Positions 1 through 64,000 of a stretch of DNA of 64,000 nt are shown piece after piece. This DNA comes from an uncultured delta proteobacterium (GTDB lineage Bacteria > Desulfobacterota > Syntrophia > Syntrophales > Smithellaceae), in assembly GCA_963762595.1 (NCBI GenBank), contig CAVXLI010000011.1, positions 98,087 through 162,086 on the forward strand. Reading direction: 5' to 3'. Made by a program: the position numbers and the translations under genes. The first letter of the stretch is position 1. Each line of letters begins with the position of its first letter. The notes under the pieces were generated by a model, which made no database searches, was not told the origin of the DNA, and was given only the letters and a program-made list of their open reading frames with translations.

Positions 1-75
1 CATTATGAGGAAGTTCCCGCGTATATCGCGGAAAAAATTATTGCCGAGTCGAAAAAAGAAAAAGAAGAAGAATAA
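1..75 (+). CDS. 3' end of an unidentified protein (partial, runs off the window start)
   Basis: Frame 1 is open from base 1 to TAA at 73-75 (HYEEVPAYIAEKIIAESKKEKEEE*). Lys/Glu-rich tail, no recognisable motif. Confidence 0.25.
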   Translation, partial: HYEEVPAYIAEKIIAESKKEKEEE

Positions 76-79
76 AACC

Positions 80-604
80 ATGATCCGCGCCGGAATTATA
101 ACGGTAAGCGACCAAAGGCTCCCAGGGTATACGTGAAGATTCAAGCGGCCCCGCCCTTGCAGAAATGCTTGCGGATGCGGCAATTGAAGTATGCAAATCT
201 CTCATCATTCCTGATGAAAAAGATCAAATAAAAGAAGCAATAATTAAATTGCGGATGTAGAAAATCTTGATTTGATTCTGACCACCGGCGGCACCGGTGT
301 CAGTCCCCGCGATGTAACTCCTGATGCGACATTGGAAGTAATCGACAAACAAATCCCCGGCATGGCCGAAGCCATGCGTCATCAAAGTATGAATATCACT
401 CCCCATGCCATGATTTCCCGTGCTATAGCGGGAATTCGCGGACGCTGTCTGATCGTCAATCTCCCCGGAAGCCCGAAAGGCGCCAAAGAAAATCTGGCTA
501 TAATTCTACCCGCGCTGAAACATGCCATCGAAAAAATTAAGGGAGATGATGCGAATGCGGCAGCCCCGTCTAATTTCATTTTGTACCGTAAAATTTGCCG
601 GTAA
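80..604 (+). pseudogene. MogA/MoaB-family molybdopterin adenylyltransferase, two frameshifts in this assembly
   Basis: ATG at 80 gives MIRAGIITVSD. The protein continues in another frame as KGSQGIREDSSGPALAEML...IIKL, then in ORF 272-604 (LILTTGGTGVSPRDVTPDAT...NLPGSPKGA). TGGTG-SPRD and PGSP motifs are typical of the family. Breaks near 118 and 255 sit at cc/gg doublets. Confidence 0.8.
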
Positions 605-631
605 CTCTTACGTAAATCAGCAAGAATTTCT

Positions 632-1155
632 TTATAACCTGCCATGAAAAGTGGCCAAGTGTTTTTCCATAAACTGCAGAGCATTACGCTGATGTGTACC
701 CGCCCAATAAATATTAAGGCAGGAAGGACATTGATTGTACTCGGTGCAATTTTCAAAGACATACGCGGCACTAAATTACGCACTTCTTCAGCAGGGATGG
801 AATTAAGCTTTTTGTTGCATTTAAGGCAAATTCTAAACATTTTTTGCTTATCTATCTTAAGAGAAAATTTATAGATAACATCATTCAGTTGATAGCCAAT
901 ATCATTATCGGCAATAAAGTATAAGCATCCGGAAAATTGACGATCCAACATATCCATTCTTCTTGTAAGCACAATTCTTCCTTCGGCAACGGCTAAACGC
1001 AGCATTTCCCTTCCGGCTTTTTTGGGAAACAATACTGTATCGTATCCTAAAAGCCGCAACCATTTAGCCAGTTTTCCCAGGGTAGCATCAGCAATGAATT
1101 TGGGATTGTCAAACATTAGCCGAAAAAAATTATTATTGCATTTTGGATTCATCAA
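632..1155 (-). pseudogene. Mut7-C RNase domain (DUF82-type) protein, one frameshift
   Basis: ORF 382-1155 carries FIADATLGKLAKWLRLLGYDT. After about 775 the conserved C-terminus (AYVFENCTEYNQCPSCLNIYWAGTHQRNALQFMEKHL, CxxC ribbon) is readable only in another frame, ending at TAA 632-634. Confidence 0.7.
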
Positions 1156-1384
1156 CTATTGGCGGCGGTTCGTTGACACGGAGTTCCTTGCGCAAATCGC
1201 GAATAGTCTTGTTCAAGCGGCTAATCGTGCGGTTCAGACGAAAACGCTCCACTATCCCCCATAAACCCGTAATTATTACTCCGGCCAGAAGAGAGGCAAA
1301 AATCAGCAGATAAGCCGGCACAACCACATCTAAATATTTAGTTTGCAAAAAATGATATTGCAGACGTACCGGCACCGAATTCAT
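1133..1384 (-). CDS. small membrane protein (LapA/DUF1049-like, weak)
   Basis: 83 aa with a hydrophobic N-terminal half (VVPAYLLIFASLLAGVIITGLWGIV) followed by a charged tail. Confidence 0.4.
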   Translation of the reverse strand: MNSVPVRLQYHFLQTKYLDVVVPAYLLIFASLLAGVIITGLWGIVERFRLNRTISRLNKTIRDLRKELRVNEPPPIVDESKMQ

Positions 1385-1452
1385 TTGGGAAAAAGTAACG
1401 ATAAAAATAATAAATACTATAGTTAAGAATTAAATAAATTATTCTCATCGCA

Positions 1453-1941
1453 TCATACCTCCTGATGATATTTTTTAAAGAGAGGAGCAAGATTAGCCGC
1501 TGTTGTAGCCACATCCTCCGGTATTACACGCACATTGCCAACCACACTCATAAAATTAGTATCGCCTTCCCAACGCGGAATTACATGAAGGTGAATATGT
1601 TCTTCAATACCGGCTCCGGCTGCCTTGCCGATATTCATGCCGATGTTGAATCCGTCCGGATTCATCGCTTCTCTAAGCGCCTTAACCGAGGTTTCCAAAA
1701 GATTGAATATTTCTTTTCTTTCTTCCTGAGACAAATCTTCGAATATTTGCCTGTATGCCGCTGGGGAATAATCATCAAATGACCGCTTACGTAAGGATAT
1801 CTGTTCATCATCACAAAGCGTGTATTTACCTTCATAAAGGACATAATCATCGCATCTCACGGAACATTTACAGAAAACGCAACCTTCAGTCTTTTCGCTT
1901 TTAATATATTCCATGCGCCAGGGAGCAAAAATAGTTTCCAT
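1453..1941 (-). CDS. HIT-family (histidine triad) nucleotide hydrolase/transferase with a hidden pair of compensating frameshifts
   Basis: The 162-aa ORF has APWRMEYI...GCVFC at the N-terminus and GAGIEEHIHLHVIPRWEGDTNFM (HxHxH) at the C-terminus. The conserved middle (NRYPYVSGHLMIIPQRH) exists only in the overlapping ORF 1662-1850. Confidence 0.8.
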   Translation of the reverse strand: METIFAPWRMEYIKSEKTEGCVFCKCSVRCDDYVLYEGKYTLCDDEQISLRKRSFDDYSPAAYRQIFEDLSQEERKEIFNLLETSVKALREAMNPDGFNIGMNIGKAAGAGIEEHIHLHVIPRWEGDTNFMSVVGNVRVIPEDVATTAANLAPLFKKYHQEV

Positions 1942-1959
1942 ATTTTAAAAACCAACCAC

Positions 1960-2451
1960 CTAGATGTTAATTATCCTACCTGCTACTTCTTTGTCAATTT
2001 CTAATATGCCGATAGTTCTGGAAGACGAAAAATGTCTATCCACCGCCGAACCGGGATTAAAGAATAGCACATTACCCTTTTTATGATTTGCCGGTTTATG
2101 CGTATGTCCATAAACAATACAATCCACATCATTAAATCTATCCAATATTTTTTCTTCAATACCCCAGGGAGACCCCCAGCCATGAATCACAACGAATTTA
2201 AATCCTTTTATTTCAAAAAGCAAATGTTCAGGCAATTTTTCTTTAACTGAAGGATTATCCATGTTACCGCATACTGCTTTGACTTCTTTCCCCTCGAAAA
2301 TTTCCAAAACACGTAGATCAACCAGATCTCCGGCATGAAGAATCATATCTACATCGCTGAAATGTTCGACGATGCACCTTCTCACTTTATCATCATAACC
2401 TGTCAGATGAGTGTCGGAAATGACCCCAACTTTGATCTTCTTCTCTTCCAT
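1960..2451 (-). CDS. YfcE/MJ0936-family metallophosphoesterase
   Basis: Motifs GVISDTHL, HAGD, GNMD, VIHGW and YGHTHKP. Start taken at MEEKKIK (2451); the ORF is open to 2493. Confidence 0.85.
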   Translation of the reverse strand: MEEKKIKVGVISDTHLTGYDDKVRRCIVEHFSDVDMILHAGDLVDLRVLEIFEGKEVKAVCGNMDNPSVKEKLPEHLLFEIKGFKFVVIHGWGSPWGIEEKILDRFNDVDCIVYGHTHKPANHKKGNVLFFNPGSAVDRHFSSSRTIGILEIDKEVAGRIINI

Positions 2452-2547
2452 AATCAATGGCGAAATTATTAGCGACAAGAAATAAAAAAACAAGTCTTAT
2501 TTATAATGAGACTCCAATATGACAAGCATAGCATAGTCAGATTGGCA

Positions 2548-2665
2548 AGCCGAATTATCCCGTGAGTGAAACGAAACGGAAATAAGATCCCAATTCCAAA
2601 AGCGAAGCGCATTGAAATTGGTTGGTCGAATTATCCCGCGAGCGTAGCGAAAAGGGATCATTAAC
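2548..2665. repeat. cluster of hairpin repeats of the GAAYTRATCCC...GGGAT family
   Basis: Units are ccgaattatcccgtgagtgaaacgaaacgg, a cccaattcc..gaaattgg hairpin, and tcgaattatcccgcgagcgtagcgaaaagggatcatt. Related copies occur at 7050-7175 (reverse), 8880-9085, 29358-29445 and 55384-55423. Confidence 0.7.
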
Positions 2666-2699
2666 CACTATATCCCATTAATAGAAAAGAGCTTTTAAT

Positions 2700-2728
2700 T
2701 TGACTTTACTGATAAGTAAAGCTATATT
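2700..2728 (+). promoter_or_regulatory. sigma-70-type promoter (TTGACT-17 nt-TATATT), likely giving a leaderless mRNA for the small ORF and ligA
   Basis: TTGACT at 2700-2705, a 17-nt spacer, TATATT at 2723-2728. The ATG at 2735 lies 7 nt after the -10 box and has no Shine-Dalgarno sequence before it. Confidence 0.4.
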
Positions 2729-2734
2729 TTAACT

Positions 2735-5022
<2,288 letters not shown>

Positions 5023-5027
5023 GGTTT

Positions 5028-5300
5028 ATGAAGAGAGTTCATGTTCATATCAGCGGCAGAGTACAGGGAGTATTTTTCCGCGCGGAAACACAACGTGCAG
5101 CTGTGGGTTTTAATGCCACCGGTTGGGTGCGTAATGTTCCCGATGGCCGTGTAGAAGCAGTTTTTGAAGGTGAAGACGAAAACGTGGATAAAATGCTTGC
5201 CTGGTGCCATATCGGCCCGCGCGCAGCTAGAGTCGAAAATGTTACAGTCAAAGAGGAACCTTACACCGGTGATTTTCAGGATTTCAGTATTAAATATTAA
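5028..5300 (+). CDS. acyP: acylphosphatase
   Basis: 90 aa with the VHVHISGRVQGVFFR...GWVRNVPDGRVE signature. Confidence 0.9.
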   Translation: MKRVHVHISGRVQGVFFRAETQRAAVGFNATGWVRNVPDGRVEAVFEGEDENVDKMLAWCHIGPRAARVENVTVKEEPYTGDFQDFSIKY

Positions 5301-5619
5301 TAAATACAATTTTGAAATTGCCTGTGTTACACGCCAATTGCGAAGATTAAAGATGCGACCCCTTCTCTTTTTTGCTCGATTATTGCTATCATCTACTAAT
5401 CCACAGTATATGGCAGTCGACTGAATTGAGGATTACTGGTTGGAAGGTGCAACACACTGCGTTTACACGCCGGGACGCGTCGTGGTTGTCCGCCTATTCT
5501 CTTCTCTGCCGCATGAACATCACTAACGGTAGGCAAGAAATCTTTTATTGTCCCAGAACGCATTTCTGTAAATCCATATCCTCTTTGTAAGCTCCAGACC
5601 TTTCGTCACTACTGCTCCT

Positions 5620-6162
5620 CTAGGGTTTGGTCCCAAAATGGTTTCGATGTAGCCAGCTCCACTCCGGACGGCGCTTTATCTTAGGAAGATCGGGATATCC
5701 TTTTTGCTTGCCGACAAGCACAACAGCGGCCAGTCTGTAATTCTCCGGCACACCGAGCAGTTTTTCCACTGCAGCCCGATCTTCTTTCCATAACTCGGAA
5801 GGTACAATTCCCAGGCCTTCTGCCGTGGCAGCTAAATACATGTTTTGTATACACATCCAGGCGGCCCAAATGTTTTGTTGACCTTGCTCGGAACACAGAG
5901 CGACGACACAGCAGTTTTTGTAAGCGTTTTTCTGTCCCGCTCCTGATCCTTTAAATATTTTCTCATTCTGGAGATATTTGTGTCGGGCGATTTCTTCTAT
6001 AAGTTTGGGGTCATCGACAATAATAAACTCCCAGGCCTGAAAATTCATGGGTGATGCCGCCATGGTTCCGGCCATTATAATCCTCTTCAGGGCCTCTTCC
6101 GTTGCGGGTTCAGTAAAACTGCGAATAGTTCTTCTCTTCGCAATTGCTTCATACACATCCAT
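5620..6162 (-). CDS. nitroreductase-family protein
   Basis: 180 aa. RRTIRSF near the N-terminus; length and composition fit the NAD(P)H-flavin nitroreductase fold. Confidence 0.8.
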   Translation of the reverse strand: MDVYEAIAKRRTIRSFTEPATEEALKRIIMAGTMAASPMNFQAWEFIIVDDPKLIEEIARHKYLQNEKIFKGSGAGQKNAYKNCCVVALCSEQGQQNIWAAWMCIQNMYLAATAEGLGIVPSELWKEDRAAVEKLLGVPENYRLAAVVLVGKQKGYPDLPKIKRRPEWSWLHRNHFGTKP

Positions 6163-6204
6163 AAAATTTCTCCTTTACCTTCTTTATTATTAGACTACTC
6201 CTCT

Positions 6205-6345
6205 ATTTTCCAATGGGTTAAATATCATAATAGCATTATTCATTGTTTTTAAAAGAGGAAAATAGCCTTATTGATTACGAAGTGAAATATTGCATTTTCG
6301 TAAAGGTTGACGATTTGTGGATAACAGGAAAAAGTGCTTACTGAA
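6205..6345 (-). promoter_or_regulatory. conserved upstream module with an extended -10 promoter (TGCTATTAT), copy 1
   Basis: About 140 nt upstream of the nitroreductase aligns by eye with 6885-7035 upstream of the thioesterase. TGnTATTAT (minus strand) sits at 6227-6235, and a conserved GTCAACCTT lies further upstream. Confidence 0.4.
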
Positions 6346-6463
6346 AATACCTACAACTGTTCAGTAGTGGTAATTAATCAGAATTGAGGATTACGGATCG
6401 AAAGAGAATAACATCTGAGCTAAGCGGTGGCCCCGCGTGCAGGACGTCCGTTTGAACGAATGG

Positions 6464-6847
6464 TTAGGTCGTGGCTTTCTTCGGTGTGAAGATCACATAG
6501 TTTCCGTTCGCTTGAGCAACTAACAATTGCTCTAAGAATACGCGCGACTCAAGGTTCGCAACTGTTTTGCCACGGTTCACGATCTCGGTCGTGCAAGTGA
6601 GGCGACCTGCAACTATTGGCTTGAAGTAATTGATCTTGATTTCTATGGTGGCGCATAATTCGCCTTCAGCAAGCGTTGGGTAGAGGGCTGCGCCCATTCC
6701 TGTATCGGCCATCGCGTAGATCACTGCGCCATGGACGACATGGTGTGGATTGAGGTGATCCTTCGTCACGACGAGGCTTAGATTGCTGAAGCCGGCGCGC
6801 TGCTCATCGACTCTCAGATCGATCAAATCGGCGAATGGATGGGTCAT
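6464..6847 (-). CDS. PaaI-family hotdog-fold thioesterase
   Basis: 127 aa. HGAVIYAMADTGMGAA and GRLTCTTEIVNRGKT are typical of the PaaI/YbgC-type thioesterase fold. Confidence 0.8.
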   Translation of the reverse strand: MTHPFADLIDLRVDEQRAGFSNLSLVVTKDHLNPHHVVHGAVIYAMADTGMGAALYPTLAEGELCATIEIKINYFKPIVAGRLTCTTEIVNRGKTVANLESRVFLEQLLVAQANGNYVIFTPKKATT

Positions 6848-6884
6848 AGTTTCCGAGACCTAACAATTTATATATGAACTTCGC

Positions 6885-7035
6885 TCTTTCCGATAATTTG
6901 AGCAGCATAATAGCACTATTTATTTATTTTAAAAGAGAATAATACGCCGTCTCATCTATTATGGATTGAAGTATAGCACTCTCTTCAAGGTTGACTACTT
7001 GAGCATTACAGGAAGAAGTCGTTAAAAACAATTTG
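6885..7035 (-). promoter_or_regulatory. conserved upstream module with an extended -10 promoter, copy 2
   Basis: Same module as 6205-6345. TGCTATTAT (minus strand) at 6907-6915. A shorter third copy of the core (TGCTATGTT) lies at 36871-36879, upstream of the Cache kinase. Confidence 0.4.
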
Positions 7036-7049
7036 TTGCTTCCTACAAA

Positions 7050-7175
7050 TCTCGACGTGCTACGCTAGAGGCATTCTTTGATCCCACGTCGCTACGCTCC
7101 TGGGATCAATTCCACTAACGCTTCAAACTTCACTACGCTCGTTTTACCACGGCGCTACGCCTGGTATAATTCGTC
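7050..7175. repeat. hairpin-repeat cluster (reverse orientation; loops carry GCTACGC)
   Basis: Four units carry gctacgc: cgacgtgctacgctagagg, gatcccacgtcgctacgctcctgggatc, cactacgctcg and taccacggcgctacgcctggta. The cluster ends in ataattcg, the reverse complement of cgaattat. Confidence 0.65.
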
Positions 7176-7220
7176 CAGCAAACTTCAGTGCACTTTGTTT
7201 CTGAAGCTTGGGTCTCATTA

Positions 7221-8402
7221 TCAGCGAGTGTCATTGATTGCTTCGGCAAATCCCTCCATTGAATTGATTATCGTCGCATCATCAACGCAATAGGCGATGC
7301 GGAAGTAGCCCGGACCGCCGAAGCCGCTGCCGGGGACAACAAGAATGTTCTTCTTCAAAAGCATTTTGACGAATTCTACATCATCCGGAATCGGGCTCTG
7401 GACAAATAAATAAAACGCCCCCTGCGGTTTTTCGAATTTGTATCCTGCTTTGGCTAATCCCTCGCAAAGAATGTCGCGTTTTTTTTGATACACTTTCACA
7501 TCGACTGCTGCATCCTGTAATTTGGCAACAATCCTTTGCATCAACGCCGGTGCGTGGACATAGCCTAATATTCGCGTGCAGAGAACTAAAGCGTTAAGCA
7601 GATCAGTGCCATGCTCAATTTCCGGATTGACGGCAATATAACCGATTCTTTCTCCCGGCAGTGACAGAGTTTTGGAATAAGAATAAGCAATAATACTGTT
7701 TTTGTAAGCTTTCAAAATACTGGGCACAGTAATACCATCATAAACGATTTCGACATACGGTTCATCGGAAACAAGATAAATGGTTTTATTCAGCTCCTTG
7801 CCCTTCTCCGTCAAGAGTCGGGCAAGATCGTCGATATTTTGCTGGCTATAAACTTTTCCCGTAGGATTATTGGGTGAATTGATCAAAACGGCTTTTGTGT
7901 TATCGCTGACTGTCGCAGCAATTGTCTTTATATCTAGAGAAAAATCAGCGTTGGTCTTGGCAAATTTTACGACACCTCTATAATTATCAACATAAAAAGG
8001 GTATTCGACAAAATAAGGCGTCGGCACTATTACTTCATCTTCCGGATCAAGCAGAGATTTGAAAATCACATTCAATGCTCCGGCAGCGCCGCAGGACATA
8101 ATCACATGATCGGAGTTGAGTTTCAGGCCATGAGTTTTATTTATTTTTTCGGCAATTGCCTGTCGCGTCTGTATAAAACCGGCATTAGGCGCATAACCGT
8201 GCTTCATGGGAATTTCCTCGCCGGCAAGCTCTATCAGTTCTTTTTTAAATTCATCCGGCGGCTCTACATTGGGATTGCCCAAACTGAAATCATAAACTTT
8301 ATCGGCGCCATATTTCTTTTTCATAACGGCGCCTTCTTCAAACATTTTTCTGATCATCGATGATTTCGAAATGGATGATTTAATTTTTCGGGCAATAGAC
8401 AT
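7221..8402 (-). CDS. class I/II PLP-dependent aminotransferase (aspartate/alanine type)
   Basis: 393 aa. INSPNNPTGKVY, and SYSKTLSLPGERIGY carrying the Schiff-base lysine. Confidence 0.88.
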   Translation of the reverse strand: MSIARKIKSSISKSSMIRKMFEEGAVMKKKYGADKVYDFSLGNPNVEPPDEFKKELIELAGEEIPMKHGYAPNAGFIQTRQAIAEKINKTHGLKLNSDHVIMSCGAAGALNVIFKSLLDPEDEVIVPTPYFVEYPFYVDNYRGVVKFAKTNADFSLDIKTIAATVSDNTKAVLINSPNNPTGKVYSQQNIDDLARLLTEKGKELNKTIYLVSDEPYVEIVYDGITVPSILKAYKNSIIAYSYSKTLSLPGERIGYIAVNPEIEHGTDLLNALVLCTRILGYVHAPALMQRIVAKLQDAAVDVKVYQKKRDILCEGLAKAGYKFEKPQGAFYLFVQSPIPDDVEFVKMLLKKNILVVPGSGFGGPGYFRIAYCVDDATIINSMEGFAEAINDTR

Positions 8403-8437
8403 AAATGCTAAGCTCCCTGGAAACAGTTACGAGAATA

Positions 8438-8755
8438 TTAAGAGTCGTGTTTACGGCGTCTCACCAAAATATAAACGCCAATCAAAACCAGAATGGCCGG
8501 CAATATATACTGGGAATACTTATAAAGCTCAAACCCATAAAATTCGGTAATCAGAAACAATACACCGACAATAGTGATAAACCAGCCGCCAACATCTTTG
8601 ACTCTCTGAATCAGCGTGCAGATACCGACGACAATGAGCAATATCGGCCAGGTCTGCTTGAAGGAATAAATTTCCGCTTTGGCCAAATAAATCAAAACGC
8701 CTAAAGTAATTAAAATCATGCCGCCGGTAAGAACATTATGCTTCGATTTTGCCAT
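8438..8755 (-). CDS. small integral membrane protein (about 4 TM helices)
   Basis: 105 aa, mostly hydrophobic with a basic tail (RRRKHDS). Weak resemblance to LiaF-TM/DUF5668-type proteins. Confidence 0.4.
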   Translation of the reverse strand: MAKSKHNVLTGGMILITLGVLIYLAKAEIYSFKQTWPILLIVVGICTLIQRVKDVGGWFITIVGVLFLITEFYGFELYKYSQYILPAILVLIGVYILVRRRKHDS

Positions 8756-8879
8756 AAAAATAATCTCCTTTTTCTGTTATCTTTAAGCGGCCGGATTTTA
8801 CTCCGGCTGCATTGGTTGTTGAAACTCCAATTTCAAAAACGTAGTGCATAACCTAAAGGTCACGTTACCGCTGAAGCTT

Positions 8880-9085
8880 GCAGGTCGAATTAATGAAACT
8901 CAGATATTATCCCTTTACGGGATGTCGTGTCTTTGAAAATAGCCTTCGGCTCTTTCCAGAGGTGCTCCACAAACGCAGTGCAATAATATCTGTTAGCTGA
9001 ATTAATCCCATAGCCAAAGGCTATTGGAGCTATCCCGCAAAGCGGAGGGAATGAACTACAAAGCGTACTTTGTAGTTCATTCCCG
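8880..9085. repeat. array of at least five short stem-loops ending in a perfect 17-bp hairpin
   Basis: Stem-loops: atccc-tttac-gggat, atagcc-ttcg-gctct, atagcc-aaag-gctat and tcccgc-aaag-cggaggga. The last is gggaatgaactacaaag-cgta-ctttgtagttcattccc (9047-9084). Contains the family boundary words tcgaatta and ctgaattaatccc. Confidence 0.7.
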
Positions 9086-9089
9086 TGGC

Positions 9090-9855
9090 TTATAATTTTT
9101 CCGCTAACTTCAGAAAGGGTTTAAACAAATCAATGGGTATGGGAAATAACGTCGTGGAATTGTTTTCCGCAGCAATCTGATTCAACGTCTGCAGGTAACG
9201 CAGTTGCAGCGACATCGGCTGTGTTTCCATCAAAGCGGCGGCTTCAATGAGTTTCTGTGCGGCCTGGAATTCGCCTTCAGCATTGATGACCTTGGCTCGT
9301 CGTTCTCTTTCCGCTTCTGCCTGTTTGGCAATGGCCCGTTTCATCTCTTCGGGCAGATCTATCTGTTTCACTTCCACCAGTGATACTTTAATACCCCAGG
9401 GCTCGGTACTGCGATCCAGGATTTCCTGCAATTGCATATTGATCTTTTCCCGCTCCGAAAGAATTTCATCCAACTCCACCTGACCGCAGACACTCCGCAG
9501 CGTGGTCTGAGCAAGCTGCGATGTGGCGTAGAGATAATTTTCGACATTGATCACCGCGGCATTGGCATCCATAACACGGAAATAAACAACGGCGTTGACT
9601 TTAATGGAAACGTTGTCTTTGGTAATAACATCCTGCGGAGGAACATCCATCGTGATTGTCCGCATATCTACTTTAACCACTTTATCAATTACGGGAATGA
9701 TAATGATCAGGCCGGGGCCTTTGACGTCCCGAACTACGCCCCAGACGAAAAACAACAGCCCTTTCATATTCATTCAATACTCGAATCGCCGATGCCAAAA
9801 ACATTACCACCAATACAACAACAACTATTGTCGGCAAAGAAAAAGCTCCAAACAT
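9090..9855 (-). pseudogene. SPFH/band-7 (stomatin-prohibitin-like) membrane protein, one frameshift near the N-terminus
   Basis: ORF 9090-9773 is a typical SPFH core ([14 protein letters not shown]...VNAVVYFRV...coiled coil [11 protein letters not shown]). The true N-terminus MFGAFSLPTIVVVVLVV...[13 protein letters not shown] starts at 9855, after GGAGGA, in another frame. Confidence 0.85.
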
Positions 9856-9889
9856 TTTACTTTCCTCCTTTTATTTATTTCTAAAATTT

Positions 9890-11196
9890 TTATTCTTTCT
9901 TTATTTCTTCCACGATCAAGTTCAGTCCTTCAACTTTGACAATTTTTACTTTTGCTCCCTTTTTTATCGGCTTTTCACTTGTCGCCTTCCAGTATTCTCC
10001 TTTAAAAACACTTTCCCTTCATTGGCAATGTCCGTCAGCGCTTCAGCTTCCGCACCAATCATTGCTTCTGCGCCTGTTGAATTCTTTCTCATTTGCGCTT
10101 TAATCGCCATCCAAATAACAACAATAAAAAAACCGGAAACCAATAATACCGCGGGAATCAATACCTGCAAAGAAATACGCAATGCCGGCTCCGGCGTATC
10201 AAACAATAAGCAATGATCCCAAAACCAATGAAATTACACCTCCAACAGTAAGCATACCATGACTCATAACTTTTATCTCCGCAATAAATAAAATAACGCC
10301 GAAAATTATCAGCAAAATTCCCGTATAATTTACCGGCAATGTGGACAGACCGAAAAACGCCAGCAGCAGCGATATGCCGCCGATTACTCCGGGTAAAATC
10401 GCGCCCGGCGTGGAGAGTTCAAAATACAGACCCGCCAGACCGATCAATAAAAGAATATAAGAAATATTGGGATCGGAAATAGCCGCCAGTATTCCCTGCC
10501 GCGTTCCCATCTTCTTTATTATTGATTACGCGCATTTTTTGTCGATATTTTCTTTTTGCCGCTGGCCAGAGTTACTTCTTTCTGATCAATTGCCGCCAAA
10601 AGTTTATCGACATCCGGAGCGACAAAATCAATGACATTTAGTTTGAGCGCTTCTTCGGCGGTTATGGATTCGCTTTTGCGCACCGCTTTTTCCACCCATT
10701 CTTCAGAGCGGCCTCTTGTTTTGGCAATGCTGCGGGCGTAAGCGGCGGCATCATTTTCCACTTTTTTGGACATGGTTTTATCCATTGTCTCCCGCCGCCG
10801 ATGCCAATAGCCACGGGATGAGCAGCGCCGATATTCGTGCCGGGAGCCATGGCCGCTATATGGGCGGCAGACGCGATAATTACACCGGCAGACGCGGCGC
10901 GCGCACCGGAAGGATAAACAAAAACAATTACCGGCAAGGGAGCATTAAGAATGCTTTTGGCAATATCACGCATCGCTGTATCCATTCCCCCGGGCGTATC
11001 CAGCAAAATAATCATTCCTTCGGCACCGGCTTTTTGCGCCTCTTCAATGCTGTTGGCTATATATTTTGCCGTTGGCGACGTAATAACACCTTCAACTTTA
11101 ATCACATTAAATACAGGTTTCTTCTCTTGCGCCAAACCGCCAGCGTTCAGTAAATATTATTAATAATATAAATATATAAATTATTTTTTTGAACAT
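9890..11196 (-). pseudogene. NfeD-family membrane-bound serine protease (long form), at least four frameshifts
   Basis: ClpP-like N-domain (ILLDTPGGMDTAMRDI, SAGVIIASAAHIAAMAPGTNIGAAHP), TM bundle (ORF 10199-10510) and C-terminal OB domain (GAKVKIVKVEGLNLIVEE, stop 9890-9892). Sits immediately upstream of the SPFH gene, the usual pairing. Confidence 0.85.
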
Positions 11197-11227
11197 TTTT
11201 CCCACCTTTTGTTTTATTCTTATGAAT

Positions 11228-11947
11228 CTAAGCCTGAATTTCTTTCATTATCATTTGGACATCTTCCCAGACAAGTTTTTTTGCCGATGGATTTCTTAAG
11301 AGATACGCCGGATGATACGTCGGCATTAATTTTATTCCTTCGTAAGAATGAAAACGGCCGCGCAACGCGGTTATCGGAATTTCGGTTTTTAAAAGTGTCT
11401 GCGCGGCAAAAGTTCCCAAAGCGCAGATTACCTGGGGTGAAATAATCTGCAGTTGCTTTTTTAAAAATGGCTCGCATAACCCGATCTCATCGGGCAAGGG
11501 GTTGCGATTTCCGGGTGGACGGCATTTAAGTATATTGCAGATATAGACATCTTTGCGTTTCAAGCCCATAGCCTCTATAATTTTCGTTAAAAGCTGACCG
11601 GCTCTCCCGACAAAGGGCAAACCCTGTTCATCTTCATCGGCCCCGGGAGCTTCGCCGACAAAAACAATTTGTGCGGAAGGATTTCCGTCGCCAAATACCA
11701 AATTGTGTCTTGTCTTCCCCAGCGGACAAAGCTGACAAGTTTTCATCTCCTGATATACTTTTTCTAAATCTGCCTCTTTATTCCCCGGTAAGATTTTCAA
11801 TTTTGGGGTGCGGTGGCGATTTTTTCCCCATTCCAGTCCGACAGATAAACTTTCCTGATTGACTACATATCCCTTGATCGCTTTAACTACAGACAGCAAT
11901 TCTTCCTGCAGTTGACTGTTTGACGATAACAAAAATAATTCCGCCAT
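11228..11947 (-). CDS. family-4 uracil-DNA glycosylase
   Basis: 239 aa. GEAPGADEDEQGLPFVGRAGQLL and HPAYLLRNP motifs, plus Cys residues for the Fe-S cluster (CQLCPL). Confidence 0.9.
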   Translation of the reverse strand: MAELFLLSSNSQLQEELLSVVKAIKGYVVNQESLSVGLEWGKNRHRTPKLKILPGNKEADLEKVYQEMKTCQLCPLGKTRHNLVFGDGNPSAQIVFVGEAPGADEDEQGLPFVGRAGQLLTKIIEAMGLKRKDVYICNILKCRPPGNRNPLPDEIGLCEPFLKKQLQIISPQVICALGTFAAQTLLKTEIPITALRGRFHSYEGIKLMPTYHPAYLLRNPSAKKLVWEDVQMIMKEIQA

Positions 11948-13158
11948 TACTTTTTGCCGCCGCCTTTCTTCTTGATTAAGTTTTTGACGCGATCCAGAAT
12001 TTCTTCCGCTGCTTCGATTTTGGTCATTTTGTTCAAAGATTCAGCTTTGCCTTTATTGTCAATTATCGTAATTACATTGGTATCGGTTTGAAAACCGGCG
12101 CCTTCTTCCCGTAAGTCGTTGGCGACAATCAAATCCATATTTTTCTTTTTCAGTTTTTCCTTGGCATTGGCTAAAAGATTTTGCGTTTCCATGGCAAATC
12201 CGACCAAAATGCGTTTGCCTTTATTTTTTCCAATTTCCGCAATTATATCCGGATTTTTTTCCAGCTCCAAAGAAAGAGATTTTTTATCTTTTTTTATTTT
12301 ATCCTTGGAAAATACATTCGGTCTGTAATCAGCAACAGCGGCAGCCTTGATAATAATTGTGGCGTTTTTGTAATTTTCCGATACGGCTTTATGCATCTCT
12401 CGCGCCGTGCGCACCTTGATTATTTTTTCTGCTTTGGGAAAAGGCAAAGAGGTTCGTCCGGTAATCAAAGTTACTTGAGCGCCGCGCCTGCCGGCAACTT
12501 TGGCCAAGGCGTAACCCATCTTCCCCGAGGACATATTGGTAATAAACCGTACCGGATCCAGCGGTTCTTCCGTGGGTCCCGCAGTAATTAAAACTCTTTC
12601 CCCGGCAAAATCCTTAGGAGTTAATAGCGATTCAATTTCTTCGACAATTTCCGGGACGTCAGGCAGACGGCCGGCGCCTTCGGTTTTGCAGGCCAATTCT
12701 CCCACGCCGCTGTCCATAACGACATAACCATTATTTTTCAGTTTGCTGATATTTTCCTGCACAATGGGATTTTCCAGCATCTTGTCGTTCATTGCCGGAC
12801 AAATCAAAGTCGGTTTAGCGGCAGCCATAATTGTTGTCGAGAGCAGATCATCGGCGATGCCCGAGGCAATTTTTCCGATTATATTGCCGGTTGCCGGCGC
12901 TATAACAAACGCATCGGCAAATTGTGCCAGAGCGATATGAGCCATATCGTATTTATCGGTCGGCGCAAACATTTCCGTATAAACCATGCCGCCGGAAAGA
13001 GTTTGCAGGGTTAAGGGAGAAATAAATGCTGTTGCGCTTTTCGTCATGATGACTTTTACCTGCGCTCCTTCTTTAATCAGCGCGCGTGTTAATTCCGCCG
13101 ATTTATAAGCAGCAATTCCTCCCGTAATTCCCAAAACAATTTTCTTTCCTTTAAGCAT
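11947..13158 (-). CDS. coaBC: bifunctional phosphopantothenoylcysteine decarboxylase / phosphopantothenate-cysteine ligase
   Basis: Flavoprotein N-domain (IVLGITGGIAAYK) plus the CoaB ligase C-domain. Start taken at MLKGKK (13158); the ORF is open to 13284. Confidence 0.92.
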   Translation of the reverse strand: MLKGKKIVLGITGGIAAYKSAELTRALIKEGAQVKVIMTKSATAFISPLTLQTLSGGMVYTEMFAPTDKYDMAHIALAQFADAFVIAPATGNIIGKIASGIADDLLSTTIMAAAKPTLICPAMNDKMLENPIVQENISKLKNNGYVVMDSGVGELACKTEGAGRLPDVPEIVEEIESLLTPKDFAGERVLITAGPTEEPLDPVRFITNMSSGKMGYALAKVAGRRGAQVTLITGRTSLPFPKAEKIIKVRTAREMHKAVSENYKNATIIIKAAAVADYRPNVFSKDKIKKDKKSLSLELEKNPDIIAEIGKNKGKRILVGFAMETQNLLANAKEKLKKKNMDLIVANDLREEGAGFQTDTNVITIIDNKGKAESLNKMTKIEAAEEILDRVKNLIKKKGGGKK

Positions 13159-13456
13159 AATATTGCCTTTGCGGTTGATTACTATAAGAATATAACAGCG
13201 TTTGATCACAAGATCAAGGCATAACTGCCTGGAAAATAGTGCTGAGCGAAAAGTTTTATCTTTTAATTTTACTTTGAATATCAACCGGTTTACCCTGTAA
13301 AAAGAAAGAAGCGGCGCCGGATTATCACGTGTTTCTGCCGAGAAACCTTCCCCTATTTTTTCCAGCTGTTAAAAAAGGAAAATTTCCTTGCAAAAGAAGA
13401 TAAAAGTCATTATTAAACCCGCGCACATCGAATCCCCGGATTAATCAGGAGCAACT

Positions 13457-14787
13457 ATGAAAAGGTTTGGTTTCTATCTCGCAATTTTCCTGGCTGTATT
13501 CATCATCGGCTCTCTTTACTGGCTTTATTTTGCCGATTATCTGGAAAGAGAAAAACCGGCAATTACATTAAATCAGGAAATTATTGCCATCGGAAAGCAA
13601 AAGAACATCGGCATTACTTTTTCCGACCGGAAAAGCGGTCTTTCCAATTTAAAGATAGAAATTATTCAGGATAACAAAGGCCAAATCCTGGCCGACGAGA
13701 ATATTCCCTCCCGGGCAACGAAAGAAAAGGTTTTGCAGTTGACCATAGACACAGCCCTCCTCAAACTCCACGATGGTCCGGCAACGATCAATGTTGCGGC
13801 CGACAGATTTCGCCCTTTTTAAAAATCAAACGTCTCTCTCTATCGCGGTAAGAATCGATACGGTACCTCCGCAGATATCGATACTCAATACGGCCAATTA
13901 CGTAAATCAGGGCGGTACCGGCTTCATTGCCTATCGGATTTCCAAACCCGCTGTCGCGGGCGGAGTCTATGTCAATGACTATTTTACTCCCGGCTATGCG
14001 CTAATGATTGACAACAAGCCGACCTATGTTGCCTACTTTGCAGTGCCGCTGGACGCATCTAAAGCAAAAACAAGTTTCACGATATTTGCCCGCGACGATG
14101 CTGGAAACGAAGCAAAGGCAACGCTTCCCTGTGTAATTAGAGAAAAAACATTTCGTACGGATAAAATGTACTCTAAACGAAAACTTTCTGCAGCAAAAAA
14201 TGCCGGAATTTCAAACAGATGACGTCCCGCACTGAAAGGTAAGACTCTTTTCGAAGTATTTATTTATGTCAATTCTCAAATGCGCAATGATAATTTTCAG
14301 ACAATTCAGACTATTTGCCAAAAATCAGCATCTAAAAGGCTTTGGAAAGGCACTTTCTTACGAATGCGTAATGCCTCTACCATGTCTCTTTTTGGCGACA
14401 AGAGATATTATATGGTTGACGGTAAAGTCGTTGGCAAATCTCTGCACATTGGAGTCGATCTGGCCTCCAACGCTAACGCTGCTATTGAAGCAGCTAATAA
14501 CGGAATTGTTGTTTTCGCGGGACCTTTAGGCATTTACGGAAACACCGTTATTATTGATCATGGTCTAGGGACTATTCAGCCTGTATGGGCATTTATCTTC
14601 TATTGAAACTACCGTCGGCAAAAACGTAAAAAAGGAAGAGCTAATCGGTCATTCCGGCTTATCGGGACTGGCGGGAGGAGATCATTTACATTTCAGCATT
14701 ATTGTCGGCGGACAATTTGTTAATCCCCTGGAATGGTGGGATCCGCACTGGATTGAAGATAATATCAATAGAAAAATGCGCCTCTAG
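13457..14787 (+). pseudogene. M23/LytM-family peptidoglycan metalloendopeptidase, at least three frameshifts
   Basis: N-terminal TM helix (ORF 13457-13822), middle domain (13773-14222), catalytic part (14280-14606: HIGVDLAS, NTVIIDHGLG) and a tail in another frame (GHSGLSGLAGGDHLHFSIIVGGQFVNPLEWW), with TAG at 14785-14787. Confidence 0.85.
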
Positions 14788-14789
14788 TG

Positions 14790-15658
14790 TCAGCTTTTAT
14801 TGATGTCGCGATGATTTAAATTAACCATATATTTCATCGCGGAAAAATAAGAGCTCAATTCATTGGCCATAACTACAGAACGATGTTTTCCGCCGGTGCA
14901 GCCCAGGGCAATATTTAAACGAACCTTTCCTTCTTTTTCATAAAGAGGAATCAGTAAGGTCATTAAATCCAATATTTTTTTCAAAAATTCTTTGCTTTCT
15001 TTGTTTTTCAAAACATAGTCTTTCACGGCGGCATGATGACCGTCGATAGTTTTTTAAATTTTCAACAAAGTAAGGATTGGGCAAAAACCTTACGTCGAAA
15101 ACAAGATCGGCATCGGCGGGCAATCCATAGCGATAGCCGAAGGAAGTAACATTAATGACCATTTTTTTATATCCGGAAGATGGAAGAAAATGTCGTCTGT
15201 ACTATATCTTTTAGCTGATGAACATTACTGGAAGTTGTATCGATAATTTTATCCGCCATTTGTTTCAATGATAATAATTTTTCTCTCTCCAATCGGATGC
15301 CCTCCATGATGGGACCTTTTTCAGAAAGAGGATGAATACGTCTTGTTTCGCTAAACCGGTGCAAAAGAGAATCGTCACTGGATTCGAGGAAGAGAATGTC
15401 GATTTTGTAACCCTTGTCTTTCAGGCGCGTAAATATTCGCTGGTACTTATCGAGAAAACTTCTTTCGCGCAGGTCCATGACCATTGCTACTCGATCTATT
15501 TCCGGTGATGAAAGAGTGGTTATATCAAGGAATTTCGGCAGCAGAACAACCGGCAGGTTATCCACACAGAAAAAACCGATATCTTCCAATGCCCGCAGGG
15601 CTGTACTTTTACCGGAGCCGGAAAGGCCTGTGATAATTACAACTCGCAGATTTTTCAT
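14790..15658 (-). pseudogene. rapZ: RNase adapter protein RapZ (YvcJ family P-loop NTPase), at least two frameshifts
   Basis: Walker [10 protein letters not shown] (ORF 15167-15658), [26 protein letters not shown] (14938-15162) and [10 protein letters not shown] (14790-15026). Confidence 0.9.
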
Positions 15659-16119
15659 TCAACTGTCCTTTTTAAACTGCTGAATGACTTTTTTAGCAGA
15701 TTTTTATCAAAATAGCCAGAAGATGGAATTCTTACCTGCACACAAGGTAATTTAGTTCCCAGAATTTCCGTCTCTCTGCTATTTAAAGAGAATCTGGATA
15801 CGCCGGCCTTTCTAACTTCTATAATTCCCGCAAGAGCTGTCTGTTTTTTAATCCTATTAGAATCCAATATTTTTTTTACAGGAACGATTCCTGTTTCTTT
15901 TGTATGCAACAGATTTTTGATTTTCGCATGGCCGCGGGCAATCAATTCCCCTCTTTGATTTCTTTTAACAACGGCTATATCATCGGCAATCCAGTAATTA
16001 CCTTCTTTAACCAGCACTAAGGCTGATGTTGTTTTTCCGATTCCACTGGCCCCTGTAATTAATATGCCTTTACCCTGACATTCAAAAACAACGCCATGAA
16101 AATTCGCAATTCCTTGCAT
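15655..16119 (-). CDS. hprK: HPr kinase/phosphorylase, short form (C-terminal kinase domain only)
   Basis: 154 aa with P-loop GASGIGKTT. Lies between ptsN and rapZ, as in many sigma-54 loci. Confidence 0.75.
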
Positions 16120-16219
16120 TTTTTGGCTAATTTAACCTCTCCACAAGTTTTGTAAACAATGCTCATTAAAAACGGATAATTCCTAAACGATGTTATTATT
16201 TGAGGCGAAATATATTAGA

Positions 16220-16696
16220 TTAGAGGAGACAGGATTCATCCTGATCAATAATTATTTTATACAAGTCGCCACGGGACTTTGCTTCCAACAGCTTTTTGCG
16301 AAAATTAGGCGCTTTCAACATTTTGGATATTTTGGCCAAAGCTTTTAAATGCTGACCGGCCGAATTTTCCGGCGCCAAAAGCAGAAAAAAAAGATGGACG
16401 GGCTTGCCGTCTATGGAATCAAAGGCAATGCCTTCTTTGCTGCGTCCGAAAGCGACAACAAGTTCTTCCAGGGCGGGTACTTTACCGTGAGGAATGGCAA
16501 TACCGTCACCTATTCCCGTGGAACCAAGATTTTCTCTCTGTTTTAAAACTTCTATAACCGCGGAAGAATCTAGTTTAAGCCCTCCCTGGATTATTGTGTT
16601 AACCAACTCTTGCAAGGCTTCGGTTTTGCTTTTAGCCGACAAGTTATCATTAATAAATCCACTCTTAAAAATCTGATCCAGCTGCATTTTACACAC
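16220..16696 (-). CDS. ptsN: PTS IIA-like nitrogen regulatory protein (EIIA-Ntr)
   Basis: 158 aa. GDGIAIPHGK carries the phosphorylatable His. Sits downstream of rpoN-hpf. Confidence 0.88.
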   Translation of the reverse strand: MCKMQLDQIFKSGFINDNLSAKSKTEALQELVNTIIQGGLKLDSSAVIEVLKQRENLGSTGIGDGIAIPHGKVPALEELVVAFGRSKEGIAFDSIDGKPVHLFFLLLAPENSAGQHLKALAKISKMLKAPNFRKKLLEAKSRGDLYKIIIDQDESCLL

Positions 16697-16748
16697 CTAA
16701 ATTTGCGATTTTCTGAAAAATTTTAGTACTTCATTTTCTCCGTTTACA

Positions 16749-16835
16749 ATTAAAGCTCTCCGCGGCAAGCTGCGGAGAAGCTTCGATTCTTAAGGAACAA
16801 TATCATTCAATATGCGCTCGCTACCGAATTCAAAG
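16749..16835. repeat. MITE-like hairpin element, copy A
   Basis: attaaagctctccgcggcaagctgcggagaagcttcgattcttaaggaacaatatcattcaatatgcgctcgctaccgaattcaaag. Near-identical to 54068-54198 apart from that copy's 44-nt insertion. Confidence 0.75.
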
Positions 16836-16965
16836 AAACTATAAATATTCCCGGCAAACATTTAATATATTTATGATTCTTTCCATACTTGAAATCTTTG
16901 ATGTTTTTCATTTTTATACTTTAGTTAGGATTTTATAATATAAGATTAATTTATATAATGACCGG

Positions 16966-17499
16966 TCAGCTGTTTGTCTCGATCAGGGCATAATTCCCAT
17001 CATCGCGACGGTAGACCAAACTTACTTTTTCCGAAGAAGAATCTCGATAGATTATAAAACGGTCTTTGGTTCCTTCTATTTCCATCACCGCTTCATCAAG
17101 CGACATGGGTTTTAATACTATTTTACGCGTTTCCACAATTCTGTTTGTTGCTGATTCTTCATTTTCCGCTCTTTCATTTACTTTCTCCATGCCGCGGCGA
17201 ATACTTTTAGGTTTATGTTCTCTGATTTTCTCTTTTTGTTTTTTTAGCTGCTTTTCAATTTTCTCTATACAGTTATCAATAGCCAGATGCATGTCTTTGG
17301 CTTCTTCTTTCGCGTTTACATTCCACCCATTGGCGCTCAGATTTATTTCCACAAAATTCCTGAATTTTTCCATAGAAAGGATAATATGGGCTTCGGCCGG
17401 CGCATCTACATATTTATTTAGCTTCCGAATTCTTTCTTCCGCATAAACTTTTTGCCATTTCTCACCTTCACTGTTTCTGAAAGTTACCGAAATTTTCAT
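16966..17499 (-). CDS. hpf: ribosome hibernation promoting factor (long HPF)
   Basis: 177 aa. S30AE/sigma-54 modulation N-domain plus a C-terminal dimerisation domain (IVLKPMSLDEAVMEIE...FIIYRD). Confidence 0.9.
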   Translation of the reverse strand: MKISVTFRNSEGEKWQKVYAEERIRKLNKYVDAPAEAHIILSMEKFRNFVEINLSANGWNVNAKEEAKDMHLAIDNCIEKIEKQLKKQKEKIREHKPKSIRRGMEKVNERAENEESATNRIVETRKIVLKPMSLDEAVMEIEGTKDRFIIYRDSSSEKVSLVYRRDDGNYALIETNS

Positions 17500-17654
17500 T
17501 ATTTTTCCTCCCTCTTTATACTCATCTCCCTGGCATCACATTGTGACAGTTTAACACCGGGGTGACAATAAAGGTCAGTCATATAGTGATGTAAAAGCCA
17601 AAAGTCAATCGTTTTTTATTTTTTCTTTTATAAAATAATTACTTATAACTAATT

Positions 17655-19137
17655 TTAAAAATATTTTTTCCTTTTCGAAGACGGTAAAATACCCATCATC
17701 TCCCTGTATTTGGCAACAGTGCGGCGGGCGATATCAATGCCTTTGTCTTTCAGCAAATCAACTATTTCGCAATCACTATATGGTTTTTTAGGCTTTTCTT
17801 TGCCGATTAGCTTCTTAATTTCCTCTTTAACGCTTTTCGAGGCAATATTTTCCCCGGATACTCTTTGAATGGAACTGCCAAAGAAGTACTTCATTTCAAA
17901 GATTCCTCGAGGCGAATGCATATATTTATTGGTTACAACACGGCTGATGGTAGATTCGTGCATTTCCACATCATCGGCAATATCACGCAACACCAGCGGT
18001 TTGAGAAAATTGATGCCCTTATCAAAAAAATCTCTTTGAAATTTGACGATGCTTTCCGCTACTTTATAGATTGTTTTTTGCCGCTGCTGAATGCTTTTAA
18101 TCAACCAGGTGGCCGACTGCACCTTTTCTCGGATATATTTTTTCCCGTTTTCTTCATCATTATGGCCATGACGAGCCAAGTCCGGCCATAATTTCACGGT
18201 AAAAATTACTGATGCGCAGACGCGGCAACCCATCATCATTGAGAATTATTTTATATTCATCTCCGGATTTGACAACATAAACATCGGGAATGATTGCTTG
18301 AATTTTTTCTTCGGAATAAACACTGCCCGGCCTGGGATCCATACTGCTGATCAATAATACCGCCATTTCCACTTCACGCAGAGGCACTTTTAATTTACGG
18401 GCAATATGAACATAATTTTTCAGTTCCAAATCTTTAAGATAGTCCCTAATGATAACTTCGACAATCGGATTTTTCTTCACACCCGGCATTCGCGCTTGAA
18501 TTAACAGACATTCCTGCAAATTGCGGGCGGCTATGCCGGGCGGATCAAATTCCTGAATCTTTTTCAGAACAGTTTCCACGAATTCTTCACTAACATTTTC
18601 CAGAAGGGCAATTTCCGGCACAGTCGCGCATAGATAGCCGTTTGCGATCAAGATTGCCGATAATTTGGGTGCCGATACGCATTTCATCTTCAGTCAAAGG
18701 CGAAAGCTTCATTTGCCACATCAAATATTTTGTCAGCGATTGACTTTCGGTAAGAACATTATCCCAGGAAGGCGCTTCCGTATCTTTGCGGCCATATGTT
18801 ACCCCAACCGGTCCATAATCTTCCAGATAGTTATTCCAGTCAAATTCTTCACGTCCGTCTCCTTCGCCGGTAATCTCCTCCGTACGCTCATCTGTTTTAC
18901 ATCTACATCTTCACGTTCAATAGATTGAACATCATCTTCGACCTGGGCGTGAACTTCCTCCTCATTTCCTTCGTCCGGGGAAACTTCTTCCAGGAGGGGA
19001 TTTTCTTCCATTTCCTGATTGATTGTATCGACAAGTTCCAATCTGGATAACTGCAGCAATTTTATGGCCTGCTGCAGTTGCGGTGTCATAATTAACTGTT
19101 GGGAAAGTTTTAAATTTTGTTTTAATTCAAATGCCAT
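17655..19137 (-). pseudogene. rpoN: RNA polymerase sigma-54 factor, two frameshifts
   Basis: N-terminal region [32 protein letters not shown] (18799-19137), core-binding region (18160-18687), and HTH plus RpoN box ARRTVAKYREMMGI (17655-18239). Confidence 0.93.
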
Positions 19138-19164
19138 AACAAATAATCATAATTCACGGATTTT

Positions 19165-19888
19165 TTATAAATTGAAATTTTCACCAAAATAGAATTTTCG
19201 GGCAAGTTCACTGTGAGCAATTTTTTCCGGTTTGCCTTCAACAAGTATCTCCCCTTCATTGACAATATAAGCCCGGTCACAACAGGAAAGGGTTTCGCGC
19301 ACATTATGGTCGGAAACGATGATACCGATTCCTTTGTTTTTTAACTTTTCGATAATTTTTTGGATATCGGCAACAGCGAGCGGATCAATGCCGGCAAAAG
19401 GTTCGTCCAAAAGAATATACTTGGGAGATGTAACCAGTGCCCGCGTTATCTCCACTCTTCTTCTTTCACCTCCGGACAGAGAATAAGCATAGTTTTTCGC
19501 CAAGGAGGTCAGATCAAGTTCTCCCAGAAGTTCCTGAAGTTTTTCCTTTCTCTCTTCTTCCTGCATATCAAGTGTTTCCAATATGGCCAAAATATTTTCT
19601 TCGACAGTAAGCTTGCGGAAAACAGATGGTTCCTGCGGCAGATAATTCAAACCTTTGCGCGCCCTCTTATACATCGGATACAAGCTAATATCTTCACCGT
19701 CTAAAAATATTTCTCCGTCATCCGGCTTAATCAATCCGACAATCATATAAAAAGTGGTTGTTTTCCCGGCACCATTGGGACCAAGTAAACCAACTACTTC
19801 ACCCGGCGAAATCGATAAATCAATCTCGATTGACTACTTTTCGCTTGTTGTAAATTTTGGTTAGTCCTTTTGCCGATAAATTACTCAT
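19165..19888 (-). pseudogene. lptB: LPS export ABC transporter ATP-binding protein, one frameshift near the N-terminus
   Basis: ORF 19165-19746 carries LSGGERRRVEITRAL and LLDEPFAGIDP. The Walker A segment (GEVVGLLGPNGAGKTTTFYMIVG) and the start MSNLSAKGLTKIY (ATG 19886-19888) are in another frame. Confidence 0.9.
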
Positions 19889-20011
19889 AATTTCACATTG
19901 CCCAATGATTCCTGCTTATTTTACTCCTCCTTTTTTTTTCCTGCGGATAGATTACAGCTTTGACTCTTTCTTTTTTCTCCGTATCACATATCTTCAACTT
20001 TTCCCGTATTT

Positions 20012-20500
20012 TCATTCAGGTAAACAATTACTTTGCATCCTTTTATTAGAATTTTTGCCTTCGCGCAATACCGCATTGCCGGTCAAAATAATCTGACCGC
20101 TATCATGATAATATACAGCCTCATCACCGGTGGCGATTCTTTCTCCCTGCGTTACCGAAACATTTCCCTTTGCTTCAATTTTTTCCAGATCGCCTGTTCC
20201 TTCAATCTCCATTGTTCCGATCTGATCTTTTTTATCAGGCTCTTTTTTATAATATAAAAGAAGCTGATCCGCTTTCAATACCCTGTCTCCCTGTTTGGCC
20301 ATTGCGTTACCGGTAAACATTATCAGCTTCTTTTCATTAAAAGCTTCCATGCGATCGGAAACAATTTCCATAGGTTCGTTTTTTTTAACTATCTCTTCCG
20401 TAACGACATTGCTATTCTGAGCATAAAGGCGGGAGGAAACCAAAAGAGCAATCAACAAGATGAACAAGTATATTTTTCTATCAATCATTTTCTTTCTCAA
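20012..20500 (-). CDS. lptA: LPS transport periplasmic protein LptA (OstA-like)
   Basis: 162 aa with a signal peptide and OstA-type beta-jellyroll repeats. Lies between lptC and lptB. Confidence 0.75.
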   Translation of the reverse strand: MRKKMIDRKIYLFILLIALLVSSRLYAQNSNVVTEEIVKKNEPMEIVSDRMEAFNEKKLIMFTGNAMAKQGDRVLKADQLLLYYKKEPDKKDQIGTMEIEGTGDLEKIEAKGNVSVTQGERIATGDEAVYYHDSGQIILTGNAVLREGKNSNKRMQSNCLPE

Positions 20501-21058
20501 CTATTTTATTTTTGCTTTTACCATGGAGGAAAGCTTTAATTCTCCTTTCTTAATGAAAAGAGTGAGTCCCACACCTTTTATTTTCATGCGCTTATTTTCC
20601 ATGGTTACCGGCGCGTCGGTAAAGAATTTTTTTTCTTCATCATTATAATTCAAATAATCGGTGCAAAACTTATCGCCCGTATCGGACGTGATTACCACGT
20701 TACCTTTTATTTCAACATCCTTTTTATCCGTAAACATCTCGCCTTTATCCGCCGTCATTATAAATGACTTTACCGTCAGACATATTTATTTTTATTTGAA
20801 CCCGGTCAAACAAAGCAAGATTTTGTTTTTCTGTAATAAGTGGCGGTATCGGCTTTCACTTCCCATTGGGAATTGGCTTCGCCGACTTCCGTATAGACGA
20901 AACCTTTAATTTGCAAATCGATCTGCTCCGGCAATGCTTTTAACAGCTCCTTCGATCTGATATCTTTAATTTTAAATATCACCGCAACAATAATCACCAA
21001 CAACCACACAGGCGATTACTATTGACGATATAATTATTGTTTTTTTGTTTAATTTCAT
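20501..21058 (-). pseudogene. lptC: LPS export system protein LptC, frameshifted
   Basis: Start MKLNKKTIIISSIVIACVV (ATG 21056-21058), then fragments 20806-21009 and 20501-20758 (ADKGEMFTDKKDVEIKGNVVITS). Position fits lptC. Confidence 0.7.
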
Positions 21059-21212
21059 TATCTCACCAAACTCCGATTTCCCCTTTATTGCAAAAAGCAG
21101 TTTTTGTTATATCACTCAGGATGTCGCCTGTAAAGATATAAGGACAATTAGCGGAAATACCGAAGAAATGCTGTTATCTTTTTATATAAAATATTCTAAT
21201 GTTAGCGCCTTT

Positions 21213-21753
21213 TCAATCATGTTGGGCAAACTCATACCTGGCGGCGATTTCCGGCCATTTGCCCTGGGCTTGCAAAATCAGTTCGCAAATCTCGCTCACC
21301 GCGCCATGTCCGCCCCTGTGCTTCGTTATATAATCAACCGATTTTTTCACGACATCGAGGGCATCAGCCACTGCCGCGGAAAATCCCACCCTTCTTAATA
21401 CCGGTATATCCACTATATCGTCACCTAAAAAAGCTACCGCGGTTGCCGGCAAATTATGTTTTTGTAAAATTTTTTCGAAGACATCCTTTTTGTTCAATGC
21501 GCCCTGATAAACATCATCAATATCCAAATCACGCGCCCGATGCTCTGACAACTTCCGATTCCCGCCCTGTCAATAACGCCACCTTAACTCCATAACGCTG
21601 GATTATCTTCACGCCGTGTCCGTCACGAACATCAAAATTTTTCATCTCGCGTCCTTCATTATCCATTATTATCCGGCCGTCAGTCATGACGCCGTCCACA
21701 TCCAGAATAAGCAGTTTTATGCCTTTGAGCTTTTCTTTAATATTTTTTTTCAT
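21213..21753 (-). pseudogene. kdsC: 3-deoxy-D-manno-octulosonate-8-phosphate phosphatase (HAD family), one frameshift
   Basis: LLILDVDGVMTDGRI (21529-21753) and FLGDDIVDIPVLRRVGFSAAVADA (21213-21551). Confidence 0.88.
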
Positions 21754-22580
21754 TTTATCATTTTCCCTTTAACCAAATTATCCAACTTCTTCAGAAGCAT
21801 CAGCAGTTCTTCCAGCGAATCCAGATAAAGCGAATTAGCGCCATCGCAAAGCGCTTTTTCCGGATCCCGGTGGACTTCCAAAAATATTCCGTCCACGCCC
21901 GCGGCTACCGCCGCCCGCGCCAGATAAGGCACCATATCCCGCTCGCCGCCTGACGCCGTACCTTCTCCTCCGGGCAATTGCACGGCATGGGTCGCATCAA
22001 AAATTACCGGATATCCCATATTTCTTATAATGGGCAAGGAACGCACATCAAAAATAAGGTTATTGTAGCCAAACGACGCGCCCCGTTCGGTAATCATGAT
22101 ATTTTCGTTGCCGGCCGCTTTGGCCTTGGCTATTATGTTGGCAACATCCCAGGGCGCCAGAAACTGTCCTTTTTTAATATTGATTACCCGCGCTTTTTTG
22201 GCGATTTCCGTCACAAAATCAGTCTGACGGCACAGAAATGCCGGTACCTGCAGGATATCCAGCACTTGCGCGGCGGCATCAATTTCTTCAAAACGATGCA
22301 CATCGGAAAGAAGCGGCACACCCAGCTTTTCTTTAATTCTCTGGAGAATCGCCAATCCCTCTTTTATTCCCGGGCCGCGGTAAGATTTAATCGAAGTCCT
22401 GTTGGCCTTATCGTAAGAAGCCTTGAAAATAAAAGGAATCTTCAATTTTGCCGTAAGTTTTTGCAGATACTGAGCAACATCCAAAGCCGCTTTTTCATTT
22501 TCCAGGACGCAGGGACCCGCGATTAAAACGAATCCGGCTTTATCTCCTATAACAAAATCTCCTATCTTAATTTGCTTCAT
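21750..22580 (-). CDS. kdsA: 3-deoxy-8-phosphooctulonate (Kdo8P) synthase
   Basis: 276 aa, intact, full-length KdsA-like (GPCVLENE..., FKASYDKANRTS, DATHAVQLPGG). Confidence 0.95.
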   Translation of the reverse strand: MKQIKIGDFVIGDKAGFVLIAGPCVLENEKAALDVAQYLQKLTAKLKIPFIFKASYDKANRTSIKSYRGPGIKEGLAILQRIKEKLGVPLLSDVHRFEEIDAAAQVLDILQVPAFLCRQTDFVTEIAKKARVINIKKGQFLAPWDVANIIAKAKAAGNENIMITERGASFGYNNLIFDVRSLPIIRNMGYPVIFDATHAVQLPGGEGTASGGERDMVPYLARAAVAAGVDGIFLEVHRDPEKALCDGANSLYLDSLEELLMLLKKLDNLVKGKMIK

Positions 22581-24610
22581 GATTTATTACTCTCCTTGGT
22601 TTGTTTCTGTCTCTTTTTCTGCAAAAGTAAAATTTTAAGCTTGGGAATTCTTTTGGCGGCTTTTACCGATTCAGGATTGAGTTCGTAGGCGTTGGTGTAT
22701 GCTTTCAACGCCTCCGGATACAGCCCTTTTTTCTCGTAAGCTTCTCCCAGGTTAGCGTAAAGCTCATCATCCTCCCGGTCGTATTTCAGCGCAATCAAGT
22801 AATTCTCAATAGCCTTATTCCAATCGCCGCGAGCGGCATAAGCATAACCTAAGCTGGAATAAGACGCAGCTTTTTTCGGTTCCAGAGCAACTATTTTCTG
22901 GTAATATTTTATTGCCGTTTCGTATTTTTTTTCTTTCAAGTAATACTGGGCAATAATACTTAATACTTCCTTGGTCGGGGGAGATATTTTTTCATACTGG
23001 GCAATGGCTTCCTTTTCCTTGCCCAGTTTGCCGTATGTATAGGCCAAATTATAATACACGTTGGAACTTTTAGCGCCGTTTTTAATCGCTTTTTCGTAAT
23101 TTTCGGCTGATACCGCATATTTCTTCAATTCGCCGTAGGCAAAACCAAGGTTGACATAAATCGAAGCTTTCTGGGGAAATTTTGCCGCTAATTTTTCGAA
23201 GTGTTTTACGGCCTGGTCGAATTTCTTGTTTCTAAATGCCAGATCAGCAAGCCTCTCCAGAGCGTCCGTATCTTCCGGATTAATTTTCAAGACCTGTTCG
23301 TATTCGTTGACCGCTTCAGCGTCCATTTTTCTTTTTTCGTAAGCCACTCCCAGATTGAAGCGTATTACGGGATCGTCAGGACTAAGTGAAACCGCCTTCT
23401 TTAAATTCTCCAGTTCTTCCTTCCATTTACCGCGGCCGGCATAGGCCGAAGCAAGATTGGCGTAAGCGGCGGCCATATTGGGCTGATTTTTGATAATTTC
23501 CTTATAATACTTAATGGCCTGATCATATTTTTTGAGCTTCAAATAAACATCGCCCAAAGCAATCAAGGCCGCATCCGCTTCTTTCTCCTTCGAATGCTCG
23601 ACGATATATTTGTATTGTTCGACGGCTAGACTCATCATTTTATTTTTTGTGTAAGCCTCGCCCAATTTAAATCTTAGCGGATAGTTTTCCGGTTCCAGCC
23701 GCACCGCTTCACGATAATTTTCTATAGCTTTATCCCACAGCCCTTTTCCCGCCAGAGCAAGGCCGAGACTGATATAAGCCTGCGCTTCCTTCGGACTTAT
23801 TTTGATAAGTTTTTTCGATACCTCGATGGCATGGTCAAATTCATCTTTCTTGATATAACATTTAGCCAATTCGGCAAGTGCCGCGGTATCGTCGGGCTTG
23901 ATCTCCAATATATCTTTGTATTGACTTATGGCATCATCCAGCCTTCCCTGCCGCAAATAAACACCCGCCAGAATCTTGCGCACTCCGATATCCTGCTTAT
24001 TCATAGCTATAGCTTTTTTCAAATATTCGATTTGGTCTTTAACATTGCCCGAATCTTTGGCAAACCTGAGCCAATCTTGCGGCATAATCACAACTTTTAG
24101 CGGAACAACTGCTATCATTTCATTTTGATAATTTACGCGAATTTTGTAATCGGTTATGGCGCTGGAATCCTGGGGCATAGAGCCGCTTTTCATTATTTTG
24201 TTGACCAGATCAACTCCCTGCAATAGGACACCGATATCATTGTCGCCCTTGCTTAATCCTTCGACATTCACCGTTGTGTATTTGCCCATTAAATCGTCAC
24301 TCGCCACTGCTTTTACCACAAATTCGTCCCGGTAAGTCACCTCCAGCATTTCATCCTCAGCAACGCGGATATTTTTGCCGTTTTTTTCCACTTCCAGATA
24401 ATAGAAATGCGGCTTTCCCTTCAATATATAATAGGAAAAAGTATTTTTTATTCTCATCGCGTTGTAACTAAAATTGCGAATGGCTTGAGGATAAAAATAA
24501 TTGATAGAGGCAAAAACCGCGATAAGGATAACCGTAAAAATCAGTATTCTTCCGATGGGAATCCGCGTTTTCTTTTTCTCATTTCTGTTATCTATATACC
24601 GATCAATCAT
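22577..24610 (-). CDS. TPR-repeat protein with an N-terminal membrane anchor
   Basis: 677 aa. TM helix (ILIFTVILIAVFASI) followed by more than ten TPR units. The start of kdsA overlaps its stop. Confidence 0.8.
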   Translation of the reverse strand: MIDRYIDNRNEKKKTRIPIGRILIFTVILIAVFASINYFYPQAIRNFSYNAMRIKNTFSYYILKGKPHFYYLEVEKNGKNIRVAEDEMLEVTYRDEFVVKAVASDDLMGKYTTVNVEGLSKGDNDIGVLLQGVDLVNKIMKSGSMPQDSSAITDYKIRVNYQNEMIAVVPLKVVIMPQDWLRFAKDSGNVKDQIEYLKKAIAMNKQDIGVRKILAGVYLRQGRLDDAISQYKDILEIKPDDTAALAELAKCYIKKDEFDHAIEVSKKLIKISPKEAQAYISLGLALAGKGLWDKAIENYREAVRLEPENYPLRFKLGEAYTKNKMMSLAVEQYKYIVEHSKEKEADAALIALGDVYLKLKKYDQAIKYYKEIIKNQPNMAAAYANLASAYAGRGKWKEELENLKKAVSLSPDDPVIRFNLGVAYEKRKMDAEAVNEYEQVLKINPEDTDALERLADLAFRNKKFDQAVKHFEKLAAKFPQKASIYVNLGFAYGELKKYAVSAENYEKAIKNGAKSSNVYYNLAYTYGKLGKEKEAIAQYEKISPPTKEVLSIIAQYYLKEKKYETAIKYYQKIVALEPKKAASYSSLGYAYAARGDWNKAIENYLIALKYDREDDELYANLGEAYEKKGLYPEALKAYTNAYELNPESVKAAKRIPKLKILLLQKKRQKQTKESNKS

Positions 24611-24709
24611 TTATCCCTCAATAGTATGATTTGCCCCGCTGCAGAAAGCCCCGTCTCCCGCCGGGGTTGAATGCTTTCTGCAAACCGCGGGATGTCGCGT
24701 TCAGGAAAT

Positions 24710-24747
24710 GTCCCTCCGGCACCTGCCGGAGGGACTCCACTTTTTTT
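24710..24747. terminator. GC-rich 10-bp stem-loop with a T7 tract (possible terminator between the Xer and TPR genes)
   Basis: gtccctccgg-cacctg-ccggagggac, then tccac-ttttttt. Both flanking genes are on the minus strand, so the role is uncertain. Confidence 0.3.
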
Positions 24748-24778
24748 AATTGCGCCTCGGGCTGAAATTTGCCGGCAG

Positions 24779-25671
24779 TCAGCTCCGGGGATGATATTTA
24801 TGATGTATTTCTCTTAACCTTTCCCGTGTTATGTGCGTGTAAATTTGCGTTGTGGAAATGTCGGCATGTCCCAGCATCACCTGCACGATGCGCAAATCCG
24901 CGCCGCCTTCCAACAGATGCGAAGCAAAAGAATGGCGAAACGTGTGCGGATAAACCTTCTTTTGCATTCCGGCTTTTTTAGCATAACGAACGACTATTTT
25001 CCAAAAACCCTGCCGGGTAAATTTTCCTCCAAAGCGGTTTAAAAACAATACATCCGTGCTTTTTTTTTGCATCAATTGCGGCCGGGCCTTATCTATATAA
25101 ACTCTTACGCAGTCGTAAGCGGTTTTGCCGATAGGAACGATTCGTTCCTTATTGCCTTTGCCCATAACAGTCAAAAAGCCCACCTGCCAATTAATACTGT
25201 TCATCGTCAAATTAATCAACTCCGAAACGCGAATTCCCGTCGCGTAGAGAAGCTCCAGCATGGCGCTATCCCGCATCGCCGAAGGCTGTCTCTCCTCCCG
25301 GCTGGGCTAAAATAACGTTCATTTCTTCCTTACTTATCGTATCGGGAAGCCGCATCCATACTTTGGCCAGTTCAATATTGGCCAGTGGCGTTTGTTCGAT
25401 TTTCTTTTCCATGAGCAGATATTTATAAAACCCTCTCAGGGCCGCAAGCGACCGGTTCATGGAATTGGCCGATAATCCCTCTCTTTTAATCTGCGTTAAA
25501 TATTCAATAATTACCTCCGGCGTAACTTCCGGCAATTGAGTTAATCCTTTTTGCCCCTGGACAAATACAAAGAAACCGGCGCAAATCACGGCCATAGGCT
25601 TCCAGTGTATTTTGGGCGACGCCCCGTTCAATTAAAAGATAATTGAAATACTTCGCCAGTAATTCCTGCAT
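24779..25671 (-). pseudogene. XerC/XerD-family tyrosine recombinase, two frameshifts
   Basis: N-terminal SAM-like domain MQELLAKYFNYLLIERGVAQNTLEAYGRDL. Catalytic domain HTFRHSFASHLLEGGADLRIVQVMLGHADISTTQIYTH (24779-25276). Confidence 0.88.
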
Positions 25672-25788
25672 GGAACTTTTTAACGCAAATATGCCTGTGA
25701 AGCAAAGTTTTTTTATTGACTTATTTGGAAAATCTCGTAAAAATGAGAATGGAGAAACTAAGGAAAATAGCTCTGGGGGAAATATCTC

Positions 25789-26235
25789 ATGAAAAAAATC
25801 ATTATTGCCTCCGATCACGGCGCCGTAGCCCTGAAAAGCGAAATTATATCCTTTTTAAAAACAAAAAATTGCGCGGTAAAAGACATGGGTGTAAACAGTG
25901 AGGATTCGGTGGATTATCCCGATATTGCCGTCTCCGCCTGCAACGAATTTAAGAAAGGCGGGTATGATTTCGGCATTTTGCTTTGCGGCACGGGAATCGG
26001 TATGTCTATAGCCGCCAACAAAATCAAGGGCATCCGGTGCGCGCAGATTTTCGACCTTTTTACCGCCGAGATGGCCAAAGCCCACAATGACGCCAATTTT
26101 ATCGCTTTTGGCGGCAGGGTAAAATATAATGTTCCGGTTACGGAAATGATTGAAAAATTCATGAATACAACTTTCGCGGGTGACAGGCATCAAAGAAGAG
26201 TAACTAAAATAATGGATTTAGATAAAAAACGTTAA
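25789..26235 (+). CDS. rpiB: ribose-5-phosphate isomerase B
   Basis: 148 aa, LacAB/RpiB fold, with CGTGIGMSIAANK. Confidence 0.92.
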   Translation: MKKIIIASDHGAVALKSEIISFLKTKNCAVKDMGVNSEDSVDYPDIAVSACNEFKKGGYDFGILLCGTGIGMSIAANKIKGIRCAQIFDLFTAEMAKAHNDANFIAFGGRVKYNVPVTEMIEKFMNTTFAGDRHQRRVTKIMDLDKKR

Positions 26236-26247
26236 GACACCGCTTTT

Positions 26248-27127
26248 TTGATTCGGGTAATTGATATGGCGGAAGTTTTAAACAAAAAAAAGATTCGCCA
26301 GGTTTTTCGCGATGTACAAAAACATCTGCTTATCGGGCAATTAATCCGCCGCTTTTCCACCAACAAAGATGATATCAGACAAACCGCATTAAGCCAGGTT
26401 ACCCTGGCGAATTGCCGGAATGTCTTGGAATTAGGCTGTGCTTTCGGCGCTTTTACCGAAGCCCTGCAAGGCAAGCTTCATCCCGCGGCAAAAATCACCG
26501 GCCTGGATATTGTCCCCGAATATGAGCCTTTTTTTCTGGAAGCATGTAAACGCGCGGGCTACGCGGGAACATTTTCCGCCTCCGGTGTCGAACAAATTAA
26601 AAAATATCCCGCCGACTCATTTGATCTGGTTATTTGCAGTTACGCTTTATACTTTTTTGCCGATACCATTCCCGAAATTGCCCGCGTCCTCACAAAAGAC
26701 GGAATTTTCATTACCATCACCCATTCCGTCTGCGATATGCGAGGAGCTGGTAGAGATCACCAAAAATATTCTGAAGCAAAATAATTTACTCGGCGATAAA
26801 CAATCCCTGCCGATAGAAATCCTTGTGGACCGGTTTTCCGCCGAAAACGGCGATAAGATTCTGGCGCCATTCTTCGGTGAGATACAGGCAATCGACTACA
26901 AAAATAAGCTGATTTTTCAGCCGCAGGAAATTGACTATTTTCTGGAATATTTTCACTTTAAAAAATCTTTTTTCCTGATGGTAGCTGATGATCACAAAAA
27001 AAATATCGCTGACCAGCTTGTGCGCGAACTGAAAAATACAGCAATAAAGGAAAAAAATATCAGCATGTGCAAGGATGATAAGATTTTTATTGCGTCTCAA
27101 CCTTTGCTGCCGAAGGAACTATCATGA
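26248..27127 (+). pseudogene. class I SAM-dependent methyltransferase with a C-terminal extension, one frameshift near 26740
   Basis: Motif I LELGCAFGAFT and DLVICSYALYF in ORF 26248-26784. The reading continues (CEELVEITKNILK...) in ORF 26438-27127. Confidence 0.7.
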
Positions 27128-28125
27128 AGAAACAGCGCAAGCATTGTCTTTACTGCGGTGAAACCACTATCAAGAAATATGAAGACGGAGTTCAGCGTGA
27201 TTATTGCCCCTCGTGCCAGTGCTTTTTTTATGAAAACCCCCTGCCGGTGGTTTCCGCGATTCTCGAATCTTCACGCCGGATACTTTTAGTCAAGCGCAGC
27301 CGGCCCCCTTTCAAGGGTATGTGGTGCTTACCGACAGGCTTTGCCGAAGCCGGGGAAAGCATTGAAGACGCAACTTTACGCGAACTGGAAGAAGAAACCG
27401 GCATCAAAGGCCGGATAGTAAAACTGCTGGATGTTGATTCTTACAAGAGCCGCTTTTACGGCGATTTGCTTTTTTTGACCTTTGTGGTGGAACAAAACGG
27501 CGGAAAACTTGCCGCCGGCGGTGATTGCGCCGAAGCCCGGTTTTGGCCGGTGAACAAACTGCCGCCTATGGCCTTCCCTCCCAATAAACGCGCTTTGGAT
27601 GCCTATATAAAAAGCAAAAGGGACTACTGGGCGATATTCGATTCAATCGAACACGCGGACGAAAAAGCAGTTTCACCCAAGATAGCAAAAAATCCTTTAA
27701 CGCGCCGTCTGGTCAACGTAATACTTAAAAATAAGGAAGAAATAATCAATCAATGGATGGAAGATATAGCGGTGAATCCTTCCACCGTCGAATACCACAG
27801 TGTGGAGAGCCGCATACTATATAATATCTGCGATAAGATACTTTCCCAGATAACTCTCTGGCTGGGCGGCTTGCACGATGTTGATAGGGTTAGGAGTTTC
27901 TACATCAAGCTGGGCCAGGAAAGAAAAATAGAAGGTTTTAAAATCAGCGAAGCCCTTAGCGCGCTGAGCCTCATCCGCAAACACATCTGGACGTTCGCCC
28001 TCGCGCAGGATGCTCTGCAGAAAAATCTGGAGCTTTACATGACTTTTGAACTGCAAAGGCAAATGACCATCTTCTTCGATCTGGCCACTTTTTATTTAAC
28101 GCGCGGGTATGAGGAAAAACAATAA
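27124..28125 (+). CDS. Zn-ribbon-NUDIX hydrolase fused to a C-terminal helical sensor-like domain (RsbRD-N-like, tentative)
   Basis: 333 aa, intact. CLYCGE...CPSCQC ribbon, NUDIX box GFAEAGESIEDATLRELEEETGI, then about 150 aa of helical domain (EEIINQWMEDI...). Confidence 0.8.
   Translation: MKKQRKHCLYCGETTIKKYEDGVQRDYCPSCQCFFYENPLPVVSAILESSRRILLVKRSRPPFKGMWCLPTGFAEAGESIEDATLRELEEETGIKGRIVKLLDVDSYKSRFYGDLLFLTFVVEQNGGKLAAGGDCAEARFWPVNKLPPMAFPPNKRALDAYIKSKRDYWAIFDSIEHADEKAVSPKIAKNPLTRRLVNVILKNKEEIINQWMEDIAVNPSTVEYHSVESRILYNICDKILSQITLWLGGLHDVDRVRSFYIKLGQERKIEGFKISEALSALSLIRKHIWTFALAQDALQKNLELYMTFELQRQMTIFFDLATFYLTRGYEEKQ
28084..28125 (+). repeat. direct repeat A (3' end of the NUDIX gene)
   Basis: gccactttttatttaacgcgcgggtatgaggaaaaa recurs at 29278-29313 as gccactttttatctgacgcgggggtacgaggaaaaa. 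Both encode ATFYLTRGYEEK followed by a stop. Confidence 0.8.
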
Positions 28126-28214
28126 AGTTATGCTATGCGCAATTTAACCGATTTGTTTTTAATTAAGCATTCTGTCTACGATAAAAATGCATCGCGCAAG
28201 AAAGGATACGAGTT

Positions 28215-29183
28215 ATGAAAACAATTAAGGTGACCAAGATAGTTACCTCTATTTTTTTAGTGATTTTGGCATTTTCTCTTATAGGATGTAGCCCTAACTT
28301 GACCTCTCTTGTCCCATACCGGCGTGCTCCGGGAGAAGTTCTTTTAATCAAAGGGGAAAACTTTGGAAACACGCAGGGAAGTCTAATACCCTGTATCAGC
28401 AGATGTCGCTTCTCCTGTCTCTACGAGGTTCTTTCATGGACACCCACAGACGTTGAGGTCCGCCTCCCTTCTGATCTGCCGTCTGGCAATTATAAAGTTC
28501 TTATTTATGACGATAGTGATCACACCGGCAGCAATTCTCTTGATCTTTGGGTTACTGCGGCATCAGTGCCATTAGCGATCATAGACCCTTACGAAGTGCA
28601 GGTTAAAAGCTTCAGAGCACGTTATGGCAAAAGTATTGAATGGGAAAGGTGGATGTTAGACAATCGAGGCCGCTATGAAGCTGCATTTTTGAAGGCCAAA
28701 GAGGCTCCGTGTACGCGTAATATAGCGTTTAGATATGATACCGATCCGATTGCCTACAATCCTCCATGGGTCAACGAGGATCAGCATATGGCCGCGCTGA
28801 AAACATTATCAGATCTTACTTATCCAGGTTATGATTTTCGCTTCCTCTTTGATGGGGACACTGATTACTCTTACGCCAACGCCATAGCTGGTATTCCAAC
28901 GAATGAATCATATGCGTCCGGTAAGGATGTTTATCTCTATTATGAAACTGTTTTTCGTCACGAGTTTGCTCATATTATATGTGTTCCGCATCATTACGAT
29001 ACCGATGCAGAAACAGGCATGGGAAGACATATGCCTCCAGGAGAATCCCGGTGTTTGATGGATCGAAGTAGCAATCAGTTTTGCTCTGCTTGTCGAACTG
29101 CGTTGAATATTCCGCTCGATGTTGATAATGATGAGGCCATCAATGCAGCTAATGAAGAGATCAGGAGGAGATACCCTTATTGA
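28215..29183 (+). CDS. secreted lipoprotein with an IPT/TIG-like N-domain and a metzincin-like zinc protease motif
   Basis: 322 aa. Lipobox LIGC. HEFAHIICVPH has the HExxHxxXxxH spacing with Cys in the Gly position. A possible Met-turn (CLMD) and a Cys-rich tail follow. Confidence 0.6.
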   Translation: MKTIKVTKIVTSIFLVILAFSLIGCSPNLTSLVPYRRAPGEVLLIKGENFGNTQGSLIPCISRCRFSCLYEVLSWTPTDVEVRLPSDLPSGNYKVLIYDDSDHTGSNSLDLWVTAASVPLAIIDPYEVQVKSFRARYGKSIEWERWMLDNRGRYEAAFLKAKEAPCTRNIAFRYDTDPIAYNPPWVNEDQHMAALKTLSDLTYPGYDFRFLFDGDTDYSYANAIAGIPTNESYASGKDVYLYYETVFRHEFAHIICVPHHYDTDAETGMGRHMPPGESRCLMDRSSNQFCSACRTALNIPLDVDNDEAINAANEEIRRRYPY

Positions 29184-29277
29184 TGGTCGAATGTTTATCC
29201 GTAACGACAAAAATTACCGGGGCAGTATGCTTAGTGAGGGTATCTACAGTAATTGTTCATCCCCGTGGTTCAATTTC

Positions 29278-29316
29278 GCCACTTTTTATCTGACGCGGGG
29301 GTACGAGGAAAAATAG
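29278..29316 (+). repeat. direct repeat B (orphan copy of the NUDIX gene 3' end)
   Basis: See 28084-28125. The copy ends in TAG at 29314-29316. Confidence 0.8.
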
Positions 29317-29357
29317 TGAGACTCAAGTTTCAGAAATGTAGTGAACTGAAACTTGTA

Positions 29358-29445
29358 AGCCGAACTATCCCGCGAGCGAAGCGTAGCGGGATAATGAAAG
29401 CGCAAATGGAATTGATCCCGCTAGCGCAGCATGTCGGGGTAAGGT
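29358..29445. repeat. hairpin repeats of the GAAYTRATCCC family
   Basis: ccgaactatcccgcgagcgaagcgtagcgggataatg (7-bp stem atcccgc/gcgggat) and ggaattgatcccgctagcgcagcatgtcgggg. Confidence 0.7.
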
Positions 29446-29772
29446 TATGCTATGCCAAATCAAGCTGATTCAATTTGCCGGACTAGTATTACTTATGACG
29501 ATATTATAATTATGTATCCTATCCTTAGAAATGGAACTCAACTCAAAGCGGAATAGAATATGACAACGATAATTTGTCCAATTGTATTTAAAGATTTTAA
29601 AGAAAGTATAATATTATCGAAACAAGTGATAATTCGCGCCCTTACAAAAGAATAAAAAGAATATATTTTTAAGGGCTACAGGATAGGTTATAAGTTTATC
29701 AATAAAGGCCCTTTCACAGATAGAATTCAAATTGAATCCGGCGCAGAACCTTACTCGCGGGGCTACTCTGTA

Positions 29773-30435
29773 ATGAATACTAATTTGCAGTATTTTTTGG
29801 CAGCTAATCACTGTGTAGAATTGATGACTCCGGCTCGTTTTCATGATGAAGCTTTAAAAATAAACATTGCTTTAAAACTCTTTAAGCTAACTTCAAGCGG
29901 AATCTTTATTTGGTTTAACAGTGGCAAGCATTCAGAAGGAAGAAATGACGAATATCTTAATCCTTTTAATGGACCTTTTGGCTATTTGACTCTCGGCACA
30001 TCCGATGGCAATGGATTAAGAAGGATCTACGAAAAAATTGATCTCTCAGATAACCATTTATCCTTAATTACTTTTTTATTTTTAAGATCTTTGCAAGGAG
30101 GAGATGAGCATTATGATATTAGATTCTTGCAACTAGCTACAATCTTAGAAATGCTTTTCGCTAAAGACAGTCCCGATAATCTCACATATAAACTATCCAT
30201 TAGGTCATCTAAATTACTTGGACAAAAATTTAAGGAAGATGGTTATCTCTTATTTAATAAAATCAAAAATATTTATAAAATGAGAAGCAAAATTGTTCAC
30301 GCTGCTGATTATAATAAATTCGATATAAACATGTTTTGTGAATTAGCTGAAATAATCAGAAAATGTTTAAATATTTATCTCGAAAATAAAGATTCATTTG
30401 AACCAGAAGAACTTGATAAATTATTAGTGAAATAA
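29773..30435 (+). CDS. HEPN-domain protein (Rx4H motif), Apea/MAE-like, putative RNase
   Basis: 220 aa. RSKIVH at 30283-30300 sits in the helical C-terminal half (IYKMRSKIVHAADY). Local sequence is strongly AT-rich. Confidence 0.55.
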   Translation: MNTNLQYFLAANHCVELMTPARFHDEALKINIALKLFKLTSSGIFIWFNSGKHSEGRNDEYLNPFNGPFGYLTLGTSDGNGLRRIYEKIDLSDNHLSLITFLFLRSLQGGDEHYDIRFLQLATILEMLFAKDSPDNLTYKLSIRSSKLLGQKFKEDGYLLFNKIKNIYKMRSKIVHAADYNKFDINMFCELAEIIRKCLNIYLENKDSFEPEELDKLLVK

Positions 30436-30466
30436 CCAGATATTCCGGGAACAGTATATTTATTTA

Positions 30467-30868
30467 TTGACAGACGCAAATTACCTGAAAGGATTATTTA
30501 AAATGAAGCTTCTCACGATATTTTACATACTCAATGCTACATTGCTATTATTGCATGAAATTGAATCTGCATATGAAAAAGAATGGGAAATACTAAAAAT
30601 TCCAGGCAAGATAACTGTATTTCTAATTCTACATATACCGATAATCCTTTTACTCTTTTATGGATTATTAGAAATTGAAAATCAATCTCCACGCGGTTTA
30701 AGACTTGGAATAATTACAGGAATTGCAGGAGTAATTCCATATCTAGTTCATAAGGTATTCGTGAGACGTGAAGACTGTTTCAATTTACTGATTTCAAATA
30801 TTTTAATATATTTAAATGTTGTAACCGGAATCGGGACTATTATTTCATCAGCACTCCTGATCTTTTGA
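30467..30868 (+). CDS. 4-TM membrane protein (HEIESAYEKEWE motif)
   Basis: 133 aa (the likely start is MKLLTIF at 30503) with four hydrophobic helices. Lies 31 nt after the HEPN gene. Confidence 0.5.
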   Translation: MTDANYLKGLFKMKLLTIFYILNATLLLLHEIESAYEKEWEILKIPGKITVFLILHIPIILLLFYGLLEIENQSPRGLRLGIITGIAGVIPYLVHKVFVRREDCFNLLISNILIYLNVVTGIGTIISSALLIF

Positions 30869-30883
30869 CACGTTGCCACATAT

Positions 30884-31354
30884 ATGAATGACCTAATCAT
30901 TACGAAAGCCGTAAAAGAAGATTTGCCCATCATTCTTGATGTACAAAGAAAAGCATTTCTGGAAGTGGCTAGAACTTTTCATTTGAAATCCATGCCGCAG
31001 ATAGAACAAACACTGGAAAGCTTAACGGATGAATTTAATAATTGCACCATTTTAAAAGCTTCTCTCTGCCAATACAATAGTTGGCTCAGTGCGCGCATAC
31101 CATGAAAAACGATACCTGCTATCATCAGCAGATTAGTAGTTCTTCCGGAATATCAAAATCGAGGAATCGGCAAGGCCTTAATGAATGAAATCGAAAATCA
31201 ATTCAAAAATATTGTAAAGAGATATGAATTATTTACCGGCTCCCGGGATCAAAGAAACCTCTACCTTTATAATAAACTGGGATACAAATCATTTAAAACC
31301 GAATATCTTAATAGTGAAATAACTTTTGTATTTATGGAAAAAAGCGCTCGATAA
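30884..31354 (+). pseudogene. GNAT-family N-acetyltransferase, frameshifted
   Basis: N-terminal part is ORF 30884-31105. The acetyl-CoA motif region (VVLPEYQNRGIGKALMNEIE...LYNKLGYK) is in another frame, ending at TAA 31352-31354. Confidence 0.75.
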
Positions 31355-31570
31355 TTACGTGTTCCCCTTCGGGCCGAGCCACGGTCTTGTGTTATCCAAA
31401 AGATAATCATCGCTGTGATCTATCATGCATTCCGGACAAAGGTGAACCATCATGTTGCTTTCAATATGCCGGACAATCAGCAACCTCGGCGCATTTTGAT
31501 TGCAGCAAAAGCATTTGTCCGCAATATCATTTTTATGAAAACGATAACTTTCTTCATCGTAGTATTTCAT
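31355..31570 (-). CDS. small Zn-ribbon-like protein (71 aa)
   Basis: CFCCNQN...CPEC cysteine pairs. Convergent with the GNAT gene, with no gap. Confidence 0.4.
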   Translation of the reverse strand: MKYYDEESYRFHKNDIADKCFCCNQNAPRLLIVRHIESNMMVHLCPECMIDHSDDYLLDNTRPWLGPKGNT

Positions 31571-31630
31571 AGAGATTCACTTGCCCACTTTTTCCGAATA
31601 TACCTGAAATGCAAAATTCTTCAAATGGAT

Positions 31631-32813
31631 TTAGGAAATTGCCCCGGATGCTTTTTGTGCCGCATTTATCGGGGCGGGAAACGTCAGCATAAATGTCGTT
31701 CCCTTTCCTTCCCTTGACGAAACTTCGATTCCGCCATTGTGCGATTCCATGATTTTTTTGCAGAAAGTAAGTCCCAGGCCGGAACCTCTGATTTTTTCGT
31801 CTTTTCCCTTGCATCTGAAAAAAGGCTCGAAAATTAACGGAAGCTTATCCTGGGGAATGCCAATCCCCGTATCCGCTATGCTGGCGATGGTATAATATTC
31901 GTCGTTTTTAACGGTGACGGTTATTTTGCCGCCCTCCGGAGTATATTTTGTCGCGTTGCCGATGATGTTGGTAAATACCCTTACCAGGCTTTCCTCATCT
32001 CCTGTTATCTGGGGTAACTTTTTGGGAATATTTGTTTCCAGAGAAATTCCCTTCTTCCGGCAGATAGGAGTCATTTCCTCCACGCTCCGGGAAATGATGG
32101 AAGTCAAGCTTAAAGAGACTTTCTGCTGTGCAAGTGTTCCATTCTCAATCCGGCTGATGTCCAGCCAGTGTTCGACCATTTCCTCGAGACTCTGGATGCG
32201 TTTTCTGCATCGTTCAATGATTTCTTTGACATCTTTATCGAAGCGGTCTCCCGCTATTTCGTTGAGCGCCTCAATGTATTGCCGGATAACGACAAGCGGA
32301 GAACGCATTTCGTGGCTTACAAAGGTGATGAAGTTCTTTTCCATCTGTTCTTTTTCTTCTCTCAGCTTCCTTGTTTCGATTTTGAGGTTGCGGTGTTCTA
32401 ACCCCCGCTTTGTCAGACGCTCTTAATTGATCGGGGTTGAATGGTTTGGGAAGGTAGTCATAAGCGCCTTTTTGCATGGCCTCCACTGCCGAGACAATGG
32501 TCGCAAATCCTGTGATCATGACAAGAACAGTATCGGGTATGTCCCGGGAAAGGATTTCGATGATTTCCATCCCCGATATATTAGGCATTTTAAGATCAAT
32601 AAAGGCCATATCAGGCATGTGTTCCCGTGCCAGCTTGATACCCTCGACTCCCTGCTCGGCCGTAAGTACGGCGTAGCCGCATTTTTCCAGGACCTGCCTG
32701 CACCCGTCCCGCAGGGCTTCTTCATCATCGATAATCAGAATCAGAGGTTTTTCAGATTGTTCGTCATGGCTATTTGCCGCCCAGTTCCTGAGCAATGTAC
32801 CGGAGAAGATCAT
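31631..32813 (-). pseudogene. receiver-histidine kinase hybrid, with a frameshift at the domain junction
   Basis: Receiver LILIIDDEE...FIDLKMPNISG...PKPFNPDQL (32271-32813). H-box FVSHEMRSPL and ATPase G-boxes IADTGIGIP and GSGLGLTFC (31631-32344). Confidence 0.8.
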
Positions 32814-33168
32814 CCGCCTTTATAGGCTTATGCAATACTTTGTTGACTTTGGGAAATTCCGGAGGAGGTTCAAAGGAATTATAAGGACCTTGAAGATCGA
32901 CAGCGCTCAGCATAAAAAGAGGTGTATCTTTTCCTGTGTCGGTGGCGCGGATTTTGTTCAATACCGAGAATCCTTCACCCCATGTTTCCATCATCATATC
33001 GATAATGGCCAGATCCGGAGATATGGATTTCCACATCTCCACGCCGGTTTTTCCATCTTCCGCCATAAATACCTCGTATCCGCCCTTTTCCAGAATAAGT
33101 TTGGTGGCGAATAAGAAGTCTTTGTCATCATCTATTAGGAGTATTTTCTTTTTAACCGTCATGATCAA
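32770..33168 (-). CDS. single-domain response regulator (receiver)
   Basis: 132 aa. KILLIDDDKD...DLAIIDMMME...HKPI. Confidence 0.8.
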   Translation of the reverse strand: MIMTVKKKILLIDDDKDFLFATKLILEKGGYEVFMAEDGKTGVEMWKSISPDLAIIDMMMETWGEGFSVLNKIRATDTGKDTPLFMLSAVDLQGPYNSFEPPPEFPKVNKVLHKPIKADDLLRYIAQELGGK

Positions 33169-33200
33169 ACACCTCCATAATACTTTTGTACCTTATATAG

Positions 33201-33216
33201 AGCAAGGATAATGCCA
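33201..33216 (-). promoter_or_regulatory. sigma-54 (-24/-12) promoter
   Basis: The minus strand reads TGGCATTATCCTTGCT (GG and GC at canonical spacing), 38 nt upstream of the receiver gene ATG, with GGAGG between. Confidence 0.65.
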
Positions 33217-33300
33217 GATTGTAACATATTGATTTATTTGATTAATATTATAAAAGGTGAGCTGTGAAAATTCACTTTAAGGGGTAAAATACCCCTTATA

Positions 33301-34671
33301 TCAGTGCTCTGTCTTTATACTGTAGTTACGCATTTTGATCCTCAGAGTCTTTCTGTCGATACCAAGGAATTTTGCCGTTTTGTTGATCTGAAAATGGAAG
33401 TGGTTGAGCGCTTTTTCGATGTGTTCTTTTTCGACATCGACCAGGGTTACCCTGCCTGATGAAGAATCCACTACCGGCGCCTTTGCTCCTTCGCCCTGAC
33501 CATAGTAAAAGATATCGGATAAATTTACTGTTTCATGGTCACTCAGGACGCACAGACGTTCGATCGTGTTTTTCAGTTCTCTGACGTTTCCGGGCCATTT
33601 GTATGACAGCAGAGATTTTTTTGCTTCTTCGGAAAGGCAGCGCACTTTGCTTTTATATTTCTTTGTGTAAAAGTCGAGATAATGCTCGGCAATGGGAAGG
33701 ATATCGGCCTTGTGTTCTCTCAAGGGTTTTATATCCAAAGGCACAACGGAAATCCGGTAAAACAGGTCTTCCCGGAATTTTCCCGCTTCGATTTCAGCCC
33801 GGATATCCTTGTTGGTCGCCGCGATGAGTCTGACGTCCACCTTCTCTGGTGATGATTTGCCGACCCGCGGCACTTCCTGCTCCTGAATGACCCGCAATAA
33901 CTTTGCCTGAATATTGAGACTGATGTTGGAAATTTCGTCAAGGAACAAGGTTCCTTTATCCGCCATCTGGAAACGGCCGTCACGCGATTCCGTGGCGCCG
34001 CTGAAGGCCCCTTTGACATGACCGAACAGTTCGCTTTCCATCAGACTTTCAGCGAGCGAAGAACAATCAACCGGGATGAACGGCCTGTCGGCCCGTTTGC
34101 TTAATTGATGAATGGTACGTGCAACAAGTTCTTTTCCCGTGCCGCTTACCCCTGTGATGAGAACGGTGCTTTCAGTCTGCGCAATCCGCCTGATCGAATC
34201 TTTAAGCTCTTTCATATATTCGCTGGACCCGATCAGCACGGAAAGATCTTTTTCGCCGTTAGACAGTTCATCCGTTTTAAGAGCATTGTTGACCGCGTCC
34301 TTGAGTTCAGCCGCGGAGTATGGTTTTGCGAGAAAATTGAAAGCACCCTGACGCATGGCCTCAACAGCCAGCGGTATGGTCCCGTATCCGGTGATAATGA
34401 TAACCTTCGCCGAAACGTTATTTTCCTCTTTGAGTTTTTTCAGGATATCCAGTCCGCTCATTTTGGGCATTCTGATATCCAGCAGAATCAAGTCATAGGC
34501 ATCCTTCAGCGCCATCTCCAGGCCGCGAACAGCCTCTCCCGTACTCTCGACATGATGGCCTTTCCGAGAAAGTATCTGATAACATCCGTCCCGGATGGAT
34601 TCTTCATCGTCGATAATAAGAATTTTACTGCGTTTCTTTGCCGCTTCTTTCACTTTACCCCTTAAATACAA
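33301..34671 (-). CDS. sigma-54-dependent Fis-family response regulator (NtrC type)
   Basis: 456 aa, intact. Receiver, AAA+ domain (GVSGTGKE, GAFSGA, RVIQEQEV...) and C-terminal HTH. Confidence 0.93.
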   Translation of the reverse strand: MYLRGKVKEAAKKRSKILIIDDEESIRDGCYQILSRKGHHVESTGEAVRGLEMALKDAYDLILLDIRMPKMSGLDILKKLKEENNVSAKVIIITGYGTIPLAVEAMRQGAFNFLAKPYSAAELKDAVNNALKTDELSNGEKDLSVLIGSSEYMKELKDSIRRIAQTESTVLITGVSGTGKELVARTIHQLSKRADRPFIPVDCSSLAESLMESELFGHVKGAFSGATESRDGRFQMADKGTLFLDEISNISLNIQAKLLRVIQEQEVPRVGKSSPEKVDVRLIAATNKDIRAEIEAGKFREDLFYRISVVPLDIKPLREHKADILPIAEHYLDFYTKKYKSKVRCLSEEAKKSLLSYKWPGNVRELKNTIERLCVLSDHETVNLSDIFYYGQGEGAKAPVVDSSSGRVTLVDVEKEHIEKALNHFHFQINKTAKFLGIDRKTLRIKMRNYSIKTEH

Positions 34672-34811
34672 TTATCGGAAGACCCAAAAGTCATCCCGTT
34701 TCCTTAATCGCCAAACCGATATCCGGGAAAAATGCTATGATATTTCATGGGATTATGCAAGAGAAAGCTTCGAGGCACGGCAAGAACTTCCGGATGACCG
34801 TTTCTTACGGT

Positions 34812-36825
34812 TCAAGTGCAGACAGCATCGTTACCTGTTGAATTGTTTTTCCCCTTGTATGCGGGTAAAGATATAATGAAAGTCGTTCCAGTGCCTGGGT
34901 TGCATTCCGCATCGATGGTGCCGTTGTGTTTTTGGATGATTCCGTACACGATGGAAAGTCCCAGTCCCGTTCCCTGGCCTGGTTCCTTCGTCGTGAAGAA
35001 TGGTTCAAAGATGTGGGAAAGGTGTTCTTTGTCTATCCCTTTACCCGTGTCTGATATTAAAATCCTAATGGAATTGTTTCGTACTCAGCCCAGTGGCGAT
35101 CGTCAGCTTTCCGCCGCCCTTCATGGCGTCCGCCGCATTGATGAACAGATTTAGGAAAACTTCTTCCAATCTTGACCTGTCGCCTGTCACTTCGGGAAGA
35201 TTTTCCGCAAGCTTGGTTTCGATTTCTATCCCGTGAAACATGGATTGGTCTCTTACCAGTTTGAGAGAGGTATTGATGATCTGGTTTATCTGCAGGGGAA
35301 GCATTTCGCCTGTCGGCGTTCTCGCAAAATCCAGCAGGCTCTGTACGATTTCTTTACAGCGGTTCGTCTGATAGATGATCTTCTGCATGTTTTCCCGTGC
35401 GGGGCTATCCTCCGGGATATCTTCCAGGACGATGTTGCTGTACAGAAGGATTCCACCCAGAGGATTGTTGATTTCATGGGCGACGCCCGCCGCCATCTCA
35501 CCCAGGGCGGTCAATTTTTCGGTTTTTGCGAGCTGTTGATGCATCTTCTGCAATTGATCATTGTGGTCTTTCAGGGATCTGGACATATAATTGAAGGCTT
35601 CGTCCAGCATGTCGAAACCCGATATTTTATCGGGTGATAGTTTGTAGTCCAGGTTGCCGGAGGCAATAGCTTCTGTAGCCTTTTTCAGTATGCGTATTCT
35701 TTTGATAATGGTGTTGCCCAAATAAAGGGAAATGATAAACGCGATGATCATTCCCAGTGTGGTTATACCCAGATTTATCCAGATCATTTCCCGTTGTATG
35801 TCTCGGTATTTGGCTTCCAGTATCCCCGTGTAGAGAACGCCGATGAGCTTTTTATCCATGTTAAAAATAGGGGTATAAGTGGTAATATACCAGTCTTTCA
35901 CAACGAAAGCCCTGCCCACCCAGTCCTTCCCTTCTTTGATGACCCGATCATAAACTTCTTTGGAAAGAATAGTGCCGATGGCCCTTTTGTTATCCTTCGT
36001 CATGACATTGGTGGATATGCGCACGCCTCCCTGAAATATCGTGGCCACTCCCATTTCCTGACCTTTGTATTTTTCTCCGTGATATACGGTCTCTTTTATC
36101 TTATCCACTATTTCGTTGTCCTTATTAATAAGAACGCCTCCGACCAGAACACCCACCAACAGGTTTGTAGTTTCTATCCATTATCGGATAGGCAACTCTC
36201 ATGACCATACCTTCCGAAAGTTTATCTTCCCTGATTTCGGCGGACAAAGGCGTTTTTACAATATCCGTTTTCGCCCGGTCTGAAAGCGCAGGATTTTCCC
36301 TTAAAATATCTTTAATGGACATGAGTTCGGTTGAGGAGAGCGGGATCTTTTTCTCTATGCAGTTTCTGACAACGGGATCCTTCAGGAGGTTGTCCCCGCT
36401 GATTGCCGGATTAGACGCCCTGTACAATACCTTTCCCTCTGGCGTCCACAAGCGTGAGCATATCGAGAAAAATATTGTCATTCCCAGACTGTGTTCCCGT
36501 TCCTCTGCGAATGAGTCCTTTCATATATGCCATGCTGTAGATATCATTCCTGTTGATAAGCTCTTGCAGATCGGACCTTTCGGCGGTGAACTGAATCAGA
36601 GACGTAATTTTCTCGATCTTATTGTTATAGATCAACTTGGCCGTATTGATATCCATGACGCACCCTGTTCTGTACTTCGGCAATGGTGTTCCTGTTAATC
36701 GTCCATATACTGACAATGGTGGCAAAGATACCTGTAAGGCAGGTGGCAATCAGAAATCCAAACGCAAGACGGCTTTGCAAGTCTAACTTAAAAAGCCGCT
36801 GTATTCGTTTATTATTGATTTTCAT
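34812..36825 (-). pseudogene. sensor histidine kinase (TM, double Cache-like, TM, HAMP, HisKA, HATPase), at least four frameshifts
   Basis: Fragments 36625-36825 (TM), 36411-36749, 36125-36481 and 35065-36159 (Cache-like ATIFQGGVRISTNV...LYTGI, HAMP, AHEINNPL). The tail is in another frame ([24 protein letters not shown]), with its stop at 34812-34814. Confidence 0.85.
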
Positions 36826-36926
36826 TGCGTCAGCCCGATGTTAGAAATTGATTTGAATACTATCACGGATAACATAGCATTATCAAACATTCTTTAGAAG
36901 AGCCGGGCGGGAGGATATACAGAGTT

Positions 36927-37317
36927 TCAGCCAATCAGTTTTTTCACCCGCAGGAGAAGTTCGGAAGCCGGAATGGGCTTGGCCACATAATCGTCTGCCT
37001 GCAGGTATTCACCGTCTGTTTCCGGAGAAAATTTAAATCCTGTTTTGCCGGTAACGGCGGTTACCATCAGAATGGGTATATTTTTGTATGCTTTCATCGT
37101 GTTTCAGATTGTAGCACAAATCGAATCCATCCGTGTGCTTGTCCATCATCACATCCAGGATAATCAATTCCGGTCTGTCTGCTTCAATGGATTTGCGGCC
37201 GTCCTGAACGTTCAGAACATGATGAACTTTAAAGCCGTTATTCTCCAGAACAATTTTAAGCGCCTCGCCATAGTCTTTATCGTCATCAATTATCAGTATC
37301 TTTTTTTTCTCAGACAT
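36927..37317 (-). pseudogene. single-domain response regulator, one frameshift
   Basis: KILIIDDDKD...LIILDVMMD (37033-37317). The C-terminal part (IPILMVTAVTGKTGFKF...ADDYVAKPI) is in another frame. Confidence 0.75.
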
Positions 37318-37357
37318 TAGGACCTCCGATATTGGGATTAGTTACCAAGCAGTTATA

Positions 37358-38376
37358 TTATTCAGCGATTGCTTTCACAACCTCCAGCGTTCCTATATGC
37401 ACCGGACAGTAATCGGAACAGCGTCCGCAACCGACACAGCCGCATAAACTTCCCTGAATATCGATACTGTTAAAATCAAGAAGTTTGTGCTCGTGACGTC
37501 TTTTGAGCCTCAAAGCCTGGCTGGCTCTGGGATTATGGCCTGATGCCTCACGGGTAAAACCGCCGTAAAGACAAGCATCCCATGTCCGTGCGCGAAGACC
37601 GTTTCCCGGAGACGACTGATGATCATATACATTGAAGCAGGTGCAGGTGGGACACACAAAGGCACAACCGCCGCAGGTGATGCACTTCTGCGCCGAAACT
37701 CATCCCAGACTTTTTCATCGGCTTTGTTATCCTTGAGTTTGTTCATGGCTTTAACAACCGATTTCACCTCAGGTATGCTGCTGAATCGCCTTTTGTTTGA
37801 ATTCCTCTATTTGCCGTTTAGCCAGGGTGTCATCTACATCGGCAAGCGGTATGACCGATAACAATTCTTCGCCCCTGGGAGTGCCTGTTTCAATGAGAAA
37901 GACGTCACCTGTATCGTAGAACTGCAAATCGAAACCCTTTTGTGCGATAGGACCACTGCGTGTCGTGGTGCAGAAACAGGTTTCGTTCTGCGGGCCGGGA
38001 CAGGCCATGACAATTGTCGCCGCGGCATTTCGCCTTGCATTATAATAAACATCCTTCTTATCACGAGACATAAAGCTTGAGGCCTGAAGAATTCCCATCA
38101 TGTCGCAGGCGCGTATTCCAAATATAAGCATCTTTTTTGCCGATACGACTTCCCGGTATTCATTTTTTTCAACCTTAAAGATCACCTCGGTGTGGGGAAA
38201 AAACACGGCTTTTGGCGAAAGCGGAGGCTTTTTATAGTCGAGGGTAAATGTATTTTCCTGGAACGTATCGAATATACAGTCGCCATTCGCTAGTTTTGGT
38301 CGGGAGACAGTACATCGTGTTTTTGAGCCCAGATATTAATTGCCTTTATGAGGTCTTTTTTGGCCAGTGTTTTCAT
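37358..38376 (-). pseudogene. 4Fe-4S cluster subunit of formate dehydrogenase 1 (sulfhydrogenase-beta / AsrA-like), frameshifted
   Basis: CPTCTCFNVYDH and CVGCGRCSDYCP cluster motifs (37358-37657), N-domain 37769-38206. The start MKTLAKKDL overlaps the fdhA stop (ATGA). Confidence 0.7.
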
Positions 38377-40414
38377 GCGCATCTCCTGATTTTTACTGCA
38401 CACCCTTTATATTCGGGAATTTTGGCAATGGGATCATATGCCGAATTGGTCAACATGTTCACGGGTGCTTCGTGAAAATGGAATGTGGAAAATACAACAT
38501 TTTGCGGAACTCTTTTCGTAATCTCCGCCTTTAATTTTATGGAACCGCGGCGTGAAGTTAGTTCAACTATGTCATTGTTCTTTATGCCCAGCTTTTTTGC
38601 ATCCTCGGGATTGATTTCCACCAGCGCCGCCGGCGCCTCTCTATCCAGAATGCTGATGCGACGGGTCATGGTGCCGGTGTGGTAATGATAATAGATACGT
38701 CCTGTGGTCAGCATAAAATCGTACTCCTCATCGGGCATCTCCGCAACCGGTTTGAATTCACACGGCATAAATGTTCCCTTGCCCTTGCTGAATCTGTCCT
38801 TATGCAGGAAGGATGTGCCCGGATGCTCCTCATTGAGACAGGGCCACTGGAGTCCATGGCCGCGTTTCAATCGCTCATAGGTGATGCCCGCGTAGGAGGG
38901 CGTCAGGGCATTGATCTCCTTGAGCACATCGGCCGGCGATTCATAATTCATCGGGTAGCCGGCAAGCGTGCTCAGTTCGCAAATGATTTGCCAGTCAGGA
39001 CGGGCAAGTCCCGGAGGAGATACGGCCTTTGCCCGATAGCTGAACCCTTCTTTCCGTGTTGGTGTAAGTGCCATCTTTTTCGGCAAACGACGCGGCAGGA
39101 AGGACGACATCGGCTTTCGCCGCCGTTTCGGAAAGAAAGATATCCTGCACGACGAGAAAATCAAGATTGGATAGGGCATGCTCGATATGCGACGTATCAG
39201 GATCGCTCATCAAGGGATTTTCTCCCATAACATAGAGAGCTTTTAGCTCCCCTTTTTGCGCCGCCGTCATCATATCGGTGATGGTCAGCCCGGCCTTGTC
39301 GTCCAGCGCTTGCAACACCCCAGGCGTCTTCAAATTTCTTTTTTACTGCCGCATCGATCACCGGTTGATAACCACTGTATACGTTCGGCAAGCGCGCCCA
39401 TATCGCAGGCACCCTGGACATTATTCTGACCTCTCAGGGGATTTACTCCCGTCGAAGGCCTGCCCAGATTACCGGTAAGCATGGCCAGATTTGCGCAGGT
39501 TTTTACATTGTCGACACCGGTAGTATGCTGGGTAATGCCCATGGCATAGGCAAGCATCGCCTTATCCGCTTTGGCGTACATGCGCGCCGCTTTCTTAAGA
39601 TCGCTGCTATTGATGCCGGAAATTTTTTCCACGACTTGCGGTGGATATTTGCTGACGACCTCCTTCAATTGATCGAATCCTTCCGTTCTTGTTTCGACGA
39701 ATTCCTTGTCGTAGAGACCTTCTTCAATAATGACGTTCATGATGCCCGTTTAACACAGCCACATCCGTACCGATATTTTGCCTCAGATGTAAATCGGCAA
39801 ACTCGGCCAGCTGTATTTCTCTGGGATCAATAAGCAGTAATTGTGCTCCTCTTTTTACGGCATTGATGATGCGCGATCCGATCAAGGGATGCTGTGCCGT
39901 TGTGTTGGAACCGGTCACGAGGAACAGATCGGCATCGTCGAAATCGTTAATCGAGTTTGTCATGGCTCCGGAACCGAATGTCGCGGCCAGACCGACCACG
40001 GTGGAGCTGTGTCAGAGCCGGGCACAGTGATCGACATTGTTTGTTCCAAATGCCGCCCGCGCCATTTTCATAAAGAGATAGTTTTCTTCATTTGTTACTT
40101 TGGCGGAACTGAGAAAGGCCAGAGCGCGGGGGCCAAATTGCTTCTTTATATCCAAGCAGCCTGTCCGCAACAACCTTCAATGCTTCTTCCCATGTGCTTT
40201 CAACAAGCTCTCCGTGCTTCCTTATCAGCGGCTTGGTCAGCCTTTCGGGAGAATGAATAAATTCGTGCGCATTCCAACCCTTTACACATAACATGCCTTT
40301 ATTTACCGGGTTTGAGGGGCTGGGCTCTATACCTATCACCCTGTCTCCCTCCGACAAAAGATAGAAGCTGCATCCACATCCGCAAAATGGGCATACGGTT
40401 CGTGTCCTTTTCAT
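38373..40414 (-). pseudogene. fdhA: formate dehydrogenase catalytic subunit (molybdo/tungstopterin, selenocysteine), multiple frameshifts
   Basis: N-terminal 4Fe-4S motif CPFCGCGCSF, KGWNAHEF, in-frame TGA at 40012-40014 in [29 protein letters not shown], and a C-terminal barrel (HYHTGTMTRR...PEYKGCAVKI). Pieces: 40088-40414, 39724-39999, 39330-39740, 38995-39333, 38373-39179. Confidence 0.9.
39983..40014 (-). other. selenocysteine UGA plus a SECIS-like hairpin (FDH 1)
   Basis: TGA at 40012-40014 (minus strand). Twelve nt downstream lies gtggtc-GGTCT-ggccgc, a 6-bp stem with a GGUCU loop like the E. coli fdhF SECIS apex. Confidence 0.7.
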
Positions 40415-40416
40415 GA

Positions 40417-41260
40417 TCAGATTGCCTCCTTAATCTTTTCGATCTCCGTATAGGGGAAAACAGGTCCTTCAATACAGCAATACTTATCTCCGAAAGCGCA
40501 GTGACCGCACTTTCCGACACCGCATTTCATCATTCTCTCCAAAGACATGAAGATATGTTCCTTGGGAAAATCCCAGACTCAGGAGTTTCTGCAAAACAAA
40601 ACGATACATGATCGGGGGACCGCACATCACGGCATGGGTTTCCTTGGGAAAAAGAACGGCGCGGTCGAACAAACCGGTCACCACACCCACATATTGTTTC
40701 CAGATACCTTCATCGTCCCTGTCCACGCTGTAGTGATAATTGATGTCATTGCGGTCAAAAAAACTCAGCAGTTCATATTTAAAAAGAACATTTTCGGGAT
40801 TATTTGTTCCGTACATCAGGATGATGTCGTCAAACTCTTTCCTTTTGTCCAGAGAATAGAGCAGAAGCGAGCGCAGCGGGGCAAGCCCCAGACCGCCGGC
40901 GATAAGAAGTAGTTTGTGACCCTTGAGTTGCTCTACGGGGAAGCCTCTTCCGTATGGGCCCCGAATATGAAAAGTAGAACCTTTGCCCATTTCAAAAAGG
41001 GCTTCTGTTACTTTGCCCGCGCGTCTTACGCAAATCTCGAGAGTATCAGGCCTGGTTGGCGGCGAGGATATGCTGATGGGCGCCTCTCCCTTGCCGAAGA
41101 TGGAGACTTCAATAAACTGTCCCGGTTGATGACCAAAACTTTCCCATGTTGTTCCATCTTCCAACTTCAACTGGAATAATCGGTGATCTTTGATTTGTGG
41201 CAAAGTTCTGATAATAGAAACAGGTCGAAGCTCATATATATTGCCGCAATCACCTCCCAT
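40417..41260 (-). pseudogene. FAD/NAD(P)-binding 2Fe-2S subunit of formate dehydrogenase 1 (sulfhydrogenase-gamma / PyrK / AsrB-like), one frameshift near the C-terminus
   Basis: PGQFIEVSIFGKGEAPISISS, LLLIAGGLGLAPLRSLL, CGPPIMYRFV. The terminal cluster MKCGVGKCGHCAFGDKYCC is in another frame. Start taken at MGGDCGNIY (41260), after GGAGG. Confidence 0.75.
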
Positions 41261-41309
41261 AGCACTACCTCCTTCATCCTGAGGATTCTTCAGATGGTTA
41301 CCCGATAAC

Positions 41310-41325
41310 AGCAATTTTAATACCA
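41310..41325 (-). promoter_or_regulatory. candidate sigma-54 (-24/-12) promoter of the FDH 1 operon
   Basis: The minus strand reads TGGTATTAAAATTGCT with canonical GG/GC spacing, 49 nt upstream of the gamma-subunit ATG. Confidence 0.5.
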
Positions 41326-41719
41326 AATGGTTATATGTTTGATATAACAGCGATATTGGGGATACTGCATGGTGCCGTAAAAAGTAACGGGGTAAGTTAC
41401 CCCGACTTCGGGGAGTTATTACCCTTGCCAGATTTCGCACGGATTTCGCCCAGACTTTCCACTAATGATGGTCAGGCAGGTTTGAGCTATTCCATCCAGC
41501 GTGAATGATCGCTGCAATTCGCGAAGCATCGAAACGGGAAAGGGTGACCTGATCAATCTTTCCTTAGCAAATATAAGGTAAAACTCATAAGGACATTGCG
41601 TTCAGAAAGTTACTTAATTTTATTTCTTGATTTTCTTTATCTCTTCCTCAATACTTAATAAGTTTTCAATCAAATCGTCAGTATGATGATTACGCAAATC
41701 TTGTCTTTATGGAGGAAAA

Positions 41720-42538
41720 ATGGCTTACTCAACACTCTTGTTAAATATCGACGGAGGCGTCGCGACAATAACTTTCAACAGACCCGAAGCTATGAACAGC
41801 TGGACGCAGGCAACAGCCCGTGAGCTGGGCGATGTCATGGCCTCACTGGACAGAAACGATTCAGTTCGTGCCGTTGTCGTAACCGGAACCGGTTCGGCAT
41901 TTTGCGCCGGCGCAGATTTAAGCGGAGCAACCGCCTTTAAGCTTGGAGATACCGAAGATGAAGAAACACGGAGGGATTCTCTTGCTTTTCCTGCCGTGAT
42001 GCCCTGGCAGATCAGAAAGCCCGTGATTGCGGCAATCAACGGACACGCCATCGGTGTCGGTATTACCTATGCCATGAATTGCGATATTCGGTTTGTCGCG
42101 GAAGATGCCAAGATACAATTCGCTTTCGTGCGCCGGGGAATCACTCCCGAGCTTTCTTCCCATGTAATCGTTGCCCGGGTGGCCGGACTTTCCCGCGCGG
42201 CCGACCTGATGCTGACCGGAAGGATGATAAAGGGACGAGAACTTGCTGAAATGGGTCTTGCCTCACAGGCCCTGCCCGCAGATAAAGTCCTTCCCGCCGC
42301 TCTGGAGAGGGCACGCGAATTTCACAAGGCGGCGCCGGTATCCGTGGCTATCTCCAAACGCCTCCTCTGGGAGGGGCTCACATCTTCAGTTGCCGAAATT
42401 GATGCGAAAGAATTCCGGATTTTCGAGTGGGTATGCACACAACCTGACGCAATCGAGGGGATTGATTCCTTCCTGAAAAAACGCAATCCTCAATGGAAAA
42501 TGTCTGTCAGCCGAGATTTTCCTGTTTTTTTGAAATAG
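41720..42538 (+). CDS. enoyl-CoA hydratase/isomerase (crotonase) family protein
   Basis: 272 aa, with VVVTGTGSAFCAGADL and AAINGHAIGVG. Confidence 0.88.
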   Translation: MAYSTLLLNIDGGVATITFNRPEAMNSWTQATARELGDVMASLDRNDSVRAVVVTGTGSAFCAGADLSGATAFKLGDTEDEETRRDSLAFPAVMPWQIRKPVIAAINGHAIGVGITYAMNCDIRFVAEDAKIQFAFVRRGITPELSSHVIVARVAGLSRAADLMLTGRMIKGRELAEMGLASQALPADKVLPAALERAREFHKAAPVSVAISKRLLWEGLTSSVAEIDAKEFRIFEWVCTQPDAIEGIDSFLKKRNPQWKMSVSRDFPVFLK

Positions 42539-42710
42539 GATAAAGAAAAAAACAATCACTAGTTAATATATTCTGCAATTTGGGGAATAATTTTATTGAC
42601 AGTGAAGTTTATTATATGGTAGCCAAGCGGCCAAGAAAGCACCGTATAAAATTGTTACTTTATTTAATAAAATCAAATTTTTTCGGTATTTCCAATAAAA
42701 ATCACCGGAT

Positions 42711-43097
42711 ATGTTTTTATATGAGGAGTTGCCCTTGAAATTGCGAGATGTGAAAGAGATACTCGATGCCGATGTAATCGTCGGCGAAGAAAAATTAGAT
42801 ATGGAAGTCAAAACAGCGTTTGGCGCTGATTTGATGAGCGATGTTATAGCCTTTGCTAAAGCGGGCAGTCTTTTATTGACCGGCCTGACCAACGCCCAGG
42901 TCGTCAAAACCGCCACTTCCCTCAATATTGCTGCCATTATCTTAGTGAGAGGGAAAAAACCTTCAACCGAAGCTATTAACCTGGCTAAACAACTTCAAAT
43001 TCCCATTCTAACTACGAGATATATTTTATTTGAAACAGCGGGTCGTCTTTACGCTGAAGGCATAGTTGGTTGCCTGACAAAAGTTGAAAAACAATAA
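42711..43097 (+). CDS. DRTGG-domain protein, copy 1 (probable TTG start at 42735)
   Basis: LKLRDVKEILDADVIVGEEKLDMEVKTAFGADLMSDV...LLLTGLTN...ILVRGKKP. Paralogue of 43367-43741. Confidence 0.6.
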   Translation: MFLYEELPLKLRDVKEILDADVIVGEEKLDMEVKTAFGADLMSDVIAFAKAGSLLLTGLTNAQVVKTATSLNIAAIILVRGKKPSTEAINLAKQLQIPILTTRYILFETAGRLYAEGIVGCLTKVEKQ

Positions 43098-43366
43098 TGC
43101 ACGCAATGGATTTACATTCGTCGGAATCAACAACAGAAATAAAATATACGGTAGCGCTTTGGATTTGGAACCCACAGCAGGAAAAACGCAGCCGTTAATT
43201 TAATCTATTGTTCAATTCCAGCAATAATTTCATTGACAGTAAAGTTTGATATATGATAGTCAAATAGCCAAGAAAGAGTCATTTGAAATTATAATTTCAA
43301 CTAATAATATCAAACACTTTCTTCACTTTAGGAAATGCTGTATTTGTTTTTGATGAGGAGTGGACA

Positions 43367-43741
43367 TTGAAACTGCGTGAAGTACAAGAAATACTAAAAG
43401 CCGATGTTATTGTGGGCAAAGAAAAACTAGATATGGAAGTCAAAACAGCGTTTGGAGCCGATTTGATGAGCGATGTTCTGGCCTTCGCGAAAGCGGGCAG
43501 TCTTTTGCTGACCGGCCTGACCAATACCCAGGTCATCAGAATCGCCAATGTTCTGGACATTGCCGCTATAATTTTAGTTCGAGGAAAAAAACCGTCAGCA
43601 GAAACTATCGGTCTGGCCAAAGAACTTCAAATTCCCATTTTAACGACAAAATATATTTTATTTGAAACAGCGGGTCGTCTTTATGCTAAAGGTATAGTTG
43701 GTTGCCTGGAAAAAGTTGAAAATAACAGTGTACGCAACTGA
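43367..43741 (+). CDS. DRTGG-domain protein, copy 2
   Basis: 124 aa, about 85% identical by eye to copy 1. The same GAGGAG-TTG start context. Confidence 0.6.
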   Translation: MKLREVQEILKADVIVGKEKLDMEVKTAFGADLMSDVLAFAKAGSLLLTGLTNTQVIRIANVLDIAAIILVRGKKPSAETIGLAKELQIPILTTKYILFETAGRLYAKGIVGCLEKVENNSVRN

Positions 43742-44165
43742 AAATATTTTATATAAGAATAGTTTTGATGTTGAAGGCGGTAATTTTAGTAACGCGGGAA
43801 CTGTTTCCACGCGTATAAAATCGATCCTCAAACAAATAGGGTTACCCGATGACGTCGTTAGGAAATCAGCCATTGTCTGTTATGAATCAGAAATTAATAT
43901 CGTCTCTTACGCTAGAAAAGGAATTATCAATCTTACCGTCACCCCAAAGACTGTCGAGATTGAGGTAATTGATGAAGGACCCGGAATACCCAATATTGAA
44001 TTAGCAATGGAGCAAGGTTATTCCACCGCAAATCAGCAGATAAGAGAAATGGGTTTTGGCGCCGGTATGGGACTCTATAATATCAAATGCTATTCCGACA
44101 AATTCGACATCTCATCGGAAGTGGACAAAGGAACTTTCTTGAAAATGATTATTAACAGCCCATAA
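43698..44165 (+). CDS. GHKL-type ATPase / anti-sigma-factor-like Ser/Thr kinase (RsbW/SpoIIAB-like)
   Basis: EVIDEGPGIPN (G1 box) and GFGAGMGLYNI (G2 box). Probable GTG start at 43728, overlapping the DRTGG-2 stop. Confidence 0.65.
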   Translation: MVAWKKLKITVYATENILYKNSFDVEGGNFSNAGTVSTRIKSILKQIGLPDDVVRKSAIVCYESEINIVSYARKGIINLTVTPKTVEIEVIDEGPGIPNIELAMEQGYSTANQQIREMGFGAGMGLYNIKCYSDKFDISSEVDKGTFLKMIINSP

Positions 44166-44182
44166 CTCCTCAAGGATTTATC

Positions 44183-44524
44183 ATGGATATCGAAACTATT
44201 GCCAAAAAATTAAATTTAAAAGTAAGGTCTGCATCAGACAGACTTAAGAATAATGTTACAGGAGGTTACACGGGAGATCTCTTAAGCGATGTAATGGCAA
44301 ATTCTCACGAGGGAGATATCTGGATAACAAGACAGGTGCACCAAAATATAGTTGCCGTAGCCACTTTGAAAGAACATGCTGGTATAATTCTGGTTAATTC
44401 CTGCGAACCGGCCAAGGACACGCTGGAAAAAGCCGTTAAGGAAAACGTGCCAATCATGGTTTCAAATTTGCCCGCATTTGAGTTAACGGGCAAAATTTAT
44501 AATTTACTGGCAGCAAAAAAATAA
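44183..44524 (+). CDS. DRTGG-domain protein, divergent copy 3
   Basis: 113 aa. GGYTGDLLSDVMANSHEGDIWITRQVHQNIVAVA...IILVNSCEP has the same architecture as copies 1 and 2. Confidence 0.55.
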   Translation: MDIETIAKKLNLKVRSASDRLKNNVTGGYTGDLLSDVMANSHEGDIWITRQVHQNIVAVATLKEHAGIILVNSCEPAKDTLEKAVKENVPIMVSNLPAFELTGKIYNLLAAKK

Positions 44525-44592
44525 TTACCGTACGGCATCTTTATCAGAGCCGCCTGCCTATGGCCATTTTTGGTTAATTCCGGAAAAAGACG

Positions 44593-45340
44593 ATGCTTAA
44601 AGTTTTTAATTGTGATTTTCATATTCACACTTGCCTGTCACCTTGCGCCGAATCTGGATATGCATCCCAAAGCTCTGGTAGAAAAAGCCCTCGAAGCAAA
44701 ACTCGATATCATTGCTATCTGCGATCACAATTCTTCCGAAAACGTTCCTTATGTTATTAAGGCCGCGCGAAGGAAAAAATTTAAAAATATTTCCGGGAAT
44801 GGAAATAACAACAAGCGAAGAAGTGCATCTTTTAGCCCTTTTTGATTCCTTGTCCGATCTCGCCAGAACTGCAAGATATTGTTGTATCAGCATCTGGCAG
44901 GAATAAATGATGAAGAACATTTCGGCGTCCAGGCAATTGTCAACGAAAATGGCGAAGTGGAAGGAATAAACAATAAATTATTAATCGGCGCGACTGATCT
45001 TCCGTTGAATGAATTATTGAATTATTTACATCAACTGAACGGATTAGCCATAGCCGCGCACATTGACAGGGAAAGCTTCAGTGTTTTGAGCCAGCTGGGA
45101 TTTATTGATGAAAAGATGCATTTTGACGCTTTGGAAATAACGCCATCTAACAGGATTTGCGCAAGCGAGGATCAAATATCGGGAACTTGAGCAATTATTC
45201 ATTTATAATTTCGTCCGATGCCCATTATTTAAAAGACATCGGAACGGCGGCAACAAGAATTATCCTTGCAGGAACCATCTTTCGCGGAATTGAAAATGGC
45301 TTTCGCCGGACAAAACGGCCGTCACATTCTGGAGCAATAA
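44593..45340 (+). pseudogene. PHP-domain phosphoesterase, at least three frameshifts
   Basis: FNCDFHIHTCLSPCA, IIAICDHNS, GMEITTSEEVHLLALF, LAIAAHIDRE and SSDAHYLKDIG are spread over three frames. TAA at 45338-45340 overlaps the next ATG. Confidence 0.75.
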
Positions 45341-45857
45341 TGCTGGAGCTTGCCGCACATATTCTCGACATCGCTGAAAATTCCATTCGCGCGGGCGCCG
45401 AAACTAGTGGAAATTGCTATTAACGAAGATTCGGCAAAAGATTTGCTCTCCATAGAAATTAACGATGACGGCAGCGGAATGACAAAAGAAGAAATTAAAA
45501 AAGTTGAAGATCCGTTTTATACGACAAAAACCGTGCGGCGGGTGGGATTGGGAATTCCACTTCTGGCCAACGCCGCCCAAATGGCCGGCGGCAATCTTGA
45601 GACTGAAATCCGCAAAAGGAAAGGGAACAAAACTTACAGCAACCTTTGCACTCAGCCATTTGGACAGGCAACCCATGGGAAATATTACAACGACAATGCT
45701 GATTCTTATTGCCGGAAATTCAGATGTTGATTTTATTTACAAACATAGGCATAATGACCGGCAGTTCACATTGGACACGCGTCAGATACGTAAAGAAATC
45801 GATGATGTACCCATTAATCATCCTGAAATAATTAAAGTATATTCGGGGCGTTATTGA
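45340..45857 (+). pseudogene. second GHKL/histidine-kinase-like ATPase, frameshifted
   Basis: MLELAAHILDIAENSIRAGA, EINDDGSGMTKEE, FYTTK...VGLGIPLL, then KGKGTKLTATFALSH...ILIAGNSDVDFIY in another frame. Confidence 0.7.
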
Positions 45858-45919
45858 CGAAGGACTTCGCGAAATAAAACCTACGGCTTAACTTACCCCG
45901 AAGATCGAGGAGGAATTTG

Positions 45920-46416
45920 ATGAAAGCGGAAGATACATGAACTTTTAAAAGAATTTACACCGGAACAGATAGCCAAGCTCAACAAAATTATTAAAAAACA
46001 CAAAGGCAAACCCGGCGGATTGATTCCGGTGCTGGAAGAAGCGCAAGTGGCTCTGGAATATCTGCCTATGTCCGTGCAAAAAAAGATTGCCACAGAATTA
46101 AATTTGCCTTTGAGCCGTGTTTACGGCGTTGTCACCTTTTACTCATTTTTCACCATGACGCCGCGCGGTAAACACACTGTTCGTGTTTGTCTGGGCACAG
46201 CCTGTTATGTCCGCGGCGGCAAAGCCATTGCTGAAACTCTGCGAAAAAGAATTCGGCATTAAAGAAGGCGAAACCACTCCGGATAGAATGTTCACTCTGG
46301 AAACGATCCGTTGTTTGGGCGCCTGCGGCTTGGGACCTGTGGTTGTTGTGGATGAAGATGTGCATGGCCGCGTAAAGCCAGCCAAAATCAAGGAAATATT
46401 GAGTCAATATAGATAA
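45920..46416 (+). pseudogene. NuoE-like thioredoxin-fold 2Fe-2S subunit (HydC/FdhC type), frameshifted
   Basis: GGLIPVLEEAQ..., VRVCLGTACYVRG and IRCLGACGLGPVVVVDE are spread over frames. ATG at 45920 follows GAGGAGG. Confidence 0.85.
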
Positions 46417-46438
46417 TACATTTTTTGCAAGCAAAAAA

Positions 46439-46838
46439 ATGGAGGAAACGCCAATGGCGAAATTGACTATAGATGATTTAAAAAAAATAAAAGAAAAAGT
46501 GCATAAGGAAATGTCTCTGCGGGATGGCGACCGCCGCGTCAAAGTTACCGTTCATATGGGAACTTGCGGTATCGCTTCCGGCGCCAAAGAAGTTATGGAT
46601 ACATTGCTTGCAGGAAATTGAAGCCGCCGGCGCCAATGACGTTGTCGTAACCACATCGGGTTGTATGGGATTATGCAGCCGCGAACCTTTGGTTACCGTG
46701 GAAATATTAAATCAGGAACCGATAAAATATGAATATATGAATCCCAACAAAATGAGACAGGTTTTTAAAAGACATATTTTGGCGGGAGAAATTCAGACGC
46801 CCTTTGTTTTGGCGAAAGGCTCTGAAGTAATCAAATAA
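46439..46838 (+). pseudogene. thioredoxin-like 2Fe-2S ferredoxin, one frameshift
   Basis: VTVHMGTCGIASGA (46439-46621) and TSGCMGLCSREPLVTV (46524-46838). Confidence 0.8.
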
Positions 46839-46904
46839 TTTTTTCGCCTATCATGCGTTCATATATTGAAAGCATGATAATTTCTTAAGGAGGATGTTGG
46901 CTAA

Positions 46905-49973
<3,069 letters not shown>

Positions 49974-50014
49974 ACCTTATGTGAGCTTATTAAATATTTT
50001 GCAAGGAGCAGGAA

Positions 50015-52723
50015 ATGGAGAAAAAAGTACCTTTAACAATAGATGGAAAAAATGTGGAAGCTTCTGCAGGCCAAACCATCTTGGAATGTGCCAGTGAAAA
50101 CGGCATTTTTATCCCCACCCTTTGCCACTATGGCAAAACAACCAATGTCGGCGCTTGCCGTGTTTGCGTCGTCGAAGTGGAAAACGCCAGATCGCTCGTT
50201 GCCTCATGCTGTATGCCGGTAAGCCCCGGGCATGGTTATCCGCACCAACACAGAAGCGGTGCGCAACGCCCAAAAGATGATTATCGAACTTCTCTGGTCG
50301 TCGGGAGATCATAATTGTCTTACCTGCGAACAAAACGGCCAGTGTGAGTTGCAAAATTTGATTTACTGGTTAAAAATCGAAAAGCCCCGTTTCGAAATCG
50401 AACCTCCGGGTTACGCTCTGGAAGACAACAACACCATGATCCAGCGCGATCTTAACAAATGCATCCTTTGCGGACGCTGTGTTCGCGCCTGCAACGAAAT
50501 TCAGGTCAATGAAGTGCTGGATTTTTCCATGCGCGGTTCACATGCCAAAGTAGGCCCGGCATTTGATGCCGATTACATCAATTCCTCCTGCGTTTTCTGC
50601 GGCGAGTGCCTGCAGGTATGCCCCACCGGAGCCATAACCTTACAAACAGGCGAAATTTGCCGGCCGTCCCTGGGAACTGGAAAAAGTCCGCACCACCTGC
50701 ACTTATTGCGGTGTCGGCTGTCAGATGGATCTTTTTGTTAAAGACGGTCAAATTGTCAAGGTATCGGGAAATCGTGATTACGGAAAACCAAACGAAGGCA
50801 GTCTTTGTGTCAAAGGACGCTTCGGCATGGATTTCATCCAGCATCCTGACCGTCTGAAAAAACCTTTAATCCGGCACAATAAAAATGAGGATTTAAAAGA
50901 AGCCACCTGGGATGAAGCCTACACCTTCATTGCGGATAAACTTTCCTCGATTAAAAAAACAAGCGGCGCCGACAGCATCGCCGGACTTTCTTCGGCCCGC
51001 TGCACCAACGAAGAAAATTATCTTTTCCAGAAATTCATGCGGGCGGTAATCGGCACCAACAATGTCGATCACTGTGCCCGGCTCTGACACTCCGTAACGG
51101 TGGCCGGTCTGGCCGCAACATTCGGCAGTGGAGCAATGACCAATTCCATCGATGAATTGGAATATACCGATTTAATTTTGGCAACAGGCACCAATACCAC
51201 GGAAAATCATCCGGTAATCGGCATGAAAGTCAAACGGGCGGTACGTCAAGCAAGGGACAAAGCTGATCGTCATCGATCCCCGGGAAATTGATTTGGTCAA
51301 ATACGCCGATATCTGGCTGCGCCAGAAACCTGGAACAGATGTTGCTGTTTTCAACGGCCTGATGAATGTTATTATCTCCGAAGATCTTTATGCCAAAGAA
51401 TACGTGGCAGAACGAACCGAAGGATTTGATGCTCTGAAAGCAGCCGTGGAAAAATATACACCGGAATATGTTGAAAAAATTTCCGGCATTCCGGCGGAAG
51501 ATTTGAAAAAAGCGGCCGGTATGTATGCCAAGGCAAAAAGAGCCAGCATTATTTACGCGATGGGCATTACCCAGCATATCAGCGGCACGGATAACGTTAA
51601 AACCATGCGCCAATCTGTCCATGCTTTGCGGCAATGTCGGCATCGAAGGCGGCGGCGTAAATCCTCTGCGCGGTCAGAACAATGTTCAGGGCGCCTGCGA
51701 TATGGGCGGACTGCCCAATGTTTTCCCGGCTTATCAGCAGGTGGCCAATGAAGATGCCCGCAAGAAATTTGAAACGGCCTGGAATGCTAGCTTTATCGGC
51801 AAAGCCCGGCTTGACCATTGGTCGAAATGATGAACGCGGCCGGTAACGGCGAGATTAAAGCGCTTTATATCATGGGTGAAAATCCGCTTCTTTCCGATCC
51901 TGATTTGCATCATGCTAAAGAAGAACTCAAAAAGCTGGATTTGCTTGATTGTCCAGGATATTTTCATGACCGAAACAGCTCAATTAGCCGATGTTGTTTT
52001 GCCGTCGGCCAGTTTTGCCGAAAAGGACGGCACATTCACCAATACGGAACGCCGCGTTCAGCGAATCAGAAAAGTTGTAAACGCTCCGGGAGAAGCCAAA
52101 GCCGGATTGGGAGATCATTGCGGGAATCTCCACGAAAATGGGATATCCGATGAAATATTCTTCGGCGAAGGAAATTTTTGAAGAAATCGCGAAGGTCACA
52201 CCGAGCTACGCGGGAATCAGTTATGAACGTATCGAAAAAGAAGGCATTCAATGGCCTTGTCCCACGGCCGAACATCAGGGAACTAAATTCTTGCATAAAG
52301 ACAGATTTTCGCGAGGGTCTGGGACTCTTCCACGCCATTGAATACATCCCGCCCGCGGAACTTCCCGATAAAGAATATCCCTTCATTCTTTCCACCGGCC
52401 GTGTGCTTTATCACTATCATACAGGCACAATGACCCGCCGCGCTCAAGGACCTAGCGAACGCTATCCGGAGAGTCTGGTAGAAATGAATCCGGCTGATGC
52501 CGACAAATTCGGCATAAGCGAAGGACAAATGATTAAGATAACTTCGCGACGCGGCACGCTGAAAGCCAAAACACATATAACCGAAAAAAGTCCGCGGGGA
52601 ACGATTTTCATGAATTTCCATTTTGCCGAATCGCCGGTTAACATGCTGACCAATCCGGCGCTGGATCCGATAGGCAAGATTCCCGAATACAAAGTCTGCG
52701 CTGTTAAGCTGGAAGCAGCTTAA
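50015..52723 (+). pseudogene. fdhA: NuoG-type formate dehydrogenase catalytic subunit (selenocysteine), many frameshifts
   Basis: N-terminal 2Fe-2S/4Fe-4S domains (GACRVCVVEV, CLTCEQNGQCELQ, CILCGRCVRAC, CVFCGECLQVCP). Mo/W-pterin domain (CTYCGVGCQMD, CVKGRFG). In-frame TGA at 51085-51087 in [30 protein letters not shown]-terminus HYHTGTMTRR...PEYKVCAVKLE. Confidence 0.9.
51085..51116 (+). other. selenocysteine UGA plus a SECIS-like hairpin (FDH 2)
   Basis: TGA at 51085-51087. gtggcc-GGTCT-ggccgc at 51100-51116 is a 6-bp stem with a GGUCU loop. Confidence 0.7.
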
Positions 52724-52767
52724 TGATATAGTTTTAATAAATCTCAATTAAGAAAGGGAAGAAATTT

Positions 52768-54054
52768 ATGGTAAATGAAAATTTGGAAAGCAAGAGATGG
52801 TGGCTTGCTATCGCGGCGGTCGTAATGCAATTGTGCTTGGGAACCGTCTATGCGTGGTCGGTTTTTAAAAAGCCGTTGATGACGACGCACGGTTGGGCGG
52901 AAACACCCACACAACTGGCATTCATAATTTTTATGTTTGTTGTCGGAACATCAGCTGCTTTTGGCGGAACTCTTGTCGATAAAAAAGGCCCCCGTTTTGT
53001 GGCTACAATCGGCGGTATTCTTTTCGGTATCGGCACCCTTCTTTCCGGCTTAGCTGATCAAATGGGAAACGTTTATATTCTTTATCTAGGCTATGGATTA
53101 ATCGGCGGCATCGGTAATGGCTTTTGTTACGTGACGCCTATTGCCACGTTGATTCGCTGGTTTCCCGATAAACGAGGCTTGGTCACCGGTCTCGCGGTTA
53201 TGGGCTTCGGCTTCGGCGCTTTTTTCATGGGACAAATTGCCCCCAAAATGATTATCGCTTATAAGGGCGGATTGACTGCCTCCGGCGTGGCCATGACCTT
53301 CTATATTTGGGGCATTATTTTCCTCATACTCGTAACCGCTGCCGCACAGCTCTACAAAAATCCGCCGCAAGGTTGGCTTCCGGCCGGGTTCAAACCATCG
53401 GCTACTACGGTATCCGCAGCCGACTCCTGTAATTTTGATGTGGCCTGCAAAACCCCTCAGTGGTGGATGCTCTGGTCTATGCTGTTCCTAAATATCTCGG
53501 CTGGTCTTGGTCTGATCTCTCAGATGTCACCCATCGCGCAAGATTTATTTAAACCTATCGCCGACGCCAGCTTAAGTCCTGAAGATCTGGTCAAAGCGCT
53601 GGCTGTCGCCGGCGGCAGTGTTGTCGCCTACTCGGCCATCTTCAACGGACTGGGCCGTCTTTTCTGGGCTAGAGTTTCCGATACAATCGGCAGAAAATCA
53701 GTGTTTGCCATCATGTTCGCTTCACAGGCTGTAATCTACGCGTTGGTCGCGATGGGAATTATTAACGGCTACTATCTGTTCCTTGTGTCCGCTTGCTATC
53801 TTTTGGCCTGCTACGGCGGCGGCTTTGCCACTATGCCTGCCTTTTGCGCCGATTCATTTGGTCCCGGCTACATCGGAAAGTGCTACGGCTTTATGCTTAC
53901 GGCATGGGCCTGCGCCGGCATTGCCGGTCCGCTTGTATTCGCGCAGCTCAACAGATCCATCGCTCTTTATGTTGCCGCGGGGCTACTTGTTGTTGGTTTC
54001 TTCATCGCTCTTGCTTATAAGAGCCCGGATTTAAAGAAAGTCAAGGCAAAGTAA
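52768..54054 (+). CDS. MFS transporter of the oxalate/formate antiporter (OFA) family
   Basis: 428 aa, intact, about 12 TM helices, OFA-like N-terminus (RWWLAIAAVVMQLCLGTVYAWSVF). Directly downstream of FDH 2. Confidence 0.85.
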   Translation: MVNENLESKRWWLAIAAVVMQLCLGTVYAWSVFKKPLMTTHGWAETPTQLAFIIFMFVVGTSAAFGGTLVDKKGPRFVATIGGILFGIGTLLSGLADQMGNVYILYLGYGLIGGIGNGFCYVTPIATLIRWFPDKRGLVTGLAVMGFGFGAFFMGQIAPKMIIAYKGGLTASGVAMTFYIWGIIFLILVTAAAQLYKNPPQGWLPAGFKPSATTVSAADSCNFDVACKTPQWWMLWSMLFLNISAGLGLISQMSPIAQDLFKPIADASLSPEDLVKALAVAGGSVVAYSAIFNGLGRLFWARVSDTIGRKSVFAIMFASQAVIYALVAMGIINGYYLFLVSACYLLACYGGGFATMPAFCADSFGPGYIGKCYGFMLTAWACAGIAGPLVFAQLNRSIALYVAAGLLVVGFFIALAYKSPDLKKVKAK

Positions 54055-54067
54055 ATTATTTTTTAGT

Positions 54068-54198
54068 TATTGAAGCTCTCCGCGGTAAGCCGCGGAGAAG
54101 CTTCGATTCTTAAGGAATAATATTATTCAGTATGCGCTCGCTTACCCCGCCACGCCGTCGGCGTGACTACGGGGAATGCACTCGCTACCGAATTCCAA
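54068..54198. repeat. MITE-like hairpin element, copy B, carrying a nested 44-nt hairpin insertion
   Basis: Same element as 16749-16835, inserted between the transporter stop and its terminator. The extra segment taccccgccacgccgtcggcgtgactacggggaatgcactcgct is flanked by the gcgctcgct/gcactcgct duplication. The paralogous terminator region at 59147-59170 lacks the element. Confidence 0.75.
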
Positions 54199-54202
54199 AT
54201 CA

Positions 54203-54245
54203 AAAGCCCCTTCAGCCTAAAAAGCTGAAGGGGCTTTTATATTTT
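54203..54245 (+). terminator. rho-independent terminator of the OFA transporter gene
   Basis: aaagccccttcagc-ctaaaaa-gctgaaggggcttt (14-bp stem), followed by a T-rich run. Confidence 0.75.
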
Positions 54246-54335
54246 ATAAAAATCATGCCGAAAAAGAAATCAGTCGTAACAGCAATTATAGGGCCGACCT
54301 TTTATTTTTTGTAAAGTTTCAAAAATATTTTTATG

Positions 54336-54384
54336 ATGCGCTGACTACTGACCTGCTTTTCTGATTGGTCAGTAGTCAGCGCAT
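54336..54384. promoter_or_regulatory. perfect 18-bp inverted repeat (candidate operator) abutting a TATAAA box
   Basis: ATGCGCTGACTACTGACC-13 nt-GGTCAGTAGTCAGCGCAT. TATAAA at 54385-54390. ATG of the downstream gene at 54418. Confidence 0.5.
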
Positions 54385-54417
54385 TATAAAAAATACAGAC
54401 CACTAAAGGAGAGACGT

Positions 54418-55332
54418 ATGAAAAAGAATATTATCATTATTTTATCGGTATTAGCTGTAACATTTGTAGTGGGCGCGGCTGTAGTGCAGAGTCAGCCCGG
54501 CAGAGGCAGCTATGGTGGCTACGGCATGGGACCGGGAATGATGGGGGGATATGATTGGGTCGATGTCCCTTCAAAACTACCCGCACCCAAAAGCACAGAA
54601 TGGGTCCAGAAACTCAGCGAGATTCTAACTCTGGAGAAAGAATCTTTAGCTCAATATCAGGCCGATCAGGAAAAATTCAATGCTTATATGCCTTACATGA
54701 TGGTCATTCCCCAGGAAGAGAACCATATCGCCTGGATTGAGCAGCTTTTTGCCGCTTATGGTCTGCCTGCCGATGGGAAGGTGCCCCCGGTTGTGGAGAA
54801 TAAGACATTGACGGAGGCCTACGAACTGAGCAGAAAAATGGAAAGCGACTTACTGCCCCGTTATGAATGGCTCGTAAAGAAGGCCGAGGATCGTGATTCG
54901 GCTCAAGTGCTGAATACCATTCTCATTCAGAGCCGCTGGCATCTGGTAATGTTTGAGCATGCCTTGAGAATGGGCGGTTATGGACCTGGTATGATGGGGG
55001 GATATGGACCCGGATATGGCAGGGGATCTGGCATGATGGGAGGATATGGCGGCTATGGTATGGGACCTGGTATGATGGGCGGCTATTATGGTTATGGCTC
55101 AGGCCGCGGCTATGGACGGCAATATTCCCCAACTGGCAAGACCGTAGATAAGAAGGAAGCCGAGGCCATGATGAAAGATTATTTGAGATCTTCGAGAAAC
55201 CCTAATTTGAAGCTGGGCAAAATAAAAGATGCGGGAAATGCCTTTGAGGCTGAGATACTAACGAAGAAGAACGACATAGTCGATAGGGTTCTCATTGACA
55301 AGGCAACGGGTTACATTAGATCAGCTTACTAA
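54418..55332 (+). CDS. secreted protein with Gly/Met-rich GYGMGPGMMGG repeats flanking a ferritin-like (DUF2202-type) domain, plus a C-terminal PepSY-like module
   Basis: 304 aa with a signal peptide. Repeats at residues about 30-45 and 195-240. Helical middle (IPQEENHIAWIEQLF...RWHLVMFEHAL). C-terminus LKLGKIKDAGNAFEAEILTKKNDIVDRVLIDKATGYIRSAY. Confidence 0.55.
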   Translation: MKKNIIIILSVLAVTFVVGAAVVQSQPGRGSYGGYGMGPGMMGGYDWVDVPSKLPAPKSTEWVQKLSEILTLEKESLAQYQADQEKFNAYMPYMMVIPQEENHIAWIEQLFAAYGLPADGKVPPVVENKTLTEAYELSRKMESDLLPRYEWLVKKAEDRDSAQVLNTILIQSRWHLVMFEHALRMGGYGPGMMGGYGPGYGRGSGMMGGYGGYGMGPGMMGGYYGYGSGRGYGRQYSPTGKTVDKKEAEAMMKDYLRSSRNPNLKLGKIKDAGNAFEAEILTKKNDIVDRVLIDKATGYIRSAY

Positions 55333-55383
55333 GAACACCACAGATCTCCGGATTGACCTTCAACCTTGTTCCAAATTGTTATG

Positions 55384-55435
55384 TTATCCCGGGGGCAGAG
55401 TATAATCGCTGCCTCCGGGATAAAAACGTTTTAAA
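55384..55435 (+). terminator. hairpin terminator (also a TTATCCC...GGGATAA family member)
   Basis: ttatcccgggggcag-agtataatcg-ctgcctccgggataa, followed by aaacgtttt. Confidence 0.55.
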
Positions 55436-55547
55436 ATATGTATGATCCGTTATGGCTTCAGTAAGGAGTTGGATATCTCTTACGAATATAAACATGGTGT
55501 GAATACCATCGTGTTGCCACTTTAATCAACGAGGAGAGGTAAGTTAG

Positions 55548-56125
55548 ATGAAAAACTTAAGCGCGAAGAAAATGATTGCATTGTCACTCATATTGTCGCT
55601 CTTATCATTATCCGTAGTCTATTCCAATGAAAATCCGCCATCCATAAACAAAAGCAATGACCAACAGTTAAAAGAAAAACTAATAGGAATTGACGGGAAA
55701 ACAGCAATGGTAATTGCGAACCAGTGGCGGATGCGTAAAATTGACGTTGTAACTTTTGTTACACCGGATAAGGTAAATTTCAAGTTTAAAGATGGGCGGA
55801 TTATAAGCGTACCGCTGCCTGATGGTGAAATGATAGTTTCAATCGCGCCGTATATCAATAAAACTCACACGTGTGCAACACATTACATGTCGAGTTGTGA
55901 TGCGGAATTGAAGAACACAAAGATAAAAGTAGAAGCCGTTACTGCCGATGGTAAAATCCTGATTAACAAAACCATGAAACAGCGCCGACCGGTTTTCTGG
56001 ATCTTTGGCTGCCCAGAAATGAAGACATTGATTTAACAGTGAGCGCCAAAGGCAAAAGTGCAACCGGAAAAATTTTTACCTATAGAGACAGCAAAACATG
56101 CGAAACAACTCTTAAGCTGGAATAA
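55548..56125 (+). pseudogene. CueP-family periplasmic metal (copper)-binding protein, one frameshift
   Basis: Signal peptide, SIAPYINKTHTCATHYMSSCDAEL. In the shifted frame: GFLDLWLPRNEDIDLTVSAKGKSATGKIFTYRDSKTCETTLKLE (TAA 56123-56125). Confidence 0.6.
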
Positions 56126-56183
56126 TGGAATCAAACTGATTTGATTATTTGTAATATGTAGCCAAGGAAGGAGAAGTGCAGCT

Positions 56184-56510
56184 ATGGAATGGAAAAAAGT
56201 GGTGGCCATTATTCGATCAGATAAGCTGAGAAAGGTGGAAGAGCGTCTGAAAGATCTTCAGGTGGGTGGAATCAGCGTGACGCGCGGGGCAGGCTATGGA
56301 GAGTATGCAAACTTATTATCACAGGACTGGTGTGTGACTCATGCTCGGCTTGAAATATATTGTGAGGCCTCACGAGCGAACGTGATCGGGCAAGCCATTA
56401 TAGATGCAGCACATACCGGGTTGGCAGGAGACGGCATTGTGGTCGTCATTCCAGTAGAAAAGATGTATAGAATCAAAACCAAAGCGGAAGCGAAGTTTGA
56501 AAAAGCATAA
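56184..56510 (+). CDS. P-II (GlnB-like) family signal protein
   Basis: 108 aa. KKVVAIIRSDKLRKVEERLKDLQVGGISVTRGAGYGE...DGIVVVIPVE. Confidence 0.75.
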   Translation: MEWKKVVAIIRSDKLRKVEERLKDLQVGGISVTRGAGYGEYANLLSQDWCVTHARLEIYCEASRANVIGQAIIDAAHTGLAGDGIVVVIPVEKMYRIKTKAEAKFEKA

Positions 56511-56570
56511 GGGGCTTAATTTTTTCCAGAGAGGATACTTTGCGTGATCCCACAGCCATAAAACAGAATC

Positions 56571-56726
56571 ATGGATTGGATTATTGAAAACTGCTTTCTC
56601 ATTTTGGTTTCACTTCTGTGTCTGGGCATGCACTTTTTCGGACACGGATCGTACAGCAGCCATGAGGCGGGGCAGGGACTTAGCGAAAGATTAAGATCTT
56701 ATCCGAATGAATATTTCTATTCGTAA
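56571..56726 (+). CDS. small His-rich membrane peptide (DUF2933-like), 51 aa, below the ORF-track cutoff
   Basis: MDWIIENCFLILVSLLCLGMHFFGHGSYSSHEAG... One TM helix followed by an HxxGHG motif, as in small proteins of metal-resistance loci. Confidence 0.4.
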   Translation: MDWIIENCFLILVSLLCLGMHFFGHGSYSSHEAGQGLSERLRSYPNEYFYS

Positions 56727-57163
56727 TCGTCAATTCTGACAGCTACCCACTATTGAAACGTTGTAGGTGAAACACTTAAAGATATTATTAAAGAAAATAA
56801 TTGTCCATAACACCTACTTATCTACACTTGGCTGCATCACTGAGAATCAATGAATACCGTACTATTACCGGTCAAGTTAGTTCCTCAATGCCAGTCCTAG
56901 TTTCTCTATGATATAGAGCACGGCACACAAGGCATGAGTGGTATTGACCCGCACCGATTCCTAAAATCTGCTCACAATAATCGCTCCCTTATCGTTTCTT
57001 TTTAATGCCGCGTTTCGCTTGATTTTCTCATAAACGTCCACTATATTGAACGGGAACGCTGGTATGCCGCTTTGCTGCACGGCGTTGATACTGTCTTGAG
57101 CAATTGCGTGCCTCATTGCATCCCGTGCGGCAACTGGAACCATCCTAAAACAGGAGACTGGTC

Positions 57164-57766
57164 GTGGTAAAAAAAAGAAAATCCAGAGATGTGAGACAAC
57201 AACAAATCATTGATGTAGCTGGGGCCATGATTTTCAAATACGGCAGCGAACACCTGACGGTCAGGAGAATTGCCTCAGAGGTCGGCATCTCCGAAGCGGC
57301 CATCTACCGACATTTCAAGAGCAAGAAGAGCATCCTCTCCTTCCTGCTCAGCCATATTGAAGAGTGTCTTCTCAGGGACATCTCGCCGGAAAGTGCGGGC
57401 ACTAAACCGCTGACCCTCGACACCATTGAGAAAATCATCCGGACTCACTTTTCCAAGATCGGCATGCGTAAAGGGATCTCCTTTCAAGTCATCGCTGAAA
57501 TCATCAGTCTCGGCGATCGAAAGCTGAACAAACAGGCCTCTCAAACAATCAACAAATACATCTCCCGCCTGAAGGAACTTCTCGCTGAAGGGGTCAGGAA
57601 CGGTTTTGTCCGCCAAGACGTCGATCTGGAGGCCTCAGCGATGTTGCTTTTCACTCTTATCCAGGGATTAGTTAATATTTGGGCTCTCAGCGAGGACAGC
57701 TTCAATTTGATCGACAAGTTCACCTCCCTCTGGAAGATCTACCGCGAAGTTATCGTCCTCCGCTAA
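57164..57766 (+). CDS. TetR/AcrR-family transcriptional regulator
   Basis: 200 aa (GTG start). N-terminal HTH LTVRRIASEVGISEAAIYRHFKSKKSIL. Confidence 0.88.
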   Translation: MVKKRKSRDVRQQQIIDVAGAMIFKYGSEHLTVRRIASEVGISEAAIYRHFKSKKSILSFLLSHIEECLLRDISPESAGTKPLTLDTIEKIIRTHFSKIGMRKGISFQVIAEIISLGDRKLNKQASQTINKYISRLKELLAEGVRNGFVRQDVDLEASAMLLFTLIQGLVNIWALSEDSFNLIDKFTSLWKIYREVIVLR

Positions 57767-57910
57767 AATCCCCTAAAGGTTTCGCCTTCGGAAGCAATTT
57801 TCTAGCAACAGGATGCGTCGCCTCTCCCCTTTCCACGAGTGCATCAGAAATCCCCGTTACATTGAAGTCATTCCTGTAAGAACACATATCTCTTTTTGCA
57901 TAATTTCTGC

Positions 57911-57958
57911 TTGACATATTAGTTAACGTTTACTATTAAATAAGTTAACGCTAACTTA
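57911..57958 (+). promoter_or_regulatory. sigma-70 promoter (TTGACA-17 nt-TATTAA) overlapped by two AGTTAACG operator-like sites
   Basis: TTGACA at 57911-57916, TATTAA at 57934-57939. ttagttaacgtt lies in the spacer, and the palindrome TAAGTTA-ACGC-TAACTTA lies at 57941-57958. Confidence 0.6.
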
Positions 57959-58017
57959 CATATTAAAGGACAAGTGGTATAATCCCGTATGCCTGATAAC
58001 TTTTTTGGAGGTTTTAC

Positions 58018-58167
58018 ATGAAAGAAGAACGGGGCGTGATAAAGGAGGCTCCGACCAAGAAGGAAAGCAAGATCCATAAATATATGCGGATCGCCTTGGC
58101 ATGCATTTTCATCGTTTTAATGGGATTGATACTCTACAGCATGGCGGCCAAGAAGTTCGGATGGTAA
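58018..58167 (+). CDS. 49-aa membrane-anchored peptide, possibly the truncated 5' end of an efflux adaptor gene
   Basis: GGAGG then ATG. MKEERGVIKEAPTKKESKIHKYMRIALACIFIVLMGLILYSMAAKKFGW. Followed directly by the integrase fragment. Confidence 0.35.
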   Translation: MKEERGVIKEAPTKKESKIHKYMRIALACIFIVLMGLILYSMAAKKFGW

Positions 58168-58169
58168 TT

Positions 58170-58462
58170 CTATTCTACCGAAGGGCAACCCTTGCCGGCA
58201 AGAAAAAGACTTATGGGGATTCAATATGCAGGTTGTTGATCTGCTTGTTAAGATGTGGGCAGCCTCAATTAATCTGCCAGGCAATTATGGCGCGCATTCT
58301 CTAAGAAAGACCTGGGGCTACTTTCAGCGAAAAGTATTTGGCGCTGGCTTTGAAGTGATCTGCAAGCGCTTTAATTATTCCAGCCCAGCAGTGAGCATGA
58401 GATATTTGGGAATAGCAGATCGAGAAGTTGAAAATATTTTAGTTAATAATAAAATTGGATAA
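58170..58462 (+). pseudogene. tyrosine recombinase/integrase, C-terminal fragment only
   Basis: GAHSLRKTWGYFQRKVFGAGFEVICKRFNYSSPAVSMRYLGIADREVENIL (HxLR...Y catalytic end). The N-terminal half is absent and the upstream part is frameshifted. Confidence 0.7.
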
Positions 58463-58520
58463 AAGGATTGTGGAATTAGTGCTACAATAAACAGAGAACA
58501 TTCCAAAGGAGGGGATGGAA

Positions 58521-58685
58521 ATGAAACAAGTAATCGGTTATATCTTATTCATACTGGCAATAATCCTAATGTTTGGGCATTTATTCGTTTTCGGAACGAA
58601 GAGCATAGATATTGCTTGGGTAATCAGGGGGGTTGCAGTAGGGCTGGCTATTGTCGGTGCTGTGCTGACGACGAAGGGGAAATAA
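58521..58685 (+). CDS. 54-aa two-TM membrane peptide
   Basis: AAGGAGG RBS. MKQVIGYILFILAIILMFGHLFVFG...VAVGLAIVGAVLTTKGK. Confidence 0.35.
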   Translation: MKQVIGYILFILAIILMFGHLFVFGTKSIDIAWVIRGVAVGLAIVGAVLTTKGK

Positions 58686-58739
58686 ACCATAAAATACGAC
58701 TATCGGCTTTCAATTTCCAATATCCCGAAAATACCGATT

Positions 58740-59146
58740 TTCAAAGGGCTTGGTTGTCTTTTCTGGGCTAGAGTTTCCGATACTATCGGCAGAAAATCCG
58801 TTTTCGCCATTATATTTGCTTCACAGGCTGTTATCTACGCGTTGGTCGCGATGAACATTATTAATGGCTATTATCTGTTCCTCGTGTCCGTTTGCTATCT
58901 TTTGGCGTGCTATGGCGGCGTTTTTGCCACGATGCCTGCCTTTTGCGCCGATTCATTTGGCCCCGGCTACATCGGAAAGTGTTACGGCTTTATGCTTACA
59001 GCATGGGCATGTGCCGGTATTACCGGCCGCTTGTATTCGCTCAGCTTAGCAGGTCAACAGCACTCTATGTTGCCGCAGGGTTACTTGTTGTCGGTTTCTT
59101 CATTGCTCTTGCTTACCAGAGACCGGATTTAAAGAAAGCAAGATAA
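58740..59146 (+). pseudogene. displaced 3' fragment of an OFA-family transporter gene
   Basis: Aligns with 53640-54054 (LFWARVSDTIGRKSVFAI...PAFCADSFGPGYIGKCYGFMLTAWACAG), with one frameshift. No 5' part is present. Confidence 0.85.
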
Positions 59147-59170
59147 TTTTTATTTATTCAAAATCAAAAG

Positions 59171-59203
59171 CCCCTTCAGCTTGAAAATTGAAGGGGTTTT
59201 TTT
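59171..59203 (+). terminator. rho-independent terminator (paralogue of 54203-54245)
   Basis: ccccttca-gcttgaaaat-tgaagggg followed by ttttttt. Confidence 0.8.
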
Positions 59204-59380
59204 ACTGTACTTCAATCAGTAATAAATACAATTTATACCTCATATTTTATGGTCAAGATTTCCTAATTAATTAACAATTATTAAGTGACCTGCCCCCAAT
59301 GCTTGCACCATAAATCAAGTTTGAATTCAGCCATTTTGACTCGGCACTTCAGAACTCAAGACAATCAGACTAAAGCGTAT

Positions 59381-62219
59381 TCAAATAAAAAGCCCCATAA
59401 AATTCATCAAATATCTATCGAAAGCATATAATATTCGACCTTTCTTTGCGGATAGAGCGTTTCCATAATCTTTGTGTAACGCTTGAGCTGTTCCTCGTAT
59501 TTTTGCCTGAGCCTCGCCTCTCATGGAACCGGATTTATAATCAATAATTGTAATGAGATCATCTGACACGATCATTCTATCCACAATACCAAAACTTTCT
59601 TTATCCGATATCTGCTGCTCGATATAGAGATTGCCCGGCCTGAACATTACGGCGGAAACATCGCTTCTTTTCAACAAAACAAACCGCCGCTTCATATTCT
59701 TCATCGTTTAGTTCTCCGGCTGGCGGAAGCGACTGTCTGATCAACAACCTTAGCCAGCCAGCGGTGCAGCCGATCACCTCTCATAATACCAGCCTTGATA
59801 TAGGCCGATACCAGCGCCGGATCAATTTCGCCGTATTTTTCCGGCTCATCATTATGCTTTGCAGGCACATTGAGTATTATTACTGGTTCCGGTTCTTTTT
59901 TCTTGCCGGACAAATAACAAATTTCTTTTTTACTGCCATCCGGCGCAAACCGCAAAAAGGTATCCAGCACTGCCTGATGGACAGGCTTGTAGTTTTCGTC
60001 CTTTTTTTTCGGCAGAAAAACGGTCAGTGTTCTGTATGGCTCTTGTTGCGGCAACATAGAAAACATTCGCCTTCTCCCGGCGCAGCCGTTTCAGATTTAT
60101 TTCATGATTCTCAATGATATCTTTGGCTATTGCCGAATCGCTCGCTTCCAGGAATTCAAGCTCCTTGCCGGTAAATTGCACATGACATTTCTCGGCTTCC
60201 AGATAGAACGGCGACGTCTCTTTCATCCTCATTCCAGAAAACAAATACATGTTTAAACTGCAGACCTTTTGTCCCGTGAATTGTATCAACCTTGATATTT
60301 TCACTGTTGCTCTGCTTCCGGCACCTTCACGCTAAACCGTATATTGAACATCCTCAGAAGAAAACTCATCCACGTCAGCGCCGCCTTCACTGAAGAAGGT
60401 CTGCGCCTCATCCTGCCAGATATCAAGTATTGTCGATGAGAGCTTCCCGCGCAAAAGTTCAATCGCGCAACTGACCGCCATTAACCCGAATGGCTGGGGA
60501 TACTTTTGCGCAAACTCCGCCCGGACATCCTCAATATTGCCGAATATTTCTTTCCATAATGTCGAGTTTGCCGCTGTGGCGACGAATCGTGTCTCATCAT
60601 CTTTGGCCAGAACACCGGCAATAAAAAGCATTACCGCCACTCCTTCCTGAGTCGAAAGAAGCTGTCTTCCTTTAACCGCTGCCACTCCGATGTCGTTTTT
60701 TAAAAGCTCGGCTTCTATCTTCTGCACATGGTTGTTGGTCAAAGCCAGCACCGCCATATCTCCCCAGGGACAGCCATACTCCGCCTTTTTCTTCTTTAAA
60801 TATTCAACTATCGCGGGATAGAAAGGGGCTTCCGAAGTGCCGTCTTTTTCCAGCTCAACAAGATTCACTTCTGTCACGCCGTCAAAAGATTTAATTTCCT
60901 CCGGCGGTTTCTGCGTTTCGGTTTTCTCTTTTCCCGTCAAAGAGATTTTCGACAAGTTCATTGAAAAAAGAAATCAGCAGCGGCGTGCTGCGATAATTAT
61001 ATTCGAGCGAGCTTTCCGTGATTACTTTGTTTTTGATGTAGTTGCCGATAGCCTCTTCCAGAGCCTCGCGGTCTGCGCCGCGCCACCCGTAGATCATTTG
61101 TTTCCAATCGCCCACGGCAAAGAACGACCTTTCGCCGCGCTCGCCCCGACCGGATAAAATCTCGTCAATCAGAGGAAGCAATATCTCGATATCACCTTTC
61201 GAGGTATCCTGAAATTCGTCAATCAGCAGATGCTCCGTCCGGTCAAGTCCCAGAGAAAAGTAATTGCTCATGAGCTTCGGGCGTTCTCTCGATGCTGCAC
61301 CGTCCAGGGCAAGGAGGCCTCTGCGGACATCGTGGAAAAATATCAATCCTTTTTCGTTCTTTACGGCATCAGCCGCTTCAAAATATATCTCGCAAAGAAA
61401 GGCCACGGCCAGCTCTCGAAGCAGAGCCTTGTTGATGGACAGCTTCTCGGCAGTTTCTCTGTAATCCTTAAAAATTTTGTTCAGATCTGAATACGGTTTT
61501 TCATCCCACTCTATCTTTTTGCCCAGGCTCTTGTAATTTTCCAAATCAGAATGAGTTGCCACTGTTTTGGAAATAAAACTGTCATAATCAGCCAAAGTAA
61601 TTTATAACCCGATTGTTAACATGTAGGCGTCACTTGTCCGACAAAGCCTTTGCCTTTTCACTGAGAGATGTCAAGCCTGTTCCTTAATACTCCGTTCTCT
61701 TTCATAATGTCATCAAGGTCGTCAAGCCTGTCCATATCCATCAGACAGCGCTCAATAGTTTGTTCATCCGCCAGAGGATCCCAGAAGCGTATCAATGTCT
61801 GTTCTTAATATTCTGGCAGCGATTATTAACTTATTGGCCTTACCGCTTTGCATTACATTGTCACGAAAAGGACTTCTATCTCACTTGATAGTTCTATCTG
61901 TGCTTTCTCATCAGCCAGTCTTTGGCGAATAACCAGATGCAGCACGTGATGCAGCAAAAAGCCGGTAAAAAAATGAATCTATCGTCGAGTACCCGACGCG
62001 TCCTGCCTCCATAATCAGCCGTAAGCGCTCCAATAGAGTCAGCCCCTTTTTTTCGGCTATCTCTTTCATTATCCGGGAGCGCATTTCGGTCGTGGCGGCG
62101 CGGGTAAAGGTCAGCGCGGCGATGAATTTCCCGCCGATAAGAATTCTGTTGAACACCTCTTCGGTGAGTCTTGTTGTTTTTCCCGAACCAGCCGAGGCTT
62201 TCAGAAGAATACTTTTCAT
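59381..62219 (-). pseudogene. addA: AddA/UvrD-type helicase-nuclease, heavily frameshifted
   Basis: Walker A LKASAGSGKTT (61911-62219), IDEFQDTS and GDWKQMIYGWRGA...YNYRS (60891-61595), NVFYVAATRA (59930-60304), and the C-terminal PD-(D/E)XK motif GIVDRMIV...IIDYKSG (59381-59704). Confidence 0.8.
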
Positions 62220-64000
62220 CAGCTATTCCTCCGTGAGGCTTTATAATAATCTTCCCTGCCGCATAAGGCCTGAAACCGGCAGTATTCACATTCCTGGACA
62301 ATCATGGCCCAGGCTGAAGTTCACTGCCGCCGATTATCGCATCCAGGCGCTCCTTGATGGCCAGCATCAGCGCATCAGCTCCGGCGCTTTCTTCAGAAGG
62401 AAGAGTTATTTCTCGCTCTTTTGATGGTTCCTTCAGAAAATAAAAGCGCGCCCCTTCTGCATCTTTATTAAAGTGCTGATAGATAACAAGCTGTGCCGCG
62501 GGGTGCAAAATACCTTTTTCTTTAAAGCGCTCCAGCACAGTTGCTTTTTCCGCAAGTTCGTACTTGCTTTGCTTTTTGGAATACTTGAAATCAATAACCT
62601 CAGTTCGTTCCCGCTATCTTGGCCAGCCTGTCCGAACATCCGGTTATCTTATAACTTCCGGCAATCATTCCGCTAAATCTTTTCTCGCACGCTAGAGCAT
62701 TATCGGCAAAAATTAAACGCTTTCCGGATTCTTTCTCGTCCTCGTATATTTCCTTTAAAAATATTTTCGCGTTGAGCATGTAGATATTTATCCCGTCAAT
62801 ATCTCTCACCTCGGCGTTTTCATCACTTTCCCACAGCTTATCAAAAAGCTTTTCCCAGTCATCAAACTTATCCTTCGGCCGGTCGAGAGCTGTTGCAGGA
62901 ATTTATGAACAAAACTTCCCATCTGCATATTTATTTTTTCATCATCGTCCATGAACGAAGGAGGCTCCATGCCGAAGTATATATTGATGGTAGAACAAAA
63001 ACGGACAGGCCAGAATCTTGCTCAGGCTTGAAAACGAATAGGTGAAATCTTTCAGCTTGTTCCTCAGATTATCATCAATTTTTATCGCAGGCTTTTTAGC
63101 ACTTTGTCTCTCCGGGAGCGATTCTTTAAATGCCGTTGCCGTGACTGGTTTACCGAATTCCTGCGCCAGAAGGCTCATGTAGTAGCTCGGTGTTCTTTCC
63201 CTGATTGTATCGTTCACCGCTACTATCTTGATCCTGTCGCCCTGGGCCAGAATCTGCCTGAAAACAAGATCCTCATATTCAAAGACGCTTTTTCTCATCT
63301 GCGGAACATGTACCGGATTGATGAAAGGTCCTTCAAAGGGCTGAGTAGGCATTATGCCGCTATCCAGAGGAAGTATCAGTCCTCTGCTGAATCTCTCACC
63401 CGAAACATGGCCAAAACCGACAACCTGTACCGGCGCCGATCTGCTTCCCGTGACGCGGAATTTTTTAGCTTCTATCATTATTTTCGCGGCATCAGCCAGA
63501 TTTCGTCCCAGCCTTTCCTTCCAGTCATCAAGAAGAGTGGCAAAAGATATGGCGGCCTCAAACGCTTCACACTCTTCACGAACGTAATTTTCTCGGTTCT
63601 TGGATAATTCCATTGCGCAGGTCGTGGCAAATTTCTTGAAATCAGGCATCAGCCCCGATGCTTGGGCCTTTTCTACCTCAACCAGAAGCCTTCGTGCCTG
63701 CCGAAGTTGTCGAAAAAGGCAGCCAGACAGCAAGATTGACGGCATTCCCGAACAGACGTAGTGATCTGTTCCAGAGCATTGGTGTGAGCGACTCATCAAG
63801 CAGAAAAATCATCAACTGATCATTGCCTGCTCTTTCTTTGAGAAAAGCGGAAACCTCCAGTGTGACAAGGTCAACCAGGGCATGAAGTCCGGCAAGCGAG
63901 ACCAACTCAATGCCCGTTCCTTCCGAAGGTGTAACCCCTCCACCGAAGGATAATACAAGATTTTTTGCCGAATCAAAAGGCAGCTTTTCCGAACCGGATA
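62219..64000 (-). pseudogene. addB: AddB-like PD-(D/E)XK nuclease subunit with an Fe-S Cys motif, frameshifted, runs off the window end
   Basis: FSSLSKILACPFLFYHQYIL (62942-63799), a nuclease core around 62560-62700 (CSDRLAKI...IDFKYSKK), and the terminal CEYCRFQALC (Cx2Cx5C). Its stop overlaps the addA ATG (TGATGA at 62217-62221). Confidence 0.7.

Follow-up and report, generated by a model that had tools for sequence, protein, structure and literature searches.

Six co-directional genes upstream of a formate dehydrogenase operon in the window (the whole 64,000-nucleotide stretch of DNA analyzed here) belong to a widespread, uncharacterized signaling cassette that accompanies electron-bifurcating hydrogenases and formate dehydrogenases, alongside their NADH/ferredoxin-handling core. 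The same gene order was found in well over 100 independent loci, and because of this recurrence the arrangement is far beyond chance. We favor, with moderate confidence, the reading that the six genes and a HydD-like ferredoxin act as a dedicated ATP-dependent signaling cassette with two sub-modules and a post-translational output on a bifurcating core. The cassette would belong to the NuoE/NuoF (“Bfu,” HydBC-type) core rather than to a particular catalytic subunit, and the window carries the Syntrophales version, in which the sensor gene is absent. In the literature searched, cassette members appeared only in passing, as “hisK” or “histidine kinase-like ATPase,” with no function given; the DRTGG and PHP members were undescribed, and the set was never treated as a single cassette.

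Organization of the locus

The six reading units span 42711-45891 (Table 1). A sequence-only reading of this DNA had placed six genes on one strand leading straight into genes for NuoE, a ferredoxin, NuoF, and FdhA. This layout and the downstream identities were borne out, with NuoF now seen as a GltD fusion and FdhA as a selenocysteine-type enzyme. That reading had ended the module at 45857, an end produced by the last frameshift; the real stop codon lies at 45889-45891. The DRTGG2 gene overlaps the KIN gene and the PHP gene overlaps the HATP2 gene by 1 nt, a coupling that we counted in favor of one cassette. NuoE was assigned to the same operon as HATP2 because of the 28-nt gap and ribosome-binding site between them. 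The real start of DRTGG1 is probably the TTG at 42735, behind a GAGGAG ribosome-binding site, and comparison with a syntenic relative (L169) suggests that KIN probably starts at the GTG at 43728, giving a protein of 145 aa.

Table 1. Features of the cassette and the downstream redox operon in the window.
Feature	Coordinates	Strand	Basis and remarks
Promoter-like site and leader, copy 1	42563..42734	+	TTGACA 42596-42601; AT-rich leader of ~110 nt
DRTGG1, DRTGGa-type small protein	42711..43097	+	PF07085 48.8 bits
Promoter-like site and leader, copy 2	43200..43366	+	TTGACA-16-GATAGT at 43233-43260
DRTGG2, DRTGGa-type	43367..43741	+	PF07085 46.7 bits; overlaps kinase gene
KIN, RsbW/SpoIIAB-type GHKL Ser/Thr kinase-like protein	43698..44165	+	HATPase_c_2 37.7 bits; also passes HATPase_c
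DRTGG3, DRTGGb-type	44183..44524	+	PF07085 21.8 bits, under cut-off
PHP-family metal-dependent phosphoesterase	44593..45340	+	Stitched three-frame translations fit intact 246-247 aa orthologs
HATP2, stand-alone histidine-kinase-type catalytic (CA) ATPase domain	45340..45891	+	HATPase_c 37.6 bits
NuoE/HydC-type [2Fe-2S] subunit	45920..46416	+	PF01257; 2 insertions
HydD/BfuD-like thioredoxin-type ferredoxin	46439..46838	+	tblastn against 127-aa L001 protein, 82-98% identity
NuoF/HydB-GltD-like NAD(P)H flavoprotein fusion	46905..49975	+	nuoF_fam 499 bits, GltD-type families; many insertions
FdhA-type catalytic subunit with N-terminal NuoG/HydA-like Fe-S domain	50015..52723	+	Pfam on fragments
MFS transporter	52768..54054	+	MFS_1; directly 3' of FdhA; same place in L169 and L165

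DRTGG1 and DRTGG2 (83% identical) arose as a tandem duplication that includes the promoter-like region. The duplicated gene DNA matches over 300 nt at 81%, the copy-1 promoter and leader are a direct repeat of 43200-43321 (74% identity), and two DRTGGa copies were also found in L169 and L170. The copy-1 region aligned with regions 5' of DRTGGa in L165 and L001, and a similar promoter and leader preceded every DRTGGa copy in Smithella-type loci. A search of the copy-1 leader against Rfam gave zero matches, and its consensus fold was weak. The promoter-like site of copy 2 agreed at 10 of 12 positions, was the top match of the region, and is kept in L001, L165, and L006.

Neither PHP nor HATP2 has a single open frame in the window. 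Relative to intact relatives, PHP carries seven single-base insertions (44651, 44768, 44863/6, 44882, 45148, 45187, 45266/8) and HATP2 carries three (45405, 45597, 45830/4). Since every gene is unbroken in the syntenic relatives L165, L169, and L171, these 10 insertions are most likely assembly errors, while the frameshifting of two of the six cassette genes does count against our preferred reading. Decay of the cassette and downstream operon into pseudogenes in this genome would also account for the 10 frameshifts and for more than 25 others further downstream, but we consider it highly improbable. Every event is a +1 insertion, at about one per 100 nt, with zero in the neighboring 1.8 kb and with neither premature stops nor deletions, a pattern that speaks for a technical error and against decay. 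Apart from the frameshifts, amino-acid conservation is intact, and further genes in the window are fragmented likewise.

In the downstream operon, the window NuoE matched that of L001 in two frames (80-85% identity by tblastn), and the NuoF-GltD fusion has 1018 aa in relatives. Successive FdhA fragments matched the Pfam families Fer2_4, NADH-G_4Fe-4S_3, Fer4, Molybdop_Fe4S4, Molybdopterin, and Molydop_binding. A selenocysteine TGA codon lies in frame at 51085-51087, behind VDHCARL, and the intact FdhA of L169 was called as two proteins of 356 aa and 538 aa, split at the Sec codon.

Protein families of the cassette

The domains named in the sequence-only reading all held, on differing lines of evidence. 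DRTGG1, DRTGG2, the kinase, and HATP2 were supported by Pfam (cut-offs of 25.2 bits for PF07085 and 27.4 bits for HATPase_c_2), DRTGG3 by hhalign of its ortholog family with the DRTGGa family of DRTGG1 and DRTGG2 (probability 99.8%, E=3e-28), and PHP through its intact orthologs, which carry PF02811. The window's own PHP fragments had no Pfam match to PF02811 and only a PHP_C match of 19.3 bits, under the cut-off.

The AF2 model of DRTGG2 (pLDDT 88) matched the DRTGG structures 3L2B and 2IOJ at TMq 0.68-0.74. Residues D32, S35, and D36 are invariant in 65 orthologs, and position 49 (T49) holds Thr in 62 of them and Ser in the other three; in the DRTGGb family, whose gene is nearly always directly 5' of PHP, 60 orthologs without exception keep the Ser of the DLLSDV motif and the Thr of the WIT motif. 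Both families thus keep the Ser35 and Thr49 positions. In the model, residues D32, S35, D36, and T49 form a pocket at the C-terminal sheet edge that is typical of ligand binding.

The N-box, G1, and G2 (ATP-binding) residues of KIN are invariant across 69 relatives, and 4348 relatives were found at E<=1e-5. The only kinases matched by the KIN profile in the PDB were SpoIIAB structures (1TIL, 1L0O, 1TH8; E ~6e-12). The second ATPase, HATP2, is 182 aa in intact orthologs and is the counterpart of the “hisK” gene of Bfu operons (PMC9304861). It has an additional 80-residue C-terminal part, and its AF2 model (pLDDT 87) contains a Bergerat fold resembling the CA domains of WalK, ZraS, and KinB. The closest folds to the whole chain were Topo VI-B and MutL-type GHKL proteins, with BCKDK also among the matches. 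Domain and model analysis found no DHp/His domain or other phospho-acceptor domain in HATP2, which counts against our preferred reading.

The metal ligands of PHP (H-x-H, DH, E, H, H, D-x-H) are invariant in 43 orthologs. Its profile was closest to the structures of Endonuclease Q (EndoQ), 3E0F, and RNase AM, and also resembled pAp-phosphatase-type proteins, and no CpsB/YwqE-type protein phosphatase was matched. Some cassettes that are complete in other respects have no PHP gene (L055, L129, L135, L163), which weighs against the preferred reading too. The earlier casting of PHP as a protein-phosphatase eraser finds support neither in its nucleotide/nucleic-acid phosphoesterase-like profile nor in these absences.

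Distribution and variants of the cassette

For the linkage analysis, 60 species-level GTDB loci from more than 10 phyla, each with at least 7 kb of downstream flank, were chosen by kinase similarity alone. DRTGGb, PHP, and HATP2 were present in 52, 51, and 49 of these, respectively, and NuoF lay within 10 kb downstream in 44 of the 60 (binomial p ~2e-61 against an assumed 2% background, with shared ancestry ignored). This co-occurrence upholds a tight linkage of the module to NuoEF-type operons, as proposed, and the suggested tie to bifurcating [FeFe]-hydrogenase operons was correct, both in these loci and in published operons (Land 2020, PMC8163306; Schut 2022, PMC9304861). The attachment to a formate dehydrogenase is real in the window but not unique to it, being shared by at least 15 other loci. 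As had been claimed, sigma factor and DNA-binding genes are absent: no STAS, sigma, or HTH/DNA-binding gene was found within ±10 kb of the Pfam-annotated loci, and no DNA-binding gene in the conserved core of the more than 100 loci. Orphan DRTGGa-kinase pairs with no nearby NuoEF genes (L011, L013, L021, L024) count against the preferred reading.

Across more than 10 phyla the cassette keeps its order and lies beside NuoE-HydD-NuoF. Elsewhere, the genes usually run DRTGG, kinase, group D “HydS,” DRTGG, PHP, ATPase, NuoE/HydD/NuoF, and HydA. HydS is a sensory-type [FeFe]-hydrogenase of group D (M2e), and in most lineages its gene follows that of the kinase and precedes the second DRTGG gene; Syntrophales cassettes, the window included, are without it. 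The sequence-only reading had overlooked this sensory hydrogenase gene, which belongs to the common cassette and which the window lacks. In another lineage a CBS pair is fused to the kinase instead, and the partner is mostly a formate dehydrogenase or an Nfn/Stn-type enzyme. The type of sensor was associated with the type of enzyme (Fisher p = 1e-8, phylogeny ignored), with HydA in 28 and FdhA/Stn in three of the HydS-type loci, compared to zero and 13, respectively, of the CBS-kinase loci.

Among close relatives, the cassette and NuoE-HydD-NuoF/GltD are constant and the catalytic subunit varies: [FeFe]-HydA in L001, [NiFe]-HoxYH in L165, FdhA in the window, L169, and L171, and none in L005, L008, L009, L010, L012, and L023. 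The HydD-like gene travels with HATP2 (HATP2-HydD adjacent in 43 loci, HATP2-NuoE-HydD in 25). Natural fusions join DRTGG(a), CBS, or HydS to KIN, and PHP to HATP2 (L025, L027, L041); fusions of HATPase_c to sensory hydrogenases have been noted in Hydrogenedentota.

Proposed mechanism and alternatives

Under our preferred reading, an input sub-module would consist of DRTGGa and the SpoIIAB/RsbW-type kinase and, where the sensors are present, would receive H2 status via HydS or adenylate status via CBS. The window variant has a single candidate for this input, namely the Asp/Ser/Thr pocket conserved in the DRTGG protein. An output sub-module of DRTGGb, PHP, the CA-type ATPase, and HydD may then act on the bifurcating core, altering its activity or its assembly by reversible phosphorylation or ATP-dependent binding, with DRTGGa, DRTGGb, HydD, NuoE, and NuoF as candidate phosphorylated proteins. 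The closest working analogy may be the pyruvate dehydrogenase kinase/phosphatase pair acting on its dehydrogenase complex, or a partner-switching module. The pyruvate and branched-chain ketoacid dehydrogenase kinases (PDK and BCKDK), which are paired with the phosphatase PDP, have a GHKL fold and exert post-translational control over a multi-subunit dehydrogenase in response to NADH/NAD and ATP/ADP. The cassette has neither sequence-level orthology to them nor the PDK four-helix N-terminal domain, and the eraser of the PDK system is PP2C, not PHP, so we use the resemblance as a working analogy only.

Strict partner switching, as in SpoIIAA/SpoIIAB/SpoIIE, RsbV/RsbW/RsbU, and RsbR/S/T, is possible, though we doubt it. 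DRTGG would be a STAS-like substrate that the RsbW-like kinase phosphorylates on Ser/Thr and PHP dephosphorylates, and unphosphorylated DRTGG would sequester the kinase or release it from an enzyme target. A small single-domain protein gene just 5' of, and overlapping, a GHKL kinase gene, with a phosphoesterase in the same operon, follows the order of rsbV-rsbW and spoIIAA-spoIIAB, and SpoIIAB is the closest solved kinase. With this gene order and its invariant Ser and Thr residues, DRTGG is plausible as a phospho-substrate in place of STAS; in the model, Ser35 and Thr49 lie at the start of a helix and the end of a strand, like the STAS phosphoserine. Purified multimeric [FeFe]-hydrogenases are also reportedly phosphorylated. 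The idea is weakened because the same residues shape a ligand-binding-type pocket, and kinase fusions to CBS, HydS, and DRTGG are more readily explained by an input domain than by a substrate. STAS, PP2C, and sigma factor genes are absent from the annotated loci, PHP is unlike known protein phosphatases and sometimes missing, and the second, histidine-kinase-type ATPase and the redox-enzyme linkage set the cassette apart from partner-switching modules; that ATPase and HydD are left unexplained. The PHP profile instead suits nucleotide signaling without protein phosphorylation, in which DRTGG (and CBS) would bind a ligand that PHP hydrolyzes and the GHKL pair would act on the core as clamps or adaptors driven by ATP. 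The Topo VI-B and MutL-type fold of HATP2, the CBS-kinase fusions, and the position of the D, S, D, and T pocket, which is usual for phosphate binding, are all in keeping with this. So is the occurrence of DRTGG within the adenine-nucleotide/Ap4A-regulated insert of CBS-containing family II pyrophosphatases, which shares the fold (the model superposes at TMq 0.68-0.69) and the tie to CBS-based nucleotide sensing. The cassette DRTGG differs in being stand-alone and in having a family-specific, invariant D-L-M/L-S-D-V motif that the pyrophosphatase domain lacks, and in those pyrophosphatases the nucleotides are known to bind the CBS domains, not DRTGG. The cassette encodes no messenger cyclase or synthetase, and characterized members of the first ATPase's family are protein kinases; we regard nucleotide signaling as unlikely.

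A transcriptional output, through an unlinked sigma factor or a regulator such as Rex that sets operon expression, appears similarly improbable. Sigma factors are the normal targets of RsbW/SpoIIAB relatives, HydS-type sensors have been proposed as expression controllers, hfsB deletion alters adhE transcripts, and the promoter and leader 5' of the cassette in Smithella-type loci are strongly conserved and contain a palindrome. Against this stand the lack of DNA-binding genes in the conserved core and around the annotated loci and the placement of HATP2 and HydD among structural genes; the “transcriptional regulator” label of DRTGG proteins is merely a COG name. A role in assembling, maturing, or repairing the NuoE-HydD-NuoF core (e.g., in flavin or Fe-S handling), in place of a regulatory one, seems to us very unlikely. 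The genes do lie within structural operons while their products are missing from the purified holoenzyme, GHKL ATPases include chaperones, and PHP could act on a nucleotide cofactor. However, many Bfu-type operons are without the cassette, among them second operon copies within the same loci (L029, L048, L056, L065, L121), and the classical sensor modules attached to the kinase (HydS, CBS) match the enzyme type.

Relationship to hydrogenase-associated systems

Sensory-type [FeFe]-hydrogenases are also coupled to a Ser/Thr kinase and phosphatase in the HydS/Hfs systems (group C, PAS-containing; hfsABCD; Ruminococcus albus HydS with PK/PP), which control hydrogen and redox metabolism. The phosphatase of these group C systems is of the PP2C type. 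They use PAS, whereas the cassette family combines DRTGG and PHP with a group D HydS that has no PAS domain, and the window has no HydS. There is also a close likeness to the accessory genes of HydABC/Bfu operons (hisK, hydD, and the flanks of TamHydS/group D HydS), which are of the same families and in the same order as the window cassette. The “histidine kinase-like ATPase” beside TamHydS is the RsbW-like kinase of the cassette, and Bfu hydD/BfuD, a ferredoxin of 127-137 aa, is the counterpart of the HydD-like ferredoxin in the window. The window departs from these operons in that it is without HydS, its DRTGGa gene is duplicated, its NuoF is fused to GltD, and its catalytic subunit is FdhA.

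Organization of the cassette and its operon

The three DRTGG proteins, the GHKL kinase-like protein KIN, the PHP protein and the second ATPase HATP2 form six reading units that run in one direction on the + strand, over 42711-45891 of the window. The sequence-only reading had ended this module at 45857, which lies 34 nt before the true stop codon (45889-45891), the last frameshift being the cause. Its DRTGG, GHKL and PHP domain calls held up against Pfam, family alignment and intact orthologs; for PHP, PF02811 was matched by the intact orthologs, and the window fragments alone fell below the Pfam cut-off. We could also confirm that the module adjoins a formate dehydrogenase (FDH) operon, since NuoE, ferredoxin, NuoF-GltD and FdhA lie directly 3' of HATP2, with a 28-nt spacing between HATP2 and NuoE that carries a ribosome-binding site. 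The names carried by the nearest proteins and loci point to a Smithella/Smithellaceae-type member of the Syntrophales.

Pfam and NCBIfam searches for the subunits of the HydABC-type bifurcating enzymes (Bfu) used the window fragments and two intact loci retrieved by kinase similarity (L001 and L169, the latter syntenic with the window). A long BfuB was defined as a NuoF that has a [2Fe-2S] domain at its N terminus and Fe-S domains at its C terminus, and the BfuA-like subunit was defined by its NuoG/HydA-type Fe-S domain. Both were found together with a NuoE-like BfuC, and the window operon, judged by its predicted products, fits the subunit set of a Bfu electron-bifurcating enzyme.

Features of the window and of related loci (L numbers, retrieved by kinase similarity)
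Feature	Sequence	Coordinates or position	Strand	Remarks
DRTGG1	window	42711-43097	+	DRTGGa type
DRTGG2	window	43367-43741	+	DRTGGa type
KIN	window	43698-44165	+	GHKL kinase-like
DRTGG3	window	44183-44524	+	DRTGGb type
PHP	window	44593-45340	+	
HATP2	window	45340-45891	+	second ATPase
NuoE	window	downstream of cassette	+	PF01257
Thioredoxin-like ferredoxin (HydD-like)	window	after NuoE	+	127-137 aa
NuoF-GltD fusion	window	after ferredoxin	+	1018 aa in relatives
FdhA	window	after NuoF-GltD	+	N-terminal NuoG/HydA-type Fe-S domain; in-frame TGA after VDHCARL
MFS transporter	window	52768-54054	+	next to FdhA; oxalate/formate-antiporter-like type
Enoyl-CoA hydratase gene	window	upstream of cassette		
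Tandem duplication	window	42563-43014 / 43200-43646		
Promoter-like element and leader	window	42590-42734, 43227-43366		
Promoter-like element and leader	L001	9535-9670		
Promoter-like element and leader	L165	7888-8027		
FdhA(Sec) on chassis	window, L169, L171	9534-12233 (L169)		
595-aa BfuA/NuoG-like protein and [NiFe] HoxY/HoxH on chassis	L165, L166, L167	14656-18443 (L165)		
[FeFe] HydA and HydF on chassis	L001, L002-L004, L006, L007	16293-18053 (HydA of L001)		
Chassis without catalytic subunit	L005, L008, L009, L010, L012, L023			Syntrophales; operon ends after NuoF-GltD
Second selenocysteine FdhA with FNR-like oxidoreductase gene	window	38373-41440	-	
FNR-like oxidoreductase gene	window	40484-41440	-	FAD/NAD-binding
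Two-component system	window	33301-36159	-	
Gly/Met/Tyr-rich protein	window	54418-55332		304 aa
CueP-like protein	window	55548-56036		
Putative formate-related transporters	L005	17456-18328, 19308-20459		

Nucleotide alignment to L165 and L169, two intact syntenic relatives, showed no insertions in 42735-44524 of the window and about 35 single-base insertions over 44651-52315 (seven in PHP, three in HATP2, two in NuoE, one in the ferredoxin and many more to about 52315). These break PHP, HATP2, NuoE, ferredoxin, NuoF-GltD and FdhA, all of which are unbroken in the syntenic relatives. Across the PHP stretch, the three reading frames stitch into a protein collinear with the intact 246-247 aa PHP of the relatives. 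Because the changes are insertions only, occur about once per 100 nt, lie mostly outside long homopolymers and are absent from the relatives, they point to assembly or sequencing errors in a locally unpolished long-read assembly rather than to decay. True pseudogenization of the cassette in this genome is highly improbable.

Conservation of the cassette across genomes

We used the kinase as the probe for comparative searches. An exhaustive profile search returned 1327 representative clusters at 50% identity, and a pattern scan in which each GTDB species was represented by a single genome gave at least 599 confirmed loci. The best 80 of these were annotated, together with their 10-kb flanks, using HMMs derived from the intact L001 proteins. 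The counts that follow cover the 60 of these best 80 loci with at least 7 kb downstream and refer to genes on the same strand within 10 kb. The other cassette members were found in most of them (DRTGGa in 55, DRTGGb in 52, PHP in 51 and HATP2 in 49), as were NuoE (44), a free-standing ferredoxin (41) and NuoF. Significant linkage to NuoEF-type operons, on which the sequence-only reading depended, was borne out by NuoF in 44/60 loci (binomial p ~2e-61 against an assumed 2% background per random 10-kb stretch, for loci that are not phylogenetically independent). By record title, the loci came from Syntrophales, Bacteroidales, several Clostridia families, Acidobacteriota, Ignavibacteria, Spirochaetia, Planctomycetia, Zixibacteria and candidate phyla, and we take the linkage to be real. 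Orphan DRTGG-kinase pairs (L011, L013, L024, L139) had poly(A) polymerase, MFS and radical SAM genes as neighbors, among which no alternative target was apparent.

The gene for the thioredoxin-like ferredoxin HydD/BfuD directly followed HATP2 in 43 loci, and in 25 others a single gene separated the two. Because HydD tracks HATP2 in this way, we count it as a seventh member of the cassette.

To follow the catalytic partners, we compared loci that share a chassis of cassette, NuoE, ferredoxin and NuoF-GltD. The enzyme carried on this chassis may be an FDH, a [NiFe]- or an [FeFe]-hydrogenase, or be missing from the operon (table). L168 presumably carries the [NiFe] HoxY/HoxH set of L165-L167 as well; its contig breaks off within NuoF-GltD. 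The hydratase gene that flanks the chassis in the window recurs in L165, L169 and L171 and the MFS gene in L165 and L169; the neighborhood of L001 differs, with trigger factor/Clp/Lon upstream and a lyase and HydF downstream. Where no catalytic subunit follows, NuoE-ferredoxin-NuoF/GltD may act by itself as an Nfn-like NAD(P)H/ferredoxin enzyme, or it may work for partners whose genes lie outside the operon. The comparison of gene order shows the cassette going with the NADH/ferredoxin core instead of the catalytic subunit. In the metagenome loci L121, L124, L133, L140 and L154, the cassette, NuoE, ATPase, HydD and NuoF come first, then a second NuoE-NuoF pair that lacks HydD and ATPase, and last FdhA; the cassette-linked NuoEF may be a unit apart from the FDH's own diaphorase. 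Short NuoF operons free of the module were present nearby in L029, L048, L056 and L065.

Sensor variants of the cassette

A gene for HydS, a sensory-type [FeFe]-hydrogenase of 420-460 aa, was found between the kinase and the second DRTGG gene in 47/60 loci. HydS has two [4Fe-4S] motifs, an H-cluster domain and, at its C terminus, a Cx2Cx4Cx16C motif; a PAS domain was not detected in it. The first Cys of the H-cluster motif TSCCP is replaced, with MPCxxK-like and ExxxCxxGCxxG-like motifs kept. These features agree with the published group D (M2e) putative sensory [FeFe]-hydrogenases such as TamHydS, the interaction partners and signaling route of which were still to be identified in 2026 (PMC13104023). 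HydS was not found in the window or in most other Syntrophales/Smithella-type loci of the set. The window otherwise keeps the members and order of the HydS-linked cassette (DRTGG, kinase, HydS, DRTGG, PHP, ATPase, NuoE/HydD/NuoF). With every member but HydS in order, we classified it as a reduced, DRTGG-duplicated, FDH-linked variant of a known but uncharacterized gene set.

Many relatives of the kinase occur as fusions, with an N-terminal DRTGG domain, an N-terminal CBS pair or a C-terminal HydS-like protein, the last of which had already been seen in Hydrogenedentota (PMC11406978). In a metagenome scan, CBS-kinase loci had the order DRTGGa, CBS-kinase, DRTGGb, PHP, (NuoE), ATPase, ferredoxin, NuoF(-GltD), and only 1/24 of those with enough flank carried HydS. 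Substitution of CBS for DRTGGa was ruled out, DRTGGa being still present upstream in these loci; by gene order, CBS instead replaces the putative HydS sensor. HydS-type loci had a HydA partner in 28 cases and an FdhA or Nfn/Stn-type partner in three, compared with none and 13 for CBS-type loci (Fisher p 1e-8, uncorrected for ancestry). The H2 sensor thus appears to go with an H2-converting enzyme and a general adenylate-type sensor with the others.

Domain architecture of the cassette proteins

DRTGG1 and DRTGG2 scored 48.8 and 46.7 bits against PF07085, above the gathering cut-off of 25.2, and DRTGG3 fell below it at 21.8 bits. The DRTGG3 ortholog family nevertheless aligned with the DRTGGa family at 99.8% (hhalign, E=3e-28), and by this family comparison DRTGG3 is a genuine member of the predicted DRTGG family. 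An AF2 model of DRTGG2 (pLDDT 88) had its best PDB matches in 3L2B, 3L31 and 2IOJ (E ~3e-07, TMq 0.68-0.74). DRTGGa and DRTGGb share the motif D-[LM]-[ML]-S-D-V, which the DRTGG domain of pyrophosphatases lacks. Its Asp and Ser are invariant (65/65 DRTGGa and 59-60/60 DRTGGb sequences), and a Thr one strand past the motif is kept in 62/65 DRTGGa sequences (Ser in the rest) and in 60/60 of DRTGGb. In the DRTGG2 model, these residues lie at a strand end/helix N-terminus and at the end of the next strand, on the C-terminal edge of the sheet, a predicted position that would suit a phospho-acceptor and, equally, a phosphate-binding pocket. Stand-alone DRTGG proteins (P0394-P0509) carry the JGI name "predicted transcriptional regulator", which is the name of COG4109. 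They lack a DNA-binding domain, and names of this kind could misdirect the interpretation of operons in the literature.

KIN matched PF13581 (HATPase_c_2) at 37.7 bits against a cut-off of 27.4, and HATPase_c as well. Its N-box, G1 and G2 are all kept, with E63, E65, N67, D92, G94/96 and GxGxGxG invariant, and SpoIIAB structures were its nearest relatives among solved kinases. KIN scored 49 bits with the spIIAB equivalog model, for which the cut-off is 135, and the RsbW equivalog cut-off was likewise far from reached. It is therefore no SpoIIAB ortholog; KIN is a predicted kinase-like ATPase of the RsbW/SpoIIAB type. While RsbW/SpoIIAB operons hold a STAS antagonist and a sigma target, neither was found in the annotated cassette loci. 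Pfam searches for STAS, sigma and PP2C domains had no matches among called genes within ±10 kb in L001-L004, L165-L168, L169 and L171. DNA-binding genes were likewise missing from the conserved core and from ±10 kb of the annotated loci, in agreement with the earlier remark that the module has no sigma factor or DNA-binding protein.

HATP2 fragments at 45350-45730 matched HATPase_c in Pfam. The closest families of this CA-type domain were AtoS, ZraS and KinD, and the closest PDB entries KinB and WalK. Two-component sensor histidine kinases combine a CA domain with DHp/HisKA, whereas HATP2 has the CA-type domain without DHp or its His: a search of HATP2 for HisKA, the phospho-acceptor DHp domain, detected none, and in an AF2 model the final 80 residues form an alpha/beta extension with no helical hairpin. 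The entire chain resembles Topo VI-B and MutL-type GHKL proteins.

The metal ligands of PHP (H10, H12, D44, H45, E70, H78, H155, D207, H209) are invariant in 43/43 sequences, and the motif H-x-H-T-x-L-S-P-C contains an invariant Cys. Searched against all PDB sequences (E<=1), the PHP profile matched Endonuclease Q (8e-15), 3E0F, RNase AM, TM0559 and CV1693 (a pAp phosphatase), as well as PolC, HisJ and YcdX, and did not match the CpsB/YwqE-type protein phosphatases. The best NCBIfam matches were TrlF, Ppl, RNase RNM and pAp phosphatase. With relatives of the nucleic-acid/nucleotide type in both databases, the proposal that PHP is a protein-phosphatase eraser found no support. PHP is missing from otherwise full cassettes (L055, L129, L135, L163) and is fused to HATP2 in L025, L027 and L041. 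We also considered a defense system of PHP plus GHKL type. PADLOC gave weak partial matches of PHP to Ppl and PDC-M49A and none for the other five proteins, and this reading is disfavored because the synteny is with redox operons.

Duplication of DRTGGa and the leader sequence

The tandem duplication in the window comprises a promoter-like site, an AT-rich leader and a DRTGGa gene, with 74-81% identity between copies. Two copies of DRTGGa are also present in L005, L006, L169 and L170, and one copy in L001, L165 and L171. Since these loci share the two-copy state, the duplication is no assembly artifact but, from the loci compared, a feature apparently retained in some Smithella-type genomes. 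The promoter-like element TTGACA-N16-GATAGT is strongly conserved and lies upstream of every DRTGGa copy in Smithella-type loci. A TTGAC-N21-GTCAA palindrome overlaps it, an AT-rich leader some 110 nt long comes next, and the palindromic element may be a candidate operator for some regulator. A riboswitch or structured leader was rejected: Rfam gave zero matches at E<=1, and the predicted fold is weak (consensus -4.1 kcal/mol; the five sequences compared are close relatives and show little covariation).

Proposed mechanism and alternative explanations

We lean, by a little, towards the cassette being a dedicated signaling device for the bifurcating core. Gene overlap and natural fusions suggest two sub-modules, one in which DRTGGa would work with the kinase, with or without HydS or CBS, and one that would combine DRTGGb, PHP, the CA-type ATPase and HydD. 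The output, which would act on the bifurcating core, is probably post-translational, because the core and its ±10-kb surroundings hold no DNA-binding, sigma, STAS or PP2C gene. A transcriptional output is unlikely; the description of DRTGG proteins as predicted transcriptional regulators is a COG4109 name only. A role in maturation is very unlikely, as HydS occurs with HydA and CBS with FdhA or Nfn/Stn, a match between sensor and enzyme that one would look for in a regulatory device, not in a factor for structure or maturation.

How such a signaling device would operate is a more tentative matter. The strict scheme of the sequence-only reading, with the kinase as writer, PHP as eraser and DRTGG as substrate, seems rather doubtful to us; the DRTGG residues would suit a phospho-acceptor, and the relatives of PHP are of another type. 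We give little credence to a scheme built on nucleotide ligands, with which a phosphate-binding pocket in DRTGG would be compatible. Also possible, if still speculative, is a multi-phylum system for post-translational control of flavin-based electron bifurcation that would also be the signal-transduction partner of group D HydS. DRTGG, and possibly HydD, would here be phospho-switches through which the SpoIIAB-like kinase, the detached histidine-kinase CA domain and the PHP phosphoesterase gate NuoE/NuoF; the Syntrophales version would be a switch working without an H2 sensor, on FDH, [NiFe] or [FeFe] partners. Apart from this last proposal, the likelihoods given here, including that for pseudogenization, belong to readings that partly overlap.

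Relation to previous work

Electron-bifurcating hydrogenases and formate dehydrogenases set the H2/formate economy of fermenters, acetogens and syntrophs such as Smithella, and we know of essentially nothing on how their activity is regulated. Poudel et al. reportedly described, in 2016, kinase genes close to those of multimeric [FeFe]-hydrogenases and found the purified enzymes to be phosphorylated. The genes 'hisK' and 'hydD' have been seen in Bfu operons (Schut et al., PMC9304861), a histidine kinase-like ATPase has been seen beside TamHydS, and HATPase-hydrogenase fusions have been noted (PMC11406978). Literature searches for DRTGG, PHP or kinase with hydrogenase returned no description of the cassette, those of the searched publications that mention DRTGG did not do so in a cassette or hydrogenase context, and none of the six proteins belongs to a curated NCBIfam family. 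In the literature consulted, we found no prior description of the cassette as one unit or of its DRTGG and PHP members, and none of the CBS variant, the Syntrophales variant without HydS or the swapping of catalytic partners.

The comparison supplies a set of candidate signaling partners that travel together (kinase, DRTGGa, DRTGGb, PHP, CA-type ATPase and HydD) and identifies HydS, CBS and PHP as optional parts. This set narrows the question of group D HydS signaling to a few experiments on binding, phosphorylation and gene deletion, and it bears on the engineering of H2 and ethanol yields in those thermophilic Firmicutes that have the full cassette.

Other genes near the operon

Divergent from the cassette operon, the window encodes a second selenocysteine FdhA with the same VDHCARL-TGA motif, likewise frameshifted, with the FNR-like oxidoreductase gene upstream. 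Adjoining this second FDH is a two-component system whose sensor kinase has sCache, HAMP and HisKA domains and whose response regulator is sigma-54-dependent. The Gly/Met/Tyr-rich protein is secreted-looking and has no Pfam family; after it comes the CueP-like periplasmic copper-binding protein. Putative formate-related transporters lie beside the operons of both L005 and the window; by sequence, one of the L005 transporters looks FNT-like, and the remaining ones are MFS proteins of the oxalate/formate-antiporter-like type.
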